Source: Patescibacteria group bacterium
GTDB taxonomy: Bacteria > Patescibacteriota > Patescibacteriia > UBA10025 > JAHIVO01
DNA length: 64,000 bases
Assembly (NCBI GenBank): GCA_041650915.1
Contig: JBAZKE010000005.1
Location: 11,310-75,309 of the forward strand
Direction of reading: 5' to 3'
Part shown: piece after piece, positions 1-64,000 of the stretch
Position numbering within the stretch: position 1 is the first letter of the stretch
Layout: every line of letters starts with the position of its first letter
Position numbers and translations under genes: made by a program
Notes under the pieces: model-generated
The model's database searches: none
What the model saw: only the letters and a program-made list of their open reading frames with translations
What the model was told of the DNA's origin: nothing

Positions 1-464
1 TCCGTGAAGAAGTGCAGGCAGATTCGCTTTACCTTCATATGCCGGAACAGCGTCAGGAGAGCGAGGAGATGGTCAGGATCTGCGTGCGCAGACTGCTCCG
101 AGGTGATGAGCCCCATGAGGTGCAGCGTTGAATGGTACTTTTTTACGTGCTGTACCGCCGTATCGAAAGCCGGATTTTTAAAAAAGCTGCCCTCGTTAAT
201 TGATTTTGAAATGACCACGGAATCTTGTTCAATGACCCTCCCGGCGCCGATATTCATATGGCCCGCTTCGGAGTTGCCATCCTGGCTCGGAGGGAGCCCG
301 ACGTCTTTTCCTGACGCACCCAGCAATGAATGCGGGTAATTGTCCCACAGCATATCCATCACCGGCGTCGAACCGAGGGCGATAGCATTTCCCCTTGTTT
401 CATCCCATATCCCCCACCCGTCGAGAATCGCAAGGACAACCTGTTTCGTTCTTTTGACAGCCAT
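1..464 (-). CDS. gpmI: 2,3-bisphosphoglycerate-independent phosphoglycerate mutase (iPGM), N-terminal part, continues past the left edge of the window
   Basis: Reverse-strand translation starts at ATG 464..462 as MAVKRTKQVVLAILDGWGIWDE...PVMDMLWDNYPHSLLGASGKDVGLPPSQDGNSEAGHMNIGAGRV. The ILDGWG and GNSEAGH motifs are typical of iPGM. It starts 4 bp after the eno stop. It is absent from the ORF track because it is partial; the track's plus-strand ORFs 4..339 and 340..687 are antisense artefacts of it. Confidence 0.8.
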   Translation of the reverse strand, partial: MAVKRTKQVVLAILDGWGIWDETRGNAIALGSTPVMDMLWDNYPHSLLGASGKDVGLPPSQDGNSEAGHMNIGAGRVIEQDSVVISKSINEGSFFKNPAFDTAVQHVKKYHSTLHLMGLITSEQSAHADPDHLLALLTLFRHMKVKRICLHFFT

Positions 465-468
465 GTTA

Positions 469-1740
469 CTACTTTCCATTAACTTCTTCCTCGATTTCAA
501 CCAAGCGGTTGTACTTCCCCGTCCGTTCCCCCCTGACTGGCCCTACCTTGATATACTCAGCGTTCACCGCAGCTGCAACATCCACCATAAAGGTGTCATT
601 GGTTTCACCCCCGCCGCGGTGCGACACAATTTGCCAAAAATCATGGTCTTGCCCGAGTTTGATCGCCTGCATCGTTTCGGTGAGTGAACCGATCTGGTTG
701 AGCTTGATCAGCACTGCATTGATGGTTTTACAGTCGATTGCTTTCTGGATGCGCTCGATATTGGTCACGGTCAGGTCATCACCGACAATCCTCGTTTTAC
801 TGCCGCACTGGCGATACAGCTCAGCCCAGCCGCTCCAATCGTCTTGCGCAAGGCAATCTTCGAGGCTGATAATTGGGTACTTAGACAGCCAGTCGTTAAA
901 TAAGCCAACCATCTGATCGGATGAAAGGCCGGTCCCCTCCCGTTTGAGAACATACTTTTTAGAATCAGCATCGAACAGCTCGGACGTTGCAGGATCGAGC
1001 GAAACTGAAATATCTTTTCCGGGCACGTACCCCGCCTTCACGATGGCTTCGACGAGCAGCTTGAGCGGCTCCTCATTCGACAGGATGCCCTCGGGCGCGA
1101 AGGCGCCCTCGTTGCCGACGTTCGTATTAAGCCCGCGCTTCTTGAGAATCGACTTCAACGCAACGTACGCTTCTTCCCCCCACCGGACCGCCTCACGGGC
1201 AGTCGGTGCGCCTGAAACGCTCAGCAGGTATTCCTGAAAATCAGTAGAATTATCGGCGTGAGCGCCGCCCTCGATGACAACCATCATCGGACGCGGCAGC
1301 ACGTACTTTTTGTGGGAAACCTTATACGTCTTCCTGATGTACTCGTAGAGCGGCACGCCGGATGCCAGGGCGCCGGCACGGGCGCACGCGAGCGAAACGG
1401 CGAGAATGCTGTTACCGCCGAGTTTACTTTTGTTTTGGGTGCCATCGAGCTCAATCATCGCCCGGTCGATCTTTTCTTGCGCCGTTGCATCCATACCGGC
1501 AATCTTCGGTGCAATACTATCGTTAACATTTTTACACGCTTTCAGCATGCCCTTGCCATTGAAGCGCTTCTGGTCACCGTCATTCAGCGTCAGCGCCTCG
1601 TGGATCCCTGCAGAAACGCCGTATGGCACGGAAGCGCTGCCCGTCGTGCCGTCCGCGAGCTCGACAATAACTTCTACGGTTGGCGCCCCGCCGGAAGCGA
1701 GAATTTCACGTGCTCTGATGCTTGATATTTTTTTTGGCAT
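469..1740 (-). CDS. eno: enolase (phosphopyruvate hydratase)
   Basis: A 423-aa product that aligns along its full length with bacterial enolases (SIRAREILASGGAPTVEV..., SHRGGGETNDTF..., C-terminal ...EVNGK). It is flanked by pgk and gpmI. Confidence 0.95.
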   Translation of the reverse strand: MPKKISSIRAREILASGGAPTVEVIVELADGTTGSASVPYGVSAGIHEALTLNDGDQKRFNGKGMLKACKNVNDSIAPKIAGMDATAQEKIDRAMIELDGTQNKSKLGGNSILAVSLACARAGALASGVPLYEYIRKTYKVSHKKYVLPRPMMVVIEGGAHADNSTDFQEYLLSVSGAPTAREAVRWGEEAYVALKSILKKRGLNTNVGNEGAFAPEGILSNEEPLKLLVEAIVKAGYVPGKDISVSLDPATSELFDADSKKYVLKREGTGLSSDQMVGLFNDWLSKYPIISLEDCLAQDDWSGWAELYRQCGSKTRIVGDDLTVTNIERIQKAIDCKTINAVLIKLNQIGSLTETMQAIKLGQDHDFWQIVSHRGGGETNDTFMVDVAAAVNAEYIKVGPVRGERTGKYNRLVEIEEEVNGK

Positions 1741-1741
1741 T

Positions 1742-2923
1742 TTATTCCTTGATAAGTGGCTTAAGCGCTGGCAATAGTTCCCCCTCGAGCAGTTTCAGCA
1801 TTGCACCGCCGCCGGTCGATGCAAACGAAACCTGGCCTGCACACCCCGACCGCTGGAGCGCATCGAGGGAATCTCCTCCGCCGACGATGCTGGTCCCCGC
1901 CGAGGCGCAAACGCGCCGCGCGATTTCCCGCGTGCCCCGCGCAAACTCCTCAATCTCGAAATATCCCATCGGGCCCCCCCACACGATCGTATTGGCCTTG
2001 GCGATGATCTTCCCGTACATATCGATTGTATCCGGCCCGATGTCGAGTATATACTCGTCATCCTGCACGCTGCCCGCAGCCTTCGTAACGGTCTGCACGC
2101 CCGATGCGATTTCCTTCGCCGTCACGACATCAACCGGTATGTGGAAGTGCGTGTCAACGAGAGCGAGCTCCTTCGCAACGTCCATCATTTCCGCCTCGAA
2201 AATCGATTTCCCGATCGCCAACCCCTTCGCCTTGAGAAGGTTATTCGCCAACGCTCCGCCTATGAGGACATGGTCAGCGACTTCCAGAAACTTTTTAATG
2301 ACCTTAATCTTATCGGAAATTTTTGCGCCGCCGACAATCGCGACAAAGGGGCGGACCGGGTCAGCGATGACATGGGTCAACGTATCAAACTCCTCCTGGA
2401 GGCGAAAGCCCGCCGCCGACGGAAGGAATTCAGTTACCCCGAGCATTGATGCGTCGGCCCGGTGGCTCGCACCGAACGCTTCATTGACGTACACATCCGC
2501 CACCGAAGCCAGTTCTTTGGCAAAAGCTCGATCACCCTTCTTTTCCTCTTCGTGAAATCTCAAGTTTTCAAGGAGGACCACATCTCCGTTCTTCATTTTT
2601 TCAACCGCCGAACGCACGTCTTTTCCGATGCAGTCATCGAGCTTCCTGACTGGCTTTCCCAGCAGCTCGGAAATCCTGACGCCGACGGGATCCAGCTTAA
2701 GCCCGGCAATTACCTTGCCTTTTGGCCTCCCGAGGTGTGCGCACAGAATAACCTTCGCGCCCTGATTTACGAGGTACTGAATGGTAGGCATGCATACGGT
2801 AATGCGCTTATCGTCCGTGATCGCACCGCTATCATCTAAGGGAACGTTAAACTCGCACCGTACGAGCGTTCGCTTGCCCGTCAGCGCCATCTCTTTCACC
2901 GTTTTTAATTTCATATATATCAC
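1742..2923 (-). CDS. pgk: phosphoglycerate kinase
   Basis: 393 aa. The N-terminal RCEFNVPLD and the GGGAMLKLLEG..LP motifs are PGK signatures. It lies 1 bp upstream of eno. Confidence 0.95.
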   Translation of the reverse strand: MIYMKLKTVKEMALTGKRTLVRCEFNVPLDDSGAITDDKRITVCMPTIQYLVNQGAKVILCAHLGRPKGKVIAGLKLDPVGVRISELLGKPVRKLDDCIGKDVRSAVEKMKNGDVVLLENLRFHEEEKKGDRAFAKELASVADVYVNEAFGASHRADASMLGVTEFLPSAAGFRLQEEFDTLTHVIADPVRPFVAIVGGAKISDKIKVIKKFLEVADHVLIGGALANNLLKAKGLAIGKSIFEAEMMDVAKELALVDTHFHIPVDVVTAKEIASGVQTVTKAAGSVQDDEYILDIGPDTIDMYGKIIAKANTIVWGGPMGYFEIEEFARGTREIARRVCASAGTSIVGGGDSLDALQRSGCAGQVSFASTGGGAMLKLLEGELLPALKPLIKE

Positions 2924-2950
2924 GATAAAAGTAATTTACAGGTACTGCTC

Positions 2951-2989
2951 ATTATAACACTTTTTTCAACTTATTACAATAATGATAAC
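2951..2989 (-). promoter_or_regulatory. candidate sigma70-type promoter of the pgk-eno-gpmI operon (TTGTAA-17-TGtTATAAT, extended -10)
   Basis: Read on the minus strand: ...cattattgtaa|taagttgaaaaaagtgt|tataat|gagc, about 25 nt upstream of the pgk ATG. Confidence 0.4.
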
Positions 2990-3020
2990 ACATTCTTTTT
3001 CGTGCAATTCGGATTATTTT

Positions 3021-3281
3021 CTAGGTTTGCGCGCCCCGCACTTCTATGACGCTCAGCTCCCTTCCGGTCCCCTTTTGGATGACGAGATCCGCCCCTTCAG
3101 CAATCGTATTTTTTGAGATGAGCCCGAAGTTAAAGCGGAGATTTTCCGGTGATAGTTCCTCATTGTGCTCAACAATTTTTCCAAGCCGAATGATGACCTG
3201 AGTAATCTTCGTGAGCTTATTCTTCTCTGCCGTTTGGACAGCGGCTCTCACAATGTCCTGCGCTGCAAGTAAATCATGCAT
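3021..3281 (-). CDS. HypA-like hydrogenase nickel-insertion protein, N-terminal domain only (no Zn-finger)
   Basis: 86 aa. MHDLLAAQDIVRAAV...NTIAEGADLVIQ parallels the HypA N-terminus (MHE..A..IV... / ..IAEGAE...), including the His2 nickel ligand. The ORF ends before any CxxC...CxxC zinc motif. Confidence 0.55.
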   Translation of the reverse strand: MHDLLAAQDIVRAAVQTAEKNKLTKITQVIIRLGKIVEHNEELSPENLRFNFGLISKNTIAEGADLVIQKGTGRELSVIEVRGAQT

Positions 3282-3385
3282 ACCATGAAGTGAAAACTAT
3301 GCCGAGTTAATATACGAGGCGGCCAGGTGGCTCAACACGCAATGAAGGAAAGAAACTCCACAAAAACAGCCCGGATTCTTTCAGA

Positions 3386-4663
3386 TTAATGCGTCGCACA
3401 GGTCATGCACGGATCATAGGCGCGAATCAACATGCCAAGCTTACGTTCGTCAGCCGCGGAAAAACTCTTTTTTGAACCGATATACTGCACAAGGTCGTGT
3501 TCGAGATTATTGATCATTTGCGCGGTCGGCGTAATGATATTCACGTTCTTCAGCTTCCCGAGTTTGTTCGTCTCGTAGTAGTGGAGCAAGATGCCGCGCG
3601 GCGCTTCAATCGCACCCGTGCCCTTTCCCGGACGTACCGAATATCGAACCATCGGTTTGACGTTTTTCATCCCGAGGTACTGCCGGAGCAGTTTTTGCGC
3701 TTCCTCAATGCAGTGGATAAGCTCAATTCCCTGGCACAGGACGTTGAAAAACGAATTGTCGATCGGCAGTTTGACATTCACGCTTCTGAGCGCCTGTTTG
3801 GCAATCGGATTAAGCTGTTGCCAATTATTATTTATGCGCGCGAGCGCCCCGACAAAGTACGGCTTGTTCTTATGCGTTGTCCGTTTGACGTAGTCATCGG
3901 GCGAATGAAGCTCACGGATCGACTGCATAAATGCGGCGGGGGTTTGCTTCAAACCCTTGTTCGATGCGACCGTACCGTCGTAGATCGCATATTCATGGGC
4001 TGAGCTGAGGCAAATATTTTCAGTCGGGCGGTGGAAGTCGGTAAACCTGAGATGCGACATGAAATGGGCGAGCTCGAGCGTTTGCTGCACAATGGCCTGG
4101 CTCCCGTCGAGCAGCTTCTTCATTTCGGCGGCATCCGGCAGCTTGAGAAATCCGCCGACTTGTGAATTGACCGGGTGCAGGGGCCTTCCGCCAATCACGT
4201 GCGTTATTCTGTTCCCGAATTCCCTGATCTCAAGCGCAGCAGCGGTATACTTCGGGGCAATCGATACGAGGTCAAGCGCGGAATCCTTGCCGTAAAAATC
4301 GGGAATGCACATAAAGTACGCGTGCACGCCGTGGCTCGTTACCGTCTGACCGAGCATCATCAGCTTCCGGAGCAAAACCGTGCTCGGCGCGACCTGTATT
4401 TCCATTCCATCCTCGAGGGCTTTAATTGCCGTCAGGTTGTGGACGATCGGGCAGACGCCGCAGATGCGTGAGGTCACGAGCGGCGCGTCCATGTAGTCCC
4501 GCCCGACGAGCACCCCCTCGATAAGGCGGGCTCCCTCGAGCGTACGATACCGCGCTTCTCCCACATTGCCTTTCTTGAGCGCGCCCCAGAATGTCGCGTG
4601 CCCTTCTATTCTCGTAATATGCTTTATGGATACCGTTTTCATATAGTTACTTTTGTGCTTCAT
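3386..4663 (-). CDS. [NiFe] hydrogenase large (alpha) subunit, group 3-like (sulfhydrogenase/F420-non-reducing type)
   Basis: 425 aa. The N-terminal RIEGH with the CGVC motif and the C-terminal DPCMTCATH (DPCxxCxxH) are the Ni-Fe ligand motifs. The protein ends exactly at the His, with no C-terminal extension. Confidence 0.9.
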   Translation of the reverse strand: MKHKSNYMKTVSIKHITRIEGHATFWGALKKGNVGEARYRTLEGARLIEGVLVGRDYMDAPLVTSRICGVCPIVHNLTAIKALEDGMEIQVAPSTVLLRKLMMLGQTVTSHGVHAYFMCIPDFYGKDSALDLVSIAPKYTAAALEIREFGNRITHVIGGRPLHPVNSQVGGFLKLPDAAEMKKLLDGSQAIVQQTLELAHFMSHLRFTDFHRPTENICLSSAHEYAIYDGTVASNKGLKQTPAAFMQSIRELHSPDDYVKRTTHKNKPYFVGALARINNNWQQLNPIAKQALRSVNVKLPIDNSFFNVLCQGIELIHCIEEAQKLLRQYLGMKNVKPMVRYSVRPGKGTGAIEAPRGILLHYYETNKLGKLKNVNIITPTAQMINNLEHDLVQYIGSKKSFSAADERKLGMLIRAYDPCMTCATH

Positions 4664-5447
4664 ACCAATCTTCCTGGATGCCGAATATCTGCAGTATGCT
4701 GTTGAGCTCTTCCCTGGTATGGTTTTCGAGGATCTGCCGTTCGAGCTGCTTCGTGGAGTAGCCGGGAATCATCCCCCTGCATCCCTTGCAGAAAAATTTT
4801 GAGTTGAGGCATACCGCGTCGCACCCGCCGCGGGTGACCGGGCCGAGGCACGGTTCGCCCTTCTGCAGCACGCATTCATTGCCGTTCAGCTGGCACTCGT
4901 AGCAAACCGGATTCTCGAGAAGCTTGGGGCTGATGCCTTCCCTGACTGCATTGAGTATTGCGATGATATCCCTGCCGTCAGGCGGGCATCCGGGCAGCTC
5001 GAGATCAACTTTTACAAAATGCTTGAGCGGCCGGATGTCGGGATTGAAAACTTTCGTGTGGGTCTGCGGATACACGTAACGCACTGCCCGCTCCTTATCA
5101 ATGTGGTTTTTGATATTGGGAATAACGCCGTGGCACGCGCACGCGCCGAACGATACGAGGACTTTCGTACGCTTTCGCGCCGCCTTGAGATTCGCGATGT
5201 TCTGCTTGGTCAGCGGCGCGCCCTCGACGAACGTCACGTCATACGGCTCATTATTTTTTTCGTCCATGATGAGAAAAAAATCGCCGAGCTCAAAGTGGTC
5301 GACCGCGCCGATAAATTCCGCTCCCATGTCGATTGCGGATACCGAGCAACCGTCGCACGAGGTCAGCCCTACGATCGCTATGCGCAGTTTTTTTCGGGGC
5401 GGCGGTGTCCCTTGTTTTTTCTGAGCTTTCTTCATACGTTCGTACAC
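4647..5447 (-). CDS. [NiFe] hydrogenase small (delta) subunit
   Basis: 266 aa. The AIVGLTSCDGC N-terminal motif (proximal cluster) and further Cys clusters (GCPP, CYEC, GCDAVC) match the group-3 small subunit. It overlaps the large-subunit start by 17 bp. Confidence 0.85.
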   Translation of the reverse strand: MYERMKKAQKKQGTPPPRKKLRIAIVGLTSCDGCSVSAIDMGAEFIGAVDHFELGDFFLIMDEKNNEPYDVTFVEGAPLTKQNIANLKAARKRTKVLVSFGACACHGVIPNIKNHIDKERAVRYVYPQTHTKVFNPDIRPLKHFVKVDLELPGCPPDGRDIIAILNAVREGISPKLLENPVCYECQLNGNECVLQKGEPCLGPVTRGGCDAVCLNSKFFCKGCRGMIPGYSTKQLERQILENHTREELNSILQIFGIQEDWYEAQK

Positions 5448-5450
5448 TTA

Positions 5451-6716
5451 CTACCTGGGCAAAAAGTCAGCCTGGCGTTCAGGATCGCAAATGCTCATCG
5501 TGACATCCAACATGAAATCGCAAATCAATGACGTTTCACCAGTGCGGCCCATGAGTTCTTCGGTGCGTGAACAGTGGCCCGTATACTCCTCGTGCAAATC
5601 GACCTGCTCTTTCTCGTTGAGCACCCCGTCGATCACGAGCTCTGAACCGCGTTTCCACTCTCTGCAGAGGCTTACAGCATCAACCGTGCTGCTGACAGAT
5701 TCTGCAATAAGCTTCTCGCAGAAGTCCAAAAAAATCTCCCCGGTCATCACACTGCTCCCATGTGGATCGTAGCACGCTACAATTTCATCGTAATCACTGT
5801 GCCCGTCATCGTCCGTATCCGACGTACTGGCATCGAGTCCAAACCAGGTTTCGACGCGGTCATCAAGCTTATCATCATCCTTATCGACGGCTGCAGCCGG
5901 TATGCCGCCGGCATTAACATTCACCGCAGTGTTTGTATTTGTCGTACCGCTGTTTTTTCCGGCCAATGGATGGTATATGTGCGCATCAGCCGAATCGCTG
6001 CTCTCGGCATCCGATGCATTGACGTTTGCGGGCGTATCACTGCTTTCCGGCTCTTGTTCCGGGCTGAGCTCATCGCTGCTCATGATCACGAATCCGCCGG
6101 CGTACAGCTCAGTGACCTCCGCGATGACCTGCCTGCTCGTAATATCATACGTGCTGTCGAGCCCGACAAACCGGCTAAGATCCTCATCCCAGAATGCGAT
6201 CACAAAGTTTTTTTCCTCGTGCCGCGCTCCGTTGATGATGCCGACCTTTTCAAGGCCGTTGCTCGTATAAGCCATCATAAGCATGGCCGGTTTCTTGAGC
6301 TGGAGCCCCTTCGGTTCAAAATCTACCGTACACCCGATATCCCCGCGGTATACGGCGATGGTGATCTCAACGCCGGGATCAATCGCGTCTTCAGGCACGT
6401 CAATGCGAGCCCCGCCGTACGTCGTCACATTTTCTTCGTCAGTGCACGTTTTCGCGATCGTAATCACCCGGGTTGATCCGGCATTCGTACCGGCTGTACC
6501 CCCGCTGAAAATATCCCCAACTGCCGCATTCTGGTTCTCGTCGGTAACCTCAACCCCCCACACGAGATAGGCAGCGGCACCGATAATCACGATCAGTAGG
6601 ATCGCGATTACCATAATGAAGAGCGTATTCGAGCGCGGCGGCAATGCTGACGGCTGTTGGCCAATTTTTTTCCGGCTGCTGTTTTTTTCCGGCTGCGGAG
6701 TCATAGTGAATATCAA
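5451..6716 (-). CDS. hypothetical membrane-anchored protein with an acidic Ca-binding-like (thrombospondin type-3-like DxDxDG) linker
   Basis: 421 aa. One N-terminal TM helix (IMVIAILLIVIIGAAAYLVW), a long D/E/S-rich region containing ETWFGLDASTSDTDDDGHSDYDEIVACYDPHG, then a C-terminal globular domain. Paralogous to 6728..7465. Confidence 0.5.
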   Translation of the reverse strand: MIFTMTPQPEKNSSRKKIGQQPSALPPRSNTLFIMVIAILLIVIIGAAAYLVWGVEVTDENQNAAVGDIFSGGTAGTNAGSTRVITIAKTCTDEENVTTYGGARIDVPEDAIDPGVEITIAVYRGDIGCTVDFEPKGLQLKKPAMLMMAYTSNGLEKVGIINGARHEEKNFVIAFWDEDLSRFVGLDSTYDITSRQVIAEVTELYAGGFVIMSSDELSPEQEPESSDTPANVNASDAESSDSADAHIYHPLAGKNSGTTNTNTAVNVNAGGIPAAAVDKDDDKLDDRVETWFGLDASTSDTDDDGHSDYDEIVACYDPHGSSVMTGEIFLDFCEKLIAESVSSTVDAVSLCREWKRGSELVIDGVLNEKEQVDLHEEYTGHCSRTEELMGRTGETSLICDFMLDVTMSICDPERQADFLPR

Positions 6717-6727
6717 ATAATTTTTTA

Positions 6728-7465
6728 TTACAAACCTAGCTGGTCAAAATACAGGTTGAGCCGCTCCACATCGCATATATTGAAAGCTGCGTTCGAGAGC
6801 ACGTAACAAACCGAATCCAGGTCGAAGCCTTCGCTCGCAAACTCGGCTGACTGTTCACACAGCGCGTTAAATGCCGCGTCGTATGTCGATATTACCTCAC
6901 GGGGATCATCACCTCGCAGATGGGCATCAATTGCCCGCTCGGCGAGCGGCCACCATACCGCGCACGGCTCCTCAAGCCCGCCCTCGTACGTAAACTCATA
7001 CGACTCGAGGAACGCAGCACAGTAAGACACAAACTGCTCTTCAGTCACGTCTCCTTCGCCGTTGGGGTTCGTGCAGGCGTTGATCTCAAAATAATCTGAC
7101 GTGCCGTCTTCGTCCGAATCCTGGCTGTCCGTACTGGTGCCAAACCACGCCTCGACTTCATCGAGCAGCTTATCTTCGTCACTGTCTGGCGGGCTGGCAA
7201 ACGCAATGCGGTCCGGGTCGAAAAAACCTTCGGATTCGGCGATCTCACTCACCGTCTGCGGCAGGGTTTCATTGCCGGCTGCCGGTTGCCCGTCAGCATC
7301 CGTGCCGATCACGCTTACTGAAAAATTGCTGAAATAAAAAGCAAATCCAGCCCCCACAATACCAAGCAGCACGGCTCCGGTAACGATTACCGACAGCAGG
7401 CTGCGGCTCCGGATCTTCGTTTCCGGTTCTGGTTCAAGTGAGTATCGCTTATCGTTTCCTAGCAT
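6728..7465 (-). CDS. hypothetical membrane-anchored protein, paralog of 5451..6716
   Basis: 245 aa. N-terminal TM helix, then VEAWFGTSTDSQDSDEDGTSDYFEINACTNPNGEG, the same motif as its neighbour. Overlaps hypC by 7 bp. Confidence 0.5.
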   Translation of the reverse strand: MLGNDKRYSLEPEPETKIRSRSLLSVIVTGAVLLGIVGAGFAFYFSNFSVSVIGTDADGQPAAGNETLPQTVSEIAESEGFFDPDRIAFASPPDSDEDKLLDEVEAWFGTSTDSQDSDEDGTSDYFEINACTNPNGEGDVTEEQFVSYCAAFLESYEFTYEGGLEEPCAVWWPLAERAIDAHLRGDDPREVISTYDAAFNALCEQSAEFASEGFDLDSVCYVLSNAAFNICDVERLNLYFDQLGL

Positions 7466-7686
7466 AGGCTCGAATGATTACGGATACCCACAAAAGTTTT
7501 TAAAGTATCCGCCGCTTCTTCTTGTGTGAGTTTGCTGACCGCGAAATGGTTTTCATTGACCACGTAATCGCCTTCCTTCACGCCCGGAACAAGCCGGATA
7601 TCGAGCGTGTGCGTTTTTTTGCCGCACGCAACGGTAGCGGTCGTACCGTCGATGCTGATAATCTTATGCGGAATAGTGAGGCACAT
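7459..7686 (-). CDS. hypC: hydrogenase maturation chaperone HypC/HupF
   Basis: 75 aa. Starts MCLTIPHKIISI, matching the MC(L/I)(A/G)(I/V)P signature. Small OB-fold size. Confidence 0.85.
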   Translation of the reverse strand: MCLTIPHKIISIDGTTATVACGKKTHTLDIRLVPGVKEGDYVVNENHFAVSKLTQEEAADTLKTFVGIRNHSSLC

Positions 7687-7689
7687 ACG

Positions 7690-8544
7690 CTAGCTTGAAA
7701 ATAATACCGTATCTTTTTTTTGGAGTGGGGCTATAACGCCTTTCAAATCCTCGTCAGTCCACAGCTTTTGGAAATTGAAATCCCGCTCTGACTGCCCAAG
7801 TATCTTGCCGGCCATATCCGTTTTGAAAAAAGATTCCTTGGCGTAGTCAATTGGCTGCCTGCTCCCGAGCACCTGCTTCATTGTCTTCTGGATAAACGAT
7901 TTCCGCTGCTGCTCGCGGGCGAGCCGCCTGGCAAAGGTTTTCAACCTTTCGCTGCCAGCGGCCGCGACGACCACGCCGAAGTGGTGGAACACCGTCTGCT
8001 CCTTGGCGGCCTGCAGACCGGGAGGCACGAGTACGTGTGAAAAGTGCACCGCCCCGCCAGCGAGAACGACCTCCAGTTCAACGAGCTGCCGCTGGCCGAC
8101 GCGCTGTGCATGGGTTACCGTGCCGGTGGTGAGCACGTGCGCGAGCGCATACGCAGGCGGCATTCCGATTAACTCGGCATTTTCTTCAACGGCATCGGCA
8201 TGGTCGAGCGCAAAACATTCCAGTAAATGGGCTGCCGAAATCTCCGTAATGCCCGTACGCTGGGCGAACGACGCGACCTGCGATGGGAATGCCGTGATAA
8301 TGTGCGGAGAAATCGCTGAGAGCGGCACCGGTACGCCGGTTGCGAACGTCGCGAGGTTGATGTCAGACTTGCATCCGGGATGGATAAATAAATGAACGAG
8401 TATGCGCACTGCTTCCGGCTCGAGCACGATCGTTTCAAAATCCGGATGCGCGAGGCGGCGTGCTTTTTCTAGGTTTATAATAATGTTACGTTGTTGTTTT
8501 TTCACTCTAACATTCTTAAGAATGTTCCTACGAGAGCATGTCAC
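7690..8544 (-). CDS. hypothetical protein (function not recognised)
   Basis: A 284-aa ORF tightly packed between hypC and the ArsR gene. No motif I can assign. Confidence 0.4.
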   Translation of the reverse strand: MTCSRRNILKNVRVKKQQRNIIINLEKARRLAHPDFETIVLEPEAVRILVHLFIHPGCKSDINLATFATGVPVPLSAISPHIITAFPSQVASFAQRTGITEISAAHLLECFALDHADAVEENAELIGMPPAYALAHVLTTGTVTHAQRVGQRQLVELEVVLAGGAVHFSHVLVPPGLQAAKEQTVFHHFGVVVAAAGSERLKTFARRLAREQQRKSFIQKTMKQVLGSRQPIDYAKESFFKTDMAGKILGQSERDFNFQKLWTDEDLKGVIAPLQKKDTVLFSS

Positions 8545-8816
8545 CCACTCTCACTAATTTGTCGAAATATTCCAGAACCTTTAAATGATTTCGTCAACTT
8601 GTAATAATTGAATTTTCCTTTCCGCTCTTTTTCAAGAATACCTTCGCGCTCCATCTTTAGTAAATGAAAAGATCCAGCTTTAAATGAAATCTTTAACTTC
8701 GAGCTGATATCGACAACTGACCGAGAATCCTTTGCGAGTAGTTTTATGATTACCATCCTCCGCTCATTGGAGAGTGCCTTGAAAACGTGCGCTAACCTTT
8801 TAGTAGAGTATACCAT
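8541..8816 (-). CDS. ArsR/SmtB-family winged-helix transcriptional regulator
   Basis: 91 aa. ALSNERRMVIIKLL...SVVDISSKLKIS...HL..MEREGIL fits the ArsR HTH pattern. Confidence 0.7.
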   Translation of the reverse strand: MVYSTKRLAHVFKALSNERRMVIIKLLAKDSRSVVDISSKLKISFKAGSFHLLKMEREGILEKERKGKFNYYKLTKSFKGSGIFRQISESG

Positions 8817-8848
8817 TTTTTTTTATTCTAACATTCTAAAGAATGTTC

Positions 8849-9754
8849 CTATATCGGTCTTTTTAACTTTAGCATATTACGGAACGATTCCAAACCAACG
8901 ACAAGTACGATACCAATAATCAACACACCTACGCCTCCAATCTTTTGCGGGGACCATGTAACGCCCTCAGTTGCAACGAACGCTATCAAGCTGGTAATGG
9001 GCGCACCGAGCGCGAGTACTGACGTGGCAACAGACGCCCGCGTGTATTTCAATCCATGGTAAAAAGTATAAACATACCCTAATAACAATACGGAAGTAAT
9101 CGCAACCCACTTCCACTGCTCAGGATTATAAGCAAACAAGGAACCCAGCTGGTCCGTCAACATCAGAAATACAGCGATGAACGCCGCACCGAAAAACATA
9201 CGTCCCCAGGCAACGATTCGCGGCGAGAGCGTCGCAAGCAAACGCTTAGAAAGAATGATTTCTACTGCCCACAAAAGCGTGGCGCCCAAAATCAGCACAT
9301 CACCCCATGATACTGTCTGCACCTGGATATCGAGAAACAGGAAGTTGCCGAGCAGGAGCGCACCGAGGCCGAGTAGTACGCTCTTGTTCAGCTTTTCTTT
9401 AAGAAAAATAATCGCCAGAAAGCTGACGTAGATAAACAGCGTCTTATGGATAAACCCACCCTGTGCAGCTGACGTCATTGACAGACCCTTGAAAAACAGA
9501 AGGAACGGTACTGCGCCGCCAACCAATCCAATAAGTCCCAATCTAAGCCAGTCTTTTTTCTTGAGCTGTTTAATTCCCTGCCACTCCTTCATCAAAAGCA
9601 TGAACAACAGCAACCCCAGGCCAACAAGCAGATTCTTCATACCGGTAAATACGTACGGATTCGCGAACTTCACGCCCATACCGTTTACGTATATCGAAAC
9701 GCCCGAGATAAGCGCGGTTGCGAGTACGAACAGTATGCCTTTTCGTTCATTCAT
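8849..9754 (-). CDS. EamA/DMT-family transporter (10 TM)
   Basis: 301 aa, entirely hydrophobic helices in two 5-TM halves, typical of EamA duplication. Confidence 0.7.
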   Translation of the reverse strand: MNERKGILFVLATALISGVSIYVNGMGVKFANPYVFTGMKNLLVGLGLLLFMLLMKEWQGIKQLKKKDWLRLGLIGLVGGAVPFLLFFKGLSMTSAAQGGFIHKTLFIYVSFLAIIFLKEKLNKSVLLGLGALLLGNFLFLDIQVQTVSWGDVLILGATLLWAVEIILSKRLLATLSPRIVAWGRMFFGAAFIAVFLMLTDQLGSLFAYNPEQWKWVAITSVLLLGYVYTFYHGLKYTRASVATSVLALGAPITSLIAFVATEGVTWSPQKIGGVGVLIIGIVLVVGLESFRNMLKLKRPI

Positions 9755-9800
9755 AATGTTATCCTCATTCTGAACTTGTTTCAGAATCTAACCAATATAA

Positions 9801-10637
9801 TCACGTGTAGTACTGCGTATTATCCCGCAGCTGGTCGAATGAAAATATGGGCCCGTCTTTGCACACGTACAAGTCCCCGATCGCGCAGTGCTGGCACGTG
9901 CCGAGGCCGGCGCAGTGCATCCTCCGTTCGAGCGACAGGTAAATGTCTTCGTCTTTGTATCCAACCTTCTGCACTTCAGGCACCACAAATTTGAACATGA
10001 TCGGCGGGCCGCACAGCACCGCGACACCGTTCTTCACGATATCCGCTTTTTCAAACAGCACTGTTATCACGCCTTTGTAGCAAGAAATTGCCCCGAACGT
10101 TTCATCGTTGCCCTGGTCCATCGACATCGTGATGTTGAACTTTTTCGCGTGCTGCATGAGCTCATCACGCCACAGAATTTCTCCGTAATTCCGGCATCCG
10201 TACAGCAACTGAATCCGCCGGTTTTCCGTATCGAGTTCGTCCCTATTGGAGAGATAATGGATGAGCGAACGGAGCGGGACAAGCCCGAGGCCGCCGGCAA
10301 TGAGCAGAATATTTTTCCCCTTAAATTTTTTCAAATCGAATCCGTTGCCGTACGGGCCGCGGACGCCAAACGAATCCCCTGCATCAAACGTATGGAACTT
10401 CGAGGTAACCCTGCCGACCTTCATTACTCCGATATCATACGCATTCTTTATTGTCAGCGACTCCGCCGGCACAAACACCGACTCCCCGAAGCCGGGAATG
10501 GAAAAGACAAAGAACTGCCCCGGCAAATACTCCAATCCCTTGCCGTCTTTCATGGTAAACGTAAACGACTTCACGCTCGGCGATTGCTGCTTCGTGCTGA
10601 TGATGGTCGCTCCTCTGTGTTCGTACGGATTGCGCAT
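9801..10637 (-). CDS. hydrogenase gamma subunit (FNR-like FAD/NAD(P)-binding oxidoreductase with a C-terminal Cys cluster; HydG/AsrB-like)
   Basis: 278 aa. Has a PGQFF FAD-binding-like motif, GGLGLVP, and a C-terminal CxxGxCxxC cluster (CAGLGTCQHCAIGDLYVC) for a 2Fe-2S centre. Confidence 0.85.
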   Translation of the reverse strand: MRNPYEHRGATIISTKQQSPSVKSFTFTMKDGKGLEYLPGQFFVFSIPGFGESVFVPAESLTIKNAYDIGVMKVGRVTSKFHTFDAGDSFGVRGPYGNGFDLKKFKGKNILLIAGGLGLVPLRSLIHYLSNRDELDTENRRIQLLYGCRNYGEILWRDELMQHAKKFNITMSMDQGNDETFGAISCYKGVITVLFEKADIVKNGVAVLCGPPIMFKFVVPEVQKVGYKDEDIYLSLERRMHCAGLGTCQHCAIGDLYVCKDGPIFSFDQLRDNTQYYT

Positions 10638-10723
10638 ATGGTACTGTCATTCTGGCCCCGGACAAAGCCACGGAGGGAAAACCCCCCGTAACGCTAATAA
10701 AACTAAACCCGTTACAATAGCCC

Positions 10724-11743
10724 TCACCTGTTCTTTTCTTGCCCTTGCGTGCTTGTACGACCCCTTTCCTTATGCTCACGCAGGTACTTGAAAACGTCAG
10801 CGCGCTTAATGCCGACCGGGCATACCCTGTCGCACCTGCCGCAGTTCACGCAGCCCATGATCTGGAACTCCTTCGGCGTCCGCACCCACTTGTGCGTATA
10901 CCAGTTCTGGATGCGCTGGGCGTTCGTCTTGAGAAACTTCTGTCCGCCGCCGATCTCGGAAAAATCGTTGTAAAAGCAGGTTGTCCACTTCCGGACGCGC
11001 CTGCCGCTCCCCTTTTCCTTCGTATCCTGCTCGTCCTCAATATTGAAGCAGTAGCAGGTCGGGCAGTCTACCGCGCACTTGCCGCACGCAGTGCAGATCG
11101 CCCCCCAGTGCTCCCACGCGTCCTGTGAAGCTTCAACAATCTCCTTACGGTGGCGCTCGAGCTCGGGGTCAATGCCCTCTTCTTTCAGAAGCCCGGCAAA
11201 CTCGATGTGCTCAAAATCCTTGATGCCGAGCTCTTCGAGTATCACCTGCCCCTTTTCCGATCCGGTAAAAACCTTCCACGCCGCTTTCCCCGTCTTTGCA
11301 AGGAAAATATCGAAAATTATGTGCTCGAGAATGTCCTCCTCGTACCGTTCCCTGAGGTGCCCGGAAAAACCCGATCCCTCGAACAGCGCATGCCCGACGA
11401 GCAGGCTCGTTTGGCGTTTTTTCTGGTAGTACGGGTCGCGCTCGAACGTCTGGTGGAAAAGCCCGACAGCTTTCAGGTCCATCACGGACATCAGAAAAGC
11501 GCACTCCGGCGCATACTGCAGCTTTGGCTTGAGCATCGTGCCCTTTTTGTAATCGAAAAGTGTTTCACGCTTCGGCAGGAGCACGTGTTTGAACGTATTG
11601 ACCGGGATTTGGGGCGAGAAATCGATCTCACCTATGTCCGTTACGCGCTGTACGTACAGTTCGCTGCCGTCCCGTACCGGTGCGTACATCGCATACGCTT
11701 CCAGCAGGTGCGCGATAAATTTATGTAACGTTGCCCGATTCAT
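10724..11743 (-). CDS. hydrogenase beta subunit (HydB/AsrA-like, two 4Fe-4S ferredoxin motifs)
   Basis: Has CTACGKCAVDCP and CVNCGRCDRVCP motifs. The track ORF runs to 11959, but that would overlap the upstream gene's terminator. The start at ATG 11743 (MNRATLHKF...) gives 340 aa, the family-typical length. Confidence 0.8.
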   Translation of the reverse strand: MNRATLHKFIAHLLEAYAMYAPVRDGSELYVQRVTDIGEIDFSPQIPVNTFKHVLLPKRETLFDYKKGTMLKPKLQYAPECAFLMSVMDLKAVGLFHQTFERDPYYQKKRQTSLLVGHALFEGSGFSGHLRERYEEDILEHIIFDIFLAKTGKAAWKVFTGSEKGQVILEELGIKDFEHIEFAGLLKEEGIDPELERHRKEIVEASQDAWEHWGAICTACGKCAVDCPTCYCFNIEDEQDTKEKGSGRRVRKWTTCFYNDFSEIGGGQKFLKTNAQRIQNWYTHKWVRTPKEFQIMGCVNCGRCDRVCPVGIKRADVFKYLREHKERGRTSTQGQEKNR

Positions 11744-11752
11744 GGTGCGTGC

Positions 11753-11781
11753 ATTATAACATAAATCATCACTCTGCTCAA
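11753..11781 (-). promoter_or_regulatory. candidate promoter TTGAGC-17-TATAAT directly upstream of the hydB start (near-leaderless)
   Basis: Minus strand reads ttgagcagagtgatgatttatgttataatgcacgcaccATG. The -10 box ends 9 nt before the ATG. Confidence 0.45.
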
Positions 11782-11792
11782 CATACGTGTTC

Positions 11793-11830
11793 ATAAAAAT
11801 CCCCCACGAAGAAGCGAGGCTCCGCAGGGG
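11793..11830 (-). terminator. intrinsic terminator hairpin after the CHAP/CTD gene (copy 1 of a duplicated terminator)
   Basis: Minus strand: cccctgcggag-cctcgctt-cttcgtggggg followed by ATTTTTAT. An 11-bp stem with G-U wobbles. Nearly identical to 35530..35567. Confidence 0.6.
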
Positions 11831-11865
11831 ATTTGGATGACAGGCCTCCCGGACGGGAGGGAGTA

Positions 11866-14800
11866 CTACTTGAGCAGTACCATTTTTTTTGTTTGCACGG
11901 CGTCCCCCGCGCGGATGCGGTAAAAATAGATGCCTGATGCGTACCGGCCAGCGGCCCACGAGATTTCGTGCTGGCCAGCAGTCTGGTATTCGTCAACGAG
12001 CGTTGCTACCTTTTGTCCGAGGATGTTGTACACGGAGAGCTCGACCATGCACGCGGTCGGCAACTCATACACAACCGTCGTTACGGGGTTAAACGGATTC
12101 GGGTAGTTCTGCCGGATAACGAGTTCTTCGGGCAGGACGTCATCACCCAGCTTATACGCATAGTGCGGGATATCAAGCGGGATAATGCCGGCCTCAACGG
12201 TATCGCCCGCGTTGATAGCTGCGGCAATGTCACGAGCAAGGAGGTCGCACGGACTCGCGTTGCCGCTGATCCAGCAGTCGATGGGGCTCGCACGGATAAG
12301 CGAATCACAGTACGTAATCGCCTGGGAAACCGACGCTCCGTCAGCGCTCACGGAATCCGACAGCGAGAGCCGGTATGCCGCGGCGTTCAGCATCAGCGCG
12401 GCAAGCTGCTGCTGTGCCTGGGATTGGATCGTTACGTAGCAATACGGGCCGGTTCGTTTTGCCATGACCGCATAACGCTCGGCGTTTTTGACCTCGAATT
12501 CCCGATGGCACACGCGCCTGTTGAAGAGCCCTGCCAGCTGCCCGAGCCGAGCGGAGCATTCCGGTTCATCGCTGATCACGACGGACCGAATGGGATGCGC
12601 ACGGTTCCCGTTGAAGTGGCGTTTGATGCGGTCAGCGAACGCGCAGAGGCTGTCGACAGGCTCAACGCCGGACGAATCGCCGTACACGATCTCATTGAGT
12701 TCGTGCCGCCAGTAGCTGGACCGCTGCTGGTTCGGAACGATATCCAGCTGCGTCAGCGAAAATGCCACACTGGCGTCCGCGCCCTGCAATACGGATACCG
12801 CTGCGAGATCGGAATCGGCCGCATACCCCAGCGGCGGCAGTATTCCGACCGAGTACTCGCCCGTAAGCACGTGCGGCAGTTCAAACGATCCGCTCGCGTC
12901 GGTATGCGCCGTGTATTGGCACACGCCGAACGTATCGCACACGTCAACCGCAACGCCGCGAACGCCTGCCATCGCGTCGTCAACCACGGTTCCGGAAATG
13001 GAGCCGATCGGCGCTGATCCCGCGACGAGCGCGTACGGATACGCGTCATGCGGGATATCGATGGCCTCAACCCCAAACGTCCACTCGCCGGCTGCGTCCG
13101 GCACGAACTCCGCTGTTATCGGCGGCTGGCTGGACTGCCATTCGCCGAATACGGTCCCGTCAGGACGGTACGCCGTCAGCTTGAGCTCGCTGCCGAGCCA
13201 GTTGAGCAGCAGCCGCCAGGTCTCGTGGAAACTGTCAATTACGAAATCCCACAATGAAGTGTCGCCTTCATCTATGTAGCCTTCGACGCCGCCTTCCTGC
13301 GTATACGCATCCGGCAGCTGATCTCCAGTCTCCTCCAATAACATGGCAGCGTGGTAGAGCGCGGCGATATCTTCATCCGTCAGCGCCCGATCGTACAGGC
13401 GAACCTCATCAACCGTGCCCGGCAAAAACCCGTCGAAATTGCTGTATCGCCCGATACGAAGGTTCTTGCCATAATTCTGTATGGTTCCGCTCAGCGGGCA
13501 TGAGCCGATGAACTCCGCGTTAACGAATAGCTCTATGGCAGACCCGTCATACGTTCCCACCACGAAGTACCAATTCCCAGGCGTCCAAAAACCATTGTCA
13601 GTTCCCACAGAAGCGTGGGAGCCGGCTGTCACCGAGAAAAGGAACTTCGCGTAGTATTCGCCGTCGTACTGGTCGCCGCACGCTCCAAGGTGGTACTGGT
13701 AATACGGAAACGCGTGCCGCAGATACCCCTTGTCGAAAAGAGGATCGTTGCCCGTGCCCTGGAATGACACCGGCCGGTACCATGCCGCGAGCGTGAGAGC
13801 ATTCGGAGGATTGAGGCTGGCCGCATTGCCGAGATCGATATGGTCGTCAATGCCGTCGAAATCCAATGCCAGGCCGGATATCCCGTCAACCGGAGTAGCG
13901 CCGTATACGGTGCCGTCATTGCCATTCCCCGAATTATCGCCCGCATCCCCAGCATCGAAACTCCAGTAAGCGACCAGGCCGGCTGACAGCGGGTCTACCC
14001 GGATCTTTAGCGTCAGCCCTTCCCCGGAAAAATGCTCTCCCGAGTGCGGCCGGTACAGCGCCACGTACAGGTAGTAGTCACCCGGCGTAAAAGGAGCCTG
14101 AATCTGGAATGAATACAAACCCTGTCCGCCGGGATTAACCAATCCTTCGGGATCGCCTTCCGTAGAAACAATGGCTACACAATTGGGATCAATCCAGTCG
14201 TACGCCAATTCGGATGGCAATCCGTCACTCCACGGTTCAGCGCTTCCCGGACCGGTCACCGATTGCAGCTCCACATAGTGCGGGCTGTTCTCATCATTGG
14301 TCCAGTACGCCGTGCCGAGATTATTGAACGTAAACGACACATTCAGTACCTGCCCAGGAGCTACCGGATAATAGTCCAAGCCGGGTGGGTAGATGGGGGT
14401 TTGGGAGGACCAGCAGGCGTCGTAAGTACCACCATAGTCAGGATCCCGGAGCCAGCCTTGGGTAACATACGCACCACTACTACTAAATGATCCTACACTA
14501 TAGGGCGGGTTAGATGATAGAGAAAGCTGTTTCGGATCCGGCTCTATTTGACCATCGGTTCGATTCTGATCAATCATCAGCACATAGTCCGGCCCAACTT
14601 CCATTATGATTCCTACGTGACCAGCATTATCATGCTCCGGCGCAGGGCCAAAACAGATAATGTCGCCCGATTCCGGTGGAATAATGGACTCGCCATTTAC
14701 ATACTGATCAAGAGTGTCAGTACTCGCCCATGAATCGAAGGCATTTTTGGCCACTCCTCCACTGATGGGATTAAGTGGGTTTAATACCTCAAACTCATAG

Positions 14801-15033
14801 AAACGCTTCACATACTCGACACACTGATAAAAGCCGCAGCCTCCTCCAGTCCAATCACCATTGGAGTGGGCAGTAATTCCTCTGAACTCAGCGAGTGGAC
14901 AGCCATAGTTACCGGAAGCCCATTGCCCCTCCTGACCACAGTCTTCATCAAAGTAGATCTCAGGACAATCAGCAAACGATGGTGTGGAGAGTAAATTCCA
15001 TACCATGAGACACAAGAACATCACGTGTTTCAT
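11866..15033 (-). CDS. secreted multidomain protein: N-terminal CHAP peptidoglycan amidase/peptidase domain, LamG/concanavalin-like domain, carboxypeptidase-regulatory-like domain, C-terminal T9SS-type sorting domain
   Basis: 1055 aa. Signal peptide (MKHVMFLCLMVWNLLSTPSFA). CHAP region (CGFYQCVEYVKRFYEF ... HVGIIMEV). LamG-like (WYRPVSF...VDEVRLYDRALTDEDI). CTD NYPNPFNPVTTVVYELP...VYNILGQKV...SGIYFYRIRAGD...MVLLK. Confidence 0.8.
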   Translation of the reverse strand: MKHVMFLCLMVWNLLSTPSFADCPEIYFDEDCGQEGQWASGNYGCPLAEFRGITAHSNGDWTGGGCGFYQCVEYVKRFYEFEVLNPLNPISGGVAKNAFDSWASTDTLDQYVNGESIIPPESGDIICFGPAPEHDNAGHVGIIMEVGPDYVLMIDQNRTDGQIEPDPKQLSLSSNPPYSVGSFSSSGAYVTQGWLRDPDYGGTYDACWSSQTPIYPPGLDYYPVAPGQVLNVSFTFNNLGTAYWTNDENSPHYVELQSVTGPGSAEPWSDGLPSELAYDWIDPNCVAIVSTEGDPEGLVNPGGQGLYSFQIQAPFTPGDYYLYVALYRPHSGEHFSGEGLTLKIRVDPLSAGLVAYWSFDAGDAGDNSGNGNDGTVYGATPVDGISGLALDFDGIDDHIDLGNAASLNPPNALTLAAWYRPVSFQGTGNDPLFDKGYLRHAFPYYQYHLGACGDQYDGEYYAKFLFSVTAGSHASVGTDNGFWTPGNWYFVVGTYDGSAIELFVNAEFIGSCPLSGTIQNYGKNLRIGRYSNFDGFLPGTVDEVRLYDRALTDEDIAALYHAAMLLEETGDQLPDAYTQEGGVEGYIDEGDTSLWDFVIDSFHETWRLLLNWLGSELKLTAYRPDGTVFGEWQSSQPPITAEFVPDAAGEWTFGVEAIDIPHDAYPYALVAGSAPIGSISGTVVDDAMAGVRGVAVDVCDTFGVCQYTAHTDASGSFELPHVLTGEYSVGILPPLGYAADSDLAAVSVLQGADASVAFSLTQLDIVPNQQRSSYWRHELNEIVYGDSSGVEPVDSLCAFADRIKRHFNGNRAHPIRSVVISDEPECSARLGQLAGLFNRRVCHREFEVKNAERYAVMAKRTGPYCYVTIQSQAQQQLAALMLNAAAYRLSLSDSVSADGASVSQAITYCDSLIRASPIDCWISGNASPCDLLARDIAAAINAGDTVEAGIIPLDIPHYAYKLGDDVLPEELVIRQNYPNPFNPVTTVVYELPTACMVELSVYNILGQKVATLVDEYQTAGQHEISWAAGRYASGIYFYRIRAGDAVQTKKMVLLK

Positions 15034-15112
15034 TAGAAACCTCCTTAAGCAACTAGTTCAACAGTTACAGTTAATTGAATTGTCAATTTACTATTTTCCT
15101 CCTATGCTTTTT

Positions 15113-15820
15113 TTATGTTAGTTTAAGTGTTGAAATTATCATTTCTATAACATCAATTTCACTCGAAAGGTCTGTTGCGGCAAAGTTTTGTTCGTAGGTC
15201 GCGTTGTCCGATAGAGGATAAATGACCGAATACTCTGCGTATAACACCCTATCACCGACTTGTGGAAAAATTGTTGACTCATTTCCTAAATACCATGCTT
15301 TTATTTTACTATCAACGACAACAACGGTAGTAGGCACTTCACGTTCATGAATGGTTACTGGATCACCTGGCACATACTTTCCATTATATGTCACAAAAAA
15401 GTAAGTCCTACTGGTTAATAAATATGAATCATCAACCTTCTTGATACCTAATTCTAACTCTCGATCATTATTTTCACTTGAAAACCTCACAAATTTTGCA
15501 TCGCCTGATAGGTTTGGATTATCAATTAATTCAACATCCTCGACTGTCCACTCGGACGGGATTTTTATCGAGTATCCGTGCTCTTCATTCTCATACGTCA
15601 ACCAGTCTGAGGTATCGATGTCTGAAAGAGTGGCTGTATTTGTGTTCTCGTTTGAATTAGCATCGGTATTAATATTGGTCGCTGTATTCACATTTTCATT
15701 GGTGGCAACAATATTCGTAGTATTCGTATTCCCCTCATTATCCTGAAAAAACAGGAAATACCCGCCAGCCAGGATAATGGCGGCGATGAGGACGCTGACG
15801 ATAAGTGTTGTTTTTGACAT
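15113..15820 (-). CDS. membrane-anchored N/T-rich protein, paralog family member A (possible partner of the adjacent hydrolases)
   Basis: 235 aa. Starts MSKTTLIVSVLIAAIILAGGYFLFFQDNEGNTN, then an N/T-rich low-complexity linker, then DTSDWLTYENEEHGYSIKIPSEWTVEDVEL. Paralogous to 16705..17367 and 31881..32609, and more weakly to 35604..36266. Confidence 0.6.
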   Translation of the reverse strand: MSKTTLIVSVLIAAIILAGGYFLFFQDNEGNTNTTNIVATNENVNTATNINTDANSNENTNTATLSDIDTSDWLTYENEEHGYSIKIPSEWTVEDVELIDNPNLSGDAKFVRFSSENNDRELELGIKKVDDSYLLTSRTYFFVTYNGKYVPGDPVTIHEREVPTTVVVVDSKIKAWYLGNESTIFPQVGDRVLYAEYSVIYPLSDNATYEQNFAATDLSSEIDVIEMIISTLKLT

Positions 15821-15918
15821 GATCTTTTTTGGTTAGAGATTAAGTGTATGACATATATACAGTATATATGACCTATACCCAATTTCCAACTTCCTAACTA
15901 CCTTCTAAAAACTAACAA

Positions 15919-16608
15919 CTAACTACCAAACTTGAACGTAAACGACACATTCAGTACCTGCCCAGGAGCTACCGGATAATAGTCCAAGCCGGGTGGGTAG
16001 ATGGGGGTTTGGTCGGCGTAGGTGGCTTCGTAGAACTTGCCAGGAGTGTTTTGCACAATCCAGGCAATAGGATCAACCCAGCCGTTGTATGGAGGTGTAA
16101 CCGGTAACTCGAGTGCCCCATACGGATCGGGGGGCATGTCTCCACCAGGATGAACTCCAAAGTGTAAGTGAATCCCATATGACCACGGACCAACAATCGC
16201 AATCTCTTCACCAGCTTTAACCTCATCTCCTTCTCCCAAGCCACTTCTGACATGACCATAGACCGCAACAAACTCCGTCCCGTCTTGAAGGGTATGAAGG
16301 ATGAACAAGCCTACGTTATCATCTCCCCAGCCGCCATCACCGACATCCAGAATCTCGCCGTCTGCTATTGCATAGACGGGATCCCAAAGGTAGGTAGCGA
16401 TATCCCAGCCGATGTGATAGAAACCAGGAAAGTAGGTTCCATTAGGCGGGGGCTCCTCAAGCCACGCCGCATAGTCTCCGAGTTCACTGGTGCCAGTCGG
16501 ATAATAAAACCCGGTAGGCGTCTGCTCAAGCGTCTGTGCATTTACTATGATATTACCAAGCATCATAGTCAGCACAACAACAATTACAACCATTACTGCT
16601 TTCATCAT
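15919..16608 (-). CDS. secreted M23/LytM-family peptidoglycan endopeptidase
   Basis: 229 aa. Signal peptide. HIGWDIA...AIADGEI...GHV...GIHLHFG (HxxxD ... HxH M23 active-site pattern). The C-terminal 27 aa are identical to an internal segment of the 11866..15033 protein. Confidence 0.8.
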   Translation of the reverse strand: MMKAVMVVIVVVLTMMLGNIIVNAQTLEQTPTGFYYPTGTSELGDYAAWLEEPPPNGTYFPGFYHIGWDIATYLWDPVYAIADGEILDVGDGGWGDDNVGLFILHTLQDGTEFVAVYGHVRSGLGEGDEVKAGEEIAIVGPWSYGIHLHFGVHPGGDMPPDPYGALELPVTPPYNGWVDPIAWIVQNTPGKFYEATYADQTPIYPPGLDYYPVAPGQVLNVSFTFKFGS

Positions 16609-16704
16609 TTTCTCCTTTTTCTAGCAGTTTCTGATTATTCTGTATGTTATGTTTTCAATTTACTATTTTATTCCCTCCAGTTCTGATTTTAAAAAAGGTA
16701 TTTA

Positions 16705-17367
16705 TTATAGTAATTCAAATGTGCTGACAAACGCATCGTACAATTCTTCGCGTTCTGAAGTGAATACAGGTGCGAATTGACTCCCTGTTGCAATCTGGTA
16801 GTAATATGTTTCTCCAAGCAGAATAGAATTTGCACCAATCTTCCTTGTACCACTTTCCAACTGAGCAGTGGCATTATATCTCCATGCGTCTTTGTTGTTA
16901 ACAGAGATAGTTAAATATTCGTTTTTATCGTTAACAGAAAGAGGCACTCCACTATTTACTAACTCATTTAAAGTATTTGCACCCGCATTGTTGCTTGCTA
17001 ATATCCGAATGACCAGGTCACCTATCGAAAAATTAACAATATACCCCAAATCCTCGTCATCATTGATCCCACTAGTCAACTCTTGATAAGTCGCATCACT
17101 TGGATACTTCACAGAATACCCATACTCCTCGTTCTCATACGTCAGCCAGTCTGAGGTATCAATGTCTGAGGTAAGGGCGTTGACATTAGTATTTTCATTG
17201 TCATTAGTGGCTGTGTTGACATTGGTGGCATTCATATTCTGATTAGCAGCAACAGTATTGGCGTTATTGGTATTATCACCCTCATTATCCTGAAAAAACA
17301 GGAAATACCCGCCAGCCAGGATAATGGCGGCGATGAGGATACTGACGAGAATGGTTGGTTTTGACAT
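16705..17367 (-). CDS. membrane-anchored N/T-rich protein, paralog family member B
   Basis: 220 aa. MSKPTILVSILIAAIILAGGYFLFFQDNEGDNTNN... DTSDWLTYENEEYGYSVKYPSD. The first 30 aa are almost identical to 15113..15820. Confidence 0.6.
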   Translation of the reverse strand: MSKPTILVSILIAAIILAGGYFLFFQDNEGDNTNNANTVAANQNMNATNVNTATNDNENTNVNALTSDIDTSDWLTYENEEYGYSVKYPSDATYQELTSGINDDEDLGYIVNFSIGDLVIRILASNNAGANTLNELVNSGVPLSVNDKNEYLTISVNNKDAWRYNATAQLESGTRKIGANSILLGETYYYQIATGSQFAPVFTSEREELYDAFVSTFELL

Positions 17368-17626
17368 GATTTTTTTTAGGTTAGATGTTAGTTATTAGAT
17401 ACGTATTTATATTATATAACGTATGTACCCAATAACCTACGGCAATCAGCACGAAATTCGAAACTCATCTTGTGGCCATGTTTAGAACATTTGAATTTAA
17501 ATATTTAGATATTGTTTCGAGTTTCGGATTTAGAATTTCGGATTTAATCCCAACATGCCTCCGCAACATATACGTTGGGGAAGATTCGTATCTGCCTCAA
17601 ACCAGCTCTAAAAACCGTCCGTGCCG

Positions 17627-20506
17627 TTAACTCCTTTTTTCCTTTTCAGCGGTTGTGCTCTCCCCGCTGTGCAGCGGAATCAGAACGTTGAACGTTGATC
17701 CCTTTCCAATGCCATCGGACTCAACCCAAATATTGCCTCCGTGCGCTTCGGCGAGCCGCCGCGCAACGTACAGCCCGAGGCCGGACCCGTCGGGGTTGAC
17801 CTGCGCGATGCCGTACCCGCGCACGAACTTCGTGAACAGCTTCTTCGCCTCTTCCGGCTCTATGCCGCGGCCGGTATCCTTAACCGCAAAATGCATATAC
17901 TCGCCGTGCGGTTCGGCGATGAGCGTAACGGACCCCTCGTCAGTGTACTTGATCGCGTTGTCGGTGAAGTTGAGCACGATATCGCCGAGCTTGTCCTTAT
18001 CCGCAAACACAAGCGGAAGCTTTTTCTTCGGTTTGTGAAAAATCAGCTTGAGCTTTTTCTCGTCCGCCGCCTGCTGCACCATCGACATGACCTTGTCGAC
18101 AACCTCCTCAATGTGGACTGGCGTACGGTTGAGTTCGAGCCGCCCTGACTCGATCTTGGACACATTGAGGAACAGGTTGATGATGCGGATCATGCGCTGC
18201 GACTCCTCGAGCAATCCCACGAGTATCTTGTGCTGCTCTTTCGGCACCTTGCCGAAATCACCCTGCAGGATCATTGACAAATAGCCCATAATGCCCGTCA
18301 TCGGCGTCCGGAGCTGGTGTGACGTGATCGATACGAACTCGGATTTAGCCTGGTCGAGCTGCTGCAAATGCTTGTTCGCCTCGCCGAGGTCTTTATTTGA
18401 CCGTTCGAGCTGGCGGTACAGCTCGATGTTCCGCGATACGATGCCGGACTGGTTGGCAAGCGCTTTCATGATAGAGATGTCGGTCGGCTTGATCTGGCCG
18501 GGCTCGTGGGCGAGCAGATAGACAATAGCGCCAACGATTCCCTCTTCCGAATAGATCGGGACGGAAATCACCGTCCGCACCTTGAGCAGCTTCTGCATTT
18601 TCTGTACGATTTCCTCCGGAACGGCTGGCGAGAGAAAGTCGGTAAACTCCGTGCCGATCTGCACCTGGCCTCCCTTAACGGTTTTCACCGTCCTGCTCTT
18701 GCTCGTCGTGTAGTCGCCCCAATACTCGCTCATCGGCTTTGGCAGCAGCCCGAGGGCTTGCTTGATTGGCTGGCTTTGCGTCACCGCATCGGCAAATAGC
18801 CGATGCCGGTCTTTCCCGAGGAAGAGCACGATGCCGCCAATGTACCCGAGCTCGGTCGCGATGCTGTCCGCTATCGTCTGTGTCACTTTATGGAAATCGA
18901 GCGTGCGGGTGATGAGGTTCGTGACGTTCTGCAGCGCTGACAGGAACTTATTCCGCTCCTGGAGCTGCAGATTGGTATTGCGCAGGTCTTCCGTGGAGAT
19001 CGCAACCTCTTTTTTAAGCCGCTCGGTGAACTGCTGGGCTTCTTCATATAACCGCGACTTCTCGAGCGCGGAAGCGAGCTGCGGCCCGATCAGCTTAAGC
19101 AAGTTCAAATCTTCGGAGCCGTACGGATCGCCGGACAGCTTTTGCCCGAGCACCATAATGGCGGTGAGTTCGCTTCCCGTCGTGATCGGCGCGACGATCG
19201 TGGCATCGAGGCCATCGAGCTCTTTTTTCGACTCTTCGAGGCCTTTCCGATCCGCTTCATGCTGCGTATCTTCGATCTTCCGCTCGAGCCCCTCAAGCAC
19301 GACTACCTCCTGCGATGCGCGCATGTACTTCACGAGCGCGCTGTTGTGGCTGATGCGCTGTTTATAATCATGCTGGTCACGTTCCGCGAGTTCAGCCAAA
19401 ATTGCATCGTCAATCTTTTCACCAGTTCCCGGATCGATCCTTCCCCTGCGTTTATAAAAAGCTCCACCCGATGCTCCGGTCAGATAAATGCTCGTATTCT
19501 TTACCTTGAGGTCTTTTTCCAGTTTTCTTGAAAGTGAAAATAAGAGTATATCCAAATCAATTTCGCGATTGATGATTTCGGAAAGATCAGTTAAGAGTTT
19601 TTGGTAGTCAACACGTGCTTTAAAGAAAAGGGTGTCAGTCGCCGCGCCTATCCATTTTTTTAAAGGATCTAATATTAAGACAATAAAAATTGAAACGACC
19701 AGTGCAATTAATAATCTTAGAGGAGTGTTCAATACTGCTTGAGGCAAACTGATTGTCATAACTACCACTGTCGTGGCAATAATAAATACTAGAACAGAAT
19801 AGGTAATAGTGCGTAGCACTACAAAACGAATATCTAATAATCGATGCCTAACAATAGCATAAGACATGAAACCAATCATAAAAACAGAAAAGGATGGACC
19901 GATATTACCAAACTCCACGCTAAAAAATCGAGGCAATATTAAATTTACACTAAAAGCAGAAATGATAAAGAGTATTATTCCCAGAAAAGTATACTTCAAT
20001 TGCAATTTACTCACACCAGATGACTTTCGAAATTTCTTGACAAATAAATACAAGATATATATTACATAGATTGCAGCATATAAAATATAATAATTAACCC
20101 CTGGTCCAAATACATCTCTTGGATCCAAACCTTTAATTACAGCGACACTCGAATCAAGTTTAATTAGAAACGGACTTGTGAAAATCGTGCCTAAAAAAAA
20201 GATTCCTCCCAGAATCAAAATATAAAAGAATACTTTATTTTCTTGCCTATCTCGCCTAGGAAAATTCTTTAAAAAAATTAAAAAAACAATCAAGGCAATA
20301 GTACTAAAAAGGTAAGAAAACTTTACCCAAAGAACATGTTCACCTGATAATCTGGTGATTAGTACCGAACAATTCCACGTGGCAATAAATAACGTTGTCA
20401 ATGCAAACAAACGATTGATAACTGCCCGTTTCCGAGAATAAACAAGGTAGCCAAAAAAAATACTCAATAACGTGGTCAACCCTAAAATGATATTTTCTGG
20501 ATTCAT
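17627..20506 (-). CDS. sensor histidine kinase: N-terminal multi-TM sensor domain, GAF domains, HisKA, HATPase_c
   Basis: 959 aa. About 8 TM helices. H-box SHQLRTPMTGIMGY. G-boxes DTGRGIEPE...GSGLGL. Starts 3 bp after the upstream methyltransferase stop. Confidence 0.85.
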   Translation of the reverse strand: MNPENIILGLTTLLSIFFGYLVYSRKRAVINRLFALTTLFIATWNCSVLITRLSGEHVLWVKFSYLFSTIALIVFLIFLKNFPRRDRQENKVFFYILILGGIFFLGTIFTSPFLIKLDSSVAVIKGLDPRDVFGPGVNYYILYAAIYVIYILYLFVKKFRKSSGVSKLQLKYTFLGIILFIISAFSVNLILPRFFSVEFGNIGPSFSVFMIGFMSYAIVRHRLLDIRFVVLRTITYSVLVFIIATTVVVMTISLPQAVLNTPLRLLIALVVSIFIVLILDPLKKWIGAATDTLFFKARVDYQKLLTDLSEIINREIDLDILLFSLSRKLEKDLKVKNTSIYLTGASGGAFYKRRGRIDPGTGEKIDDAILAELAERDQHDYKQRISHNSALVKYMRASQEVVVLEGLERKIEDTQHEADRKGLEESKKELDGLDATIVAPITTGSELTAIMVLGQKLSGDPYGSEDLNLLKLIGPQLASALEKSRLYEEAQQFTERLKKEVAISTEDLRNTNLQLQERNKFLSALQNVTNLITRTLDFHKVTQTIADSIATELGYIGGIVLFLGKDRHRLFADAVTQSQPIKQALGLLPKPMSEYWGDYTTSKSRTVKTVKGGQVQIGTEFTDFLSPAVPEEIVQKMQKLLKVRTVISVPIYSEEGIVGAIVYLLAHEPGQIKPTDISIMKALANQSGIVSRNIELYRQLERSNKDLGEANKHLQQLDQAKSEFVSITSHQLRTPMTGIMGYLSMILQGDFGKVPKEQHKILVGLLEESQRMIRIINLFLNVSKIESGRLELNRTPVHIEEVVDKVMSMVQQAADEKKLKLIFHKPKKKLPLVFADKDKLGDIVLNFTDNAIKYTDEGSVTLIAEPHGEYMHFAVKDTGRGIEPEEAKKLFTKFVRGYGIAQVNPDGSGLGLYVARRLAEAHGGNIWVESDGIGKGSTFNVLIPLHSGESTTAEKEKRS

Positions 20507-20508
20507 AT

Positions 20509-21219
20509 TTACTCAGCTCTTGCTATAATCAGCTCAAACTGGTCTGAATAGGTGAGGCGGCAATCAATTATATGGAAATTGGTTTTTTCTAAAAGGCACC
20601 TAATATCATTTTGAAAAAAATATCTTAATCGTAAAGAAAAATACCGTCGCTTAATGTTGACGAGAAAGGAAGAAATAATACGAGGATTTCTAATCATCTT
20701 GTTGAGTAACCCGTGCCGTAAATCACTAAAAAATATTTTCAATCTATTCGATCCCTTTCTTGGATAAGTTAAAATAAGTAGTCCCTCTTTTCTTTTCAAT
20801 ATCCGATTAAATTCTCTTAATAACATTTCCGGCGATTGAACATCCCAAATAACGCTCAAGCATACCACGATACTAAAATAATTCTTTTTGAATGGTGTTG
20901 ATGAATCTAAATCGATATTTTGTAAGTGGACCCGCCTACCAAAAAATTTTTTCTCCAAATAACTAATAATCTCAGCTTGGTTATCAATGCCCCAAACTTC
21001 AACATAAGGGAACAAACTTTTAAATCGATCTAGGAAATTTCCAGTCCCAGTGCCCGCGTCAAGTAATCTACTTGCTCTTCTCTTTAAAATGTCACCTCTA
21101 AACTCTCCAATAATCTCGATAATGTCCGACATCATTCGATTATACGAAGGGCTGTTTTGGACAATTAAATCATAGTCGTCTAAATAGCTCGACCAAAAAT
21201 CTTTTTTTTCACTCTTCAC
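20509..21219 (-). CDS. SAM-dependent methyltransferase (class I)
   Basis: 236 aa. The LDAGTGTGNFL glycine-rich motif I. Overlaps the upstream ligase gene by 11 bp. Confidence 0.7.
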   Translation of the reverse strand: MKSEKKDFWSSYLDDYDLIVQNSPSYNRMMSDIIEIIGEFRGDILKRRASRLLDAGTGTGNFLDRFKSLFPYVEVWGIDNQAEIISYLEKKFFGRRVHLQNIDLDSSTPFKKNYFSIVVCLSVIWDVQSPEMLLREFNRILKRKEGLLILTYPRKGSNRLKIFFSDLRHGLLNKMIRNPRIISSFLVNIKRRYFSLRLRYFFQNDIRCLLEKTNFHIIDCRLTYSDQFELIIARAE

Positions 21220-22705
21220 GATTATTTACATACTTATTTTTAATCCCTGAGGACATATTCCCACGAATAAAATCTATAATAATCGGGGTATAATTTATGT
21301 GAGTTACTGCATCTGCAAACTCCCGATTATTTTCCTGGATCTCCTTAGTAATTATTTTTCTAAAATCTTCACGCAAAGATTCCGATCCCTTAATATCCTT
21401 TTTTAATTCTATCAAAATTGAAATTATGGGTTCTTGGTTTTGATTCTCCTTTTTTTCAACAATAAATCTTCCTGTATGATGACGCGCGATGTGTTTGTTG
21501 CTCAAGGCTCCTTTAATATTTTCAATGTATACATTTGCCCCCCTAAAAGTCACCCCTCCGTCACTTCGACCAGCAATCAACAAAAACGGAAACTTCATCA
21601 TCAATTGCAAAGAACCCTCGTAGGTTCCGATAATTTTCTCAATATCGATATCAAACCTCAATAACTCCGTCTTCATTCGCTGAAAAGTTATTACGTCGCC
21701 TAAATCATGGATGTTGTATCTCACCAATGGCGATATCGACCTAGTACTTGCGATGACTTCGTTATTTACAGCCTCAGCAAAAAAATTAATCGGATTATAC
21801 TGAAATAGCATTGGTGTCATATTCGAAAATCTAGAGAAAACCTCGTTTGCCACGGAGTGGTCAGCAAAACAAGCTCTACGAATCTTTATCGAAAGTGGTG
21901 TTTCAAAACCAGTACCTCGACCAAATTCCGTAACGCCATAACTCGATTGAATTCTTTGAATAATATCCCTCTCGTCACTAATTTCTAATAATTGGGCGAG
22001 ATAATCACGAAGTCCCTCAGGAAAGCCTTCTCCTCCGGTATTAATGTATACTTTTATTTTTTTATGAAACCCCAAACGATTCACCTTTTCAATTAAATTT
22101 TTTATAAAGGGGGGGTAACCAGTAATAATAACCTGATCGTAATAAGAAGAGAAAACCTCGAGAATACTAATCACTGTATTTATATCAGGGCCTGGGTTTA
22201 CACTCAAAAGAGAATATCTTTTCTTATACCCAATCTCTTTAATTAAGCGAGACACTTTCTCACCGCTCGGCCAGATACCGAATGCATAGCAATTAATAAA
22301 AAGTGTAGAACGCCTATCTACGTTACCAATAGTACGTAATAAAAACTCAAATTGTTTTCTAGTTTGATAATCTTCCTCCGGAGATCTTAAAAAAAATGTT
22401 GTTGCGCCAGAATAGCCAGAACTTCCTTCTAAAGAATGTGCCCGTTTTATAGCACTCTTAATAGATCTATCGAAAATATTAAACCTACTCAGGTAACTTG
22501 TCTTATCAATAATGGGCAATGCTCGAAATTCCTGGAAGGAATTAATTTTCTTAACCGACGCTCCTTTCTCTTTCAAAAAAATACAATAAGCCGAAACTTC
22601 ATTTATTGTATCATTATAAAGCTTAATAGCATTCTTTATACTATCTCGATGCATATTCCTTATTTTTCTCCTTGCAATAGGAAATAGTAAAGCCTGAAAA
22701 TCCAT
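21209..22705 (-). CDS. adenylate-forming enzyme of the PaaK/coenzyme F390 synthetase-like family
   Basis: 498 aa. GSSGYSGATTFF (P-loop-like), SSYGVTEFG (YGxTE), IAGRSDGGVTFRGANVY (cf. PaaK GRxDDMIIxRGVNVFP). Confidence 0.65.
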   Translation of the reverse strand: MDFQALLFPIARRKIRNMHRDSIKNAIKLYNDTINEVSAYCIFLKEKGASVKKINSFQEFRALPIIDKTSYLSRFNIFDRSIKSAIKRAHSLEGSSGYSGATTFFLRSPEEDYQTRKQFEFLLRTIGNVDRRSTLFINCYAFGIWPSGEKVSRLIKEIGYKKRYSLLSVNPGPDINTVISILEVFSSYYDQVIITGYPPFIKNLIEKVNRLGFHKKIKVYINTGGEGFPEGLRDYLAQLLEISDERDIIQRIQSSYGVTEFGRGTGFETPLSIKIRRACFADHSVANEVFSRFSNMTPMLFQYNPINFFAEAVNNEVIASTRSISPLVRYNIHDLGDVITFQRMKTELLRFDIDIEKIIGTYEGSLQLMMKFPFLLIAGRSDGGVTFRGANVYIENIKGALSNKHIARHHTGRFIVEKKENQNQEPIISILIELKKDIKGSESLREDFRKIITKEIQENNREFADAVTHINYTPIIIDFIRGNMSSGIKNKYVNNREE

Positions 22706-22711
22706 ATTAAG

Positions 22712-23410
22712 TCATAATATTGTTATATTCTTGTGATCATGTCGTAAAAAATGATAAAAAAAGGGATTCAATGTTTTTAACTTTTCATTACTATCGGTAA
22801 TATCATTAATCAAAGTGACAGAAAGACTCTTATCATCGACTCCGTAATATTTGTATGGAAAACTTATAGCACGAAAGCCAAACTGCTTATATCGCTCTCC
22901 ATGCTCTACAGAACATGTAATAACAAAATGAGTAATCCCGTTGTTAATTGCATATATAATTGCTGACTTTATTAAACCCAACGAAACAATTTTATTTCGA
23001 AAATCCTTTTTCACAACAAAACGTGATAACTCTGCATACCTCGCATTATTAGGCATATATTGCTTCACCGTATAATGCTCTTCTGTCAGAACTTGCTTTT
23101 GGTGATTTGGTATGATCCGAATTCCTCCAATTACTTGACTGTGTTGATTTGTGACTACAATTGACGTTGCATACACATCGTATTGGTCTGTCTCCATCTC
23201 GGAAGGATAATCTTCCTTCGGTAAAAATCCCTTCTCTAGACAATAAACTTGATACCTTAATCGGAATAAATATTTTTGCTCATCTTCTTTTGCGATGTGA
23301 AAAGAATACTGTCTCATCCTATAATTAACCACTGGCAGTGAGAATATTAATAGAATTTTCCTTTCAAACCATTTTTGCACATTCATATCACAATTTATAT
23401 CATACCACAA
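22712..23410 (-). CDS. LuxI/FeeM-like N-acyltransferase (autoinducer synthase / N-acyl amino acid synthase fold, GNAT-related)
   Basis: Contains the ...ARYAELSRFVV... motif characteristic of this family, and the N-terminal LFRLRYQVYCLEKGF pattern. The true start is more likely ATG 23317 (MRQYSFHIAKEDEQ..., about 201 aa) than the track's 23410. Confidence 0.5.
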   Translation of the reverse strand: MWYDINCDMNVQKWFERKILLIFSLPVVNYRMRQYSFHIAKEDEQKYLFRLRYQVYCLEKGFLPKEDYPSEMETDQYDVYATSIVVTNQHSQVIGGIRIIPNHQKQVLTEEHYTVKQYMPNNARYAELSRFVVKKDFRNKIVSLGLIKSAIIYAINNGITHFVITCSVEHGERYKQFGFRAISFPYKYYGVDDKSLSVTLINDITDSNEKLKTLNPFFYHFLRHDHKNITIL

Positions 23411-23682
23411 ATTCCTACTTTTTTCAAGTCAGAAAAAACGACAAAACATCAAATACCCTAGTATTTATATGCTCCTCGACTGTGCGAGTTATATTCATAT
23501 GATTTTTCTTTGTATTTTCTGGCGCCTTAATTATAACAAAAACTCACCCTTAAGAAAAGAGGTCTTATTAAAACATCCTTTTTACTTCCTTATCCTCTCA
23601 ACAGCCGGCAAGGCTAAACTCTAATCTTTAAATCCTAAACCCTAAACAATATCAAAATTCAAAATACTAATGTTCTAAACAG

Positions 23683-24042
23683 TTATTTTGATTTTTCCAG
23701 AATTGCCCCAAAAATCTTCATGAGCTCGGTTGATTCCTGGATGAGCTTTTTTCTACTTTCAAATTCTCTCTGGTCAGGTTCAGTAAGTTCTAACCAATAT
23801 CTCCTCTCCTTTGCTTCCTTGCGGCAGATTTTAACGCGCATTATAAAATCCTTCTTGCTTAACGCTTCGTTTGCTTCGATGTAGTTTGCACCGACAGAAC
23901 CTGCTGAACGAACTAACTGTTTTCCAAACTCATAGTGGCTCACGCTCTTTGGTAAGGTTTTGCAGTATCGAGATACACTTCTGGTATAGTTAAGCGTTCT
24001 ATCCTCCAAATCAAACCGTTTTGAATTTTGAATTTCCGTCAT
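23683..24042 (-). CDS. four-helix-bundle protein (23S rRNA intervening-sequence protein family)
   Basis: 119 aa. LVRSAGSVGANYIEANEA.SKKDF..K..IC.KEAKE...WL matches the family signature. Paralog of 26170..26547. Confidence 0.75.
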   Translation of the reverse strand: MTEIQNSKRFDLEDRTLNYTRSVSRYCKTLPKSVSHYEFGKQLVRSAGSVGANYIEANEALSKKDFIMRVKICRKEAKERRYWLELTEPDQREFESRKKLIQESTELMKIFGAILEKSK

Positions 24043-24080
24043 TTGAACTTGTTTAGTATTTCGAAATTAGGATTTAGTAT

Positions 24081-25520
24081 TTAGTGCCTCGTACCAATTC
24101 GTTCCACCGCTTGTTTATACAGCAACGCATTCGCTATTGCATTCGTCATTTGGAACTGAAGTCTGGATAAATACTCCACGTTGTCGGAGGTATATGCCTC
24201 GTTCTTTTTTTTGCGTCCGAACGTGAAAGCGCCGATGAGCTCCCCCTTTTCTCCGATCGGCAACACCATGCTGACCCCCAGCTTTTGTAACGTCGCCTCC
24301 GCATCGAGGAGGAGCTGCTTCTCGCCATTTTCCTCCTCATCAGCCCGGTACGGAATCTCTTCCGTTATCAATACTCCCAGGTGCTCGCGTAAATACTGGA
24401 ATACGGAATCGGTAGGCTCCAGCTCGATGCGCTTATCCTCTTTGTAGTAATTTTCTAGTTTGCCATTCCGTTTATTGAGCCAGATAAATTGAATGTCCTG
24501 CACTTCCAGGAAATCAGCTAACAAAAGTATTACCTTTTTAATCAGCTGGTCAAACTGGACCGAAGACGAGAGTACGATCCGCAGCTTATGCGCCTCTTCC
24601 TGGGCTGATTTTTTCCGTGCGTAGAACACCCTATCAATCATTGTCACTAAAACTCTCCGCAGTGGTTCAACGCTGGTTACAATTATCAATACCAGAATAA
24701 TCGTAGCAGTCTGTTCTTGCCAAGCGTACTGTTCGATCAGTAATCGCTGGAATATTATAAGAAGGTAAATGTATAAAAAAAGTATTATCAATAATGCAAT
24801 AAAATGTACAAACCCTTTGCGGAAAGCGAGTTTGATATCAAGCAAACGGTAACGAAGAATTGCATATGACATCCCAGCCGTCATAAAAATTGTACATAGA
24901 GGTCCGAACAATGATGGCCGTACATCCAGAGAACTAATAAAAAGAGGCCAAATTAAATTTGTGAACACTCCCCCAATAGCACTGATGGCAAAACCAGCAA
25001 TAACATACCTCAATTTTAGCTTTTCAATGGGAAGCGCACTTTTGTACGTTTGAAAAAAATAATAAAATCCGATAAAAAAATAGAGCAGGATATACATGCA
25101 ATAAAATGGGTACCAGGAACCGTAAACGGAACCATTTAAGCCGCCTATAGCATTTTGAACGGACTCTTTAAATACTAGACTTGTTAAACTAAGGCAGCAA
25201 AAAAATATTGGCAGTACTGACAATATAAAATTCTTTTTTATAGGAACTTTTTTCTCCTTTGGAAAATGTAAAACAAAATAAATAAATAAGGGTACAATCA
25301 ACGAAGCAGATACAAATGCTGCTCTACCAGTTATTAATGCCAATTGGCAATCGCTACTAATATTTGAATAATAGCTGCTTCCCACCCAAGCACTCACAAC
25401 AAACGATAAAAAGAAAAAATAAATATTGACCTTCCGCCTCACTCCTTTTAGCAGAACAAACAATCCGAGCGAGATATTCGCCACAACCACAAAAATTGTG
25501 ATAATGCCAAGTAACGTCAT
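24081..25520 (-). CDS. membrane sensor module (multi-TM + GAF) without kinase output; paralog of the histidine-kinase N-terminal half
   Basis: 479 aa. About 8 TM helices ending in ILRYRLLDIKLAFRKG (cf. IVRHRLLDIRFVVLRT in the kinase), then a GAF-like domain. No H-box or ATPase. Confidence 0.65.
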   Translation of the reverse strand: MTLLGIITIFVVVANISLGLFVLLKGVRRKVNIYFFFLSFVVSAWVGSSYYSNISSDCQLALITGRAAFVSASLIVPLFIYFVLHFPKEKKVPIKKNFILSVLPIFFCCLSLTSLVFKESVQNAIGGLNGSVYGSWYPFYCMYILLYFFIGFYYFFQTYKSALPIEKLKLRYVIAGFAISAIGGVFTNLIWPLFISSLDVRPSLFGPLCTIFMTAGMSYAILRYRLLDIKLAFRKGFVHFIALLIILFLYIYLLIIFQRLLIEQYAWQEQTATIILVLIIVTSVEPLRRVLVTMIDRVFYARKKSAQEEAHKLRIVLSSSVQFDQLIKKVILLLADFLEVQDIQFIWLNKRNGKLENYYKEDKRIELEPTDSVFQYLREHLGVLITEEIPYRADEEENGEKQLLLDAEATLQKLGVSMVLPIGEKGELIGAFTFGRKKKNEAYTSDNVEYLSRLQFQMTNAIANALLYKQAVERIGTRH

Positions 25521-26113
25521 TGCTTTCTCCCTTTAAACCCCTCATCCTTACTAATTATCTCTTCCAAAAAATCCCGCAGGAAATCCGCCTTTGTTTTTTT
25601 AACCTTTTTCGACTTCCACTCCAGGTACCGTTCCATGGTCGGCGTGATGCGGAGCGTAAACTTGACCGTCGGCTTTTCCTCGACTCCCCTGCCGGCGCCC
25701 GCCTCACTGAGAAAATCTACCACCTTCTGGTCGAGGTCTTTATTCGTGTACGGCGTCAGCCGGACAAACTCCGGCGCACTCTTCCGGGTCAAGTACCCGT
25801 ATGCGATCTTCTCCGGAGCGCCCTTCTGGTACAGGTACAGGAGCGGCTTTTTCTGCGAGATGGCGTACGCGAGCAAATATCCGATCTCCTGGTCGGGCCT
25901 CGATGCTTCGATGATGATGCAGTCCATCTTGTCGAGCAGGATCTCCCCCGACTCGTTCATCCGCTCGAGGTCTTCCTTCTTGAAATCGGAGTTGTTCTCA
26001 TCGGACGATGCGATGACGAACACGCCGGCAGCGCGCAGCGTCTCGACGATCCGCTTGTAATTCCGGTCGAGTTCGGCCGTAGATATTAATGGTGAGAAAA
26101 AGTATATCCGCAT
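25517..26113 (-). CDS. hypothetical protein, co-operonic with the upstream sensor module (4 bp overlap)
   Basis: A 198-aa ORF. The N-terminal half has an alpha/beta pattern and the C-terminus a short basic helix (KFTLRITPTMERYLEW). No family assignable. Confidence 0.45.
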   Translation of the reverse strand: MRIYFFSPLISTAELDRNYKRIVETLRAAGVFVIASSDENNSDFKKEDLERMNESGEILLDKMDCIIIEASRPDQEIGYLLAYAISQKKPLLYLYQKGAPEKIAYGYLTRKSAPEFVRLTPYTNKDLDQKVVDFLSEAGAGRGVEEKPTVKFTLRITPTMERYLEWKSKKVKKTKADFLRDFLEEIISKDEGFKGRKQ

Positions 26114-26169
26114 GAAAATTTCTAATGAATGAATATCTAATTTCTAGTCAATGAGTACTGTATCAATTA

Positions 26170-26547
26170 CTAATTAACGACTCCTCGATTCGTTGAATGC
26201 ACTATTGCATTGAAAATTAAATTCAGTTCCTTTGCTTCTTGCAGTAGTGGCTGTACTTTTTCTTCTTGAACAGAATCAGCTGCTACAACCATTCGTAACC
26301 AATGTTTTGTTTCACGCGCCTCTTTCTTACAGATTCCGATTTTGTGCTTAAAATCCTTCCTCGATTCAGCATCGTCTGCCTCGCAGTAATTTGCGCCAAC
26401 GCTTGTCGCTGACCGTACGAGTTGAGTAATGAGAGGCCGGGTTACGGAACTCTCCGGGATCTGCCGTGCGAATCCAATAACGGCTCGGCCGAACTTCGCA
26501 GTACGTTCTTCTAAATCAAACTTCTTTGTCATTCCGTCATTGGTCAT
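26170..26547 (-). CDS. four-helix-bundle protein (23S rRNA IVS protein family), paralog
   Basis: 125 aa. LVRSATSVGANYCEADDAESRKDF.HKIGICKKEARETKHWL. Confidence 0.75.
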   Translation of the reverse strand: MTNDGMTKKFDLEERTAKFGRAVIGFARQIPESSVTRPLITQLVRSATSVGANYCEADDAESRKDFKHKIGICKKEARETKHWLRMVVAADSVQEEKVQPLLQEAKELNLIFNAIVHSTNRGVVN

Positions 26548-26586
26548 TGCTGCTTGATTAGATATTAGAAATTACTAATTACTCAT

Positions 26587-27582
26587 TTACAACCCATTAC
26601 TCCACATCATCATGCGGATCTTGCCTACATCCCGCGTCTGCCCCAAAACCCACATGAAGCGGACAAACGCGGTTTCAAACGTCATGTCGTTGACGAGGAT
26701 ATACTCGCGCTTTTTCTTTTTTACGTCCAGGGCAAAGGGGTTGTGCGCGAGAATCGGCACCTTTTTCTTGTACGCACGATCGAGTACCGGCTTGTAGCTC
26801 TCCGGAAACAAATTCGTATTGAAGCTCTTGATAACGATGCCTTTGCACCCCTTTCGCATCATGCTATCCAAGAGCTCCGGCCCTGCGCCCGGGTACAGCT
26901 GCAGCAAACATACCGTATCCTCGACCGAATCAAACAGCTTGGGTTTTTGCTTCGAGCGCTTTTTGGCTGCCTCGTATACCTTGATGCCAAAATCAACCTT
27001 GCCGAGCAATCCGTCCCGATACGCGTCAAAAATGTTGAACGAAGGCGAATCGCTCTTGACCGCCTTGGTCGCCTTGAGGAGGCGGTTGCCGAACATGATC
27101 GCCGCCTCGGCGATGTCCATGGTCGCGACCTGTATCGCGTTGATGAGGTTCGCCTTCACGCCGAGCGTCTTGTAGTTGTGTATGAGGCCGGAGAGGTCCT
27201 GCTTTCCGCTGTCGGTCACCTCGACTGACAGCGGCGATCCGGTGAAGATGACCGGCTTCGGAAGGGGCTGCAGCATGTGGGCTATCATTGCGGATGAGTA
27301 GAGCATCGTATCAATTCCGTGGATAATGACAAAGCCGTCGTACCTCGGCATCCGGTCGAATATTTCGCGGGCGAGCTTTGACCAGAGCTTCGGTTCGATC
27401 TCGGACGCGTCCCCGCCGAAAACGAACACCGGCTCGACATCGGCGATAAGGTTGATTTCCGGCACAGCGGCAATCCACGCCTTCATGTCAGGCGCTTTTT
27501 GAACGGAAATCACCTTCTCCCCTGCAACGAGTGCAGATCCTCCGCAGAACAGCAATGCAATTTTTGACTTTTTTGATGACAT
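26587..27582 (-). CDS. L-asparaginase family protein (type I-like)
   Basis: 331 aa. IALLFCGGS..., and VIIHGIDTMLYSS corresponds to the asparaginase hGTDTM motif. Confidence 0.75.
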   Translation of the reverse strand: MSSKKSKIALLFCGGSALVAGEKVISVQKAPDMKAWIAAVPEINLIADVEPVFVFGGDASEIEPKLWSKLAREIFDRMPRYDGFVIIHGIDTMLYSSAMIAHMLQPLPKPVIFTGSPLSVEVTDSGKQDLSGLIHNYKTLGVKANLINAIQVATMDIAEAAIMFGNRLLKATKAVKSDSPSFNIFDAYRDGLLGKVDFGIKVYEAAKKRSKQKPKLFDSVEDTVCLLQLYPGAGPELLDSMMRKGCKGIVIKSFNTNLFPESYKPVLDRAYKKKVPILAHNPFALDVKKKKREYILVNDMTFETAFVRFMWVLGQTRDVGKIRMMMWSNGL

Positions 27583-27744
27583 TTCTGTTGGTCATTCTGG
27601 GTCCCGCTTTTCGGGACGAAGAATCTTTATGGCGTAATTGAATGACTTTCTTAAATTATTTCACGGTAGGTTTCGAAACTCCCAGCTTACTCCTTCAGAT
27701 GGCTCCTTCCCTGCCTATGGGCAGGCCCACGCGATGTCGGAAAA

Positions 27745-28010
27745 AAGCATGCCATGGCGAGGAGGAATCCCCTTCTCCCCTCCGCCACTCTGAGCCCACC
27801 GAAGCGCCATCGCGGAAGGCAGGAAAAGAATCCCCTGGCCGGAGGCTTCGAGATCGCCACGTCGCCTTCGGCTCCTTGCGATGACCCAGGGAAAAAGCAT
27901 GTCGTTGCGAGAAAGAATCCCCTTCTCCCCTCTGTCACTCTGACGACGGCGTAAGCCGGAGAAAGAGTCCCCTGGCCGGAGGCCAGGAGATACTTCGCTT
28001 TCGCTCAGTA
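27745..28010. repeat. array of degenerate ~150-bp palindromic repeat units immediately 3' of GIY-YIG gene 1
   Basis: The unit ccctggccggaggcttcgagatcgccacgtcgccttcggctccttgcgatgacccagggaaaaagcatgtc (27831..27902) recurs at 28990..29060 and partially at 29200..29262. The sub-motifs gaatccccttctcccctc.g.cactctga and gtc(a/g)t(t/g)gcgag also recur. Confidence 0.6.
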
Positions 28011-28313
28011 TGACTCGGGGAATAAGTCTTTGCTCAAGTCACGCCACGTGGGATTCAATCCTTTAATGAGCATCACCTTCTTCTTCCGTAACCATCCTTT
28101 GATCTGTTTTTCTCTCGCGATGGCTATTCGTATGTCATCTATTACCTCATAGTAGACAAGCTTGTTTGCATTGTACTTCGCCGTAAAACATTTGTTTACC
28201 TTATCACGGTGCTCATGAACTCGGCGTTGCAAATTATTCGTTACACCAGTATAAAGAACCCTGTTGAATTTATTCGTCATGATATACACGCAGTACTGCC
28301 GTTCCCGTCGCAT
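28005..28313 (-). CDS. GIY-YIG nuclease family protein (UPF0213-like), copy 1
   Basis: Internal start at ATG 28313 (MRRERQYCVYIMTNKFNRVLYTGVTNNLQRRVHEH), the GIY-YIG motif pair, about 103 aa. The track ORF, extended to 28382, would overlap the neighbouring gene. Confidence 0.8.
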   Translation of the reverse strand: MRRERQYCVYIMTNKFNRVLYTGVTNNLQRRVHEHRDKVNKCFTAKYNANKLVYYEVIDDIRIAIAREKQIKGWLRKKKVMLIKGLNPTWRDLSKDLFPESY

Positions 28314-28320
28314 AGGATTT

Positions 28321-28953
28321 TTATACGGCATCAAGGTTCTTCGCCCGCCGCGTCCGCCCAGAACGGCAAACGTAGGCCACAATTACTGCAATAATAACGG
28401 TACTGAATGCCCCGATGGTATTGAGAAGCATATCATTGCCCGTATCTGGCCCGTCGCCAAAACGGTTGCCACCAGTAATCAAATCCTCAATGTACTCTTC
28501 CAGTTCATAAAAAACTCCGAGCGTGGACGCGATCGTGAATGCAAACAAGCCCACAAGCCATGGCGACAGCGCGATCTTTCCGCTTTTTTTCAGGAGCCAC
28601 AGCGCGTTGAATGACAGGAGCGCTGCCATTGCCGTGCCGCACAAATGCCCTGCCTGGTCATACCAGTCAAATTTGTTGTACCAGTGCATCGTATCCCCGA
28701 GAGCGTCAAATGATACGCTGAAAAGCGCTCCGGCGAATACGAACCACGGCAGCGGATTGCCAGTAGACTTTTTCACCCGGTATGAAACAAACTCAACCGC
28801 AAGCCACACGAAAAACGCCGTAACGAACAGCCCGAGCCAGGTGAAGTCGAGCGTGAAATCCAGCACCCCAGCGTAGTTAAGCAATTCAAACGATATCCAG
28901 CCCGCAAATCCGAGCCGCATGGCATTGGTGAGCACTTTGTTTGTCTTTTCCAT
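28321..28953 (-). CDS. hypothetical integral membrane protein (about 6 TM)
   Basis: 210-aa hydrophobic ORF. Its last ~15 codons overlie the conserved leader of the GIY-YIG module. Confidence 0.55.
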   Translation of the reverse strand: MEKTNKVLTNAMRLGFAGWISFELLNYAGVLDFTLDFTWLGLFVTAFFVWLAVEFVSYRVKKSTGNPLPWFVFAGALFSVSFDALGDTMHWYNKFDWYDQAGHLCGTAMAALLSFNALWLLKKSGKIALSPWLVGLFAFTIASTLGVFYELEEYIEDLITGGNRFGDGPDTGNDMLLNTIGAFSTVIIAVIVAYVCRSGRTRRAKNLDAV

Positions 28954-28974
28954 AGTCGATATGTAATTCTATTT

Positions 28975-29290
28975 ATTTGTCACTCTGACCCTGGCCGGAG
29001 GCTTCGAGATCGCCACGTCGCCTTCGGCTCCTTGCGATGACCCAGGGAAAAAGCATGTCATGGCGAGCGAAGCGAATGGTCCCCTGCTCCCTCTGTTACT
29101 CTGAATGAAGAGAAGAATCCCATGACCGATGGTCTGATGATCACCACGTCCCTCCTCCTTCTGTCACTCTGACGACGGTGCAAGCCGGAGGAAGAATCCC
29201 CTGGCCGGAGGCTTCGAGATCGCCACGCCCTTCACTCCGTTCGGGCTCGCAATGACAAAGAAAAACGCAGGTCATTGCGAGGAGGGACGA
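28975..29290. repeat. second array of the same palindromic repeat family, 3' of GIY-YIG gene 2, including an 11-bp perfect hairpin ctcgcaatgac/gtcattgcgag
   Basis: 28990..29060 is almost identical to 27831..27902. 29247..29280 forms a hairpin, ctcgcaatgac-N14-gtcattgcgag. Confidence 0.6.
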
Positions 29291-29300
29291 CGAAGCAATC

Positions 29301-29600
29301 TCATTGGTACCAATCTACCGCTAGGTCCTTCCACTGTTTATTATCCTTTTCAATTAGCTGAACTTTCTTACGTCTCGAGCCTGCTTTCAGTTGCTTCTCC
29401 CGTGCGATTGCGTCCATCGGATTATCAAACACTTCGTAATAAACTAACTTATTAATATTATACTTGCTCGTAAAACCTTTGACTGCTTTTATTTTGTGTT
29501 GGTACACGCGGCCTTCTAAATGACCCGTGACCCCTATATACAAAACCGTATTCGTCTTATTCGTCATAATGTACACGCAGTACTGCCTTTCCTGACGCAT
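29301..29600 (-). CDS. GIY-YIG nuclease family protein (UPF0213-like), copy 2
   Basis: 99 aa. MRQERQYCVYIMTNKTNTVLYIGVTGHLEGRVYQHK. The upstream leader (29612..29660) resembles the leader of copy 1. Confidence 0.8.
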   Translation of the reverse strand: MRQERQYCVYIMTNKTNTVLYIGVTGHLEGRVYQHKIKAVKGFTSKYNINKLVYYEVFDNPMDAIAREKQLKAGSRRKKVQLIEKDNKQWKDLAVDWYQ

Positions 29601-29665
29601 AGGATGTATTCATACTGCATGAGGGTTCTTCGCCCGCGGCACTCGCTCAGAACGGAAAACGTTTT

Positions 29666-31135
29666 TTACCCCACCTTCTCCCCCAGCATTTGCAGCCGTA
29701 TCCGCTCTATCGCGTCGCGGTACTGCAGGGCGCTCGCCAGCGTGTACGTTACCTGGTCCCGCAGCTGCTTAAGGTACTCGACGTCTTGTACCGTATACGC
29801 CTGCTGCTTCTCCCGCTCTCCGAGCGCGATGAGCCCGATGACCTCATCTTCCGTTTTGAATCCCATGATGAGCGACAGCTTCCGTTTTTTCATCTCTTTT
29901 TCCAGCCGCCCGAGCTGCTGCGCATGCCGTTCATCGACTTCACTGATTATGTGGGGAATCTCGTCGCGGACGAGCGGCCGCCAGTGCGAGGAATAATAGT
30001 GGACGAACCCATTGCCCAAATCGAGCGACTCGTGTATGTATTCGTCAGGATGGTACGTAAGCTTGCCCTCCTTGCGATCCAGCAAAAAAAACTTAAGCTC
30101 CTGTATGCTCAAGTATTGTTTAATGTTATTCACAATCACCTCAACGAGCTCATCAATGCCGGTCTTTTTTGCAATCCGCTCCTTCAGCTCTTTTACCGCA
30201 AGATCAATGCTCTTGCGGTCTTTGAAAATGGAGTTGATAAGCCGTTCGATAAACTTCTTGAGCGGCGGAAAACCGAGCGCGACGAGTACTATGAGGATTA
30301 CCGCTGTCCAGGTTGGTGAAACATTCCACGACTCTTCAATATTTGTTTTCAGCAACAGCGCAAGGTATGTATATACCGCTAATGCAATAAAAAGTGAAAC
30401 TCCGTAAACAATACTTTTTCGGACAACGATATGAATATCCATAAAGCGATAACGAAGCATCGCATACGCACTCATAAATGCGAACAAGAACGTTACACTT
30501 ACTAAAGGTGCGTAAATTAATGGCGACAATCTGCTGTGCAAGGCATTGAAAGCACTTGCAAAAAGTGCGCAACTGATAGAGATACTATATCCAATTAGTA
30601 TATACGTAATCTGCATCCTAGTAATCGAATTTGAGTTTTTATATTTTTTGAATAAAATCAAGAGAGGAAACACTAAAAAGTAAACGACTAAAATAATAAA
30701 ATAGATAATATAGAACGTAAGGTCATACTTGGCGACGTTATACTCAACCATCATCATAACCTTGCCAATCAGTACTAGCCAGATGGCGATTAGGATTGGA
30801 ATGAATAATAGAACTGCATAGAATAACTTAATCTTTTTCGACCTAGCCGGAAAATGAAGGCAAAAAAGCGTGAACCAATACGGAATTAGTGGTGCAACAG
30901 CAAAATCAATTTTACTTAGTATGATATGTATGTGAAAAGGAATGGATGCAATCATTTCTAAAAGGGTGAGAAGAACCCAGGAAAATCCAAATAATAACGT
31001 AATAAAAAAAAGAATATAGGTACTATTCTTTTTCCAATTCAAAAGCACAAAGATGAATAGTATAACATAAGCAAGTACGTTAATTGTGGTTACTACTATT
31101 GCTACTTTGTAATCCATATCCTTGCGCCGTCTCAA
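29666..31135 (-). CDS. membrane sensor module (multi-TM + GAF) without output domain; third paralog
   Basis: 489 aa. The TM block ends with AMLRYRFMDIHIVVRKS, followed by a GAF-like region. No kinase motifs. Confidence 0.65.
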   Translation of the reverse strand: MRRRKDMDYKVAIVVTTINVLAYVILFIFVLLNWKKNSTYILFFITLLFGFSWVLLTLLEMIASIPFHIHIILSKIDFAVAPLIPYWFTLFCLHFPARSKKIKLFYAVLLFIPILIAIWLVLIGKVMMMVEYNVAKYDLTFYIIYFIILVVYFLVFPLLILFKKYKNSNSITRMQITYILIGYSISISCALFASAFNALHSRLSPLIYAPLVSVTFLFAFMSAYAMLRYRFMDIHIVVRKSIVYGVSLFIALAVYTYLALLLKTNIEESWNVSPTWTAVILIVLVALGFPPLKKFIERLINSIFKDRKSIDLAVKELKERIAKKTGIDELVEVIVNNIKQYLSIQELKFFLLDRKEGKLTYHPDEYIHESLDLGNGFVHYYSSHWRPLVRDEIPHIISEVDERHAQQLGRLEKEMKKRKLSLIMGFKTEDEVIGLIALGEREKQQAYTVQDVEYLKQLRDQVTYTLASALQYRDAIERIRLQMLGEKVG

Positions 31136-31550
31136 TAATTAGCGCCGTCGCTCGTTTTTAGCGTACCACCGTCCCCTCCGGTGTCAATCCCGGCTTCTGG
31201 ATAAGCTGTGGATAGTCATTTACAAGCTTGTTCAACCGTAGTAAACTGAGCGTATCAAGAAATACAAAAATCAATATTGTTTCCTCCATGGGCTTTCAGT
31301 CCGTTTGCAGAATGCCTTAACGCCGCATTGAGTCGCCTCAGGCGCGTGACGTGCTGGTACTCCTTCCTCCTTTGTAGCGTGGATGCCGCGACAATCCCCC
31401 CGGGTTTGGCAGTTGCCTGGGGGGAGAATATTTTCTGCCTTTGGCATGGTGCGGACGCTTCACATGGAGTGCGCTCATACATACGGATGCGCATGCAGTC
31501 CCTCCCCGAGGTCATGGCAACCGCCCGGATTGCCAGCCTCATTCCTCGCC

Positions 31551-31583
31551 GGGGTAGCGTTTCTCGCTGCCCCGTGCTTTTTT
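31551..31583 (+). terminator. intrinsic terminator (ggggtagcg-tttct-cgctgcccc + T7) with no plus-strand CDS upstream
   Basis: A 9-bp GC-rich stem followed by gtgcTTTTTTT. It lies in a 745-bp divergent intergenic region, so it implies a noncoding plus-strand transcript. Confidence 0.45.
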
Positions 31584-31880
31584 TATGCACATTGACGAAA
31601 AATATGGATTTTGTACAATACATCCAGAACGACCATCGGCCCACGATGGTTGTTCTTTTGTTTTCCTCAAGTAAACGATGCATAGAAATGGTATAATTAC
31701 CGTGTAAACAGCACTTCACACGCAAAAAAAGCGACGGCGCACGTATGAGCGCGCGGTCTCGGTTCGCGTGTGTTTACCCGCGTATAGCTGCTCGTTCTGA
31801 ACGTTCTTTACTGCGCCGTCGCACCCTTGCGCCGTCGCAAAAAGAGGTGGATAACTTGATTACTGATAAAAAATAATACT

Positions 31881-32609
31881 ATGCAAGACCAGCCAAACGA
31901 GCCAAAGGAAATGTCAAAAACAACCGCCTGGATTATCCTCGGCGCTATCGTTGTAGTACTCGCAGCGGGAGGATACTACTTCCTGGCGCAGGAAAATGGG
32001 AATACAAACAGTTCAAATGCCGTCACGGTTACGAATACAATGGCGAATGAGAACGTAAATGGATCGATGAATGCAAATACTGAGTTGAATACGAATACAA
32101 CTTCCAATACCAACGAGGTTACGAATACAAATACCGAAGTTGATACCTCAGATTGGCTGACCTACACCAACAGCGAGTATGGCTATACCATGCAGTATCC
32201 CAGTGATTGGACGGTGGAAGAGGTTAAGCTGTCCGAAGATCCAGATAGCCGAGGTAGGATACCACCGTTAAGAGCTGTTAAATTTCGTAACGAGAATAAA
32301 AGGTTCTTATTAGTAATGTATTTGAAACCAATTACTGAACTCGGAACTCCATATATGAGCGCATCTCCTGCATGGGATCAAAGTGAATTCAAAATACAGG
32401 TTGGCCAGTACACCATATCGGCAATTAAAGAAACAAGCGAAGGAAGAATTCAAACTATTTATATCCCTGGACCATCGCAATTGGTACAGCTGGGTAGTTA
32501 CGATTTTGCAGCCTATCTCATTGACTACTCCGATAATGACGCAAGGGATTTATCAAAGAACAATGAGTACTATGTAATACTCGAAATCCTCAAAACCCTC
32601 AACATATAA
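31881..32609 (+). CDS. membrane-anchored N/T-rich protein, paralog family member C
   Basis: 242 aa. A TM helix (WIILGAIVVVLAAGGYYFLAQENGNTN), an N/T-rich linker, then DTSDWLTYTNSEYGYTMQYPSDWTVEEVKL. Confidence 0.6.
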   Translation: MQDQPNEPKEMSKTTAWIILGAIVVVLAAGGYYFLAQENGNTNSSNAVTVTNTMANENVNGSMNANTELNTNTTSNTNEVTNTNTEVDTSDWLTYTNSEYGYTMQYPSDWTVEEVKLSEDPDSRGRIPPLRAVKFRNENKRFLLVMYLKPITELGTPYMSASPAWDQSEFKIQVGQYTISAIKETSEGRIQTIYIPGPSQLVQLGSYDFAAYLIDYSDNDARDLSKNNEYYVILEILKTLNI

Positions 32610-32684
32610 AACAAAAGGAGGATAATAAAAAAACGTATTTTGACAACTAGAACACTGTAACAATCAAACTGAAGGAGGTCTGAA

Positions 32685-35495
32685 ATGTTTTTCAGAACCA
32701 CTGCAATTGCAATTGCCACATTCTTTTTGGTAGTGCCAGCGTTAATCATGGCAGATGAAAATGAATGTGGTGGAGTTGTCTATCTGGGAAACCAGTATGA
32801 TTGCTGTCCCAACGGGAGTAACTGTGTATGGTGGGCATATGCCCAACGTCCTGATCTCGAAGATGAGGGTGTACATGGGTATGGGAAAGATTGGTGGGTA
32901 GACGCTCAAGGTAATGTCAGTACTGGCACTCAAGCAAAGGTTGGCGCTATCGTAGGATTTAGCGAAAACTATTTTGACGATAATCCTTACGGTCACGTTG
33001 CCTATGTACAATGGGTCAACACTGATGGATCATTTGAAGTCTCAGAAATGAGCTGTAATTACGGACCGAGTGGCGTCACTTACAAACACTATACCAGTAC
33101 TGATCAAGGTTTTATCTACGGCGGCCCCGTACCGTTCTACGAACAGCGCTCGCCGGAAGGAGCCATCAACTGGCGGGAATCTCACTTGCTGACCGAAGCC
33201 AATCCCTACTCCGGTCATACCTCGAGCCACCAGCCGTTGTCAGCATTCGGATCGCGTGACCAGTGGGGCATGCACTGGTACCACAATTACATCATTTCCA
33301 GCCAGGACAAGTTCTTCTCCGACGGTACGCCGAAAAACTGCTATGTCCAGGGCTACGTGGGTCGTTCTGGAGGGTATGGGTATGACGGTGCGGTCGTGTA
33401 CGATGCGCTTGGCGGTGCCCGGTCGGCGTACGTTGTCGGCTGGGACCAGTGGGACGTGTGGCATGAGCTGCTGCCGTACGGGGATTACCATTTTGATCCC
33501 GGTGATGGCGGTCCGAATTCATCTTTGGGCATGCCTATCACCAATTCCTATTGGACCGGCTCAGTGTGGCGGCAGGATTTCCAAAAGGGATACCTGTCGT
33601 ACGGAACTGTCCATGGGTACGGTGATGACGGCGCGCTGTGTGCTCCGGGATGGAGCACGTCAGGATGGAATCATCGTTATTCATACCTCTTTACCGAAGC
33701 GTACGAGCGTAATGGTGCAGCGGTTCGGGTCGGTAAATCGTTTAATAAGAACGGGACCAACGGCAAGGTCATGAACTACGTTGGCGATTACCTTATCCAG
33801 TACTTCAGCGGGGGAGTTAATGGAGAGGGAGCTATTGTCTACGACATGAACAACTGGGCAGGCAATCCCGCAGCCACCAACGAGGCCTACTACCTCTACG
33901 GCAACTTCTACACCTACTGGACAACGGTATCTGATATCGGCCCATGGGTACTTGGCGCTCCGACAACCGACCGCACGGGTAACGTACAGTACTTCAAGTA
34001 CGGTCGCATGGTCGATGACAACGGCGTCACCCGGGTATACCTCGGCGAGCAGGAGATCTGGAACAACCAGGTTGGTGCTGTTGGCGGCCTAGACCCGATT
34101 GCAGACGGCCACGAAGACCTCGCCTGCATGTACGGCGGGCGTTCAACCATGCATATCCCGGTATGGCTCTCCGACGGTACCCAGTTTAACCTGGATAACG
34201 GCCTGGCGGGTTGGTACGGATCGTCATCCTGGCCTGTGGCGAATATCCGGCACGTTGTGGAAGGCGATTTCAATGGGGATGGCCTCGATGATATCGCCGA
34301 TTTCTACGACTACGGACTGCAGCCAAATGGCACGTACCAGACGCGGATCCACGTATTCAAGTCAACCGGCTCCAGCTTCGTGCTCTCCGGCGGCCCGCAG
34401 GGGTGGTGGAAAGCAGATGGCTACACTGCCAGTCACGTCGTCCACGCGGTCGCAGGCGACTTCAACAACGACGGTAGGGATGACATAGCCTCCCTGTACG
34501 ACTACCCCGAAACTGAAGCGCGGATCCATGTGTTCATCTCGACCGGATCCTCGTTCACCTATTACGGCCCGGTCGGATGGTGGCACGTCACTTCCGGGTA
34601 CAACACCGATTGCGTGAGGCATATGGCCGCGGGCGACTTCAACGGGGACGGAAAGAGCGACATCGCCGCGGTCTACGACTACGGCGGCGCCCAGACGAGG
34701 ATACACATGTTCCTGTCAACGGGCAGTTCCTTTGCCTACCAGGGTCCGTCAGGATGGTGGAGTTCAACCGGATACTACGCGAGTACGGTCGTGCACGCGC
34801 TGCCCGGTGACTTCAACGGGGACGGCAGGGACGACATTGCAACCCTCTACGACTACGGCAACGGTCAATCGAGGATTCATGTATTCCTGTCGACCGGCTC
34901 GTCGTTTGTGTACCAGGGTCCTACGGGTTGGTGGAACAACATCGGGAGCGGGAGCTACCATGCGCAGAACGTCAAGCGAGCCGCAGCAGGCGACTTCAAC
35001 GGGGACGGAAAGGACGACGTGACGCTTGCCTACCGCTACTCGGCAAATGAAGCCCGGTTCCATATGTTTCTGTCGAGGGGAACGTCGTTTCGCCAGAACA
35101 ACGCAGCAACTGGCTGGTGGTCCAGTACAGGCTTCTCGCTCGATGCCGTGTACGGCATGGTGGCGGGCAGGTTCAACTGGATCGGCTCGCCGAAAATCGC
35201 ACAGCCGGAAGAAAACCGTGGGCCTCTTCCGACAGCCTTCACCCTGTCCCAGAACTACCCCAATCCATTCAACCCTACTACCACCATCTCCTACGCTTTG
35301 CCTGAGGCAACGCACGTGGAACTGCACGTGTACAACATCCTCGGACAAAAGGTAACAACGCTCGTTGACGAATACCAGACTGCTGGCCAGCACGAAATCT
35401 CGTGGGCCGCTGACCAGCACGCGTCAGGCATCTATTTCTACCGCATCAGGGCGGGCGATGCCGTGGAATCGAAAAAAATGGTACTGCTCAAGTAG
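32685..35495 (+). CDS. secreted CHAP-domain protein with multiple FG-GAP/VCBS-like repeats and a C-terminal T9SS-type sorting domain
   Basis: 936 aa. Signal peptide. CHAP region (CCPNGSNCVWWAYAQR ... GHVAYVQWV). About 7 repeats of the form GDFNGDG.DDIA..YDY. The CTD NYPNPFNPTTTISYALP...VYNILGQKV...YFYRIRAGDAVESKKMVLLK matches that of 11866..15033 almost exactly. Confidence 0.8.
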   Translation: MFFRTTAIAIATFFLVVPALIMADENECGGVVYLGNQYDCCPNGSNCVWWAYAQRPDLEDEGVHGYGKDWWVDAQGNVSTGTQAKVGAIVGFSENYFDDNPYGHVAYVQWVNTDGSFEVSEMSCNYGPSGVTYKHYTSTDQGFIYGGPVPFYEQRSPEGAINWRESHLLTEANPYSGHTSSHQPLSAFGSRDQWGMHWYHNYIISSQDKFFSDGTPKNCYVQGYVGRSGGYGYDGAVVYDALGGARSAYVVGWDQWDVWHELLPYGDYHFDPGDGGPNSSLGMPITNSYWTGSVWRQDFQKGYLSYGTVHGYGDDGALCAPGWSTSGWNHRYSYLFTEAYERNGAAVRVGKSFNKNGTNGKVMNYVGDYLIQYFSGGVNGEGAIVYDMNNWAGNPAATNEAYYLYGNFYTYWTTVSDIGPWVLGAPTTDRTGNVQYFKYGRMVDDNGVTRVYLGEQEIWNNQVGAVGGLDPIADGHEDLACMYGGRSTMHIPVWLSDGTQFNLDNGLAGWYGSSSWPVANIRHVVEGDFNGDGLDDIADFYDYGLQPNGTYQTRIHVFKSTGSSFVLSGGPQGWWKADGYTASHVVHAVAGDFNNDGRDDIASLYDYPETEARIHVFISTGSSFTYYGPVGWWHVTSGYNTDCVRHMAAGDFNGDGKSDIAAVYDYGGAQTRIHMFLSTGSSFAYQGPSGWWSSTGYYASTVVHALPGDFNGDGRDDIATLYDYGNGQSRIHVFLSTGSSFVYQGPTGWWNNIGSGSYHAQNVKRAAAGDFNGDGKDDVTLAYRYSANEARFHMFLSRGTSFRQNNAATGWWSSTGFSLDAVYGMVAGRFNWIGSPKIAQPEENRGPLPTAFTLSQNYPNPFNPTTTISYALPEATHVELHVYNILGQKVTTLVDEYQTAGQHEISWAADQHASGIYFYRIRAGDAVESKKMVLLK

Positions 35496-35529
35496 CACCG
35501 TCTTTTCCAAGAAAACCTGTCATCCAAAT

Positions 35530-35567
35530 CCCCTGCGGAGCCTCGCTTCTCCGTGGGGGATTATTTT
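35530..35567 (+). terminator. intrinsic terminator hairpin (copy 2) after the CHAP/FG-GAP gene
   Basis: cccctgcggag-cctcgctt-ctccgtggggg followed by ATTATTTT. The inverted duplicate of 11793..11830. Confidence 0.6.
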
Positions 35568-35603
35568 AAGTATGTGGTTACAAAATCGTCGGCTCGCAAA
35601 AAC

Positions 35604-36266
35604 TTATTCCACAAACCCAAATCCATCCAGTATTTTAGAGAATTCGGCAGAATATTTTTCTTTGTCATCGAGCTCGCCGACAGAGGCTGAAATCGTGTAT
35701 TCAAAATCATTGTGCCGCACGTATGCGGTAATCGTGTACCCAAGCGAATTTGCCGTCACCTGCACCGCTGGCTCGCTACCGACGACAACCTCCCGCTGCT
35801 CGAGCAGCTCGTCGGCTCCGTACCAATCCGTTTCCTCGGCAACCCACTCCCCGAGCAAGCCATATTCCGCTTCATAAGCGTACACCTCGACCTTCATGCC
35901 CTGTATGGGATCGGCATCAGGCTGCCGCAGCGCGACCGCGTCAATGAATGAGACGTACCCGAACTCATCCGGGCCGTCGATCGCCCAGCCCTCGGGTAGG
36001 GTCAGCGAGTACCCGTCGTCGTACGAGGTAAAGACAGTTTCGCCCTGTGCGGTCTCCCCGATATCGTAACCCCTGCCGGCGGGTGCTGCGGTTGTATTCT
36101 CCGCTGGCACATTCGAAGTATTCAAGAAGCCGTCCTCAAAACCGTACGTCCACCACAACGCCGCACCGATGACGATAACGACGCCGAAAATGATCCGAAA
36201 TATCAGTTTGTCCTGCCGAATGCTTACCTTCATACATTTACTATAACACATATCTGCATCCGGCAC
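35604..36266 (-). CDS. hypothetical membrane-anchored protein, distant member (D) of the anchor paralog family
   Basis: 220 aa. A TM helix (IFRIIFGVVIVIGAALWW), then a globular region with DDGYSLTLPEGW (cf. EYGY..YPS.W). Convergent with the CHAP gene. Confidence 0.5.
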   Translation of the reverse strand: MPDADMCYSKCMKVSIRQDKLIFRIIFGVVIVIGAALWWTYGFEDGFLNTSNVPAENTTAAPAGRGYDIGETAQGETVFTSYDDGYSLTLPEGWAIDGPDEFGYVSFIDAVALRQPDADPIQGMKVEVYAYEAEYGLLGEWVAEETDWYGADELLEQREVVVGSEPAVQVTANSLGYTITAYVRHNDFEYTISASVGELDDKEKYSAEFSKILDGFGFVE

Positions 36267-36279
36267 AGAAAAGGAGAGC

Positions 36280-37596
36280 CTACGGCTGCCATTCTCCGGT
36301 CTGCCGCACGATCAGCTCTTCAGCGCGCTCCGGCTCAGCCATGAGCTCCTTGACCACGCGCTCCATGCGGGATCCCTGCGATCCCTTGATAAGCATGATA
36401 TCGCCAGGTTTGATCCGTTCCTGGATAAATTTTCCGGCGCGCTCGGTGCTCCCGAAGTGGAATACCCTGTCCTCAGGCATGCCGCTCTCTTTTGCCGCTG
36501 CAGCCGTATCGAGGGAACGCCCGCCGACAGCGACGAGCACATCCGCAACCTCCGCTGCTGCCATGCCGGCCTGGCGGTGCCCCTCCTCCGTGTAGGAGCC
36601 GAGCTCGAGCATATCGCCAAGTATGACAAACTTCTTGCCCGATACGGCAAGCCCGCCGAGCACTTTAAGCGCGGCTATCGTTGCCATTGGCGATGAATTA
36701 TAGGTATCGTCAATGATTGCCGTGTGCTTAATCCCCCGCAGCAATTTCATCCTGCCAAGCGGCGACTGGTACTCCTTGAGCGCTTCCGAAATATCGGCAA
36801 GGTTCATGCCGAGGCCCAATCCAACGGCAGCTGCCGCGAGTGCCGAGTACACCTGGTGCTGCGCGAGCACCCCTTTGAGAAAAACGGGTACGGTCGAGCC
36901 TCCGTAGGACAGCTTGAAGCTCGCGCCCTCAATGTGCTGCTCAATCCACGGATCCGGAGAAGACCCGGCAGAGTGGGCAAATTCCAGGGCTCGCACGTCA
37001 GCCCCGTCCGAAAAGCCGAACGTAATAACGTTCGCCTTGACCTTTTCCCGCATTCCCATGACGCGCGCATCGTCGGCATTGAGCACTGCCCAGCCTTCCT
37101 TTTTGAGGTGCGTAACGATAATCTGCTTCTCCCTGACGACCCTGTCCAGCGTTTTAAAGAGTTCCGTGTGCACCTGCCCGACCGCGGTGACCACCCCGAC
37201 GGTGCAGGGCGCGAGCTTGGTCAGATACGCAATGTCGCCAGGGCAGTCTGCTCCCATTTCGAGGATGAGGAACTCCGGATATCGGGCGCAGCGGAAAAGA
37301 GCCATACAGAGCCCGCGAACGAACACCCTAAGCCACGCGAACGGATTTTTCTTCCCCGACTCCGACCCGATGATAGAGAGCGGCACTCCGAGTTCGTTGT
37401 TGTAGTTCTTCACGTTCTTCCGCACCGTGTGCTTGGATGACAGCACCGTATAGATCGCTTCCTTTGTCGATGTTTTCCCGACGCTGCCCGTCACGCCGAT
37501 CACCTTCGGCTTGTACACTGCCAAAATCCATCTCGCGAGAATGCGGAGCTTCCACTCTAGTAATTTTGTTATCTTCTCCTTCATTACGGTAGCCAT
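36280..37596 (-). CDS. murF: UDP-N-acetylmuramoyl-tripeptide--D-alanyl-D-alanine ligase
   Basis: 438 aa. The GVTGSVGKTSTKE P-loop typical of MurF (not MurE). The end of the dcw cluster. Confidence 0.85.
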   Translation of the reverse strand: MATVMKEKITKLLEWKLRILARWILAVYKPKVIGVTGSVGKTSTKEAIYTVLSSKHTVRKNVKNYNNELGVPLSIIGSESGKKNPFAWLRVFVRGLCMALFRCARYPEFLILEMGADCPGDIAYLTKLAPCTVGVVTAVGQVHTELFKTLDRVVREKQIIVTHLKKEGWAVLNADDARVMGMREKVKANVITFGFSDGADVRALEFAHSAGSSPDPWIEQHIEGASFKLSYGGSTVPVFLKGVLAQHQVYSALAAAAVGLGLGMNLADISEALKEYQSPLGRMKLLRGIKHTAIIDDTYNSSPMATIAALKVLGGLAVSGKKFVILGDMLELGSYTEEGHRQAGMAAAEVADVLVAVGGRSLDTAAAAKESGMPEDRVFHFGSTERAGKFIQERIKPGDIMLIKGSQGSRMERVVKELMAEPERAEELIVRQTGEWQP

Positions 37597-37606
37597 GCGT
37601 ATGCCC

Positions 37607-39361
37607 CTATTCTACCTTCTCATCGGGCGGAATGCCATAGTAGTTCAAAATGAACTGTGCGATCTGCCCGAAGAGCGGCGCGGCTGTTGATTCAGCCCAC
37701 TGCACGTCGCGCGGCACATCGATCTTGACGCACATCGTAAATACTGGATCATCGACCGGCGCGAAGCCGCAGAACGTGCCGATCGTGTGGTTCGGATCGT
37801 ACCCCGGCCCGTTCGGATTCGGGATCTGTGCCGTGCCGGTCTTGCCGGCGACGAAGTATCCGTCCACACCGGCGCTCTTGCCGTGGCCGTTGCGCACGAC
37901 ATTGACGAGCATCGCGCCGAGCGTCGTCGCGGTCTGCTGCGAGATTGCCTGGCGGATCATCCGCGGTTCCGTCTTCGTGCTGAACCCGTCCGGGCCAATC
38001 CGCTCGTCGATGATGTACGGCTCCATGAGCTTCCCGCCGTTCGCGATCGCGGCGAACGCATTCGTGATCTGCAGCGGGGTGACTGAGATTCCCTGCCCGA
38101 ACGAAGCGGTCGCCATGTAGAGCTCCTTATGTTCCGCGAGCGAGCTGATGTTGCCCTGGGCTTCCGAATTGAGCTCGATCCCGTACCGCTCCCCGAAGTG
38201 AAACCGCTTGATATAATCCTCAAACAGCTCGGGCCCGATTTGCCGCGCAGCAAAAATGACGCCGGTATTGAGCGACTGCTCGAGCACCTGGGTCATCGTA
38301 TTGATTCCGTGCGCCTTGGCGTCCCAGTTCTTGATGGTATACTTTCCGATCTCGACGCTGCCCGTATCTTCGTACGTCGTCGACGGCAGTACCGCTCCCT
38401 GGTCGAGCGCGGCGGCCATCGTGACTGGCTTGAACACCGAACCGGGTTCATAGATGTAGAAGGTTGCCGGATTGATATACGTATTGGGGTCCTCGACCTC
38501 GTTATATGCGTTCGGGTTAAAGTCGGGCGAACCGCACATGGCGATGATCGCACCCGTTTTCGGATCGATGACCGTGAGGCTGCCGCCGTCCGCTCCGTGC
38601 TTCAGCACCTCCTCGTTAAGGCTCGTGCACGCCTCGTGCTGGATCGTCCGGTCAATGGTGAGCACGAGATCATCGCCGTTTTTCGCTTCCTCGAGCAGTT
38701 TCGTGCCGAAGGTAATCCAGCGTCCTTGGGCATCCTTTTCGGCCTGCAAGTACCCCGGTTTGCCGGCGAGCTCTTCTTCCCAGTACTCCTCGAGACCGTA
38801 CCGGCCGACTTTCGTATCGCCGCTGTAGCCGATAAAGCCAAGGATATGCGAGCCGATGTTTTGCTCGGGGTAGAAGCGAAACAGCTCCTCCTGCAGCTTG
38901 ATGCCCGCAAACTCCTTGGCCCTGATCTGGTCCGCTACTTCCTCGCTCACCTGGTGCTTGATCGGCTCGTAGAGGTCGTTCTCTTTCATGAGCCGCTCAA
39001 GCAGCTCATCCTCATCGAGCTCGAGCAGCGTACTGAGCTCTTTCGCTGCTTCATTGGGATTTTCGACCCGCTTGGGCTCCGCATAGACGAGGTAGTACGT
39101 CTTATTCGTTGCGAGAGGATACAGCGTGCCCGGATTGTCCCGGTCGCGCACGAGTATTTCGCCGCGCTTGGGGAAAAGCTTCTCATAGAGCTCGTGCTGG
39201 TCAGCCGCGAGCGCTTCATAAAAGCCATGCTGGAATATCTGGATATCCCCGAGCCGTACGATGATGAGCGCCGCAAAAATAAAAACGGCGGCACGTAAAA
39301 AGTCGATCCTATCCCGCTTGCTTTCTCTCCTGCTCCTTCTGTGGAGCGATCGCCCTACCAT
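37607..39361 (-). CDS. ftsI: penicillin-binding protein 3-type transpeptidase (FtsI)
   Basis: 584 aa. An N-terminal TM helix and the SVFK (SxxK), SLNTG (SxN) and KTGTAQ (KTG) motifs. Confidence 0.85.
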   Translation of the reverse strand: MVGRSLHRRSRRESKRDRIDFLRAAVFIFAALIIVRLGDIQIFQHGFYEALAADQHELYEKLFPKRGEILVRDRDNPGTLYPLATNKTYYLVYAEPKRVENPNEAAKELSTLLELDEDELLERLMKENDLYEPIKHQVSEEVADQIRAKEFAGIKLQEELFRFYPEQNIGSHILGFIGYSGDTKVGRYGLEEYWEEELAGKPGYLQAEKDAQGRWITFGTKLLEEAKNGDDLVLTIDRTIQHEACTSLNEEVLKHGADGGSLTVIDPKTGAIIAMCGSPDFNPNAYNEVEDPNTYINPATFYIYEPGSVFKPVTMAAALDQGAVLPSTTYEDTGSVEIGKYTIKNWDAKAHGINTMTQVLEQSLNTGVIFAARQIGPELFEDYIKRFHFGERYGIELNSEAQGNISSLAEHKELYMATASFGQGISVTPLQITNAFAAIANGGKLMEPYIIDERIGPDGFSTKTEPRMIRQAISQQTATTLGAMLVNVVRNGHGKSAGVDGYFVAGKTGTAQIPNPNGPGYDPNHTIGTFCGFAPVDDPVFTMCVKIDVPRDVQWAESTAAPLFGQIAQFILNYYGIPPDEKVE

Positions 39362-39453
39362 GTCCTACGTACGGTCATTGTGTGCATATAGTTAAAGAGA
39401 GCGCGAGCCGTTGGCCGAGCTGTCTTGATCTGTCGGGTACGCTCGCACGGCTG

Positions 39454-39813
39454 TTACCTGACGGCGACAGCTGCACCGACCGCCGGCAGGTACTCAATCT
39501 GCGTCGTTGCAACGAGGTCGAGCGATGCGCTTGCCGCCTCAATCGTTACGAGCGACTGGAGCTCTGCAGCCCTCAGTTCGAGCTCCTTGTTGTCTTTGAG
39601 GAGCTGCTCTATCTCATTCTCCGCTCCCTTGATATTGAATCCGCCCGTAGCCGTTAGGTTAATCAAGTAGAGGTACGAGAAACCCGCGGCAACGACCAAA
39701 CCGAGCAGCAGGAGATGTAAGCTCACCGATCTGAGCTTCATGCGCTCTCCTCCTGTTCCGTTCTGCCTGAGGCAACCCGTACCGGCAAACTTTTTTCGTG
39801 CGAATTTTGTCAT
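39454..39813 (-). CDS. ftsL: FtsL-like cell-division protein (single TM + coiled coil)
   Basis: It sits in the expected position between rsmH and ftsI. Has a TM helix (LHLLLLGLVVAAGFSYLYLI) followed by a short coiled coil. The start may be the internal ATG ~39741. Confidence 0.55.
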   Translation of the reverse strand: MTKFARKKFAGTGCLRQNGTGGERMKLRSVSLHLLLLGLVVAAGFSYLYLINLTATGGFNIKGAENEIEQLLKDNKELELRAAELQSLVTIEAASASLDLVATTQIEYLPAVGAAVAVR

Positions 39814-39821
39814 TCTTTTTA

Positions 39822-40781
39822 TTATAGCTTTTGGACCGTACGCAAATGGGCGCTACGCGACCGGGGATTCCGCTCCATCTCCTCCCGGGTCGGCGCCACT
39901 CCGCGCCGCGTCACGAGCCGCACACGGGCGCGATGGCCGCACCTGCAGACCGGCAGCTCCGGCGGACAGATGCAATCGCGCGACAGTTCCCTGAAGAACC
40001 GCTTTACGATCCGGTCTTCGAGCGAATGGAATGTCAGCACGCAGAGCATGCCTCCCGGCACGAGCAGATCAACCGCCTGGGGCAGCACGCGTTCGAGGCT
40101 GTCGAGCTCGCCATTAACGGCAATGCGGAGCGCCTGGAACGTCCTGGTCGCGGGATGGGTCCCTCCGATCCACGGTACTTCCTTTTTAGTTTTCAATTTA
40201 TTTCTAAAGGCCGGGAGTATGGCCTCGACTAACGTTTTTGTTTTTATTATCGGATGCGTTTGGCGCGCGTTGAGAATATTTTTTGTTATTTCATGCGCCA
40301 AGGGCTCCTGGCCATACTCCCGAATTACCTTTTCAATCTTTTCAAACGGCCACGTATTGACAACCGTTGCGGCAGTGAGCTCCTGCCGGGAATCGAACCG
40401 CATATCGAGCGCCGCGTTTACCCGAAAAGAAAATCCTCTATCCTCGCCTTCGAGCTCAATACTAGAAATGCCAAGGTCAAGTAGAATGCCGTAAACTTTA
40501 TGTAGTGAAAACTGTTCATCGTATATTTGTTTTAGGTTTGCGAAGCTCCCCTGGACAAACGTGGCGCGGTTTCCGAAGCGCCTGAGCCGCTCCCTGCTGA
40601 TTTTCAGCGCCTCGCTGTCGAGGTCAATGGCGAGGAGCCTGCCGCCGGGTGCCGTTGCCTCGAGTATCCGTTTGGCATGCCCGCCGCCGCCAACTGTGCA
40701 GTCAATGTAGTGTGCGCCTGCCTTCGGCTGGAGGTGCTGCAATACTTCATCGAGCAGCACCGGTATGTGCTTCCCGGGCAT
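39822..40781 (-). CDS. rsmH: 16S rRNA (cytosine1402-N4)-methyltransferase
   Basis: 319 aa. HIPVLLDEVL...YIDCTVGGGGHA is the RsmH/MraW signature. Confidence 0.9.
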   Translation of the reverse strand: MPGKHIPVLLDEVLQHLQPKAGAHYIDCTVGGGGHAKRILEATAPGGRLLAIDLDSEALKISRERLRRFGNRATFVQGSFANLKQIYDEQFSLHKVYGILLDLGISSIELEGEDRGFSFRVNAALDMRFDSRQELTAATVVNTWPFEKIEKVIREYGQEPLAHEITKNILNARQTHPIIKTKTLVEAILPAFRNKLKTKKEVPWIGGTHPATRTFQALRIAVNGELDSLERVLPQAVDLLVPGGMLCVLTFHSLEDRIVKRFFRELSRDCICPPELPVCRCGHRARVRLVTRRGVAPTREEMERNPRSRSAHLRTVQKL

Positions 40782-40790
40782 ACGGCAGCG

Positions 40791-41222
40791 CTAAACGCCG
40801 AGCTCCCCGAGCGCCTCAGCGATATCACCGCCGCGCTTTTCGGTTCCGAGCTTGTACTTTTCCCACGCAGCTTCATCCCAAATCTCGAGCCGGTTGTAGA
40901 GGCCGGCAACGACCACCTTCTTGCGGATCGCCGCATACTTGCGGAGGTAGTCAGGCAGAATGATCCTCCCCTGCTTGTCGATCTCACAGTCCATCGCGCC
41001 GGCGAGCATAAGCCGGGCGAACGCACGGGTATTTGCCTTTGATATAGGAAGCTTTGAGAGCTTGTCGGCGAGAACCTCCCAGTCTTTTTGCGGATAGAGA
41101 AACAGGCAGCTATCGAGCCCACGCGTAACTACGGCTCCTTTCGCGAGTTCAACGCGAAACTTGATAGGCACAGCGAGCCTTCCCTTTTCATCTACTGCAT
41201 GCTGGTACTCTCCAATAAACAT
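40791..41222 (-). CDS. mraZ: transcriptional regulator MraZ
   Basis: 143 aa. MFIGEYQHAVDEKGRLAVPIKFR and a second DxxGR repeat. Confidence 0.9.
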   Translation of the reverse strand: MFIGEYQHAVDEKGRLAVPIKFRVELAKGAVVTRGLDSCLFLYPQKDWEVLADKLSKLPISKANTRAFARLMLAGAMDCEIDKQGRIILPDYLRKYAAIRKKVVVAGLYNRLEIWDEAAWEKYKLGTEKRGGDIAEALGELGV

Positions 41223-41511
41223 ATCGTATATAAAAACCAGTTGGTGTGGTGCGGCTCGATGCCTTTTCCACAGATTCGTTTACTTATCCCCACTTTTATC
41301 CACTTTCTACCCTATGCCTCCATTTTACACCACATTTCATAAAAAGGCAACCGTGTAAAAATCCGGCAACTATTGCAAAACGAATGAGGCGTAGTGTCAA
41401 GAGAATATTTTGACCATGTTGTATCCCGGCGCATTCAAAACATACTATATGTAGTTACCACGCAAAAACATCTATCATTATTGGTACTATGAGAAGAGAT
41501 TCCTGCTGTGG

Positions 41512-41554
41512 ATAAATAAAAAAAGCGCCGGATACGGAGCACCCGACGCTTTTA
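41512..41554 (-). terminator. intrinsic terminator downstream of the FG-GAP/CTD gene
   Basis: Minus strand: agcgtcgg-gtgctccgtat-ccggcgct followed by TTTTTTATTTAT. Confidence 0.5.
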
Positions 41555-41589
41555 CCAAACTAATTCTACGAAACCTCCAAATTAAATTG

Positions 41590-43467
41590 CTATTTGATGA
41601 GGAGCATTTTCAAATTCTTGTGATACTCCCCGACTGTGACCCGGCACAGGTACATGCCGGTGGCGAAGTTGCTACCCGCATTCCACTCTACGGAATACTC
41701 ACCCGGCTCCTGCTTGCCGTCGTACAAAACAGTCACTACTTGCCCGAGGACATTGTAGACATAGATGTTCACATCGCACGTTTTCGCGACCGAATAACGG
41801 ATAGTCGTGCTGGGATTGAACGGATTTGGATAGTTTGGACCTACCGAGACCGTATCGACTGGGTCACCCTTCAATTCCGACGAAGGTGATACCACAAGCT
41901 TTGGTAGCGGGCCACCGTTCGGATGACACTGCACCGGCATTACCGCAAACACACTATCGAGCGGATAGTCGTACATCTGATAAATGCCCTGCCCGCCGGA
42001 ATAATCAAAGGAGTTACCCGTCGAATAGAATGATTGCAACCGCGTCTCTTCCTCGCTGATGCGGGAAAAGAGGATAATATCACCGTAGGCATCACCGTTG
42101 AAGTACCCTGCGCAGCCAAAGAGCTTGGTTGCGGCATTGTACCCATCCGCTTGCCACCACCCTTGACCACCGGTGTAATGGAATGACGAGCCTGTCGACA
42201 GAAACGTCTGAATCCGAGTCTGGTACTGACCATTAGGCTGGAGACCGATGTCTCGCACGATCGCGATATCGTCCAGATCGTTTCCATCATAATCGCACAC
42301 GAGTACATGTACTGACCGTCGCGCCTCGTACCCGTCGGCTTGCCACCAACCCTGACCACCAGAGTAAGCGAAGTAGGTGCCCCGGGACATGAATACCTGA
42401 ATCCGGGTCTGGTACTTGCCGTTGGGCTGCAAGCCAATGTCGCGCACGATCGCGATGTCAAAACCGTCTACATGATCGAACCGACCAGCGACGAACGCAA
42501 CGCAACGCCGCGCTTCATAGCCGTCCGCGGCCCACCATGATACAGGACAGTTAAACTGCCCTGTCGCAGGATTCCATGCCGTAACGAAGATTTCCGACCG
42601 ATACTTACCGTTGAGCTGCAAGCCCCTGTCAACAAGAAACGCTAAATCCACATAGCCGTCGCGGGTAAAGTCCCCACCGGTCATATCGACCACGTCATCG
42701 ACAGTGAAATCGATCGATGGACAATCGCCGCTGAACATCGTCTCTCCGAAATCAACGTACTCTCCTTCATGATCCCAAACGGCCTGCTCTATGCAGAAAC
42801 CAACACCATTAGGGGAAGTGGCATCCGTCTTATACAAGAGCACAACGTCAGTCATGTCATCCCCGTTAAGTGACCCACTAAACGTTTGCCAGAGTGTCCG
42901 CGTAGTATCGACCGTGAACATTCTCCAACCGTACGAACCTTCATAGATGATACCGTCTCCCGTTGAAAGAAACGGCTGTGCACGAAACCGACGTTGCCCA
43001 CCATTGAATCTCCCATGTCGTCCGACCGCTAGAATATCCGTTGCCTGTACAAGACCATCGGCAGGATACACGTCACCGGTCCTGATGTACAAATCATTGG
43101 ACATTCCAGACCAATTTCCGTATGGGTCGGCAGCCCGAGCAGTCACATGGTAGCTCGTGCTCGGACTCAATCCGGTCAGGACATACGTTTCCATTACGTC
43201 CGGCAGGTGTGGCGGGAACGGATCGAAGAAATGCGTACCGTACACCTGCCACTCATTGAGTTCCGTCGGTGGAGTATCCCCGCTGATGCAGATATCATAC
43301 TTATCCACCGGCAGCTCAAGAACTACATTCGAATCATTGTCGAGATCAGCCGGCGCAGGCCAGACAATCCTCGCGGAATACGCATTGTTCGACGATGCAC
43401 TTACCGATACGGCTATCATCAGGACAACTAGTCCTACAGATACTCCTAAGAAACCTCTTCTTTCCAT
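41590..43467 (-). CDS. secreted protein with fibronectin-III-like N-terminal domain, FG-GAP-like repeats and a T9SS-type C-terminal sorting domain
   Basis: 625 aa. Signal peptide. The CTD VGPNYPNPFNPSTTIRYSV...VYNVLGQVV...GMYLCRV...LIK is a more divergent copy of the same domain. Confidence 0.75.
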   Translation of the reverse strand: MERRGFLGVSVGLVVLMIAVSVSASSNNAYSARIVWPAPADLDNDSNVVLELPVDKYDICISGDTPPTELNEWQVYGTHFFDPFPPHLPDVMETYVLTGLSPSTSYHVTARAADPYGNWSGMSNDLYIRTGDVYPADGLVQATDILAVGRHGRFNGGQRRFRAQPFLSTGDGIIYEGSYGWRMFTVDTTRTLWQTFSGSLNGDDMTDVVLLYKTDATSPNGVGFCIEQAVWDHEGEYVDFGETMFSGDCPSIDFTVDDVVDMTGGDFTRDGYVDLAFLVDRGLQLNGKYRSEIFVTAWNPATGQFNCPVSWWAADGYEARRCVAFVAGRFDHVDGFDIAIVRDIGLQPNGKYQTRIQVFMSRGTYFAYSGGQGWWQADGYEARRSVHVLVCDYDGNDLDDIAIVRDIGLQPNGQYQTRIQTFLSTGSSFHYTGGQGWWQADGYNAATKLFGCAGYFNGDAYGDIILFSRISEEETRLQSFYSTGNSFDYSGGQGIYQMYDYPLDSVFAVMPVQCHPNGGPLPKLVVSPSSELKGDPVDTVSVGPNYPNPFNPSTTIRYSVAKTCDVNIYVYNVLGQVVTVLYDGKQEPGEYSVEWNAGSNFATGMYLCRVTVGEYHKNLKMLLIK

Positions 43468-43641
43468 GATCTACAGCTCCTTTCCTTTTCTGTATATATT
43501 CAACTGTCAATTTTCTATTTTTACAACAAAGTTTACAGATGATACTACCCTAAAGTCCCAATCTTGTCAATCCCTACTGCAAACGGGCAAGACGTGTTGT
43601 TGATAAGTCAATCTTGACTTTCGGTTTTTATTCGGGTATAC

Positions 43642-44436
43642 TTACTCTATCCTCTTTATAAGGGGCCGTGCAACCAGGCTTAGCAACACCAAAACGCATA
43701 AGCTAATCGCTGCAAACAGTATCCCATACATAAGAAACTGTGCGGCAAGAAAGAGCGGCGTGGTCATCCAGGAGATGACAGTCCAGGTCATTGGTACCTG
43801 CAGCCATTGGTCAACGATAAAAAACAGCGTAAAAAGCGCTGCGATGCCTAGCAAACCAGAGAATGTATGCGAGAGATCCTCACGTGACGGCGCCGCATGC
43901 GAGCTGAGGCTCAGCATGAGGTATATGAATACATATGTTTGCCAGGAATCCCAGTTGAACGCCTGGACAAGCGAAGATACGGTATCCCAAAACTGCGAAA
44001 AGTACTGCACGGTAAAGCGGAAGAAGCTTGCGAAACTCGAGAAGTCAACAACGGCAGCCTGCACCGTCGAGAGGCTCGAGTGGTACAGATCAGGGAGTAG
44101 TGCCCAGGCCAGCAAGAGCATCGCGGCGGTGACGCCAAAGAGCGGCGCAATGGAGATCACGACCTTTTTCAGCGGATTGCCCGTGCGGTCGTGCTCGACA
44201 AAACCGAGCGAATCACCCGACGGATAAAAAAGCCTGACACGGCGCACGCGGGTGAATGTAGCAAGGCATGCAATCAAGTGTGACAGCTCATGGCATACCA
44301 CGCCGGGCCACATCGTCAACAAGTACCACCGCCGCCCAAGCCGCTGCAGCACGATACGATCAACCGCTCGCGACAACCCATACAGCAGAAGGATCTGTAT
44401 AAACAGCGGGAGAAAAATATTAGCGATGCCAATCAT
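43642..44436 (-). CDS. integral membrane protein with HExxH motif (putative membrane-embedded zinc metalloprotease)
   Basis: 264 aa, about 6 TM. HELSHLIA within a predicted helix. Divergently arranged 38 bp from lexA. Confidence 0.5.
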   Translation of the reverse strand: MIGIANIFLPLFIQILLLYGLSRAVDRIVLQRLGRRWYLLTMWPGVVCHELSHLIACLATFTRVRRVRLFYPSGDSLGFVEHDRTGNPLKKVVISIAPLFGVTAAMLLLAWALLPDLYHSSLSTVQAAVVDFSSFASFFRFTVQYFSQFWDTVSSLVQAFNWDSWQTYVFIYLMLSLSSHAAPSREDLSHTFSGLLGIAALFTLFFIVDQWLQVPMTWTVISWMTTPLFLAAQFLMYGILFAAISLCVLVLLSLVARPLIKRIE

Positions 44437-44474
44437 ATACGTTCAGTATAGCGTAAATAAGTAATACGAAACAT

Positions 44475-45089
44475 ATGGTATCCATCCTGCCGGCTAAAAA
44501 ACAGCAAATGCTCAACTACCTCCGCGAGTACATTGCCGAACGCGGCTATGCGCCGACCCTCACCGAGATCGCGCGGGAGTTTAAGCTCTCATCGCTTGCA
44601 ACAGTCCACGAGCACCTTCAGTTTCTCCACGATCACGGATTCATCCGGCGCGATAAGGATGGGAAGCGCGGCATTACCATTCCGCATCTCAGGCATGAGA
44701 AATCGCGTGAAGAAAGCGTTCTGCTGCCCGTCGTAGGGCTGATCACCGCGGGCTTACCGATCGAGGCTATCGAAAACCGAGAGTCCGAACTCCCCGTGCC
44801 GAAAAGCATCGTCCAAAATAAAAACTCTTACATCCTCAAGGTCAAGGGCGACTCGATGGTTGAAAGCTTAATCGCCGACGGTGACTATGTCATCTGCGAA
44901 AAAACGGAGTATGCAAAAGACGGCGACACGGTCGTCGCTATGCTCGAAGACGGCACTGCAACACTCAAAAAGTTTTTCAAAACCAAGCAGTACATCAGGC
45001 TCCAGCCTGCTAATAAAAAATATAAACCACTCTATGCGAAGAACGTAATTGTCCAGGGCAGGGTGCTCGGCATTATCCGCAAATTTTAA
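44475..45089 (+). CDS. lexA: LexA repressor (S24 peptidase)
   Basis: 204 aa. An N-terminal winged helix, an AG cleavage site (ITAG-LP), the GDSM serine motif and a downstream Lys (TLKKF). Confidence 0.85.
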   Translation: MVSILPAKKQQMLNYLREYIAERGYAPTLTEIAREFKLSSLATVHEHLQFLHDHGFIRRDKDGKRGITIPHLRHEKSREESVLLPVVGLITAGLPIEAIENRESELPVPKSIVQNKNSYILKVKGDSMVESLIADGDYVICEKTEYAKDGDTVVAMLEDGTATLKKFFKTKQYIRLQPANKKYKPLYAKNVIVQGRVLGIIRKF

Positions 45090-45122
45090 AACCGCACTAC
45101 AGAACGAAAAACGGAGAAACGG

Positions 45123-45551
45123 CTACGTCCTGAATGCATTCTTCTTTGGTTTGGTGATGTTTGGTTCGCTGCCATACTGCGGCAGGACGATAGACTGCTT
45201 CTGCGCCGTGGCAATCTGTGCGGCGCCCTTTCTTGCGAGGCTTGCCATCCCCCTCCCCGGCCGTTTTTGGACGCCGACGACCGGAATCTCAAGGCCGTAG
45301 GAGAGCGCATTTGCGGTACTGATTCCAACGCGGAGCGAAGTGAAACCGCCCGGTCCGGATACGACAATAATCCCCCTGAGCTGCGGAAGCGGCTGCTGCT
45401 CCGCTGTCAGCAGTGCAACTATCGACGGTAAAAGCTTTTCGGACTGGGTAAACTTGCTCTGCACGGTCCGAGAAGCGGCAATCCCGCCGTTTGCGCTGAC
45501 GAGGCCGACCGTAAAACGGTCGCCATCGCTCGTATCGATAAAGAGGAACAT
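45123..45551 (-). CDS. tsaB: TsaB/YeaZ-like protein (N-terminal domain of the t6A biosynthesis partner)
   Basis: Start at ATG 45551: MFLFIDTSDGD...VVSGPGGFTSLRVGISTANALSYGLEIPVVGV. About 143 aa. The track's N-terminal extension is Ser/Thr/Arg-rich and implausible. Confidence 0.65.
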   Translation of the reverse strand: MFLFIDTSDGDRFTVGLVSANGGIAASRTVQSKFTQSEKLLPSIVALLTAEQQPLPQLRGIIVVSGPGGFTSLRVGISTANALSYGLEIPVVGVQKRPGRGMASLARKGAAQIATAQKQSIVLPQYGSEPNITKPKKNAFRT

Positions 45552-45552
45552 G

Positions 45553-46131
45553 CTACTTGGTAAAAATTTTATCGGTAATGACGATCTTCTTGTTCTCAAG
45601 GATGTGGTACAGGAACTTATCGGTGAGGTCGTTGCGGTATTCAAACTCGCGCCTCGACATGACCGTGTACCGGATTTTCTTGTCAAAATCCCGCTGGAAC
45701 GAAGCGACGAGCCGCTTGAGCTTCGTGCGGTTCACCTTCCCGACGATGAGAATATCGGTCTGCGTATCGGTTACCCCCGTGAAGATGCCGCTGAGCGCCA
45801 GGAATGATATCTGGCCCATGCCCTTGATCTTGCCTGCAAGATTTTTTTCAACGGTGAGCTGGGACTTCAAAATGAGCGACTGGAGCTCGGGGAAGAGGAT
45901 AAACTCGCGGTCAACGCGGTAAAACTTTTTATGGCCGTCTTCGTGGGATATGATGAGGCCGATCTTCTCGAGGTTATCAAGCTCCCTCCGCACCGAATTG
46001 ATGCGCTCTTTAATCTTCCGCGTCAGCTCCCGAACAAAGTAGTCAGTCTTCGGATTTGTCAAAAAAATGCGAAGCAGTTTGACGCGCGTCCTTGAACCAA
46101 ATAATTGCTCAATCATAGCTGCATGAATCAT
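45553..46131 (-). CDS. hypothetical winged-helix DNA-binding protein
   Basis: 192 aa. N-terminal RVKLLRIFLTNPKTDYFVRELTRKI resembles a wHTH. The remainder is unassigned. Confidence 0.5.
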   Translation of the reverse strand: MIHAAMIEQLFGSRTRVKLLRIFLTNPKTDYFVRELTRKIKERINSVRRELDNLEKIGLIISHEDGHKKFYRVDREFILFPELQSLILKSQLTVEKNLAGKIKGMGQISFLALSGIFTGVTDTQTDILIVGKVNRTKLKRLVASFQRDFDKKIRYTVMSRREFEYRNDLTDKFLYHILENKKIVITDKIFTK

Positions 46132-46199
46132 CTTTACTTATTGACGTACCTGTATTATAATATGGGCGTAAAAAACAAGCAAGAAATCAAATTACCGAC

Positions 46200-48473
46200 A
46201 TGCCCGCAGCGCGACTTACGTTCGACAAACTCCTCCTCTGCGATCCAAGCAAGAGCAGGTCGACAAGCAATGTATATACATCGCAACGCTCACATGCCGA
46301 AGAGCAAAGCCTCGGCAGGCTTTTTATACTCACAGAAATCAGCTCGCGCGATAACGTTAACATCGATATCATCAGCACGATCCAGACTGAGCTTGAGGCG
46401 AGCTACTTCGGCACCGACGATCTCAACGTAGAGACCGCCTTTGAGCGGGCGCTCGAACGTGCAAACCAGAAGGTGGCGGACCTCGTGGGCGATTACGAAA
46501 TCAATTGGCTCGACAAGTTCAACGCTCTCGTCGCGATCGTCAAAGACGACGTGCTGCACTTCAGCACGGTGGGCAAAGTGCATGCATTTATCATCCGAGG
46601 CGAAAAAATCACTGACATCCTCAATACGGCAGCGGTTGACGAGTCGCTGCAGGATAAAATCAACCCCCTCAAGGCATTCTCGAATATCATTTCCGGCAAC
46701 CTCCAGGAAAACGACACCGTCGCCTTCTGCACGACGTCGCTGCTCGATTATATTTCACAAGAAAAGCTCAAACGTACGCTCATTGACGCTACGGTATCGA
46801 ATGCTGTCGCCTCTCTCGACCGAATTCTGTCAGAAGACACGAGCACTGCATTTGCGGCGATTGTTATACGCCTCCAAGCAGCTTCAGTTGCAACGCCGGT
46901 TTACAGGACGGTCGCAGGCCCAGCAGCGCTCTCCCAGCCGACAGCCAGTGCGGTGCCGACAGCTCCGCAATCATCGCTCGACGATCTCATGTACAGGCAG
47001 TCGGAAACCAATAAAGTGCTCTCGCCATCACTGACACGCCACCTCATGGAAACGGCACGGCGCTCGGGCAGCAAGGTTGCTGATTTCATCAAGCTCAAGC
47101 TGTTCAAACAGTCTCCGAGGCGGGTTACTATGGACCGCGAGATGCGCTACCGGGCACCCGCTCCGGATAAGAAGGCCGTTCGCCAGAGCACGCTCGTGTC
47201 CATATTCGCCGCAATCTACCAGGGCATTGTCGCCGTGGTGGTTTTTATCGGCAGGGCGCTCACCTCCCTCTTTAAGCAGCGGAAAAAAATCGCTTCCGAC
47301 GTCAAGGCAGCGCCAAAAACCTTTACGCAGAAAGTGTCCTCGATGATAACCGGCATCAAGCGGCTTCCGAAAATGAGCAGATACCTCCTCGCACTCGTGC
47401 TCATCGTTGCGTTCGGCCTCGCACAGAGTATTTTCTCGCTCGCCCTCTCAAAAGAGGAGGCTGTTCAGAGCGTAGAGTATGACAGCAGCATCGCTACCGT
47501 ATCGGAAAATATTCTCAAGGCAGAGGCGGCCATATCCTATGGTAATGAATCCGGCGCGCGTGAGCTGCTTGATGAAGCGCAGTCAATCATCAATAGCCTG
47601 CCGTCGAAGACGGACGAGCAGGCGGCAAAAATTGCAGAGTTGCACAGCGACATCGCACTGCAGCTTGGGAAGCTGCGGCACGTCGTTTCCGTCGAGTCGC
47701 CCACCGTGCTCGCCACGTTCGATCAGGATGGCGTTGCGGCAGGCACTACCGAGCTGGCGATCGCGGGGCAGTCGCTTTACGCGCTTGATCCGGCGAAAAA
47801 GATACTGTACCGTGCGGATAAGGAGAGCGGTGAGGTTGCGGCGCTCGCTCACGACGAAGATAAAACATTCCAATACGTTATCGGCCAAACGCCGGCTTCG
47901 CTCCTCCTCTTCACGACAGCGAACGGACTGGCAGAATTCGATACGGAGAGTGAAGAATTCAGCAACCTCGCCTTCGACCTTACGACGGGAGACGTTAATA
48001 TTATCGGCATCGCACCCTATGAGGGGAGGCTTTACCTACTCGATATTAAAAACAACCAAGTGTACCGCTCATACCGATCGGGAAACGGCTACGGCACGCC
48101 AACCGAGTGGCTCAAAGACGACACGAACCTCCGTGAAACGAAATCAATTGCGATCGACGGATTTATCTATATCCTCCAAAAAAATGGCACGGTCGACCGC
48201 CTGTTCCAGGGCGCCCGGCAAGACTGGTCGCTCGATACGGTCGATCCGCAGCTGACCCAAGCGGATTCCATCGTGACCGACACCACGACCGATAACCTAT
48301 ACGTACTCGACATACAGGGCAAGCGAATCCTGGAGTTTGCGAAAGACGGGTCTTTCTTGAACCAGTACACCTCACCCGCCTTTGCCAACATCAAAGATTT
48401 TACGGTCGACTACGGCAGTAAAAAACTGTACGTCCTGAACGGGAATACGCTCTTCGCACTCGATCTGCAGTAA
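46200..48473 (+). CDS. hypothetical large protein with central TM helices and a C-terminal beta-propeller-like repeat region
   Basis: 757 aa. A TM segment (LVSIFAAIYQGIVAVVVFIG ... YLLALVLIVAFGLA). The C-terminal ~280 aa have repeated hydrophobic/Gly/Asp beta-strand periodicity (LYALD, LYLLD, IYILQ, LYVLD, LYVLN). Confidence 0.55.
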   Translation: MPAARLTFDKLLLCDPSKSRSTSNVYTSQRSHAEEQSLGRLFILTEISSRDNVNIDIISTIQTELEASYFGTDDLNVETAFERALERANQKVADLVGDYEINWLDKFNALVAIVKDDVLHFSTVGKVHAFIIRGEKITDILNTAAVDESLQDKINPLKAFSNIISGNLQENDTVAFCTTSLLDYISQEKLKRTLIDATVSNAVASLDRILSEDTSTAFAAIVIRLQAASVATPVYRTVAGPAALSQPTASAVPTAPQSSLDDLMYRQSETNKVLSPSLTRHLMETARRSGSKVADFIKLKLFKQSPRRVTMDREMRYRAPAPDKKAVRQSTLVSIFAAIYQGIVAVVVFIGRALTSLFKQRKKIASDVKAAPKTFTQKVSSMITGIKRLPKMSRYLLALVLIVAFGLAQSIFSLALSKEEAVQSVEYDSSIATVSENILKAEAAISYGNESGARELLDEAQSIINSLPSKTDEQAAKIAELHSDIALQLGKLRHVVSVESPTVLATFDQDGVAAGTTELAIAGQSLYALDPAKKILYRADKESGEVAALAHDEDKTFQYVIGQTPASLLLFTTANGLAEFDTESEEFSNLAFDLTTGDVNIIGIAPYEGRLYLLDIKNNQVYRSYRSGNGYGTPTEWLKDDTNLRETKSIAIDGFIYILQKNGTVDRLFQGARQDWSLDTVDPQLTQADSIVTDTTTDNLYVLDIQGKRILEFAKDGSFLNQYTSPAFANIKDFTVDYGSKKLYVLNGNTLFALDLQ

Positions 48474-48494
48474 TACGCCCAATGTATATCAAAA

Positions 48495-48524
48495 GGCCCC
48501 GGCTGAGCGGGGCTTTTTTGATCG
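48495..48524. terminator. bidirectional intrinsic terminator between the convergent 46200..48473 gene and rplL
   Basis: aaaaggccccggctgagcggggcttttttg. A GC stem flanked by A-runs on one side and T-runs on the other. Confidence 0.7.
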
Positions 48525-48543
48525 TAAAAAACGTGAAAAAATT

Positions 48544-48978
48544 TTACTTGAGAGCTACCTGTGCGCCAGCTGTTTCGAGCTTTTTCTTCAGCTCTTCCGC
48601 TTCCGCTTTGCCGACGCCTTCCTTGACGACCGCCGGTGCGGCATCAACGATTGCCTTCGAGTCGGAGAGGCCCTTTTGGGTAATCTCACGGACAACCTTA
48701 ATTACTGCGATCTTGTTCGAGCCTGCCGCGGTGAGCTCAACGTTGAACGTTGACTGCTCCTCTGCTCCTTCTCCGTCTCCGCCTGCCGGCGCTGCGCCTG
48801 CCGATACGGCGATCGGAGCCTGCGCCGATACGCCAAACTTTTGTTCGAGTACCTTGACGAGCTCTGCGAGCTCCATCACGGAGAGCTTCTCGATCTTCTC
48901 TACCAGGTCCTTGAACTTTTCCGGGACCTCGATAGGCTTCTCCTCTTTCTTTTCTGCCTGCTGTTGTTCGTCTGCCAT
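48544..48978 (-). CDS. rplL: 50S ribosomal protein L7/L12
   Basis: 144 aa. [18 protein letters not shown] ... the flexible Ala-rich hinge ... [27 protein letters not shown]...[19 protein letters not shown]. Confidence 0.9.
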
Positions 48979-49020
48979 TGTATTGTTCCTTTCGTATCGT
49001 TATTGGTCAATTATTTTTTC

Positions 49021-49545
49021 TTATGCTTTCTTGTCGCCGATCGCCTTAAGCGCGTAGACAAAATTACGCATCGTGCCAGCGAGCACATTCACGAAACCGG
49101 CAGCCGGATACTGTATGAGCCAAACGAGTTTCGCCGTAAGTTCTTCCCGCGAGGGCAGCTTGGCGAGGGACGCGACTTCAGCTGCTCCGATAAACCGTCC
49201 GTTAAAGATCCCGCCGACAAGCTTGAGCGCCGGATGCTTCTTGGCGAACGTATGGAGAGTTTTTGCTGGCAGCACCTCATCTCCGTAACCGAGCGCAACC
49301 GCAATGCCTCCCTTGAGTGAATCGATCTCGGAATGTGCGAGGTCGAGGCTCTTACTCGCGATCTTGAACAGGGACCGCTTTATGACCGAGTAGTCGATAC
49401 CGGCATCCCGCAGCATGGTACGGAGCTCGTCGGTTTCCGACACGCTGAGCCCGTCAAAGTTCGTAAAGACGACCGACTTCATTTTTGAAAGCCGCTCCTC
49501 CATCTGGGATACTGCCTGCTCTTTTTGCTTCTTGGTCTTTGCCAT
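49021..49545 (-). CDS. rplJ: 50S ribosomal protein L10
   Basis: Start at ATG 49545 (MAKTKKQKEQAVSQMEERLSKMKSVVFTNFDGLSVSE...). Immediately upstream of rplL. Confidence 0.85.
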   Translation of the reverse strand: MAKTKKQKEQAVSQMEERLSKMKSVVFTNFDGLSVSETDELRTMLRDAGIDYSVIKRSLFKIASKSLDLAHSEIDSLKGGIAVALGYGDEVLPAKTLHTFAKKHPALKLVGGIFNGRFIGAAEVASLAKLPSREELTAKLVWLIQYPAAGFVNVLAGTMRNFVYALKAIGDKKA

Positions 49546-49747
49546 AGTCGTAGTGAATAAAAAATCTGTGGAAAGCCACAGACAGTCTTTTCGGTACGGC
49601 AGTGAATCCCCCAACACTCACGACTCGTACCTCCTGCGCCTCGGTAGGATATTGAGCCTGGCCTGGATACTGTCCAGATCCCCGGCACCTACGGTCTGTG
49701 GCTACTATTTAATTGGTATAGCCAGTATAGCAGGCTTTTTTAGCCTG

Positions 49748-50431
49748 TCAAGCGATTACCGTCCCGCGGAACTTTTTCCCGGTAATGACGCTGCCCAGAT
49801 TCTTGAGATCGGTTCCCCTGCACACAACGACTCTCAATCCGAGCTTCCGGGCGAGTTTTGACGCTTCCGGATCGAACGGGACATGCGCACCCGGCCTCCA
49901 GGTACTGCCGGTGAGCTTGAGGAGCCCGCCCCAGCTCATCCGCTTGATCGGTTTCGCCGTGCTGCTCTTCCGCGGGTCCGCGGTATACACGTACGGGATA
50001 TTGCTCATGTTGATGACGGTTTTTGCCTGATAAACCTTGGCAAGCATGACGGCATCTTTATCCGATGAGTGGCCTGGCCGCCACCCGCTGCCGACAATAA
50101 TGCGTTTCGCTGTCGCCACCCGGCGCATCGGATTGCCGAGTACCCCGCCGTACGCGTGCGGCCCGAATACGGAACGTACGAGCTCCGCATTGAGCCGCGT
50201 GGCCGCGATGCCGATCCAATCCAAATCCGCAGCCGATACGTGCGAAACGGCACTGGCTCCGTGCTGGTAGTGGCGGCAGATATCCCCTCCCCCGGTAACG
50301 ATGACAAACCGGTGCCCAGCCCGGACATACCTGAGCACGAGGCTGCGGAACTTTTTCAAATACGCGGTATTGATCCGGTCAGGGATAATGATCGAGCCGC
50401 CAAGCGATAGGATGATCGTTTTTCGTCGCAT
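49748..50431 (-). CDS. pyrH: UMP kinase-like amino-acid-kinase-fold protein (short archaeal-type PyrH)
   Basis: 227 aa. IILSLGGSII...VIVTGGG... fits the aspartokinase/UMP-kinase fold at the short-PyrH length. Confidence 0.65.
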   Translation of the reverse strand: MRRKTIILSLGGSIIIPDRINTAYLKKFRSLVLRYVRAGHRFVIVTGGGDICRHYQHGASAVSHVSAADLDWIGIAATRLNAELVRSVFGPHAYGGVLGNPMRRVATAKRIIVGSGWRPGHSSDKDAVMLAKVYQAKTVINMSNIPYVYTADPRKSSTAKPIKRMSWGGLLKLTGSTWRPGAHVPFDPEASKLARKLGLRVVVCRGTDLKNLGSVITGKKFRGTVIA

Positions 50432-51456
50432 TACTGTAGGTACCGCTGTTTATTCTCGAGGTGCTGCTCGTACGTTGTGCTAAACACGGTTTCCCCGTCC
50501 GGCTTCGTGAGGAAGTAAAAGTAGTCCGATTTCTGCGGATAGATTGCCGCCAGTATCGCCGACAGTGACGGATTGCAGATCGGGCCGGGCGGCAAGCCAG
50601 CATACCGGTATGTATTGTAGGGATTATCAATCTCCGTCTCTGCAATTGTCGGCTGCAGCGCCTGGTTGCCGGTTACGTAGTTGACGGTAGCGTCAGACTG
50701 CAGCGCAACGCCTGCATCGAGGCGCTCGTAAAAAATTCCGGCAGCGATTTTCCGATCCTGGTCCGTACGGACTTCTTTCTCGATAATGGAAGCGAGCGTA
50801 ACAATATTGTAGACGCTCATGTTTCCAGCCGCGGCGTCCGCCACCATCTTATCGGTAAACCGTACGCTGAAGTTATCGAGCATCCGCTCTATGATATCCG
50901 CCGTATTTGCATTCTCAAAAATGCGGTATGTGTCGGGAAACAGGTAGCCCTCCAGGCTCTTACCGGTAGGTATCTCTTCGAGGAAATCGTACGCTGCCCC
51001 GGGGATGATCGTGCTGACATCATTCGTGCTGACTGCTGATATAAAATCACTCGTGTCCGCGATTCCCTGATTTTGAAGGTAGTCCGCAATTTCCGCGTTG
51101 GTCCACCCCTCAATAATCGTTATTTGGCGTTCGGGAGCTCCCTGCCCGGTGGTCAGGACTTCCACGATATCACCCGCATCCATGCTGGGCTTGAGGAAGA
51201 AGCTGCCAACGGCGAATTTCGTTTCCGAGCCGTCAAAAAAAACGTACGCTTCAAACCAGTACGTGCTGCGGATCAATCCGGCGTCATGCAGGTTCTGCGC
51301 GATCTCCTTGACTCCCTCACCCTCAGCGACAACAAAGAGCGCCTCCTCATTCGAAGACGAAACCGGCAAGCTGGTCTGGGTCCAGTACATCAGGCCGGCG
51401 ATGACGCCGATGCCGGCGGCCGTGAGGACGATAGTGAGGAATGCCTTACGCAACAT
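50431..51456 (-). CDS. mltG: endolytic murein transglycosylase MltG (YceG-like)
   Basis: 341 aa. An N-terminal TM helix and the GYLFPDTYRI signature. Confidence 0.8.
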   Translation of the reverse strand: MLRKAFLTIVLTAAGIGVIAGLMYWTQTSLPVSSSNEEALFVVAEGEGVKEIAQNLHDAGLIRSTYWFEAYVFFDGSETKFAVGSFFLKPSMDAGDIVEVLTTGQGAPERQITIIEGWTNAEIADYLQNQGIADTSDFISAVSTNDVSTIIPGAAYDFLEEIPTGKSLEGYLFPDTYRIFENANTADIIERMLDNFSVRFTDKMVADAAAGNMSVYNIVTLASIIEKEVRTDQDRKIAAGIFYERLDAGVALQSDATVNYVTGNQALQPTIAETEIDNPYNTYRYAGLPPGPICNPSLSAILAAIYPQKSDYFYFLTKPDGETVFSTTYEQHLENKQRYLQ

Positions 51457-51466
51457 AGCGAAAACG

Positions 51467-52543
51467 TTAGAGGTACTTAGTCATGCTTTTTTTCTTGAGC
51501 TGCTCAACGATCTTCTTCACGTCCTGCGCCCGGTCGCGCGAGCAGACGAGCAAGCAGTCTTCGGTATCGATGATGATCATGTCGTTGACGTCAACCGTTG
51601 CGATGAGCTTGCCCGTATAGCTATACACCAGATTGTTGGTGGAGTCAACGGTCAGGTGCTTGCCCCGCACGACGTTTGCACCAGCCTTCGTGGCGAGAAT
51701 ATCCTTCACCGCCCGCCAGTGCCCGACATCAGCCCACCCGAAGCTCGCCGGGATGACGAGCAGCTTGAGCGTCCGCTCCATAATGCCGTAGTCTATCGAA
51801 ATGGGCTTGAGCTTCTTGAATTCCCGCTCGACGGCTTTCCGCTCCTGCTTCGTTCCGAGTGCTGGCTGCAGCTTCATGAGAATCCGGTAGTGGTTAGGCA
51901 GGTGCCTCTTGAACATGCTGAGCAGGTAGTCAACGCGCCAGCAGAACATGTTCGTGTTCCACAGGTAATCCCAGCTGCGGGCGTACGCCTGTGCCGTCTT
52001 GAGGTCCGGTTTCTCGATAAACCGCAAGCCGTAAAAAATCTCGTCACTGCCGGCCTGCTGAAAGAGCTTATTGATCTTCACGTATCCGTATCCCGTCTCC
52101 GGATAACCCGGCCGCACGCCGACGAGGAGCGAGTACGCCGGGTTGTTCTTCACCGTTCGCTCGGCGAGCCGGAGCAGGCGGATGTACTCCCGCTCGTTCC
52201 TGACGTAGTGGTCGGAACCGACCGTCATCATGATTTCTTGGGGATTGCCTTTCGCGATATACGCAGCGGCGAGCCCGATCGCAGCCGCCGTATCGCGCTT
52301 CGCTGTCTCGAGAATGCAGTTCTCCCGCCTGAAACGCGGAAGCTGCTTTTGAATGGCAGGATAGGATTTATAGTTTGTCGAAATGAATATATCCTTCGTC
52401 GCAAATCCCCTCCGCTGCCGCTCGTACGTTTTCTGCAGCAATGTCTTGCTCCCGATAAAGGGTTGCATCTGCTTTGGATTGCGCTTGCGGGAGACCGGCC
52501 AGAGCCGCGTACCACCGCCACCCGCTAAAATTACAATCTTCAT
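51467..52543 (-). CDS. mannose-1-phosphate guanylyltransferase-like sugar nucleotidyltransferase
   Basis: 358 aa. MKIVILAGGGGTRLWPVSR...PKQ is the nucleotidyltransferase signature. Confidence 0.75.
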   Translation of the reverse strand: MKIVILAGGGGTRLWPVSRKRNPKQMQPFIGSKTLLQKTYERQRRGFATKDIFISTNYKSYPAIQKQLPRFRRENCILETAKRDTAAAIGLAAAYIAKGNPQEIMMTVGSDHYVRNEREYIRLLRLAERTVKNNPAYSLLVGVRPGYPETGYGYVKINKLFQQAGSDEIFYGLRFIEKPDLKTAQAYARSWDYLWNTNMFCWRVDYLLSMFKRHLPNHYRILMKLQPALGTKQERKAVEREFKKLKPISIDYGIMERTLKLLVIPASFGWADVGHWRAVKDILATKAGANVVRGKHLTVDSTNNLVYSYTGKLIATVDVNDMIIIDTEDCLLVCSRDRAQDVKKIVEQLKKKSMTKYL

Positions 52544-52603
52544 ATATATGGGTTTACTGCATTCTCAAATCACTTTAGCCCGCCCGCGCTCCACGACTCA
52601 TTC

Positions 52604-53236
52604 CTATTCCCCCCACTCTTTCGGCACGAGCGGAACGAACTGGAAGCCCGGGTGCCGCTCTTCACGGTAATCCGTGCCGGTTACTTTGTCGATTACGACC
52701 ATATCCTGCTCGTACTTCCCGACAGGAATGACGAGCCGCCCGCCCTGCTTGAGCTGCTTGAGGTAGATATCGGGCACGCCGATCTCGGCGGCGGCCGCAA
52801 CAATTATCTTATCGAAGGGAGCGCGCTTTGTATAACCTTTCGTGCCGTCACCGGTGACGAACTCAACGTTGTTATAGCCGTATGCCTCCACGTTTTTCTT
52901 GCCGTACGTGAGGAGGTCCGGCACGCGTTCGATAGCGATGACCTTTCCACGAGCACCGACGAGCTCGGCAATGAGCGCCGTTTGCCATCCGGAGCCAGAA
53001 CCGACATCAAATATTTTTTCACCGGCCTTCGGCTGCAAGAGCTCGAGCATGAACGCAACCGTGAGGGGCTGCGAGATCGTCTGGCCGTGAGTGAGCGGAA
53101 GCGGGATATTGAGTGATGCATCTTCTTTGAGATGGTCAGGCAAAAAATCTTTGCGCTTCACCTTCCGGAACGCCTCGATGATTCGGGGGGTCTTGAGATA
53201 CCCCTCCTCGATTAAATCCCTGATCAGATCCTCCAT
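52604..53236 (-). CDS. pcm: protein-L-isoaspartate O-methyltransferase
   Basis: 210 aa. TISQPLTVAFMLELL...DVGSGSGWQTALIAELV. Confidence 0.85.
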   Translation of the reverse strand: MEDLIRDLIEEGYLKTPRIIEAFRKVKRKDFLPDHLKEDASLNIPLPLTHGQTISQPLTVAFMLELLQPKAGEKIFDVGSGSGWQTALIAELVGARGKVIAIERVPDLLTYGKKNVEAYGYNNVEFVTGDGTKGYTKRAPFDKIIVAAAAEIGVPDIYLKQLKQGGRLVIPVGKYEQDMVVIDKVTGTDYREERHPGFQFVPLVPKEWGE

Positions 53237-53299
53237 ATTGATTTTCGCTTCGAACTATGCTATAATGGAAGTACAAAAATAAAAAACAAAAGTAAAATA

Positions 53300-54067
53300 A
53301 TGGGCCCGAGAACCACTTCACTGCAAAAGTGTATGGCAGGCATTGTACTGTGCCTCTTCTTTGTCGTGCCGCTCAGCGCATCTTCCCAAACCGTCGACGA
53401 GCACCTCATCCGAGAAATAATCAACCGGCAGCGCGCTGAAAAAAATCTGCAGCCGCTAGGAAGCAATGCTGCGCTCGGCGCCGCAGCCCTCCTGAAAGCC
53501 GAAGACATGCAAGCCAAAAGCTACTTCGCGCACGAAAGCCCGGACGGCCGCATGCCATGGGATTTTATCGACCCGATTGCGTACCCGTACGAGTACGCCG
53601 GTGAAAACCTCGCACTCGACTACGACGATCCCGCCGAAGTCGTTGCGGCCTGGCTCGAGAGCCCTACGCACCGCGACAACGTGCTCAATCCCAACTTCAG
53701 CCATCTCGGACTCGCCACATCGACTGTTGACGGCAAAACGGCGATCGTCCTGCTGCTCGGCAGTGCGCCCGTTGCCGACGGTCACGCTGATGGCAGCAAC
53801 ACCGCACAAACGGACGCGATATCAAATAGTCAAGGAACAAATACCCCTGTACTGAGCATACCCATTATATCAGATAACGCTACTCCCGAAAAACGCGCGG
53901 TAGCTGGCCGATATTACGCCGGGAATGAGCCTGAAATCGGTTCACGAACCCATCAAAAAACCAGTCTCCCCTACATCCTGTTTACGGCCTATACAGTATG
54001 GCTCGCGGGAGTCTGTCTTGCCATTAAGAACGAACAATATGAGCTGCCCAAACCTGTGAAAAAGTAG
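53300..54067 (+). CDS. secreted CAP/SCP (PR-1-like) domain protein with C-terminal membrane anchor
   Basis: 255 aa. Signal peptide. YFAHESPDG...YAGENLA...AWLESPTHRDNVLNPNFSHLGLA. A C-terminal hydrophobic helix. Confidence 0.75.
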   Translation: MGPRTTSLQKCMAGIVLCLFFVVPLSASSQTVDEHLIREIINRQRAEKNLQPLGSNAALGAAALLKAEDMQAKSYFAHESPDGRMPWDFIDPIAYPYEYAGENLALDYDDPAEVVAAWLESPTHRDNVLNPNFSHLGLATSTVDGKTAIVLLLGSAPVADGHADGSNTAQTDAISNSQGTNTPVLSIPIISDNATPEKRAVAGRYYAGNEPEIGSRTHQKTSLPYILFTAYTVWLAGVCLAIKNEQYELPKPVKK

Positions 54068-54635
54068 GTATTTCTGTAGTTTTAGTTATCCACAATAGAA
54101 TAGTAGAGCGCTAATCAATGGGGTATTTTTACGGTAATGCCCTTTTTTAAGATTACATTGACAAAAGGTATGGATATTCTAAGATATATTAACGGCTAAA
54201 ACCAGCCCTTGACAAACAATTCAGGATGTACTAACATAGACTATTAAAATCGTTCATTCGGATAGAGCAAAACCTTGGAGGGATGCACATTCTACATGAG
54301 CTTTAGGAGGAGCTAAAAAAAGACCAACACCAGGCTATAAAGCCTAAAAAACAAACTTTTTCACTCAAACGATTCGCAGAAAACCTTTAATTCGCAATTT
54401 TATTGCGAAAAGTTTATAACTTGGTGTTGGTTTTTTGTTTGCTTAGCTAAATTTACGAGCCGAAGTAAAAACCCAATCAATAATAAAATCGGCGATGGAA
54501 ATTCGGCTAAACAAACAATCTGACGCAAAGCGTCATCCTGAGCTGCCCGATGCACCAAAGGACCTCCTAACGACCAAATTAAAAATCTTACATATATTTA
54601 ATCAAGCTAACAACGATTAACAATAATTAAACGAA

Positions 54636-57600
54636 ATGAGATCAACTAAGTCAAAATCTATGATAATCAATCTAATTCCAAAGAGAAAGGTCCTGCAGAC
54701 GACCTACAAAACCCTGCACTTCGTGGCTGGCTTGGCCATGGTATTTAATATGTCGATGCTCGGGACATTTCTGACGCCAAGTACGGCTCAGGCAATTACC
54801 ACCTACTGTCCTGCGAGCGGTAACCCGCTTTACATGTGGGATCGTACTCCAAGTACCGGCTGGAGTCACGGCAACATCTCCGGTTACTTTGAAGGAGAAT
54901 ACATACCCGTACAGCTTGCGTTGGACGGTCTTACGGCAGGGGTTTCGACAACGATTCGTGTCCAACACGAATATATACGCTACGGAGTAGTTGGTATTGA
55001 GCGCCTTGATCACGTAAACGCGCCGGTCGAACCTGGAGTTACTTACAACGCTGACCGTCTGAACTTCACCATGAGCGCACCGACCACGATCGGCTCCAAT
55101 CCATCAAGTAAGCGATACGTGCTTACATTCACACCAACCGGTACAACGGCAAGCCTCTACTTTGATGCTCTGCTCGGACCGCATGCACATCTGTACAACG
55201 GATCCTCTCTCCACGTGAGCTTGTCGGACTGCGGCTCAAAAGATGTACCGATCAATGTAAACCAGATACTCTATCACAACCTGACGGTTTCTAAATCAGA
55301 TAATCCAGATCCGATTTTAATCAATACCAATACCACTTACACCATCACCGCAACGAGTAACAGTAAGACTGATGGCGGAGAAAAAAACTTCACCGTCACC
55401 GATACACTTCCAGCGGGCATGGAATACGTAAACGGTTCCGCAACGCCCACTCCAACGTCGGTGAATGGCCAGGTGATCACGTGGAACTTCGGTACGGTTG
55501 CAGACGGAACGATAAAAACAATCACGTTCCAAGCAAAAGGCATCAGTGTTGGAACGCATACGAATAGCGTTAGCCTCACTGCGGATGGTGCTACGCCAGT
55601 TACTGATACCGAGCCGACGACCGTGATTGGTCAGTGTGAACTGACAATCACTAAGACGGTCAACAAGGAAACCGCCGTTCCTGGAGACACTCTTCTCTAT
55701 ACTTTGAATTTCGAAAATACCGGAACGAGTAATTGCACAGGTGGCGGCGTTCGAATTGATGATGTAATGCCAACTGGCACGACATACGTCGCCAACTCAG
55801 CCTCGGGAAGCGACGGAAGTAAAATCACGAACACCAATGATCCAGGCAGCGACGGTACGCACTTCGGATACATGAGCGGAAAATTCGGTGCGAATAACCC
55901 CGGCTTCAACGGAACAATGCTGAGCTGGAATGCACACGTCCTAAGCCCGAACGAGTCCGGCACGGTAACGTTCCAAGCGACTGTCAATCCAATCGATTAC
56001 TGCACCGAAAAAGACATCACCAACAAAGGTAAAATTTACTCAAACGAATTTCCTTCGGGAATCAACTCAAATGAGGTTACAACTCTCGTAACAAGCCCCT
56101 GCACCTACTGCGGTGACGACATCAAGCAATCGCCAAATGACGCGGGTCAGTATGAAGAGTGTGATGGCACGGACGGAGTCGGGCCTCATCAGAGTTGCAC
56201 CACGGAATGCACACTGACCAATCTCACCTACTGCGGCGACGGCATCAAACAGACGCCCAACGACGCTGGGGAAAATGAAGAGTGCGACGGGACCGACGGC
56301 ACGCCCGATCACTATACCTGCTCAGCGGAATGCACGCTCGAGTACATCCCCTATTGCGGCGACGGAATCGTGAACCAGACGAGCGAACAGTGCGATGACG
56401 GCAATACGGTTGATACCGACGGGTGCAACAATCAGTGCCAAATCCAAACCTGTGATCTTGTTATTACAAAATCAGTTAACAAACAAAACGCGCTCCCGGG
56501 CGATACTTTAACGTATACCCTGGAATACCAAAACGACGGCTCAATGATCTGCACCGGCACGGGCGTAAAAATCTACGACCCGCTCGACGCCAGGCTGGCA
56601 TACGTCGCTGGTTCAAAAGCGGTTACCATTCACAATGACGGTGAAGGAGACGGCTATAGCCCGACCGAAGGCAGCAATTACAACGGCCATGGCGATAATC
56701 TCCTATTCAACGTCCGGCGCGTTAGCCCGGGCGAATCCGGAACGGTCACGTTTGACGTGACGGTAAACGGCAGTTTTGATTGCGGGCATACGGTCGTCCC
56801 GAACAAAGGAAAAATCTGGAGCGACCAAACAGGCTATATCTGGAGCAATGAAGTTACCACCGATATATATAAAGCTTGCTACGGCTCACTGAAAGTGATC
56901 AAATACGTTGACACGGGAAACGCGACCCCTGACCAATGGAGCTTTACCGTCGGCGATACAACGCTGTCCCCGGCATCGGGCGACAACTACGTTGTATTCA
57001 ATAACCTATACATGGGTGAGTACACAGCCACGGAAAGCGAACTCGCGGGATACCACCAAGTCTCAACGACCTGCACTGACGTACAAGTCAATCCTGATGA
57101 AATGGCCGTGTGCGAGTTCCATAACGCGCATGATACGGGTGAACTCACGATCAACAAAGCGCTCGACACTGACGGTGACGAGCAAATCGACGAAACTAAT
57201 CCGGCTGGCTGGACATACGACATCGACCCCGGCAACCAAAATTACGCGATGGGCACGACCCAGACGGTTTTCACCGGTACTTACACGGTATACGAAGACC
57301 AGCAAACGAATTACCATTCACTCGGATGGGTTTGCACTGACGGTACGTCAGGCACTGGCGAACAGCTCACGGTAAACGTTACCACCGACAATGTCGCGTG
57401 TACGTTTACAAACAGCCGCGATACCGGCGACCTCAAGATCATCAAGCAGGACGGCAACCAGCAGCGCATGGAAAATGTCGAGTTTGACATCGACGGCCAG
57501 ACGTACTACACGGATGCAAACGGTGAAATCTACGTGAGCGGCGTCGAGACCGGTGACTACCTTGCGACAGAGACCGAGCCCGCGAACTACTCATTCGCGA

Positions 57601-60600
57601 GCGTATCGGGCGTGAACTGCACCAACGAGAACCCCTCGACCGCAACGGTTGTGAAGGACTCGACCACAACCTGCACGTTCACCAATACGCGCAACACAAC
57701 GAAAATCTACTTTGATAAAGTCGTCTTGGGCGGCGGCCCCGGCGTTGACGCTGACTGGGAATTCACCGTCGGCGGTCAGGCCGGCACGTACAATGACGGC
57801 GACTACATCGTACTCCCGACCAACACGGGTCCGTACGCGGTCACGGAGGCATCCCAATACGACGACCTCTATACCCTGACGCACGCGTGGGGAGCCTGTT
57901 CGCTCGACGACGGCAGCATCGTGCTGAACGTCGGCAACGGCGAAAGCACCTGCTATGTCAAAAACACGAGAAACACCGGCTCGCTCCGCATCAAGAAATT
58001 CCTGGACAAGAACGCGAATGGAGAATGGGAATCCGGGCATCCGCACTACGAACCGCTTCTGACCGGATGGGAATTCACGGTTAAGCAGGGTGACCAGGTT
58101 GTCGGCACCTACACCACCGGATCGAATCCTGGCGGCCTCTCATGGATCGTCATTCCAAACCTGCCGACCGGCGAGTATACGATTACCGAAACGCTCAAGA
58201 GCGGATGGACCAATACGACCGAGCTCACGCAGAGCGCGATAGTAACCACGGGTGAAACAACGCGTTACTTCGGCAACTTCGAGAACGTCGACATCAAGGT
58301 AATCAAGTACATGGATACTGACGGCAGCAATGCCACGACCGGTGACCGCACGCCAGAACAGAACTGGACCGTCCAGCTGTGGAAGGGCGCGGTACAGGTT
58401 GGCACTGACCAGCTGACCGGCGGAGACGGTTCCTACACCTGGACCGACCTCGGCCCGGGCACGTACACCGTTAAAGAGCTGTTCGACGTGAACGAGTACA
58501 CTGCAATTTCAGCGACCGAATATACCTTCACGGTCAGCTCAGGCACGGACGTCACCAAGAAATTCGTCAACTTCGAGAACGTCGATGTCACAGTTTGCAA
58601 ATACATTGACGTGAACGGTGACGGCAGCATCGCAAATGATCCTGTCTATACGAACGGATGGACTGTCTACCTGAACCGGACTGAAGCAACGACCGGCGAA
58701 AACGGATGCTACACCTACGAGAACCTCGGCCCTGGCGCATACAACGTGTCAGAGGGCAGCAAAGAAGGCTGGACACAGACCTATCCCGCATCGGGCGACT
58801 ACAACTTCAACGCATCATCCGGCGTGGACATGACCTACAACTTCGGCAATTTCAAGCTCGGCTTTATCTCGGGCTACAAGTTTAACGACCTCAATGGAAA
58901 CAGCGTCTGGAACGATGGCGAACCCGGCATCCCAAGCTGGAAAATCATGCTGGACAACGGCAGTGTCAGGTACACGGACAGCAATGGCTACTACTCATTC
59001 ACCGGCCTCGCTGCCGGCACGTACGTCGTGTCCGAGAAAAACCCCTACGGCTGGACTCAAACCTACCCGGCTGATCCCGGCACTCACACCGTCAATATTC
59101 AATCAGGAACGATTGACGAGAGCAACGACTTTGGCAACTTTGACAACATCGATGTTACCGTCTGCAAGTACGTCGATGCCAATGGCGATGGTTTCCTGAC
59201 TGACGAACAGCCATACATGGGTTGGAACGTATATCTTGGCGACAACATGCAGGTAACCGGAGAAAACGGCTGCTACACCTACGCCAATGTCGGTCCTGGC
59301 AATTATGACGTTACTGAAGATACCAGCGTTGCAGGATGGGTGCAGACCTATCCGGCAGAAGGCAGCTATAACTTTGACGCGGTTTCGGGCGAAGACCGGA
59401 CGTTCAACTTCGGCAACTTTGAAACGCCGCACCTGACCGTCATCAAGCACGTGATCAATGACAACGGCGGCACGGCAGTCGCGTCTGACTTCACCATGAA
59501 CGTGACCGGAACCAACGTATCTGACGATTCATTCGATGGAACTGAAGCTCCTGGTGTTACGGTGGATCTGGATGCCGGCGACTATAGCGTGGATGAGATC
59601 GAACTGGCCGGCTATGCCAAGACGCTCGGCGCTGACTGCTCCGGATCCGTCTTGAGCGGCGACCACAAAACCTGCACCATCACGAATGACGACATCACCG
59701 CACATCTGACGCTCGAAAAATTTGTTACCAATGATAATGGCGGCGACAGCGTTCCTGCTGACTGGAATCTCAGCGCAACCGGAACAGCAACTCCCCTTTC
59801 TGACTTCGGTTATGCCGATGGGGACGTTGATGCGGGCGTCTACACGCTTTCTGAATTGGGTCCTGACGGATACGACGCAACAGACTGGAGCTGCGAGGGC
59901 GGAATACTTGAGGGCAATACCATTACTCTTGCTCTCGGCGAATCAGCGTATTGCTCAATCTCAAACGACGACATCGCACCGAAGCTGAAACTCGTGAAAA
60001 CCGTTACCAATGATGACGGCGGTACGCTCGAAGTATCCGACTTCCCGCTCTTCATCAACAGTGGCGAGGTAACGAACGGCGAATGGAATACGCTCGTAGC
60101 GAACGTACTCTACACTGCGACGGAAACTGAAAATTCTGGATACGTAGCGTCCGTCTGGACCGGCGACTGTGCCGAGGACGGTACGATTACCCTGCAGCCG
60201 GGCGACGAGAAAACCTGCTACCTGACCAATGACGATATTCCAGGCCGCATCGATGGCTTTAAGCTCGATATGCACGAAAACCCGCTCAACGGCTGGATGA
60301 TCTGTCTCGTACCTGAGACCGGTGAGCAGGCACAGCCCTCGGACACCCGTGGGGAAGTACCTGAAGCAAACTGCGTGGTAACAGGCGACGGTGAATGGGA
60401 AGACGGTTATTACGCATTTGAAAACGTCCCTGCCGGCACCTATACACTCTATGAAATGCAGCAGTATGGCTGGACTCCGGTTGATCCCGATACGGGCGGC
60501 TACACGGGCGTACTAGTCGAACTTAATACGACCACCAGCAGAAACTTCATGAACCGCTTGAACGAATTCGCAGTGGACATCGAAAAGCTCGCACCAGAAA

Positions 60601-62186
60601 CCGTGGTAGCAGGCGGCCAGATGACCTACACGCTCAACTGGGCGATCACCGGCAATACTGACGTATTCAATGCGGTTGTTACAGACGTGCTGCCGGCAAA
60701 CACGACGTTCGTTTCATCGCCGGACGGTACCTATGACGAGGCTACGAACACCATCACCTGGGACCTCGGAACCGTAACGCCCGATGATTCTGGCACCGTT
60801 ACCTTCATTGTTAAGACAGCTTCGCCGCTCGATAACGGAACTGTTATCGAAAATACCGGCGAGGTATGCGGTACGGGCTATATCGTACCTGAAGGCGAGA
60901 CCGAACTCTTCGATGAGAAGGGCGTGACCAAGTGCGATTCGAGCACGACAACCACAACCGTTGAATCGGAGCCGATACTCGGCATTGAGAAGGTCAACGA
61001 CCGGCCAATTGCGAATCCGGGAGACACGGTCAACTATACCGTCTCCTGGTCGGTGGATGGCAACTCGCAGGCGACTAACGTAACCCTCGTCGATACGATT
61101 CCCGTTGAACTCACGGTCGATACCGCATCCATCAGCGATGGTGGAGCATACGACGCCTCCGCGCGCACCATCACGTGGGACCTGGGCACCCGGGTACCGC
61201 ACGCAGAAGGGTTCGTCACCTACTCCGGTAGCGTGGCTTCACCGCTCGCGGACGGCACAACCTTCGTGAACGTCGCCAAGATAACAAGCACTGAAACCGA
61301 TCCGAAATTCTGGGAAGCGCAGTCAGAGGTGCTCGTACAGGCTGGCCCGATTCTGACCATCGACAAGGTGGTTGACGCAACATTCGTCAATCCCGGCGGC
61401 ACAGTGACCTACACGGTCACGGTAGCAAACGTCGGTAACGATACGGCGTACAATGTTGAGCTTACCGACCTCCTGCCAGCCGGATTTACGTTCGTAGACT
61501 ACGCAACCGCGACACATACGTACAGCCTCGGCGACATGGCGGCCGGTGACGAAATCACCACGACGTACAAGGTGGCGGTCGGCACGAGTGTCACGGCAGG
61601 CAACTACGACAATCTCGCGACCGCATCGGCGGACAACCACGGCAACATATCGGACGATGCGACCGTCGAAGTCCGCATCCCGCAGGTACTTGCCGAAGAA
61701 GCGTATCCGAACCTGCAGCTCGTCAAGACTGTCGACAAGGAATTCATCAACCAGGGCCAGTCCGTCACATACACGCTCACGGTGTCAAACACCGGTGACG
61801 CATCGGCGCTCGCCGTCGCGGTCAACGTGCACGTGCAAGACGTGCTGCCCGCAGGCTTCACGTTTGAGGACGGCGAGGTAACCAAGGTCTGGACGCTCGG
61901 AGACATCAAGGAAGGCGAATCGAAGACGATCACCTACACCGCGATCTCCGACAAGACCATCCTCCCCGGCACGTACGAGAACCTGGCTGTCGCGTGGGCG
62001 GACAACAACGACCGCGTCACCGACTCGGTTGACGTCGAGGTGCGTGAAATCATCGTACTCGGCGAAGCGCTCCCGACCACCGGCGGCGGATTCATGAATA
62101 TCCTGTACGGTTTCGCGGCAATCCTCGTACTCGCCTTCTCGGCGTACGTGCTGCGGCTCACCGCCTCGCGCGGAAGGACTGAGTAA
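54636..62186 (+). CDS. giant (2516 aa) LPXTG-anchored surface protein with DUF11-type repeats, three Cys-rich repeats and about 12 Cna-B/prealbumin-like domains
   Basis: Signal peptide (...TPSTAQA). DUF11-like repeats (GDTLLYTLNFENTG, GQMTYTLNWAITGN, GGTVTYTVTVANVGN...). Three CGDGIKQ.PNDAG..EECDG...C..EC Cys-rich repeats. Repeated GWT/GYxxxxxxC Cna-B-like domains. C-terminal LPTTGGG + a 20-aa hydrophobic segment + RLTASRGRTE. Confidence 0.85.
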   Translation: MRSTKSKSMIINLIPKRKVLQTTYKTLHFVAGLAMVFNMSMLGTFLTPSTAQAITTYCPASGNPLYMWDRTPSTGWSHGNISGYFEGEYIPVQLALDGLTAGVSTTIRVQHEYIRYGVVGIERLDHVNAPVEPGVTYNADRLNFTMSAPTTIGSNPSSKRYVLTFTPTGTTASLYFDALLGPHAHLYNGSSLHVSLSDCGSKDVPINVNQILYHNLTVSKSDNPDPILINTNTTYTITATSNSKTDGGEKNFTVTDTLPAGMEYVNGSATPTPTSVNGQVITWNFGTVADGTIKTITFQAKGISVGTHTNSVSLTADGATPVTDTEPTTVIGQCELTITKTVNKETAVPGDTLLYTLNFENTGTSNCTGGGVRIDDVMPTGTTYVANSASGSDGSKITNTNDPGSDGTHFGYMSGKFGANNPGFNGTMLSWNAHVLSPNESGTVTFQATVNPIDYCTEKDITNKGKIYSNEFPSGINSNEVTTLVTSPCTYCGDDIKQSPNDAGQYEECDGTDGVGPHQSCTTECTLTNLTYCGDGIKQTPNDAGENEECDGTDGTPDHYTCSAECTLEYIPYCGDGIVNQTSEQCDDGNTVDTDGCNNQCQIQTCDLVITKSVNKQNALPGDTLTYTLEYQNDGSMICTGTGVKIYDPLDARLAYVAGSKAVTIHNDGEGDGYSPTEGSNYNGHGDNLLFNVRRVSPGESGTVTFDVTVNGSFDCGHTVVPNKGKIWSDQTGYIWSNEVTTDIYKACYGSLKVIKYVDTGNATPDQWSFTVGDTTLSPASGDNYVVFNNLYMGEYTATESELAGYHQVSTTCTDVQVNPDEMAVCEFHNAHDTGELTINKALDTDGDEQIDETNPAGWTYDIDPGNQNYAMGTTQTVFTGTYTVYEDQQTNYHSLGWVCTDGTSGTGEQLTVNVTTDNVACTFTNSRDTGDLKIIKQDGNQQRMENVEFDIDGQTYYTDANGEIYVSGVETGDYLATETEPANYSFASVSGVNCTNENPSTATVVKDSTTTCTFTNTRNTTKIYFDKVVLGGGPGVDADWEFTVGGQAGTYNDGDYIVLPTNTGPYAVTEASQYDDLYTLTHAWGACSLDDGSIVLNVGNGESTCYVKNTRNTGSLRIKKFLDKNANGEWESGHPHYEPLLTGWEFTVKQGDQVVGTYTTGSNPGGLSWIVIPNLPTGEYTITETLKSGWTNTTELTQSAIVTTGETTRYFGNFENVDIKVIKYMDTDGSNATTGDRTPEQNWTVQLWKGAVQVGTDQLTGGDGSYTWTDLGPGTYTVKELFDVNEYTAISATEYTFTVSSGTDVTKKFVNFENVDVTVCKYIDVNGDGSIANDPVYTNGWTVYLNRTEATTGENGCYTYENLGPGAYNVSEGSKEGWTQTYPASGDYNFNASSGVDMTYNFGNFKLGFISGYKFNDLNGNSVWNDGEPGIPSWKIMLDNGSVRYTDSNGYYSFTGLAAGTYVVSEKNPYGWTQTYPADPGTHTVNIQSGTIDESNDFGNFDNIDVTVCKYVDANGDGFLTDEQPYMGWNVYLGDNMQVTGENGCYTYANVGPGNYDVTEDTSVAGWVQTYPAEGSYNFDAVSGEDRTFNFGNFETPHLTVIKHVINDNGGTAVASDFTMNVTGTNVSDDSFDGTEAPGVTVDLDAGDYSVDEIELAGYAKTLGADCSGSVLSGDHKTCTITNDDITAHLTLEKFVTNDNGGDSVPADWNLSATGTATPLSDFGYADGDVDAGVYTLSELGPDGYDATDWSCEGGILEGNTITLALGESAYCSISNDDIAPKLKLVKTVTNDDGGTLEVSDFPLFINSGEVTNGEWNTLVANVLYTATETENSGYVASVWTGDCAEDGTITLQPGDEKTCYLTNDDIPGRIDGFKLDMHENPLNGWMICLVPETGEQAQPSDTRGEVPEANCVVTGDGEWEDGYYAFENVPAGTYTLYEMQQYGWTPVDPDTGGYTGVLVELNTTTSRNFMNRLNEFAVDIEKLAPETVVAGGQMTYTLNWAITGNTDVFNAVVTDVLPANTTFVSSPDGTYDEATNTITWDLGTVTPDDSGTVTFIVKTASPLDNGTVIENTGEVCGTGYIVPEGETELFDEKGVTKCDSSTTTTTVESEPILGIEKVNDRPIANPGDTVNYTVSWSVDGNSQATNVTLVDTIPVELTVDTASISDGGAYDASARTITWDLGTRVPHAEGFVTYSGSVASPLADGTTFVNVAKITSTETDPKFWEAQSEVLVQAGPILTIDKVVDATFVNPGGTVTYTVTVANVGNDTAYNVELTDLLPAGFTFVDYATATHTYSLGDMAAGDEITTTYKVAVGTSVTAGNYDNLATASADNHGNISDDATVEVRIPQVLAEEAYPNLQLVKTVDKEFINQGQSVTYTLTVSNTGDASALAVAVNVHVQDVLPAGFTFEDGEVTKVWTLGDIKEGESKTITYTAISDKTILPGTYENLAVAWADNNDRVTDSVDVEVREIIVLGEALPTTGGGFMNILYGFAAILVLAFSAYVLRLTASRGRTE

Positions 62187-62428
62187 CCGTTTCTCACAGC
62201 AAATCGATTGAAATAAACAAGGCGCTTGGACCGTTCCAGGCGCCTTGTTGCTTGCCAGCGCCGACTTCGCTAGTTGACAATGCTGAGCCAAAGGACAATC
62301 AGCACCCGACGATCCTGGGCGTCGAATTGCCGGTTACCGGCGCCGTCTTCTACGGCTTGCTGCTGGGCGCCATCGTACTTGCACTGGTTGCAATCGTGTA
62401 CTGGCGGCACCATAAAACAAAATACAAC

Positions 62429-62791
62429 CTATCCACTGATAATCTTCATTAATAGTTCTATTACACCAGCGATGTTTCGGTAAACATCCTGATTAGTGAC
62501 CCTCACAATCCGGATGCCGAACGACTCGATATATTTCTGGCGCTGTTTATCGTATTCAATTGCTTCCTTTGAGATATAATGCGACGGCCCGTCAACCTCA
62601 ATCCCAAGCCTGAGCCGGGGGCAATAAAAATCAAGCACATACCCGCCTACGCTGTATTGCCGGCGAAACTTATAGCCAGCCAGCTGCTTGTCTTTCAAAT
62701 AACGCCACAGTACCACCTCCGCGCGTGGTGCACTGTTCCTGAGAGCCTGGCGCCGTTGCTTCATCGAGTGTGTGTTGTAGATGATTGTCAT
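62429..62791 (-). CDS. DUF559 endonuclease-domain protein (Vsr-like fold)
   Basis: 120 aa. GYKFRRQYSVGGYVLDFYCPRLRLGIEVDGPSHY matches the DUF559 core. Confidence 0.75.
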   Translation of the reverse strand: MTIIYNTHSMKQRRQALRNSAPRAEVVLWRYLKDKQLAGYKFRRQYSVGGYVLDFYCPRLRLGIEVDGPSHYISKEAIEYDKQRQKYIESFGIRIVRVTNQDVYRNIAGVIELLMKIISG

Positions 62792-62848
62792 AGTGGTACT
62801 AACTTCTCCTCCCCTTTCAATTAAATTAAGTCCGCATTTTTACGTTTG

Positions 62849-63105
62849 TGCTCTTCCCCTCCTCAGTTGAGGAGGGGAAAACGTGACAAGTATGCCATAC
62901 CACGACGTTCGTAGAGAGGTGGTGGGGTCCTCTTCCCCTCCTCATAAAGAGGAGGTGCCTGAGGAGGGGAAAAAGCGATACGCCCGCCTTACCTGAACGT
63001 TGGTAGAGGGGTGGTGGTCCCCTTCCCCTCCTCATAAAGAGGAGGTGCCTGAGGAGGGGAAAAAGCGATACGCCCGCCTTACCTGAACGTTGGTAGAGGG
63101 GTGGT
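62849..63105. repeat. three tandem ~90-bp repeat units, each carrying a perfect 12-bp inverted repeat ttcccctcctca / tgaggaggggaa
   Basis: Units at ~62849..62925 (variant), 62926..63015 and 63016..63105. The latter two are near-identical. The track ORF 62826..63194 merely translates them. Confidence 0.8.
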
Positions 63106-63496
63106 CGTATCACACCCCCAAACGCATGTCCAAACAACCTCCCGCTCATGGGAAGGTCTGTTTCTATACTACTATTTTTCAGCCGGGCGCGCAATCATTT
63201 TTTCAGCGCTTCTTCGTTTGGCAAGCCGCAAGCTTTACCATCACGGGCGCTGAAACCCGCGATGGTTCGAGGGTGTGGCGGCGTTTCAATCTCCTCCGAA
63301 CGCAGGTGTCCCCGCCCGCGTTCACGTCCGTACGGTATACCAGCAGATGCATGGGAAAGCCTATCCTCATAGTAACCGCGCGATATCCAATTGGGTGACT
63401 TCCGCCCTCCGGGACGTTCCGATCTGCCGCCCATCTACCGCCCAATGCAAAATCCTGGAGCCGGCGGTTAAAAATCCGGCTGCATAGTTCTCCACT

Positions 63497-63525
63497 TGAC
63501 AACAATTACCACGTTTTATATAATC
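63497..63525 (+). promoter_or_regulatory. consensus sigma70 promoter TTGACA-17-TATAAT
   Basis: cacTTGACAacaattaccacgttttaTATAATcaacc, about 120 bp upstream of the partial CDS at 63646. Confidence 0.5.
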
Positions 63526-63645
63526 AACCGATTTATGATATAATAAGCCCTGCTCCCAAAAACAACGATTTCCATATATTAGCCCGCAAAAACAAAGCCA
63601 ATAAACTATATTAATAAAGGTACCTAGGAATAAGGAAAAAACTTA

Positions 63646-64000
63646 TGCACAATGTATCAACAAAAAAGGGCTTTTCTGCCCTGCCAGTTCTCATCTCAGT
63701 GGCTGCGGTTGCGTTAGCAGCAGCGTTCTTTTTGCTAGCTCCGCAACAGGCGGATGCGGCTACCGGAGTCAACTGGATAAAAGTGAATGACATGGGAGCG
63801 GTCCACGTGGCTCCAAATACTGAAGTGACAGTTAAGGTTAATGTTTCAACTTCTGGTATGTTTGAAAATGATGACTGGAAATCGACCGAATATAAAATCG
63901 AAGGCGGATCCTGGATTTGCGTAAACACAGCAGACCATACCAGTGACGGAACATATACAGAAAGTTTTTCCGTGAATGCACCTGCGTCAGCCGGTACTTA
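63646..64000 (+). CDS. secreted protein, N-terminal part (open to the right edge of the window)
   Basis: An ATG at 63646 preceded by aaggaaaaaactt. MHNVSTKKGFSALPVLISVAAVALAAAFFLLAPQQADAATGVNW... is a clear signal peptide. No stop before the window end. Confidence 0.5.

Follow-up and report, generated by a model that had tools for sequence, protein, structure and literature searches.

Among the closest described systems is the Tse3-Tsi3 pair of Pseudomonas aeruginosa, in which a muramidase delivered by the T6SS is countered by a periplasmic immunity protein, Tsi3, that has the same predicted fold as the partner proteins discussed here, with no sequence similarity to them. That said, Tsi3 is soluble or lipid-anchored and resides in the periplasm of a diderm, whereas the partners in our window (the 64-kb stretch of Patescibacteria DNA that was analysed as a whole) are TM-anchored with a long tether. 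What is more, Tsi3 acts against a T6SS-delivered enzyme, while the enzymes here are predicted to be Sec-secreted and belong to the M23 and CHAP classes, not to the muramidases, in a lineage with no known T6SS; neutralisation is in their case putative. The same predicted fold is found in TplEi/Tli4 and PA3488, the immunity proteins with a Tli4_C domain that oppose the T6SS phospholipases TplE and PldA, but these neutralise lipases, consist of two domains and are encoded in T6SS loci of Proteobacteria.

Other systems resemble the locus in topology. Namely, Cmi, which confers immunity to colicin M, and TipC, which protects against the T7SS lipid II phosphatase TelC, have an N-terminal TM anchor and a protective domain outside the cytoplasmic membrane, and are encoded beside the toxin; the window partners share this topology, although the folds are not known to be related. 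LpoB, NlpI (with MepS) and EnvC (with its amidase) are membrane-attached regulators on a long disordered linker that reach and control a wall enzyme. The tethered logic is the same, but these are conserved housekeeping proteins with other folds, and they show neither diversification nor arrays. The Eag/DUF1795 chaperones of T6SS effectors (SciW, PA0094/EagT6) work in the cytoplasm without a TM anchor and recognise effector transmembrane helices; the present proteins do not belong to this type, since an N-terminal TM helix precedes the domain in all window copies and in 96 of 103 relatives, and the domain is predicted to face outward. Finally, compared with Pfam PsbP_2 (PF18933) and cyanobacterial PsbP (CyanoP), the window branch adds the TM anchor, an Asn/Thr-rich (N/T-rich) tether, a first hairpin extended by DTSDW and the conserved link to M23 and CHAP genes, and is without a role in photosynthesis. 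A literature search, which covered mostly papers outside subscription journals, found no description of a pairing between PsbP-fold proteins and hydrolases.

A partner-hydrolase module in three copies

A two-gene module, consisting of the gene for an anchored partner followed by that for a hydrolase, occurs in the window in three copies (Table 1). Each of par1, par2 and par3 lies 75-96 nt 5' of a hydrolase gene on the same strand, so that all three CHAP and M23 genes of the window have an upstream partner, and the seven ORFs on which the sequence-only reading had built were all found where it had placed them. By alignment, blocks resembling the one between par2 and M23 are present at 15034-15112 and 32610-32684, and a promoter-like match (16693-16665) falls inside the par2/M23 block itself. 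On the minus strand, no terminator-like site was seen between par2, M23, par1 and CHAP-A; the sequence of the hairpin that ends this unit recurs 3' of CHAP-B (35516-35565, 96% identical). As a side observation, par2 and M23 share a reading frame, in which read-through meets 5 stops.

Table 1. Genes and sites of the partner-hydrolase modules and their surroundings (positions in the 64-kb window)
Feature	Position	Strand	Remarks
Terminator-like hairpin ending the par2-M23-par1-CHAP-A unit	11802..11819	-	Inverted repeat I3
CHAP-A, predicted secreted, 1055 aa	11866..15033	-	CHAP amidase/peptidase, Ig-like, Laminin_G_3, CarboxypepD_reg-like, Por_Secre_tail
par1, tethered partner (predicted PsbP fold) upstream of CHAP-A	15113..15820	-	TM 3-24, disordered 35-62, domain 74-230
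M23 metallo-endopeptidase, predicted secreted, 229 aa	15919..16608	-	PF01551 47.2 bits (cut-off 28.7); HxxxD and HxH intact
Intergenic block, partner to hydrolase (par2/M23)	16609..16704	-	TTGA(A/C)A-like hexamer and GGAG ribosome-binding site; from alignment
par2, tethered partner (predicted PsbP fold); heads cluster, upstream of M23	16705..17367	-	TM helix 5-24, N/T-rich disordered tether ~25-65, Mog1/PsbP domain 70-220
HisKA_7TM-GAF histidine kinase	17627..20506	-	259 nt upstream of par2
par3, tethered partner (predicted PsbP fold) upstream of CHAP-B	31881..32609	+	TM helix, N/T-rich spacer, DTSDW motif
CHAP-B, predicted secreted, 936 aa	32685..35495	+	CHAP domain, FG-GAP beta-propeller repeats, Por_Secre_tail
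par4, distant PsbP_2-like anchored protein	35604..36266	-	Without DTSDW motif; convergent with CHAP-B, downstream of murF

Judged by their sequences, CHAP-A, M23 and CHAP-B are intact, exported peptidoglycan hydrolases. In particular, each contains a CHAP (PF05257) or M23 (PF01551) domain that scores above its cut-off and retains its catalytic residues: CHAP-A gives 35.9 bits for CHAP (cut-off 26), next to 83 bits for Laminin_G_3 and 35.6 bits for Por_Secre_tail (cut-off 27), and CHAP-B gives 47 bits for CHAP, next to 5-6 FG-GAP repeats and 39 bits for Por_Secre_tail. The catalytic Cys and His of the CHAP proteins can be read in QCVEYV and SNCVWW and in AGHVG and YGHVA, respectively, while the motifs of M23 appear as HIGWD and HLH. 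Hydrophobic N-terminal leaders ending in SFA/D, VNA/Q or IMA/D were recognised by eye in all three proteins, and the proposal that the locus encodes two CHAP proteins and one M23 peptidase, all with signal peptides, is thereby borne out. The same features extend to relatives, with canonical motifs in 32 of 44 related M23 proteins and an N-terminal hydrophobic leader in 45 of 46 hydrolases. The C-terminus of M23 falls 30 residues into an Ig-like domain common to CHAP-A, the shared stretch being 101 nt with 92% identity to 14324-14424, and its relative P0071 is equally short; the 3' 183 nt of CHAP-B are 90% identical to the 3' end of CHAP-A.

Two of the hydrolases had also been credited with T9SS-type sorting domains. 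These are indeed present in both CHAP proteins, which score 45 bits (CHAP-A) and 44.7 bits (CHAP-B) with the NCBIfam model TIGR04183 (cut-off 23), and a third carrier of a C-terminal TIGR04183/PF18962 domain is encoded at 41590-43467. T9SS sorting itself, however, is not to be inferred from these tails, because the source is a MAG of the Patescibacteria, a group not known to possess an outer membrane or T9SS; no T9SS genes were seen within the 64-kb window, and a sorting function of the tails is doubtful.

The partner family and its fold

The three partners have in common a TM helix, an N/T-rich spacer and the motif DTSDWLTYxNxEYGYxxxYPSD, with par3 possibly starting at the methionine of MSKTT at 31911, as in P0004. 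Across the family, the N-terminal TM helix is followed by a disordered, low-complexity tether rich in Asn, Thr and Glu (about 40 residues, which is also the median) and by an extracytoplasmic domain of predicted Mog1/PsbP fold, in whose first beta-hairpin the near-invariant motif, (I/V)DTSDW(L)TYxNxxYGYxxxYPxxW, is located. From these features, together with the leaders of the enzymes, partner and hydrolase are both predicted to be extracytoplasmic.

The family had been regarded as uncharacterised, but it can be classified, probably as a diverged offshoot of Pfam PsbP_2 (PF18933). The window copies score only 16.2-19.2 bits (E 1e-3 to 1e-2) against a gathering cut-off of 27 bits, but the profile is matched at E <= 0.01 by 53 of 68 family homologues, the best at 2.2e-9, and several members come with a precomputed PF18933 assignment or, already at NCBI, with the name 'PsbP-related protein'. 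The homologues were collected with an alignment as query, par1 alone having given 2 matches. Structure prediction, which had been suggested as a check on the C-terminal module, gave the alpha-beta-alpha sandwich of PsbP and Mog1, as in Tsi3, TplEi/Tli4 and PA3488. Sequence searches of Pfam, NCBIfam and PDB, on the other hand, matched no described immunity family, and NCBIfam offered no informative model; its only matches, weak ones to Rv3446c (a T7SS-associated family), cover the N-terminal region with anchor, tether and first hairpin. Two further properties count against reading the partner as an inhibitor: the Mog1/PsbP fold has other, non-immunity uses (PsbP, LpqN, DcrB, Apa, Eag chaperones), and relatives of the family are often tandem multi-domain proteins.

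The fold also bears on two alternatives. Like LpqN and the DcrB-type lipoproteins with their envelope ligands, the partner could be a co-expressed envelope binding protein that recognises a small ligand or a piece of the wall without contacting the enzyme; it might, for instance, capture muropeptides released by the hydrolase for scavenging. We consider this unlikely: if the ligand were conserved, neither the hypervariability of the domain body nor the strict upstream polarity and the layout of one partner per hydrolase in multi-pair clusters, described below, would be expected. A phage-derived lysis cassette, with a spanin- or holin-like membrane protein next to an endolysin, could in principle account for M23 matching endolysin PHROGs and for weak Rz-like spanin matches of par3 (E 0.004). 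The latter are, however, confined to the TM and tether region, the partner domain has a predicted PsbP fold and is not a coiled coil, the hydrolases are equipped with signal peptides of their own and with large domains of adhesin-like type, a Pfam scan of neighbouring genes revealed no phage-structural families, and 2.9 million IMG/VR contigs contained no relatives. With the last result and the restricted Rz-like matches, we reject a phage origin, which is highly improbable.

The family had further been described as having four copies in the window, each next to a hydrolase and each with the TM helix, spacer and motif. This is true of par1, par2 and par3. The fourth copy, par4, shows only 26% identity, lacks the motif and the N/T spacer, was not recovered by the family HMM and matches PsbP_2 from profile position 45 to 182 (of 184) with E 0.004; as it lies tail-to-tail with CHAP-B and behind murF, it is best taken as a distant PsbP_2-like relative that does not belong to a pair. 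There is also P0027, a partial fifth copy, which the window does not encode.

Pairing and diversification across genomes

Whether the family neighbours CHAP or M23 genes elsewhere was addressed in 80 GTDB loci from 68 assemblies, chosen solely by the motif. Roughly 30 loci carry the label Gammaproteobacteria or Bdellovibrionales. By Pfam, the next same-strand ORF encodes M23 in 32 cases and CHAP in 6 (38 of 65 in total), and neither domain is among the 25 most frequent families of the upstream ORFs. Local HMMs place a hydrolase directly downstream of 43 of 90 family genes with an assessable neighbour, and downstream of 50 of 95 when tandem arrays are traversed, as opposed to an upstream hydrolase in 3 of 85. 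Chance adjacency is ruled out by this difference between the downstream and upstream counts, and also because all three window hydrolases have an upstream partner and the arrangement recurs in other genomes. The recurrence supports the notion that a hydrolase and its anchored partner form a real functional unit. That said, for about 40-45% of the family no hydrolase is found next door, which counts against an inhibitor.

The layout typical of immunity genes, with the partner gene directly beside the enzyme gene and conserved across genomes, is seen in all three window pairs. Six homologues lie on long contigs, and behind 4 of them comes a CHAP or M23 gene whose architecture differs considerably. 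In L004, an orthologous pair is present, P0015 (the par3 orthologue) and then a CHAP gene, and relative to it par3/CHAP-B is inverted with respect to the dcw cluster: the partner/hydrolase pair moves as a unit. Three M23 homologues add little on pairing: P0074 follows a gene whose product is not PsbP-like and very rich in Ala, Gly and Arg, which suggests a different, high-GC lineage; P0076 is preceded by a 298-aa product; and upstream of P0077 there is no gene that runs in its direction. In 11 of the 80 GTDB loci, and also in L001-L003, family genes have a HisKA_7TM gene no more than 6 kb away, making the HisKA_7TM-GAF kinase a possible regulator of the cluster, though the association is weak.

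Outside the motif of about 30 residues the domain is hypervariable, with 127 domains falling into about 90 BLAST clusters once the motif is removed. Tandem arrays and multi-pair clusters, reminiscent of immunity gene arrays, are present in 21 of the 80 loci, and no fusions were seen, all 128 family ORFs being free of M23 and CHAP domains. Compared with its orthologue, par3 is 40% identical, while the N-terminal 400 aa of the CHAP protein and the PBP are each 75% identical; the catalytic region is thus conserved while the partner diverges, which departs from the classic race in which both sides change, and speaks against an inhibitor. Pairs with similar partners share the hydrolase type in 14 of 14 cases, but this does not demonstrate specificity, because most are orthologues or duplicate contigs. 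Charge complementarity was not found and is uninformative, both sides being acidic (median pI 4.6 for the partner and 5.1 for the catalytic domain).

A proposed tethered cognate binder

Starting from what was observed directly, namely the architecture, the predicted fold, the conserved polar pairing, the diversification, the arrays and the absence of fusions, we tentatively read the partner as a tethered protein that binds its cognate hydrolase and probably acts as an inhibitor or in an immunity-like manner. Of its parts, physical binding between partner and hydrolase is rather likely, while inhibition upon binding is plausible but less secure. The product of the first gene would be a bitopic membrane protein whose Mog1/PsbP domain is held outside by the tether, and that of the second, behind its own promoter-like block, a Sec-exported and catalytically intact M23 or CHAP hydrolase. 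As the hydrolase emerges at the outer face of the producer membrane, the variable face of the tethered domain may bind it and keep it inactive or off the producer's own wall, providing self-protection or latency as Tsi3 does with Tse3. Hydrolase that escapes or is released would act elsewhere, its target most plausibly being the cell wall of a host or prey of this epibiotic lineage.

The likeness to effector-immunity pairs, proposed from the start, is upheld by the recurrent pairing and by a fold used in T6SS immunity proteins, but much of the same evidence fits a tether, scaffold or activator as well. Here, the anchored partner would fix how far from the membrane the hydrolase is held, and position or activate it for remodelling of the producer's own wall, for division or for an attack upon contact. 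Many of the paired M23 enzymes are short, at 200-280 aa, and lack a recognisable wall-binding domain, the tether has the length and low complexity described above, the invariant aromatic/acidic motif could bind a constant wall component and the variable part the enzyme, and gene order and co-directionality would suit any obligate partner; on balance, we nevertheless hold this role to be rather improbable. Against inhibition, the enzymes paired with this single family fall into two structurally unrelated classes although the motif stays invariant, so that the common ligand could be the wall and not the enzyme. Moreover, with the known secreted bacteriolysins of monoderm bacteria, the producer is protected through wall modification and not by an inhibitor. 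Among the scanned window genes no dedicated delivery system (T6SS, T7SS or similar) was seen, the hydrolases carrying ordinary signal peptides.

Returning to the tethered cognate binder, its boldest extension, which we put forward as a speculation and think somewhat unlikely as a whole, is a diversifying effector/immunity-like system across many Patescibacteria. In it, the hydrolases would be contact weapons or feeding tools and the PsbP-fold proteins their cognate self-protection, with the DTSDW hairpin as a common docking element, for the wall or for a putative machine, and the hypervariable body conferring enzyme specificity. If true, Patescibacteria would have their first described immunity family, and the T6SS Tse/Tsi pairs an analogue that is independent of a secretion system; an inhibitory partner would, in turn, be the fourth independent case of a Mog1/PsbP fold neutralising a secreted enzyme. 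The module offers a concrete, widespread and easily cloned candidate pair, a short M23 or CHAP domain with an ectodomain of about 150 residues, and a first functional context for one branch of PsbP_2, an uncharacterised domain family with about 2,300 cluster representatives. Finally, it bears on the question of how the ultra-small, epibiotic Patescibacteria get through a host's wall and yet spare their own.

Gene pairs and hydrolases of the window

The window and its relatives show a conserved, polar two-gene module, in which an outward-facing, tethered Mog1/PsbP-fold protein is followed by a secreted, predicted-active wall hydrolase. Every open reading frame named in the sequence-only reading was found, and its two CHAP proteins and one M23 peptidase are borne out by Pfam and NCBIfam. 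Namely, CHAP-A shows the domains CHAP, Laminin_G_3, carboxypeptidase-regulatory-like and Por_Secre_tail, and CHAP-B a CHAP domain, five to six FG-GAP repeats and Por_Secre_tail; the M23 peptidase (229 aa) has both HxxxD and HxH intact. Read from sequence, all three begin with a signal-peptide-like leader, as had been claimed, and the T9SS-type sorting domain ascribed to two of them is real at the sequence level, being the Por_Secre_tail of the CHAP proteins. The same domain occurs in a third, secreted protein of the window (41590-43467, minus strand) and on 4 of 65 hydrolase-position proteins of other loci. Patescibacteria have no known T9SS and no known outer membrane.

Positions of the partner genes, hydrolase genes and associated elements
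Feature	Position	Strand	Remark
par2	17367-16705	minus	first of four consecutive genes
M23	16608-15919	minus	second of four, after par2
par1	15820-15113	minus	third of four, after M23
CHAP-A	15033-11866	minus	last of four, after par1
Terminator-like hairpin	11819-11802	minus	immediately 3' of CHAP-A
par3	31881-32609	plus	75 nt ahead of CHAP-B
CHAP-B	32685-35495	plus	downstream of par3
par4	35604-36266		convergent with CHAP-B, behind murF
Partner-to-hydrolase spacers	16609-16704, 15034-15112, 32610-32684		common block AAAATAGTAAATTGAc/aAA ... ACTGTAAC ... GGAGG
GIY-YIG and 23S rRNA intervening sequence protein genes	28005-28382, 29301-29600, 23683-24042, 26170-26547		

The source 79-kb Patescibacteria MAG contig carries the locus tags WC505_06460, WC505_06470 and WC505_06550; a fifth, partial family copy (P0027) is not encoded in the window. 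Gaps of 96, 98 and 79 nt separate the genes of the minus-strand run, in which no terminator-like site was found from par2 through CHAP-A before the final hairpin. An alignment places a TTGA(A/C)A-like block and a GGAG site, resembling a promoter and ribosome-binding site, in all three spacers, which suggests that each hydrolase may also have its own promoter and possibly be transcribed apart from its partner.

Several stretches of DNA are repeated between these genes: par1 and par2 have their 5' 104 nt in common (91% identity), the two CHAP genes their final 183 nt (90% identity), and a 50-nt hairpin downstream of both CHAP genes is 96% identical. In addition, the M23 gene stops after 30 residues of an Ig-like domain, the first 101 nt of which (15932-16032) are 92% identical to 14324-14424 of CHAP-A, where the matching domain comes after the CHAP domain. 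Such repeats show recent exchange among these genes. The truncated M23 end looks like recombination between hydrolase genes rather than an assembly error, since the relative P0071 keeps the same truncated length.

Identity and fold of the partner family

A TM helix, an Asn/Thr-rich spacer and a DTSDWLTYxNxEYGYxxxYPSD block are common to par1, par2 and par3. The four-copy paralog family proposed earlier thus stands for these three and not for par4, which is 26% identical to par1, lacks motif and spacer, and is a distant PsbP_2-like relative outside any pair. All four match Pfam PsbP_2 (PF18933) weakly, scoring 16-19 bits where the cut-off is 27; a profile search gave 69 relatives, 53 of the 68 scanned singly match PF18933 (best E 2e-9), and some carry the NCBI name "PsbP-related protein". 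AlphaFold2 models of par1 and par2, built from family alignments (mean pLDDT 79.4 and 81.6, and above 82 in most 10-residue domain blocks), are confident over the domain and show a helix at the N-terminus, then a disordered tether and an alpha/beta sandwich. Structure prediction, suggested earlier as a check, here yields a Mog1/PsbP fold: searches with both models lead to that superfamily (Foldseek match to CyanoP, E 9e-6), and the family sequence profile finds CyanoP (E 0.009) and DcrB (E 0.04) in the PDB. The PF18933 matches and the fold together mean that the family has known relatives, so that its description as uncharacterised is right for function only. In other words, the partner belongs by family with PF18933, a known domain family of uncharacterised function, in which it forms a divergent Patescibacterial branch with a TM anchor.

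When searched exhaustively, the profile reaches 2,296 cluster representatives (E <= 1e-3). Many of these wider relatives (P0082 among them) hold 2-5 tandem domain copies, and 18 stretches are matched in one protein of 3,046 aa; the family as a whole therefore exceeds the single-domain partners.

Conservation of the pairing and its surroundings

Of six homologues on long contigs, P0019 lies upstream of a CHAP protein of ~1,400 aa, P0059 of a 776-aa CHAP-dockerin protein, P0016 of an M23 protein and P0015 of a CHAP-B orthologue; the mutual orthologues P0017 and P0040 are each followed by hrcA. A peptide-motif scan blind to neighbours (one genome per GTDB species, mechanical ORF calling, DTSDW branch only of the wider family) gave 80 loci in 68 assemblies, whose labels include Kerfeld-, Moran-, Magasanik-, Uhr-, Falkow-, Gottesman- and Ryanbacteria, Paceibacteria and Saccharibacteria. 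About 30 of them (among L011-L090) are TPA MAG records with non-CPR labels as deposited (Gammaproteobacteria, Bdellovibrionales, Coxiellaceae, archaeon, Ignavibacteriaceae), one of them a complete chromosome of 915 kb. These names may simply stand in for Patescibacteria; alternatively, the family may extend to other lineages that are predatory or have small genomes.

The neighbourhood with CHAP/M23 genes recurs in these loci: by Pfam, the next same-strand ORF is M23 in 32 and CHAP in 6 of 65 cases, while neither is among the 25 most frequent of 66 families in upstream ORFs, and five of these ORFs are themselves PsbP_2. Local HMMs, less sensitive than Pfam (the CHAP-B-seeded model missed CHAP-A, the family model par4), found 109 family genes, followed immediately by M23 (35), CHAP (8), a family member (15), another gene (32), none (5) or the contig end (14). 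Once tandem arrays are walked through, a hydrolase comes last in 50 of 95 assessable cases; it is the upstream neighbour in only 3 of 85, and of the 50 M23/CHAP genes 43 have a family gene immediately before them. The median gap is 104 nt, and an N-terminal hydrophobic leader is present on 45/46 hydrolases and a TM helix in 96/103 partners. Most partnered M23 proteins retain their catalytic motifs, 32 of 44 in canonical form and the others with HxH and a variant first motif; the tether of the partners (median 40 residues) has a high content of Asn, Thr and Glu. Multi-pair clusters like that of the window occur in L019, L015 and L076. Relative to the dcw cluster, par3/CHAP-B is inverted in comparison with the related genome L004, which indicates that the pair moved as one unit.

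A 14-kb part of the window encodes three HisKA_7TM proteins, all on the minus strand: a complete GAF-HisKA-HATPase kinase a short way upstream of par2 (17627-20506), and two proteins without kinase domains (24081-25520 and 29666-31135). In 11/80 GTDB loci such a gene stands no more than 6 kb from a family gene; in L001 and L002 one immediately precedes P0019, and L003 has a truncated equivalent. Directly downstream of the kinase, a low-GC island (20509-23410, minus; GC 0.34 vs ~0.5 for the window) encodes a SAM methyltransferase, a FeeM-like N-acyl amino acid synthase (an autoinducer-synthase-like GNAT) and a 498-aa protein without Pfam match; it may be a module gained by horizontal transfer that produces a small signalling lipid. 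In and around 27739-29220 lie two GIY-YIG nuclease genes, each between 55-80-nt direct repeats (81-97% identical), and two "23S rRNA intervening sequence protein" four-helix-bundle genes, all possibly small mobile or selfish elements. Finally, a predicted surface protein of 2,516 aa (54636-62186, plus), with seven DUF11 repeats, SpaA/SpaA_2 prealbumin-like domains and CARDB, looks like an adhesin.

Possible roles of the tethered domain

We consider it fairly probable that the tethered domain binds the enzyme physically, to whatever effect. Our preferred reading, close to the effector-immunity likeness noted earlier, is that it is a putative cognate binding partner, most likely restraining the enzyme at the producer's surface for self-protection or latency control; we offer it tentatively, and it could well be wrong. 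It draws on the precedent of the Mog1/PsbP fold in three immunity proteins, the extracytoplasmic location common to partner and hydrolase, the upstream position of the partner gene, tandem arrays (21/80 loci hold at least two family genes) together with orphan copies, the absence of M23 or CHAP fusions among 128 family ORFs, and partner diversification. In particular, beyond a ~30-residue motif the domain is hypervariable, 127 domains with the motif removed forming ~90 BLAST clusters; par3 and its L004 orthologue are 40% identical, the N-terminal 400 CHAP residues 75%, PBP 75%, LexA 76% and MraZ 83%.

The main rival, which we judge somewhat unlikely, is that the protein is a tether or activator of the hydrolase. 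In its favour are the short M23 enzymes, devoid of wall-binding domains, and an invariant aromatic and acidic motif, common to partners of two unrelated enzyme classes, that may bind a constant wall component. A ligand-binding envelope protein merely co-expressed with the hydrolase is unlikely, as it would leave both the hypervariability and the strict gene polarity unexplained. We regard a phage lysis cassette as very unlikely: no relatives were found in IMG/VR, spanin-like matches are marginal and confined to TM and tether, and the scanned neighbouring genes include no phage-structural families.

For the restraint reading, the closest analogue by function is Tse3-Tsi3, alike in fold and in target-enzyme class, and the likeness of Tsi3 to Mog1 and PsbP was already reported with its structure (PMC3792639). 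That said, the window pairs differ from that system in sequence homology and delivery, and the module is known here from sequence and models. A full-text literature search found no account of a PsbP-like/M23-CHAP module. The module is directly testable, and of interest for epibiotic bacteria and for the control of wall hydrolases.

Follow-up and report, generated by a model that had tools for sequence, protein, structure and literature searches.

INTRODUCTION

In CqsA/CqsS a synthase gene lies beside the gene for a multi-transmembrane (multi-TM) sensor kinase. The Phc system of Ralstonia is another such case: the gene for the methyltransferase PhcB lies beside that for the multi-TM sensor kinase PhcS, and the final biosynthetic step is a methylation dependent on S-adenosylmethionine (SAM) that yields a methyl ester (PMC8578825). 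In both systems the synthase gene is co-oriented with the kinase gene, and the kinase perceives the hydrophobic product. Further points of comparison are the LuxI-type enzymes BjaI, RpaI and MesI, which depend on a ligase for their acyl-CoA donor, and FeeM together with the PEP-CTERM/exosortase long-chain N-acyl amino acid synthases (PF21926, TIGR03694), which occur together with PrsK, a 7TM-GAF kinase. NAMEs are analogues of acyl-homoserine lactones (AHLs) whose biosynthetic genes have not been found (PMC11580390, PMC4582587).

Here we describe a cassette from an uncultured Patescibacteria/CPR bacterium, an organism with tiny cells, in which genes for a GNAT acyltransferase, a PaaK-like adenylate-forming enzyme and a methyltransferase precede a sensor kinase gene. 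The DNA analysed, termed the window, is a stretch of 64,000 nt from Patescibacteria group bacterium (GCA_041650915.1 JBAZKE010000005.1:11310-75309). Because dozens of further uncultured genomes show the pairing of enzyme and kinase, the cassette counts as a real candidate for a make-and-sense module, apparently undescribed. Such a module had been proposed from the window sequence; its recurrence is observed here, while from gene context we infer that this kinase perceives the product as a signal.

RESULTS

Gene layout and transcription signals

The four genes run in one direction on the minus strand (Table 1). The GNAT stop (22712) is followed after a gap of 6 nt by the PaaK-like start (22705), the PaaK-like gene (end 21209) overlaps the methyltransferase gene (start 21219) by 11 nt, and the methyltransferase stop (20509) lies 2 nt from the kinase start (20506); the 11-nt overlap and the 2-nt gap recur identically in L004/L005. 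The original prediction had named these four closely packed reading frames, two further multi-TM proteins with GAF but no output domain, and the lack of a nearby response regulator, and all of this holds: both paralogs are present, and no receiver domain was found anywhere in the 64-kb window, nor was an exporter gene, two absences that weigh against reading the product as a sensed signal. Its GNAT start (TTG 23410, 232 aa) does not hold: that codon falls within the best promoter-like site, so that translation probably starts at ATG 23386, as in the NCBI model.

Table 1. Features of the cassette and its surroundings, in window coordinates
Feature	Position	Strand	Details
GNAT N-acyltransferase, FeeM/LuxI fold	22712..23386	-	224 aa from ATG 23386 (probable start)
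PaaK-like adenylate-forming enzyme	21209..22705	-	498 aa; structure model, family profile, motifs
Class I SAM-dependent methyltransferase	20509..21219	-	236 aa, GTG start; Pfam
Sensor histidine kinase, HisKA_7TM(+2 TM)-GAF-GAF-HisKA-HATPase_c	17627..20506	-	959 aa; Pfam
Kinase membrane sensor module, codons 1-300	19607..20506	-	HisKA_7TM 3e-14; low GC3
Kinase GAF-GAF region, codons 301-700	18407..19606	-	GAF and GAF_2 matches
Kinase catalytic core HisKA + HATPase_c, codons 701-959	17627..18406	-	Pfam; GC3 0.75, host-like
Promoter-like site	23399..23427	-	TTGAAA-17-TGnTATGAT, extended -10 TG
Inverted-repeat arm A	17479..17546	.	Downstream of kinase stop codon, flanking cassette
Inverted-repeat arm B	23615..23681	.	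Upstream flank of cassette; outer end TGTTTAGAAC at 23681
Paralogous HisKA_7TM + GAF protein, without kinase domain	24081..25520	-	479 aa; HisKA_7TM 9e-14, weak GAF_2
Second HisKA_7TM + GAF paralog, without kinase domain	29666..31135	-	489 aa; HisKA_7TM 3e-9, weak GAF_2

The promoter-like site agrees at 10 of 12 positions, has the TG as well, and scores highest on the minus strand within 17000-26300. Inside the cassette such matches number 27, against 20.8 +/- 4.2 for shuffled sequence, which is not clearly in excess, and no convincing terminator was found there. With one strong upstream site and internal matches near the shuffled level, there is no sign that the genes are transcribed separately from internal promoters. 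The cassette is flanked by a 68-nt imperfect inverted repeat (~78% identity between arms), present in the window in these two copies only, where ~0 would be expected by chance.

The three enzymes

The first protein has a FeeM-like fold, matching Pfam FeeM PF21926 (8e-21; 74.9 bits, gathering cut-off 27, residues 49-193), Acetyltransf_5 (6e-16; 59.5 bits) and, more weakly, Autoind_synth PF00765 (5e-9; 36.4 bits, cut-off 24). Its AELSRF motif, invariant among relatives, contains the ELSRF motif of autoinducer and N-acyl-amino-acid synthases from which a LuxI/FeeM fold had been predicted. The subfamily keeps R44, Y/F48, E65, D67, D70, R90, E119 and R122, with F, Y or L at the Trp position; these residues do not discriminate, since N-acyl amino acid synthases carry the identical set. 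When the subfamily profile is compared with solved structures, the CoA-dependent BjaI, MesI and RpaI (4e-10 to 3e-8) rank over the ACP-dependent AHL synthases and FeeM. This ranking may hint at the acyl donor and would fit its supply by the adjoining ligase; the PaaK-like neighbour suggests a donor other than the acyl-ACP of the FeeM/NAS type.

Two more specific assignments were rejected. NCBIfam models for TraI/AHL synthases score 15-17 bits (cut-offs 250-292), far too low for an equivalog of a characterised AHL synthase, and TIGR03694 scores 80.7 bits (cut-off 111.95) with only residues 42-140 aligned, which places the protein outside the PEP-CTERM/exosortase-associated subfamily. Neither exosortase nor PrsR was found among the genes scanned, and no LuxR-type regulator among those adjoining the cassette.

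The second protein has no match in Pfam. Its family profile matches PaaK2, BT_0428 and PaaK1 at 1e-24 to 1e-19 (PaaK2 2.7e-24), and its AlphaFold model (pLDDT 90.4) matches BT_0428, PaaK1/2 and HCL, with the two-domain PaaK fold (Foldseek E 5e-19 to BT_0428 and PaaK1/2). PaaK/F390-type adenylation motifs had first been noted in the sequence; the motifs SSGxSG, YGxxE, RYxxxDxG and GRxDG are all conserved, as is the C-terminal Lys489. No member of the subclade departs from S96/G97/S99/G100, Y256/G257, R329/Y330/D334/G336, G379/R380/D382/G383 or K489, and across the wider family these residues vary hardly or not at all. An orthologous relation to the phenylacetate-CoA ligase PaaK was rejected, given scores of 23.4 bits against 700 for NF041878 and 16.3 against 646 for TIGR02155, and no paa genes nearby.

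That the third protein is a class I SAM methyltransferase is confirmed by Methyltransf_11, 23, 25 and 31, all exceeding their cut-offs, with a Rossmann-type SAM-binding domain. For the window protein and five orthologs the substrate-defined NCBIfam models (DVU_1556, UbiE, BioC, CpaM) were all sub-threshold; that only generic class I models fit is one counter-point to reading the product as a signal. Orthologs adjoin the PaaK-like gene in 15 loci, on either its upstream or its downstream side.

The sensor kinase

The kinase matches PF16927 (53.8 bits against 28.6), HisKA (63.3), HATPase_c (88.9) and two GAF domains. The length of 959 aa and the GAF domains are as predicted; the proposed 8-TM sensor consists of 8-9 hydrophobic segments, that is, the Pfam 7TM domain and two more. 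The NCBI model of this gene is shortened to 710 aa and lacks the 7TM sensor, and annotation-based surveys would therefore overlook the association of enzymes and kinase. We know of no ligand for HisKA_7TM, and none was found in the literature searched. PrsK was considered and rejected as an equivalog: TIGR02916 is listed only for the paralog at 24081-25520, at 20 bits (cut-off 300), and the window holds no receiver. Elsewhere, single-domain receivers are encoded close to such kinases: immediately downstream of the ortholog in L174 and of a related kinase in L009, while in L006 the receiver gene comes two genes later.

Conservation of gene order

The full quartet was found on one other, divergent contig, L092 (identities to the window: GNAT 37%, PaaK-like 47%, methyltransferase 22%, 7TM 36%). 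In the distant relative L174 the order is methyltransferase, GNAT, 7TM/GAF/GAF kinase and response regulator; this kinase is a full-length ortholog (41% identical). Sub-combinations of the cassette genes occur in >30 loci, including many where a PaaK-like gene, with or without a methyltransferase gene, runs into a 7TM kinase gene with overlaps of 4-11 nt (L001-L005, L012-L016, L093-L095, L098-L100 and others). Of 30 informative loci in the PaaK-like clade to which the window belongs, 22 have the kinase gene adjacent, against 0 of 83 from other clades (Fisher p = 4e-17), counts that take in a few near-duplicate contigs (L002/L003, L004/L005, L012/L094). GNAT was found nowhere but in the window, L092 and L174. 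The kinase is thus the constant partner and GNAT an accessory, and the conserved core is the PaaK-like enzyme with the 7TM kinase. Since GNAT is rare and L174 has no PaaK-like enzyme, the quartet is one combination from a modular set and not the unit.

The original prediction is partly supported: each computational check that it proposed turned out in its favour, yet parts of it need changing. Gene order is indeed conserved in relatives and the quartet does recur, but the invariant part is smaller than the four-gene module proposed. The GAF domains, which it had tied to the enzymes, are wholly absent from the closest PaaK-linked kinases, which points to the 7TM membrane domain, rather than GAF, as the part that travels with the enzymes.

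Two features of this distribution are counter-points to a signal. L174 has GNAT and the methyltransferase but no PaaK-like enzyme, and most PaaK-linked loci have no GNAT. To our knowledge no PaaK-type enzyme makes amides alone, so a 'signal' in the latter would be something else.

In a sister clade a 7TM kinase lies near the PaaK-like gene in 11 of 12 cases (2 adjacent, 9 within 4.5 kb). Upstream of the PaaK-like gene lies one for an aromatic ammonia-lyase, a Glu/Leu/Phe/Val dehydrogenase or a DHO_dh-type enzyme; downstream come ThiF and nitroreductase genes and then the 7TM kinase. Formation of acids from amino acids by the ammonia-lyase or amino-acid dehydrogenase gives a hint at the substrate.

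Composition

GC content at third codon positions (GC3) is 0.29-0.34 in the GNAT, PaaK-like and methyltransferase genes and in kinase codons 1-~340 (0.29 in the first kinase module), against 0.69-0.75 in the remaining kinase and 0.59-0.77 in other large genes sampled within the window. In the kinase gene the step up (~0.3 to ~0.75) is located at codons ~340-375 (window ~19380-19490); intragenic switches are also seen in L174, L123 and L137 and in both paralogs. The sensor half is 40-42% identical to sensors of low-GC PaaK-linked short kinases and 31% to L174, whereas the catalytic core is 58% identical to L174 and 39-43% to the short kinases; for the GAF-GAF region L174 is the sole match (37% identical). 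The low-GC3 block, set in a genome of GC3 ~0.7, and the differing nearest relatives of the two halves suggest that the enzymes and the sensor domain were inherited or exchanged together as a unit.

DISCUSSION

The likeliest product of the enzymes is an acyl-amide, perhaps methylated, which the 7TM domain would sense. The PaaK-like enzyme would use ATP to convert a free carboxylic acid, probably small, aryl or amino-acid-derived, into an acyl-adenylate and probably then a thioester. A membrane-associated GNAT would move the acyl group onto an amine. An amino acid is the presumed acceptor; SAM, whose amino group serves AHL synthases, is a less likely one. The methyltransferase may then cap the product, for instance by forming a methyl ester. 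Within the membrane this product would be bound by the 7TM domain of the kinase, transcribed along with the enzymes, and the signal would be relayed through GAF-GAF and HisKA/HATPase to a response regulator of the single-domain type whose gene lies elsewhere. In this scheme we infer the substrate, the product, its release and the role of the 7TM domain as receptor. That the four genes form one operon in which a short pathway to an acyl-amide is linked with a membrane sensor kinase is proposed tentatively, at slightly less than an even chance.

The same genes could instead process a ligand from outside: the 7TM kinase would detect an exogenous (e.g. host-derived) acid or lipid, which the enzymes activate, conjugate and methylate for assimilation or detoxification, or the PaaK-like enzyme would bind the kinase and act as its co-sensor in the cytoplasm. 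We take this to be a serious contender, if on balance unlikely. It would account for an invariant pair made of a single acid-activating enzyme and a kinase, often in translational coupling through overlaps of 4-11 nt, and for accessory enzymes that differ from locus to locus, and CPR bacteria are generally thought to rely on host metabolites. The cassette has, however, no downstream catabolic or lipid-assembly genes, L174 dispenses with the PaaK-like enzyme, and in the sister clade an amino acid is apparently converted to the acid in situ, which favours biosynthesis over uptake. Distinctly improbable, in our judgement, is synthesis or remodelling of membrane aminolipids, with the PaaK-like enzyme activating scavenged fatty acids, an OlsB/NAS-like GNAT making N-acyl amino acid lipids, the methyltransferase methylating the head group and the kinase monitoring membrane state. 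The nearest solved relatives of the PaaK-like enzyme (PaaK, BT_0428, HCL) use small aryl or short acids and not long-chain fatty acids, most loci have no GNAT, and every lipid-related match is far under its family cut-off: those of GNAT to OlsB (1.5e-6) and to the TIGR03694 long-chain N-acyl amino acid synthases, and those of methyltransferase orthologs to PmtA, CFA-synthase and fatty-acid O-methyltransferase. Such matches do lean towards lipids, as does a conserved, moderately hydrophobic N-terminal extension of the GNAT subfamily, although a simple hydropathy scan shows no TM segment in it, and characterised relatives produce N-acyl ornithine and lysine (PMC9762135).

Acylation of the kinase, its regulator or another protein by the PaaK-like enzyme and/or GNAT, on the models of LuxE-type acyl-protein synthetases and of CoA-ligase chromophore attachment in photoactive yellow protein (PYP), we consider very unlikely. 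GNAT is akin to small-molecule N-acyl synthases and not to protein acetyltransferases, a conserved Cys or Lys acceptor was not identified, and the closest PaaK-linked kinases have no GAF or PAS domains to hold a chromophore; these points stand against a weak match of the PaaK-like family profile to LuxE (3e-3), the tight translational coupling of the PaaK-like and kinase genes, and one sister-clade locus with an aromatic ammonia-lyase and a ligase, the pairing used in PYP chromophore synthesis. Finally, the genes might be neighbours through descent or hitch-hiking on a mobile AT-rich island, given a compositionally foreign cassette within an inverted repeat and dnaE...thrS surroundings that are also conserved inside the tightest subclade. 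We disfavour this and give it hardly any credence, since adjacency is kept between PaaK-like proteins just 28-35% identical, in differing genomic contexts (contig GC 0.25-0.64) and although the methyltransferase position shuffles, and is missing in other clades of the PaaK-like family.

Returning to the make-and-sense reading, a bolder and rather doubtful extension is that CPR/Patescibacteria and some other uncultured lineages possess private chemical 'dialects', each a cassette of 1-3 enzymes for acyl activation, acyl transfer and methylation and a matching HisKA_7TM sensor, exchanged horizontally as a unit and recombined in frame onto a resident GAF/kinase chassis, the product being a new class of N-acyl amide/ester autoinducer. 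If so, signal and receptor specificity would be swapped jointly, and an autoinducer would exist in organisms without known cell-cell signalling chemistry; the in-frame break between sensor and kinase in several genomes would exemplify natural sensor swapping along with ligand-synthesis genes. Partner or host sensing by ultra-small CPR bacteria is hardly known, and a conserved enzyme-plus-receptor module offers an entry point open to laboratory expression. For the widespread HisKA_7TM domain, the linked enzymes narrow the ligand search to amides and esters derived from acyl-adenylates or thioesters.

We rate the cassette as a variation on the known theme of synthase and sensor kinase. As in Phc and CqsA/CqsS, biosynthetic genes lie beside, and co-oriented with, a multi-TM kinase gene, here across genomes; unlike those systems it has a PaaK-like ligase, an NAS/LuxI-fold GNAT and an unrelated, generic methyltransferase, with a candidate HisKA_7TM kinase as receptor and a CPR host, and the likeness drawn here is one of gene arrangement. 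GNAT shares with BjaI, RpaI and MesI the fold and the motif set R..F / E.D..D / R / E.SR, the latter not diagnostic, yet departs from LuxI enzymes in its Phe, Tyr or Leu for the conserved Trp and in the precedence of FeeM over Autoind_synth in Pfam, with NCBIfam AHL-synthase models far sub-threshold; its partner is a kinase, with no LuxR-type regulator among the adjoining genes scanned, and a methyltransferase is added. From the TIGR03694 synthases it differs in matching over the N-terminal half only, without a ~30-aa insertion and below cut-off, and in an acyl donor that presumably comes from the PaaK-like ligase, not ACP. The PaaK-like protein agrees in fold, domain order and adenylation motifs with the PaaK branch of the ANL superfamily (BT_0428, HCL, LuxE, F390 synthetase), but at 13-14% identity, outside Pfam, in a clade tied to a sensor kinase and, unlike PaaK, without paa catabolic genes. 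Where an acyltransferase of the NAS/LuxI fold is paired with a ligase of its own for acid activation and with a methyltransferase, a pathway to molecules of the N-acyl amino acid ester type suggests itself, for which genes have not been found elsewhere (PMC11580390); with NAMEs the analogy is purely chemical.

Gene organization and transcription signals

The window derives from a metagenome-assembled genome of the Patescibacteria (CPR). An N-acyltransferase gene (GNAT), a gene for a PaaK-like adenylate-forming enzyme (498 aa; NCBI MFA5135401.1, locus tag WC505_06485), a class I SAM methyltransferase gene (MT) and a sensor histidine kinase gene lie head to tail there, as closely packed as originally predicted, with a 6-nt gap, an 11-nt overlap and a 2-nt gap in operon order. 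The same 11-nt overlap and 2-nt gap recur at the orthologous loci L004 and L005, an argument in favour of GTG as the methyltransferase start codon. The top sigma-70-like site on the minus strand (TTGAAA-17-TATGAT with an extended -10 TG, 23427-23399) overlaps the mechanical TTG start of GNAT that gave the 232-aa protein of the original prediction, and this makes the ATG at 23386 the most likely start, for a predicted 224 aa in agreement with the NCBI model.

Genes and gene segments considered here, with GC at the third codon position (GC3)
Feature	Coordinates in window	Strand	GC3
GNAT gene	23410 or 23386..22712	minus	0.30
PaaK-like gene	22705..21209	minus	0.32
MT gene	21219..20509	minus	0.34
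Kinase gene	20506..17627	minus	
Kinase, codons 1-300			0.29
Kinase, GAF-GAF region			0.69
Kinase, catalytic core			0.75
Paralogous 7TM+GAF protein without kinase domain	25520..24081		
Second 7TM+GAF paralog without kinase domain	31135..29666		
Other large genes sampled in window			0.59-0.77

There is no sign that the four genes are separately transcribed from internal promoters: promoter-like matches numbered 27 in the whole scanned region against 20.8 +/- 4.2 in shuffled sequence, and within the operon the minus strand has a single terminator-like site, a weak stem of 5 bp inside the PaaK-like gene. Rfam gave no credible riboswitch or known RNA in 17300-24200, a region that includes the 300-nt leader. 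A role in anti-phage defence was rejected, since all PADLOC matches were to generic methyltransferases and ATPases.

Identity of the enzymes

GNAT matches the Pfam models FeeM (8e-21), Acetyltransf_5 (6e-16) and Autoind_synth (5e-9). Its best NCBIfam match is the PEP-CTERM/exosortase-associated acyltransferase TIGR03694, scoring 80.7 bits where the cut-off is 112, with the N-terminal half alone covered. An exhaustive HMMER search returned 1307 relatives, of which just five reach E <= 1e-30. About ten proteins of 210-258 aa form the close subfamily; each has a moderately hydrophobic N-terminal extension of ~25 residues, although a simple hydropathy scan predicted no transmembrane segment in GNAT. 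Conserved residues are RLRY.VYC.E, E.D..D, R and ELSRF, the last being the motif from which a LuxI/FeeM-like acyltransferase had been proposed. The subfamily profile ranks the CoA-dependent acyl-homoserine lactone synthases BjaI, MesI and RpaI above LasI, TofI and FeeM, and where LuxI has its Trp the subfamily has Phe, Tyr or Leu, a feature shared with N-acyl amino acid synthases. Judged by sequence, GNAT is a FeeM/LuxI-fold N-acyl synthase; its acceptor would be an amino acid or SAM, between which the sequence does not discriminate. Synteny was also sought through remote homologs, but P0125 and P0126, annotated as PEP-CTERM N-acyl amino acid synthases, have unrelated neighbourhoods.

The PaaK-like protein has no match in Pfam and lies far under the PaaK equivalog cut-offs of NCBIfam. 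Its assignment as an adenylating enzyme nevertheless holds: the family alignment keeps every adenylation motif, C-terminal Lys489 included, the profile matches PaaK2, BT_0428 and PaaK1 at 1e-24 to 1e-19, and the structural model (pLDDT 90.4) superposes on the structures of these three proteins at 13-14% identity. The third gene encodes, again as anticipated, a generic class I methyltransferase by Pfam; neither it nor five orthologs reached a substrate-specific model in NCBIfam, and the PDB likewise yielded generic matches alone.

The sensor kinase and its paralogs

The kinase consists of a HisKA_7TM membrane sensor domain (7TM), two more hydrophobic segments, two GAF domains, HisKA and HATPase_c, in line with the multi-TM GAF histidine kinase that had been read from the sequence. 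Residues W44, Q169, N188 and Y216 of the 7TM domain are conserved. The NCBI model (MFA5135399.1, 710 aa) uses an internal start and is without the 7TM sensor, which surveys based on annotation would overlook; the JGI, Logan and ENA gene calls have 959 aa, and comparison with orthologs shows that this longer form is the right one. The two additional multi-TM and GAF paralogs without output domains are real. As also foreseen, no response regulator is nearby: there is no receiver domain in the entire 64-kb window, nor is there an exporter.

Two genes for a '23S rRNA intervening sequence protein' (a four-helix bundle) are interleaved with the receptor genes, at 23683-24042 and 26170-26547; they have in common a 52-nt stretch of 71% identity, and the first has short AT-rich inverted repeats on its flanks. 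Beside the second paralog, a duplicated segment (27739-29662) holds ORFs with a GIY-YIG domain (28382..28005 and 29600..29301), its flanks being repeated at 81-97% identity (27833-27911/28989-29067, 27921-27991/29150-29220 and 28320-28373/29609-29662); these ORFs look like mobile elements of the homing-endonuclease type.

Conservation of gene order

The closest relatives of the PaaK-like enzyme (39-47% identity) are each directly followed by a GAF-less HisKA_7TM kinase (~528-573 aa); the two genes overlap by up to 11 nt or stand up to 16 nt apart (L001-L005, L012, L014-L016, L093 and L094). A methyltransferase gene lies between the two, or 5' of both, at L004, L005, L013-L016, L095, L098 and others. 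The full quartet recurs in the order of the window on L092, a 3.9-kb contig of GC 0.25, with identities to the window proteins of 37% for GNAT, 47% for the PaaK-like enzyme, 22% for the methyltransferase and 36% for the 7TM domain.

Kinase adjacency was counted for 171 PaaK-like loci, grouped into clades according to identity. In the clade of the window the kinase is adjacent at 22 of 30 informative loci and within 4.5 kb at 1, and in two large clades (Chloroflexota, Omnitrophota, DPANN archaea and others) it is neither adjacent nor within 4.5 kb at any of 83 (Fisher p = 4e-17 for adjacency between the two sets; non-redundant numbers are slightly lower, near-duplicates being L002/L003, L004/L005 and L012/L094). 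A sister clade has 12 informative loci, with the kinase adjacent at 2 and within 4.5 kb at 9. There the order begins with an enzyme that deaminates amino acids, or a related one (aromatic ammonia-lyase, Glu/Leu/Phe/Val dehydrogenase or DHO_dh type), and continues with the PaaK-like enzyme, ThiF, a nitroreductase and the 7TM kinase (L009, L106, L107, L121 and L133); the nitroreductase is fused to ThiF in L133, an alpha/beta hydrolase is added in L107, and a response regulator follows the kinase in L009. The arrangement has the look of a further, distinct short pathway linked to this type of kinase, and it suggests that the activated acid is derived from an amino acid. For distant PaaK-like loci neighbour clustering was dominated by spurious ORFs of high-GC contigs, and just lineage-specific synteny was seen.

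L174, a contig of 90 kb, comes from an organism only distantly related to that of the window (enolase 43% and PGK 40% identical) and shares with the window a syntenic asparaginase gene and the adjacent gene for a 199-aa protein. Its cluster has the order three tandem stand-alone 7TM proteins, methyltransferase, GNAT, 7TM-GAF-GAF kinase (928 aa, 41% identical over its full length to the window kinase) and single-domain response regulator, and it contains no PaaK-like gene. The stand-alone HisKA_7TM proteins (7222-9220 of L174) have 220-223 aa, and GC3 in their genes falls from 0.55 through 0.40 to 0.29 towards the cassette; the response regulator gene (13441-13890, 149 aa) overlaps the end of the kinase gene.

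We read the 7TM kinase as the constant element and the enzymes as a variable short pathway around the activation of a carboxylic acid. The quartet proposed originally thus recurs, but the conserved unit is the PaaK-like enzyme with the 7TM kinase, methyltransferase and GNAT being optional; and the relevant sensor would be the 7TM domain instead of the GAF part, which the closest PaaK-linked kinases lack.

Codon composition and co-inheritance of sensor and enzymes

GC3 within the kinase gene switches abruptly from ~0.3 to ~0.7 at codons ~340-375 (window 19380-19490), the junction of the 7TM and cytoplasmic parts, and both kinase-less paralogs have an equivalent intragenic switch; the enzyme genes fall on the low-GC3 side. 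Low GC3 is no effect of membrane-protein codons, since a predicted multi-pass EamA transporter in the same window has a host-like GC3 of 0.5-0.64. The contrast reappears in L174 (methyltransferase 0.23, GNAT 0.27, sensor 0.08-0.30, remaining kinase 0.56-0.72; kinase at 10677-13463), and the L123 and L137 kinases also switch within the gene, so that the switch is seen in at least three further contigs; the module of high-GC contigs, for example L100 and L103, is host-like along its whole length. That a single recent horizontal transfer alone produced the low-GC block is made less likely by these recurrences, the contrast persisting across genomes that share just ~40% housekeeping-protein identity, as L174 and the window do.

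The two parts of the kinase also differ in their relatives. The window 7TM domain is 40-42% identical (~150 bits) to those of low-GC PaaK-linked short kinases and 31% (86 bits) to that of L174, whereas the catalytic core is 39-43% identical (171-200 bits) to the short kinases and 58% (303 bits) to L174. The simplest reading is that a resident chassis of GAF and kinase domains has its sensor domain replaced, in frame and jointly with the enzyme genes; such exchange of a cassette of sensor and enzymes is an unusual pattern. This reading is an independent, if indirect, argument that the enzymes and the 7TM domain are functionally linked.

Repeats around the cassette

A 68-nt imperfect inverted repeat (~78% identity; arms 17479-17546 and 23615-23681, outer ends TGTTTAGAAC) exactly brackets the four genes, a segment of 6.2 kb (17479-23681). 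It is unique in the window and absent from all fetched loci, and neither a transposase gene within the bracketed segment nor an obvious target-site duplication was seen.

A larger inverted repeat of ~250 nt (11795-12045 and 35316-35565, 90-96% complementary) extends over the C-terminal ends of two large surface proteins 23 kb apart and into the DNA downstream of each, one of 1055 aa and one of 936 aa with CHAP, FG-GAP and Por_Secre_tail domains; the segment between includes the entire cassette. A small family of low-GC3 proteins (15113-15820, 16705-17367 and 31881-32609) has a hydrophobic N-terminal segment, an Asn/Thr-rich region and a common DIDTSDWLTYENEE motif, the first two genes being 86-91% identical at their 5' ends and in upstream DNA. 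Downstream of a repeat-rich ORF of 2516 aa (54636-62186) lie three ~90-nt tandem repeats (62868-63107, 76-94% identity), each with a GC-rich palindrome, CCCCTCCTCATAAAGAGGAGG.

Possible functions

Starting from the observed protein families, operon packing, conserved adjacency and co-inheritance, the model that we tentatively favour, at somewhat under even odds, is that the enzymes make an N-acyl amide or ester sensed by the 7TM domain of the kinase. The PaaK-like enzyme would convert an acid with ATP to an acyl-AMP and perhaps then a thioester, GNAT would transfer the acyl group to an amine, and the methyltransferase would methylate the product to a neutral N-acyl amide or ester. This could be sensed within the membrane by the 7TM domain, the kinase passing its output to a single-domain response regulator encoded outside the window. 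The predicted module for producing and perceiving a signal is thus supported in part: it came through all the computational attempts at refutation, and signalling is still its proposed role.

Several observations count against the favoured model: in most loci the kinase is accompanied by the PaaK-like enzyme alone, with or without the methyltransferase, L174 lacks that enzyme, and the window has neither exporter nor response regulator. Processing or co-sensing of an external acid is the strongest competitor, if on balance an unlikely one. Synthesis or remodelling of an aminolipid is considerably less probable, and acylation of a protein is improbable. Least credible is a coincidental linkage of enzymes and kinase.

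Comparison with known systems

As a candidate for a signalling module of CPR bacteria, the cassette is conserved and open to experiment, and apparently it is previously undescribed, as had been supposed: our literature search found no description of it or of a PaaK-like/HisKA_7TM module, and the papers found to mention HisKA_7TM just list it as a sensor domain. Its arrangement is, by functional analogy, similar to Phc and Cqs, signalling operons that combine a synthase with a sensor kinase, CqsA/CqsS being the second such example. In Phc, a methyl ester made by the methyltransferase PhcB is sensed by PhcS (PMC8578825). NAMEs, compounds of the N-acyl amino acid ester type, are natural analogues of acyl-homoserine lactones whose genes are unidentified (PMC11580390), an analogy to the cassette that is chemical alone. 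The combination of an acyltransferase of the N-acyl amino acid synthase type and a 7TM-GAF kinase is reminiscent of PrsK and the PEP-CTERM-associated acyltransferase in Proteobacteria (PMC1569441); both equivalog tests fail for the window proteins, and an exosortase context was not seen.

Follow-up and report, generated by a model that had tools for sequence, protein, structure and literature searches.

Genes of the locus

The window analysed here is a 64-kb stretch of Patescibacterial DNA, and all of its genes given with coordinates below lie on the minus strand. Two of them, A (24081..25520, 479 aa) and B (29666..31135), encode paralogous 9TM-GAF proteins without a kinase part, while a third, K (17627..20506, 959 aa), encodes a 7TM-GAF histidine kinase. 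A was identified by its HisKA_7TM match, AlphaFold model and GAF fold matches, B by its HisKA_7TM match, similarity to A and orthologues, and K by Pfam, motifs and orthologues. The B open reading frame opens with a TTG at 31135, and translation from the ATG at 31117 would give 483 aa. A database record exists for exactly this 483-aa product, and the ATG is probably the true start.

K closes a low-GC block that is opened by a gene for a FeeM/LuxI-like N-acyl amino acid synthase (GNAT; 22712..23410; PF21926, E 8e-21; Autoind_synth, E 5e-9). Between the two are encoded a putative adenylate-forming enzyme of the PaaK/ANL type (21209..22705, 498 aa; weak NCBIfam PaaK matches, with a YGVTE motif read from the sequence) and a SAM-dependent methyltransferase (20509..21219; Pfam Methyltransf_11, E 4e-13), whose gene ends 2 nt before the K start.

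The small gene S198 (25517..26113, 198 aa) had been described as following A. Instead, it lies immediately upstream, and its stop overlaps the A start in the sequence ATGA. Its N-terminal domain is DNPH1/Rcl-like, as revealed by a family profile match to PDB Rcl (E 2e-6, catalytic Glu aligned) and by Foldseek (DNPH1, E 1.5e-6). The C-terminal tail (pLDDT about 90) had no Pfam match, and its strand-helix-helix pattern suggests a ribbon-helix-helix-like (RHH-like) fold. Further upstream is a gene for a type I asparaginase/GatD-like protein (26587..27582; Pfam Asparaginase N- and C-terminal domains; TIGR00519, E 7e-46). The asparaginase/S198 pair was present in 68 of 68 loci, mostly without a 7TM gene close by, which points to the asparaginase, not A, as the primary partner of S198.

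A four-helix-bundle gene of the 23S rRNA IVS protein family (23683..24042; TIGR02436, E 8e-21) follows A and is bracketed by 16-nt inverted repeats (23655-23670 and 24053-24068). The initial annotation had put such a gene after B, but B is directly followed by a small GIY-YIG gene (29301..29600; PF01541, E 4e-16). A second four-helix-bundle gene (26170..26547; PF05635, E 3e-17), with a 20-nt inverted repeat on its flanks, is an insertion between the asparaginase gene and S198. The space between B and the asparaginase gene is occupied by a gene for a 210-aa membrane protein (28321..28953), DUF2238-like in a relative. Its homologues were found at the same position in loci L004, L013, L014, L080 and L088, and the one in L004 carries PF09997. 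Secreted proteins encoded in the window carry Por_Secre_tail.

Architecture of A and B and their paralogy with K

HisKA_7TM (PF16927) was detected above its gathering score of 28.6 bits in A (52.3 bits, residues 9-229), B (37.4 bits, residues 21-234) and K (53.8 bits). The initial annotation had counted eight transmembrane helices; AlphaFold helices and positive-inside loops of A gave nine instead (7 + 2), with the N-terminus outside and the C-terminus inside. The layout, common to A and B, starts with seven TM helices (24855-25520 in A). An R(Y/H)RxxDI junction on the cytoplasmic side leads to TM helices 8 and 9 (24645-24812 in A), which are followed by a helical linker (24507-24644 in A) and one terminal GAF domain (24084-24506 in A, 29669-30109 in B). 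The junction motif was confirmed in all three proteins, as RYRLLDI in A (24834-24854), RYRFMDI in B (30434-30454) and RHRLLDI in K (19829-19849).

The GAF domain is cytoplasmic and ends in a long C-terminal helix. In single-sequence searches GAF_2 stayed below the gathering score (A 19.5 and B 20.6 vs 28.6 bits). A family profile matched the GAF structure 3o5y (E 2.5e-5, residues 315-467), and the AlphaFold model of A, which covers the whole ORF with a pLDDT of 81, matched 1ykd, 3k2n, 6oap, 4mcw and 3ci6 through its GAF part (Foldseek, E 1e-4 to 1e-3). The 7TM part of the model had only generic 7TM-bundle matches (class C GPCR, TM-score about 0.35).

K is built as 7TM + 2TM, GAF1, GAF2, HisKA and HATPase_c, with the H-box SHQLRTP at residue 729 and intact N, G1 and G2 boxes. 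By tblastn, A and B were 28% identical over 477 aa (E 1e-47), A and K 23% over 503 aa (E 1e-26, K residues 5-490), and B and K 22% (E 2e-17). This pairwise comparison, proposed with the initial annotation, and the domain searches bear out its claim that A and B share the architecture of the N-terminal half of K and stop after the GAF region: by sequence, both are full-length paralogues of K residues 1-490. The identity to K is just 22-23% in every domain, and pairwise identity among the three 7TM domains is 22-27%.

Among the three proteins, HisKA and HATPase_c are confined to K. Pfam searches found neither a HisKA/DHp domain with a phospho-accepting histidine nor an HATPase_c domain (N, G1, G2 boxes) in A or B, and the two proteins by themselves lack a catalytic output. 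One explanation would make A and B truncated pseudogenes, or assembly or frameshift artefacts, of full-length kinase genes. Broken copies do occur now and then in other contigs, such as the three fragments in L010 and a B-type gene split at the junction in L080. However, the K transmitter (residues 681-959) and second GAF had no other tblastn match in the window in any frame at E<=10. The gaps to the next genes are merely 38 bp after A and 65 bp after B, both next genes have their own Pfam family, and a confident model spans the entire A ORF. The proposed check for H-box or ATPase remnants, downstream or in another frame, therefore came back negative, with no sign of a sequencing frameshift. 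Together with the constant C-terminus of about 50 orthologues (see below), this effectively refutes the explanation, which we regard as extremely improbable. In the 64-kb window we found no kinase other than K and no receiver domain.

The best specific NCBIfam match of A (20.3 bits) and B (14.9 bits) was TIGR02916, the PEP-CTERM/exosortase kinase PrsK, which shares the multi-TM + GAF arrangement and adds a kinase. The FeeM-like protein likewise had the PrsK-system acyltransferase TIGR03694 as its best match (E 1e-22, 81 bits, below the cutoff of 112). An assignment of A and B to PrsK was rejected: their scores are far below the equivalog cutoff of 300 bits, the window has no receiver domain, and PrsR, exosortase and PEP-CTERM proteins were not seen among the window genes scanned. 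The PrsK stimulus is also not known (PMC1569441).

Conservation and genomic linkage of the kinase-less family

Orthologues of A (n=22, 440-489 aa) and B (n=28, 446-494 aa) were found in Patescibacteria. These dozens of proteins, with 32-50% identity, have the same length and the same C-terminus, and all of them (about 50) stop 3-13 residues past a conserved helix of the YKQAVERI type. Orthologues of K are 50-56% identical. About 130 kinase-less 7TM+GAF proteins were counted in the classified set, which comprised the best 150 cluster representatives and word-indexed matches. In a neighbour-joining tree of 48 locus sequences, the split between kinase and kinase-less proteins had a bootstrap of 97/100; in a wider set, 6 of 171 sequences fell on the wrong side. 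Thus A and B are not decaying genes but intact representatives of a kinase-less receptor family that is conserved in Patescibacteria. The family descends from the K-type 7TM-GAF-GAF-HisKA-HATPase lineage, in which an old event removed everything past the first GAF. The suggestion that they are kinase genes that lost the transmitter half is therefore right as to their origin, but the loss is ancient and the product has since been maintained as a separate clade with orthologues of constant length.

Genomes carry 2-3 divergent paralogues, each with its own orthologues. Among A orthologues, the GAF domain (43-61%) is better conserved than the 7TM region (19-39%), and the better-kept cytoplasmic half fits a conserved cytoplasmic partner. 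The 7TM region is fast-evolving in all three families, with conserved polar residues almost absent; W45 and Y172 are the only conserved residues in the first seven TM helices.

Of 21 distinct loci that could be evaluated, 16-18 encode a full-length 7TM-GAF kinase on the same strand, 1.1-7.9 kb downstream of the kinase-less gene, and the kinase gene often comes after one for a FeeM/LuxI-like N-acyl synthase. Metagenome loci picked by A-family motifs alone gave the same picture, with a kinase in all nine that had enough downstream sequence. In at least eight loci, the gene immediately before the K orthologue encodes a FeeM-like homologue. ANL-like homologues were found near the kinase in L042 and between FeeM and K in L087, where two kinase-less genes form one uninterrupted run with FeeM, the ANL-like gene and K (gaps of 1-20 bp) and no asparaginase/S198 is nearby.

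Several 7TM modules do act with one transmitter, as indicated by other kinases that have 2, 3 or 4 fused HisKA_7TM modules ahead of GAF-HisKA-HATPase. In L030, L042, L043 and L046, stand-alone 7TM-only ORFs (220-232 aa) stand in tandem before kinases of 735-753 aa.

Candidate functions of A and B

Like K and other HisKA_7TM kinases, A and B have the 7TM input, junction motif, two extra TM helices and first GAF, but they are without the second GAF, HisKA/DHp and HATPase_c. The HisKA_7TM ligand is not known, and the literature lists the domain just as a sensor (PMC5847659, PMC6944256). The best reading, which we hold tentatively and at somewhat below even chances, is that A and B are kinase-less accessory receptors working through K. 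The initial annotation had offered such a co-receptor role as one possibility, and it is the best-supported functional reading, on the basis solely of the conserved gene linkage and the fused multi-7TM kinases. A and B would sit in the membrane beside K, the sole transmitter of the neighbourhood, and shift its kinase/phosphatase balance through lateral TM contacts, GAF-helix contacts or both, so that one kinase would receive the input of several fast-evolving 7TM modules. A more speculative addition concerns the signal, which may be an N-acyl amino acid that partitions into the membrane and is produced by the FeeM-like synthase, whose gene lies just upstream of K.

Several observations count against the co-receptor reading. 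The linkage may merely reflect tandem duplication and the strong synteny of these genomes, and three of the 21 loci (L004, L029, L051) had no kinase within 8.5-10 kb. A and K seem to be transcribed separately in the window, with the IVS-protein gene, a gap of 270 bp and a promoter-like site (23427-23399) between them. The identity between A/B and K is low, the fused modules are 7TM(+TM8) and never bear a GAF domain, and the A lineage is translationally coupled to S198, not K.

This coupling opens another, rather unlikely, interpretation, in which A (perhaps also B) is an autonomous sensor whose output is contact with the co-translated S198 or the asparaginase. One possible variant is the membrane sequestration and release of an operon-controlling transcription factor, with S198 as the predicted nucleotide-binding (DNPH1-like) and DNA-binding (RHH-like) protein. 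Besides the ATGA overlap, a kinase-less gene begins within about 40 bp of S198 in roughly 20 distinct loci, B-type genes sit at the opposite end of this asparaginase/S198 pair, and conservation within A is highest in the GAF domain and C-terminal helix. However, the pair mostly occurs without neighbouring 7TM genes, and the RHH assignment is a prediction. In loci picked independently of S198, only one of five kinase-less genes with upstream sequence adjoined it, and all five kept the downstream kinase. The A orthologue of L001 is not next to S198, as an IVS-protein gene and a further paralogue lie between them.

Also unlikely, and a little more so, is the proposal that A and B are dominant-negative decoys, which would share the signal of K or heterodimerise with it, titrate ligand or poison K dimers and thereby set a threshold without adding an input. 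Their architecture equals the N-terminal half of K, the N- and C-terminal GAF helices of the dimer-bundle type are kept, and conserved linkage ties them to K. If A or B paired 1:1 with K through the GAF helices, the resulting hemi-dimer would leave the K DHp unpaired, and would thus inhibit K as a decoy does, not co-sense. The low identity of the three 7TM domains, on the other hand, makes a shared ligand unlikely, and divergent paralogues with orthologues of their own resemble input diversification, not titration.

Least probable among the functional readings is a non-signalling role, in which the 7TM part would export, flip or bind the lipid that the FeeM/ANL/methyltransferase genes produce, or would serve the envelope structurally, with the GAF domain as a regulatory cap. 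The adjacent lipid-synthase operon and the fast-evolving 7TM region with hardly any conserved polar residues would suit such a role. However, the only known use of HisKA_7TM is as the input part of kinases, cyclases and phosphatases, and no transporter similarity was found, only the generic bundle matches.

Membrane partners that are not kinases or do not signal themselves, but whose genes lie close to that of a kinase which they tune by direct contact, are exemplified by LiaF-LiaS, SaeQ-SaeS, YycHI-WalK, UhpC-UhpB and RetS-GacS. With the exception of RetS, they have no sequence relationship to their kinase, whereas A and B are paralogues of the kinase's own input half. In LuxM-LuxN and CqsA-CqsS, an acyl-signal synthase gene lies beside that of a polytopic membrane kinase sensing a lipophilic signal in the membrane. 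The FeeM-like gene directly before K resembles this arrangement, but here the synthase belongs to the FeeM (N-acyl amino acid) type, and those systems have nothing that corresponds to the additional kinase-less receptor paralogues.

Plant ethylene receptors are a paralogous TM-GAF family in which some members without kinase function signal in hetero-oligomers, perhaps GAF-mediated, and they offer a precedent for such oligomers among TM-GAF-kinase paralogues (PMC4479046). Their TM domain is not homologous, and the kinase-inactive members retain a kinase domain, though a degenerate one, and act through CTR1, whereas A and B are without that domain. Archaeal 'non-enzymatic HK-like' proteins combine sensor domains with HisKA but no HATPase (PMC5847659). 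Like A and B, they are kinase-derived sensors without catalytic output, but they keep the His-containing dimerisation domain, ahead of which A and B end.

The accessory-receptor reading can be extended to a modular multi-subunit receptor of Patescibacteria, in which 7TM modules and A/B-type paralogues would surround one orphan kinase and read N-acyl amino-acid lipids made by the FeeM-like, ANL and methyltransferase genes. We give this model about as little chance as the decoy proposal. If true, it would amount to a self- or host-directed lipid signalling circuit, quorum-sensing-like, in ultra-small episymbiotic bacteria.

Architecture and paralogy of A, B and K

The three minus-strand ORFs described in the initial annotation were present: the membrane sensor genes A (24081..25520, 479 aa) and B (29666..31135, 489 aa from a TTG codon), and the neighbouring histidine kinase gene K (17627..20506, 959 aa). 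For B, the ATG at 31117 (483 aa) is a more likely start than the TTG. In the NCBI annotation (tags WC505_065xx), internal starts were assigned to all three genes (24081-25520, 29666-31117 and 17627-20506). The products are N-terminally shortened to 186 aa for A (MFA5135404.1), 258 aa for B (MFA5135411.1) and 710 aa for K (MFA5135399.1), which hides their 7TM membrane domains. JGI, ENA and Logan gene calls gave the full 479, 483 and 959 aa.

In Pfam searches, the HisKA_7TM domain scored above its gathering threshold in A, B and K. HisKA and HATPase_c were found in K only, with intact catalytic motifs. A and B are HisKA_7TM family members with a GAF domain, in which both defining features of a histidine kinase are absent. 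When each protein was compared with the window by tblastn, A and B shared 28% identity over 477 aa (E 1e-47), A and K 23% over ~500 aa (E 1e-26), and B and K 22% (E 2e-17). The matches to A and B always ended near K residue 490, the end of its first GAF. The shared junction motif was confirmed as RYRLLDI in A, RYRFMDI in B and RHRLLDI in K, and the motif falls within the HisKA_7TM model.

As single sequences, the GAF domains of A and B scored below the Pfam threshold; the assignment is supported by a match of the family profile to PDB 3o5y (E 2.5e-5) and by an AlphaFold model (mean pLDDT 81) that resembles several solved GAF domains. Instead of the eight transmembrane helices counted earlier, the model and positive-inside loop charges indicated nine (7 + 2), with a predicted topology of N-terminus outside and GAF inside. 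Fold matches of the 7TM bundle to class C GPCRs (CaSR, GPR156; TM-score ~0.35) were set aside as a generic seven-helix-bundle likeness.

Intact genes and transmitter loss

A frameshifted or remnant kinase gene was rejected as an explanation for A and B. No H-box or ATPase remnant was found in the window in any frame, and neither the K transmitter (residues 681-959) nor its second GAF had a second match in six frames (tblastn, E ≤ 10). The next genes, 38 bp after A and 65 bp after B, belong to families of their own, a four-helix-bundle IVS protein and a GIY-YIG protein, respectively. The four-helix-bundle neighbour proposed for these sensors was therefore found after A, and B precedes a GIY-YIG gene instead.

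Orthologues of A (n = 22, 31-49% identity) were 440-489 aa long, except for one partial of 407 aa, and those of B (n = 28, 35-50% identity) 446-494 aa, except for three shorter partials. Every one came from a Patescibacteria MAG, and all stop a few residues beyond a conserved C-terminal helix, ...ALLYKQAVERI. Searching 1.84 billion cluster representatives with a profile yielded 3003 proteins at E ≤ 1e-30. The best 150 of these, together with the hits of two word-indexed searches, were classified, and among them were 130 kinase-less 7TM+GAF proteins and about 60 kinases. Kinases and kinase-less proteins were separated with 97/100 bootstrap support in a neighbour-joining tree (Poisson distances, 48 sequences from fetched loci). 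In a wider tree of 180 sequences, 171 of which were classified, just 6 were placed on the wrong side. Relatives carried up to three copies of the kinase-less gene.

The missing remnant, the constant orthologue lengths and ends and the tree split show that transmitter loss was old and essentially single, after which the family diversified into A-type, B-type and other paralogues. The earlier idea of kinase genes that lost their transmitter thus holds for the loss, but these are not broken genes, as shown by the conserved full-length orthologues and the lack of any remnant. A pseudogene or artefact deserves next to no credence. A and B are intact, conserved paralogues of the kinase input half without catalytic output, a real kinase-less form of a known sensor architecture.

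Gene neighbourhood of the sensors

The window, a Kerfeldbacteria-like Patescibacteria chromosome segment, includes dcw and glycolysis genes and a NiFe hydrogenase. Between 31135 and about 11866, every gene lies on the minus strand, in the order B, GIY-YIG, DUF2238-like membrane protein, GIY-YIG, asparaginase/GatD-like gene (26587..27582), IVS protein, S198 (a 198-aa protein, 25517..26113), A, IVS protein, FeeM-like synthase (22712..23410), ANL-like gene (21209..22705), methyltransferase (20509..21219) and K, followed by secreted PsbP-like, M23 and CHAP proteins. The 64-kb window had no kinase other than K, and no receiver domain was detected with CheY, PhoB and Spo0F queries.

The small four-helix-bundle genes of the 23S rRNA IVS protein family and the GIY-YIG genes fill intergenic gaps (23683-24042, 26170-26547, 28005-28382 and 29301-29600, minus strand), and their position varies among relatives with otherwise syntenic gene order; in one (L001), such a gene separates S198 from the next 7TM gene. 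Both IVS-protein genes are bordered by 16-20-nt inverted repeats, and these small genes look like mobile or RNase III-processed inserts. Upstream of B, the sole ORF in 31255-31880 (156 aa) had no homologue in any fetched locus, and strong hairpin-plus-T-run sites occur on both strands (31550-31574, 31626-31656, 31754-31737). This region is probably non-coding, a convergent/divergent boundary that separates the B unit from plus-strand genes; no Rfam or tRNA match was obtained. Each of four paralogous small secreted proteins (15113-15820, 16705-17367, 31881-32609, 35604-36266) combines an N-terminal TM/signal segment with a low-complexity linker rich in Asn and Thr and a weak PsbP_2-like domain. 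The four are interspersed with an M23 peptidase and giant CHAP/LamG or CHAP/FG-GAP proteins, and the giant CHAP proteins (11866-15033, 32685-35495) end in a Por_Secre_tail sorting domain.

S198, previously placed after A, is located upstream of it with an ATGA overlap. Its N-terminal domain is DNPH1/Rcl-like (nucleotide N-hydrolase), with the catalytic Glu aligned. The tail had no RHH family match in Pfam, so we only infer that it is ribbon-helix-helix-like. S198 is far better conserved (60-80% identity) than the neighbouring genes. Its primary partner is the type I asparaginase, whose gene directly preceded that of S198 (~197 aa) in 68/68 species-level Patescibacteria loci (L001-L075); the stop codon of one and the start codon of the other often overlap. 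Only part of the phylum has a kinase-less 7TM-GAF gene after S198. S198 was therefore downgraded as a dedicated partner of A, since most asparaginase pairs had no 7TM gene nearby and metagenome loci chosen without bias largely lacked S198. Signalling of A and B through S198 or the asparaginase module is unlikely. In distant Patescibacteria without 7TM genes, a GAF-HisKA-HATPase kinase adjoins the asparaginase/S198 pair (L006, 3010-4665; L007, 3186-4775, the latter also with a receiver gene), which hints at a wider link of this pair to GAF-containing signalling proteins.

Kinase association and possible role

Kinase-less genes were found in 29 distinct loci, 21 of them evaluable for a downstream kinase. 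A full-length paralogous kinase was encoded 1.1-7.9 kb downstream on the same strand in 16-18 of the 21, two of these being ORFs cut by the locus end, and a nearby kinase was absent from three. Among loci found by A-family motifs alone, the kinase was present in 9/9 with enough downstream DNA and S198 in 1/5 with upstream DNA. The clearest case was L087, with two kinase-less genes, FeeM-like, ANL-like and kinase genes contiguous at spacers of 1-20 bp. This co-occurrence of kinase-less genes and kinase extends across deep divergence.

Upstream of K, a low-GC block (20509-23410, minus strand; 34% vs about 50%) codes for a FeeM/LuxI-like N-acyl amino acid synthase, a PaaK/ANL-like enzyme and a methyltransferase that ends 2 nt before K. 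The synthase matched PF21926 (E 8e-21), Autoind_synth (E 5e-9) and, below cutoff, TIGR03694 (E 1e-22). Such a synthase directly precedes the K orthologue in at least eight loci (L011, L012, L013, L015, L018, L039, L062, L087), and this recurrence suggests a synthase-receptor pair in Patescibacteria. Our literature search returned nothing on Patescibacterial acyl signalling.

The 7TM bundle is the fastest-evolving part of A, B and K (19-46% identity between orthologues); in the A/B alignment, W45 and Y172 are the sole conserved residues of the first seven helices. Conservation is higher across the junction and TM8-9 (44-69%). The cytoplasmic domains of K share 49-81%, compared with 43-61% for the GAF of A and 25-50% for that of B. 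In other lineages, tandem 7TM-only ORFs (220-232 aa) occupy the same position before kinases of 735-753 aa, and other kinases carry two, three or four HisKA_7TM(+1 TM) modules fused before GAF-HisKA-HATPase. Arrays or serial fusions occurred in L030, L042, L043, L046, L090, P0162, P0195, P0234 and P0291, and the GAF-bearing module was never part of fusions. Stand-alone 7TM-only ORFs (220-235 aa) formed tandem arrays of up to four beside HisKA_7TM kinases. Some B-type genes, as in L080, are split precisely at the junction motif.

A and B are putative accessory receptors that may tune K, a tentative reading. They would act through membrane contacts and/or GAF helices, and several fast-diversifying input modules would feed one transmitter. 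The chief indirect evidence that one kinase can be served by several 7TM modules comes from the fused multi-7TM kinases. Against a co-receptor, A and K look like separate transcription units in this window, with a promoter-like site before the FeeM-like gene; the three loci without a nearby kinase and the lack of GAF-bearing modules in the fusions also count against it, and a simple heterodimer of A or B with K would be inhibitory. A decoy or dominant-negative role is quite unlikely. That these kinase-associated genes encode non-signalling membrane or lipid-handling proteins is very unlikely.

Accessory membrane partners of kinases and quorum-sensing synthase/membrane-kinase pairs are functional analogies to this arrangement. 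Plant ethylene-receptor families, with GAF-mediated hetero-oligomers, are the nearest by function (PMC4479046). Among annotated systems, K plus the FeeM-like gene most resembles the PrsK/TIGR03694 pairing (PMC1569441), but A and B are not PrsK (20 bits vs 300). In the literature searched, HisKA_7TM appears solely as a sensor domain that is still uncharacterised (PMC5847659, PMC6944256), and kinase-less forms of it are not mentioned.

Patescibacterial genomes are very small and encode few regulators, yet this lineage retains two to three kinase-less receptor copies beside one complete kinase, along with additional 7TM modules, stand-alone or fused, and a putative acyl-signal synthase. A functional link to the acyl-synthase/kinase operon would make the kinase-less variant more interesting. 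If the kinase-less copies act through the kinase, they would offer a handle on the ligand of the HisKA_7TM domain and a compact way to broaden the range of inputs that reach a single two-component transmitter.
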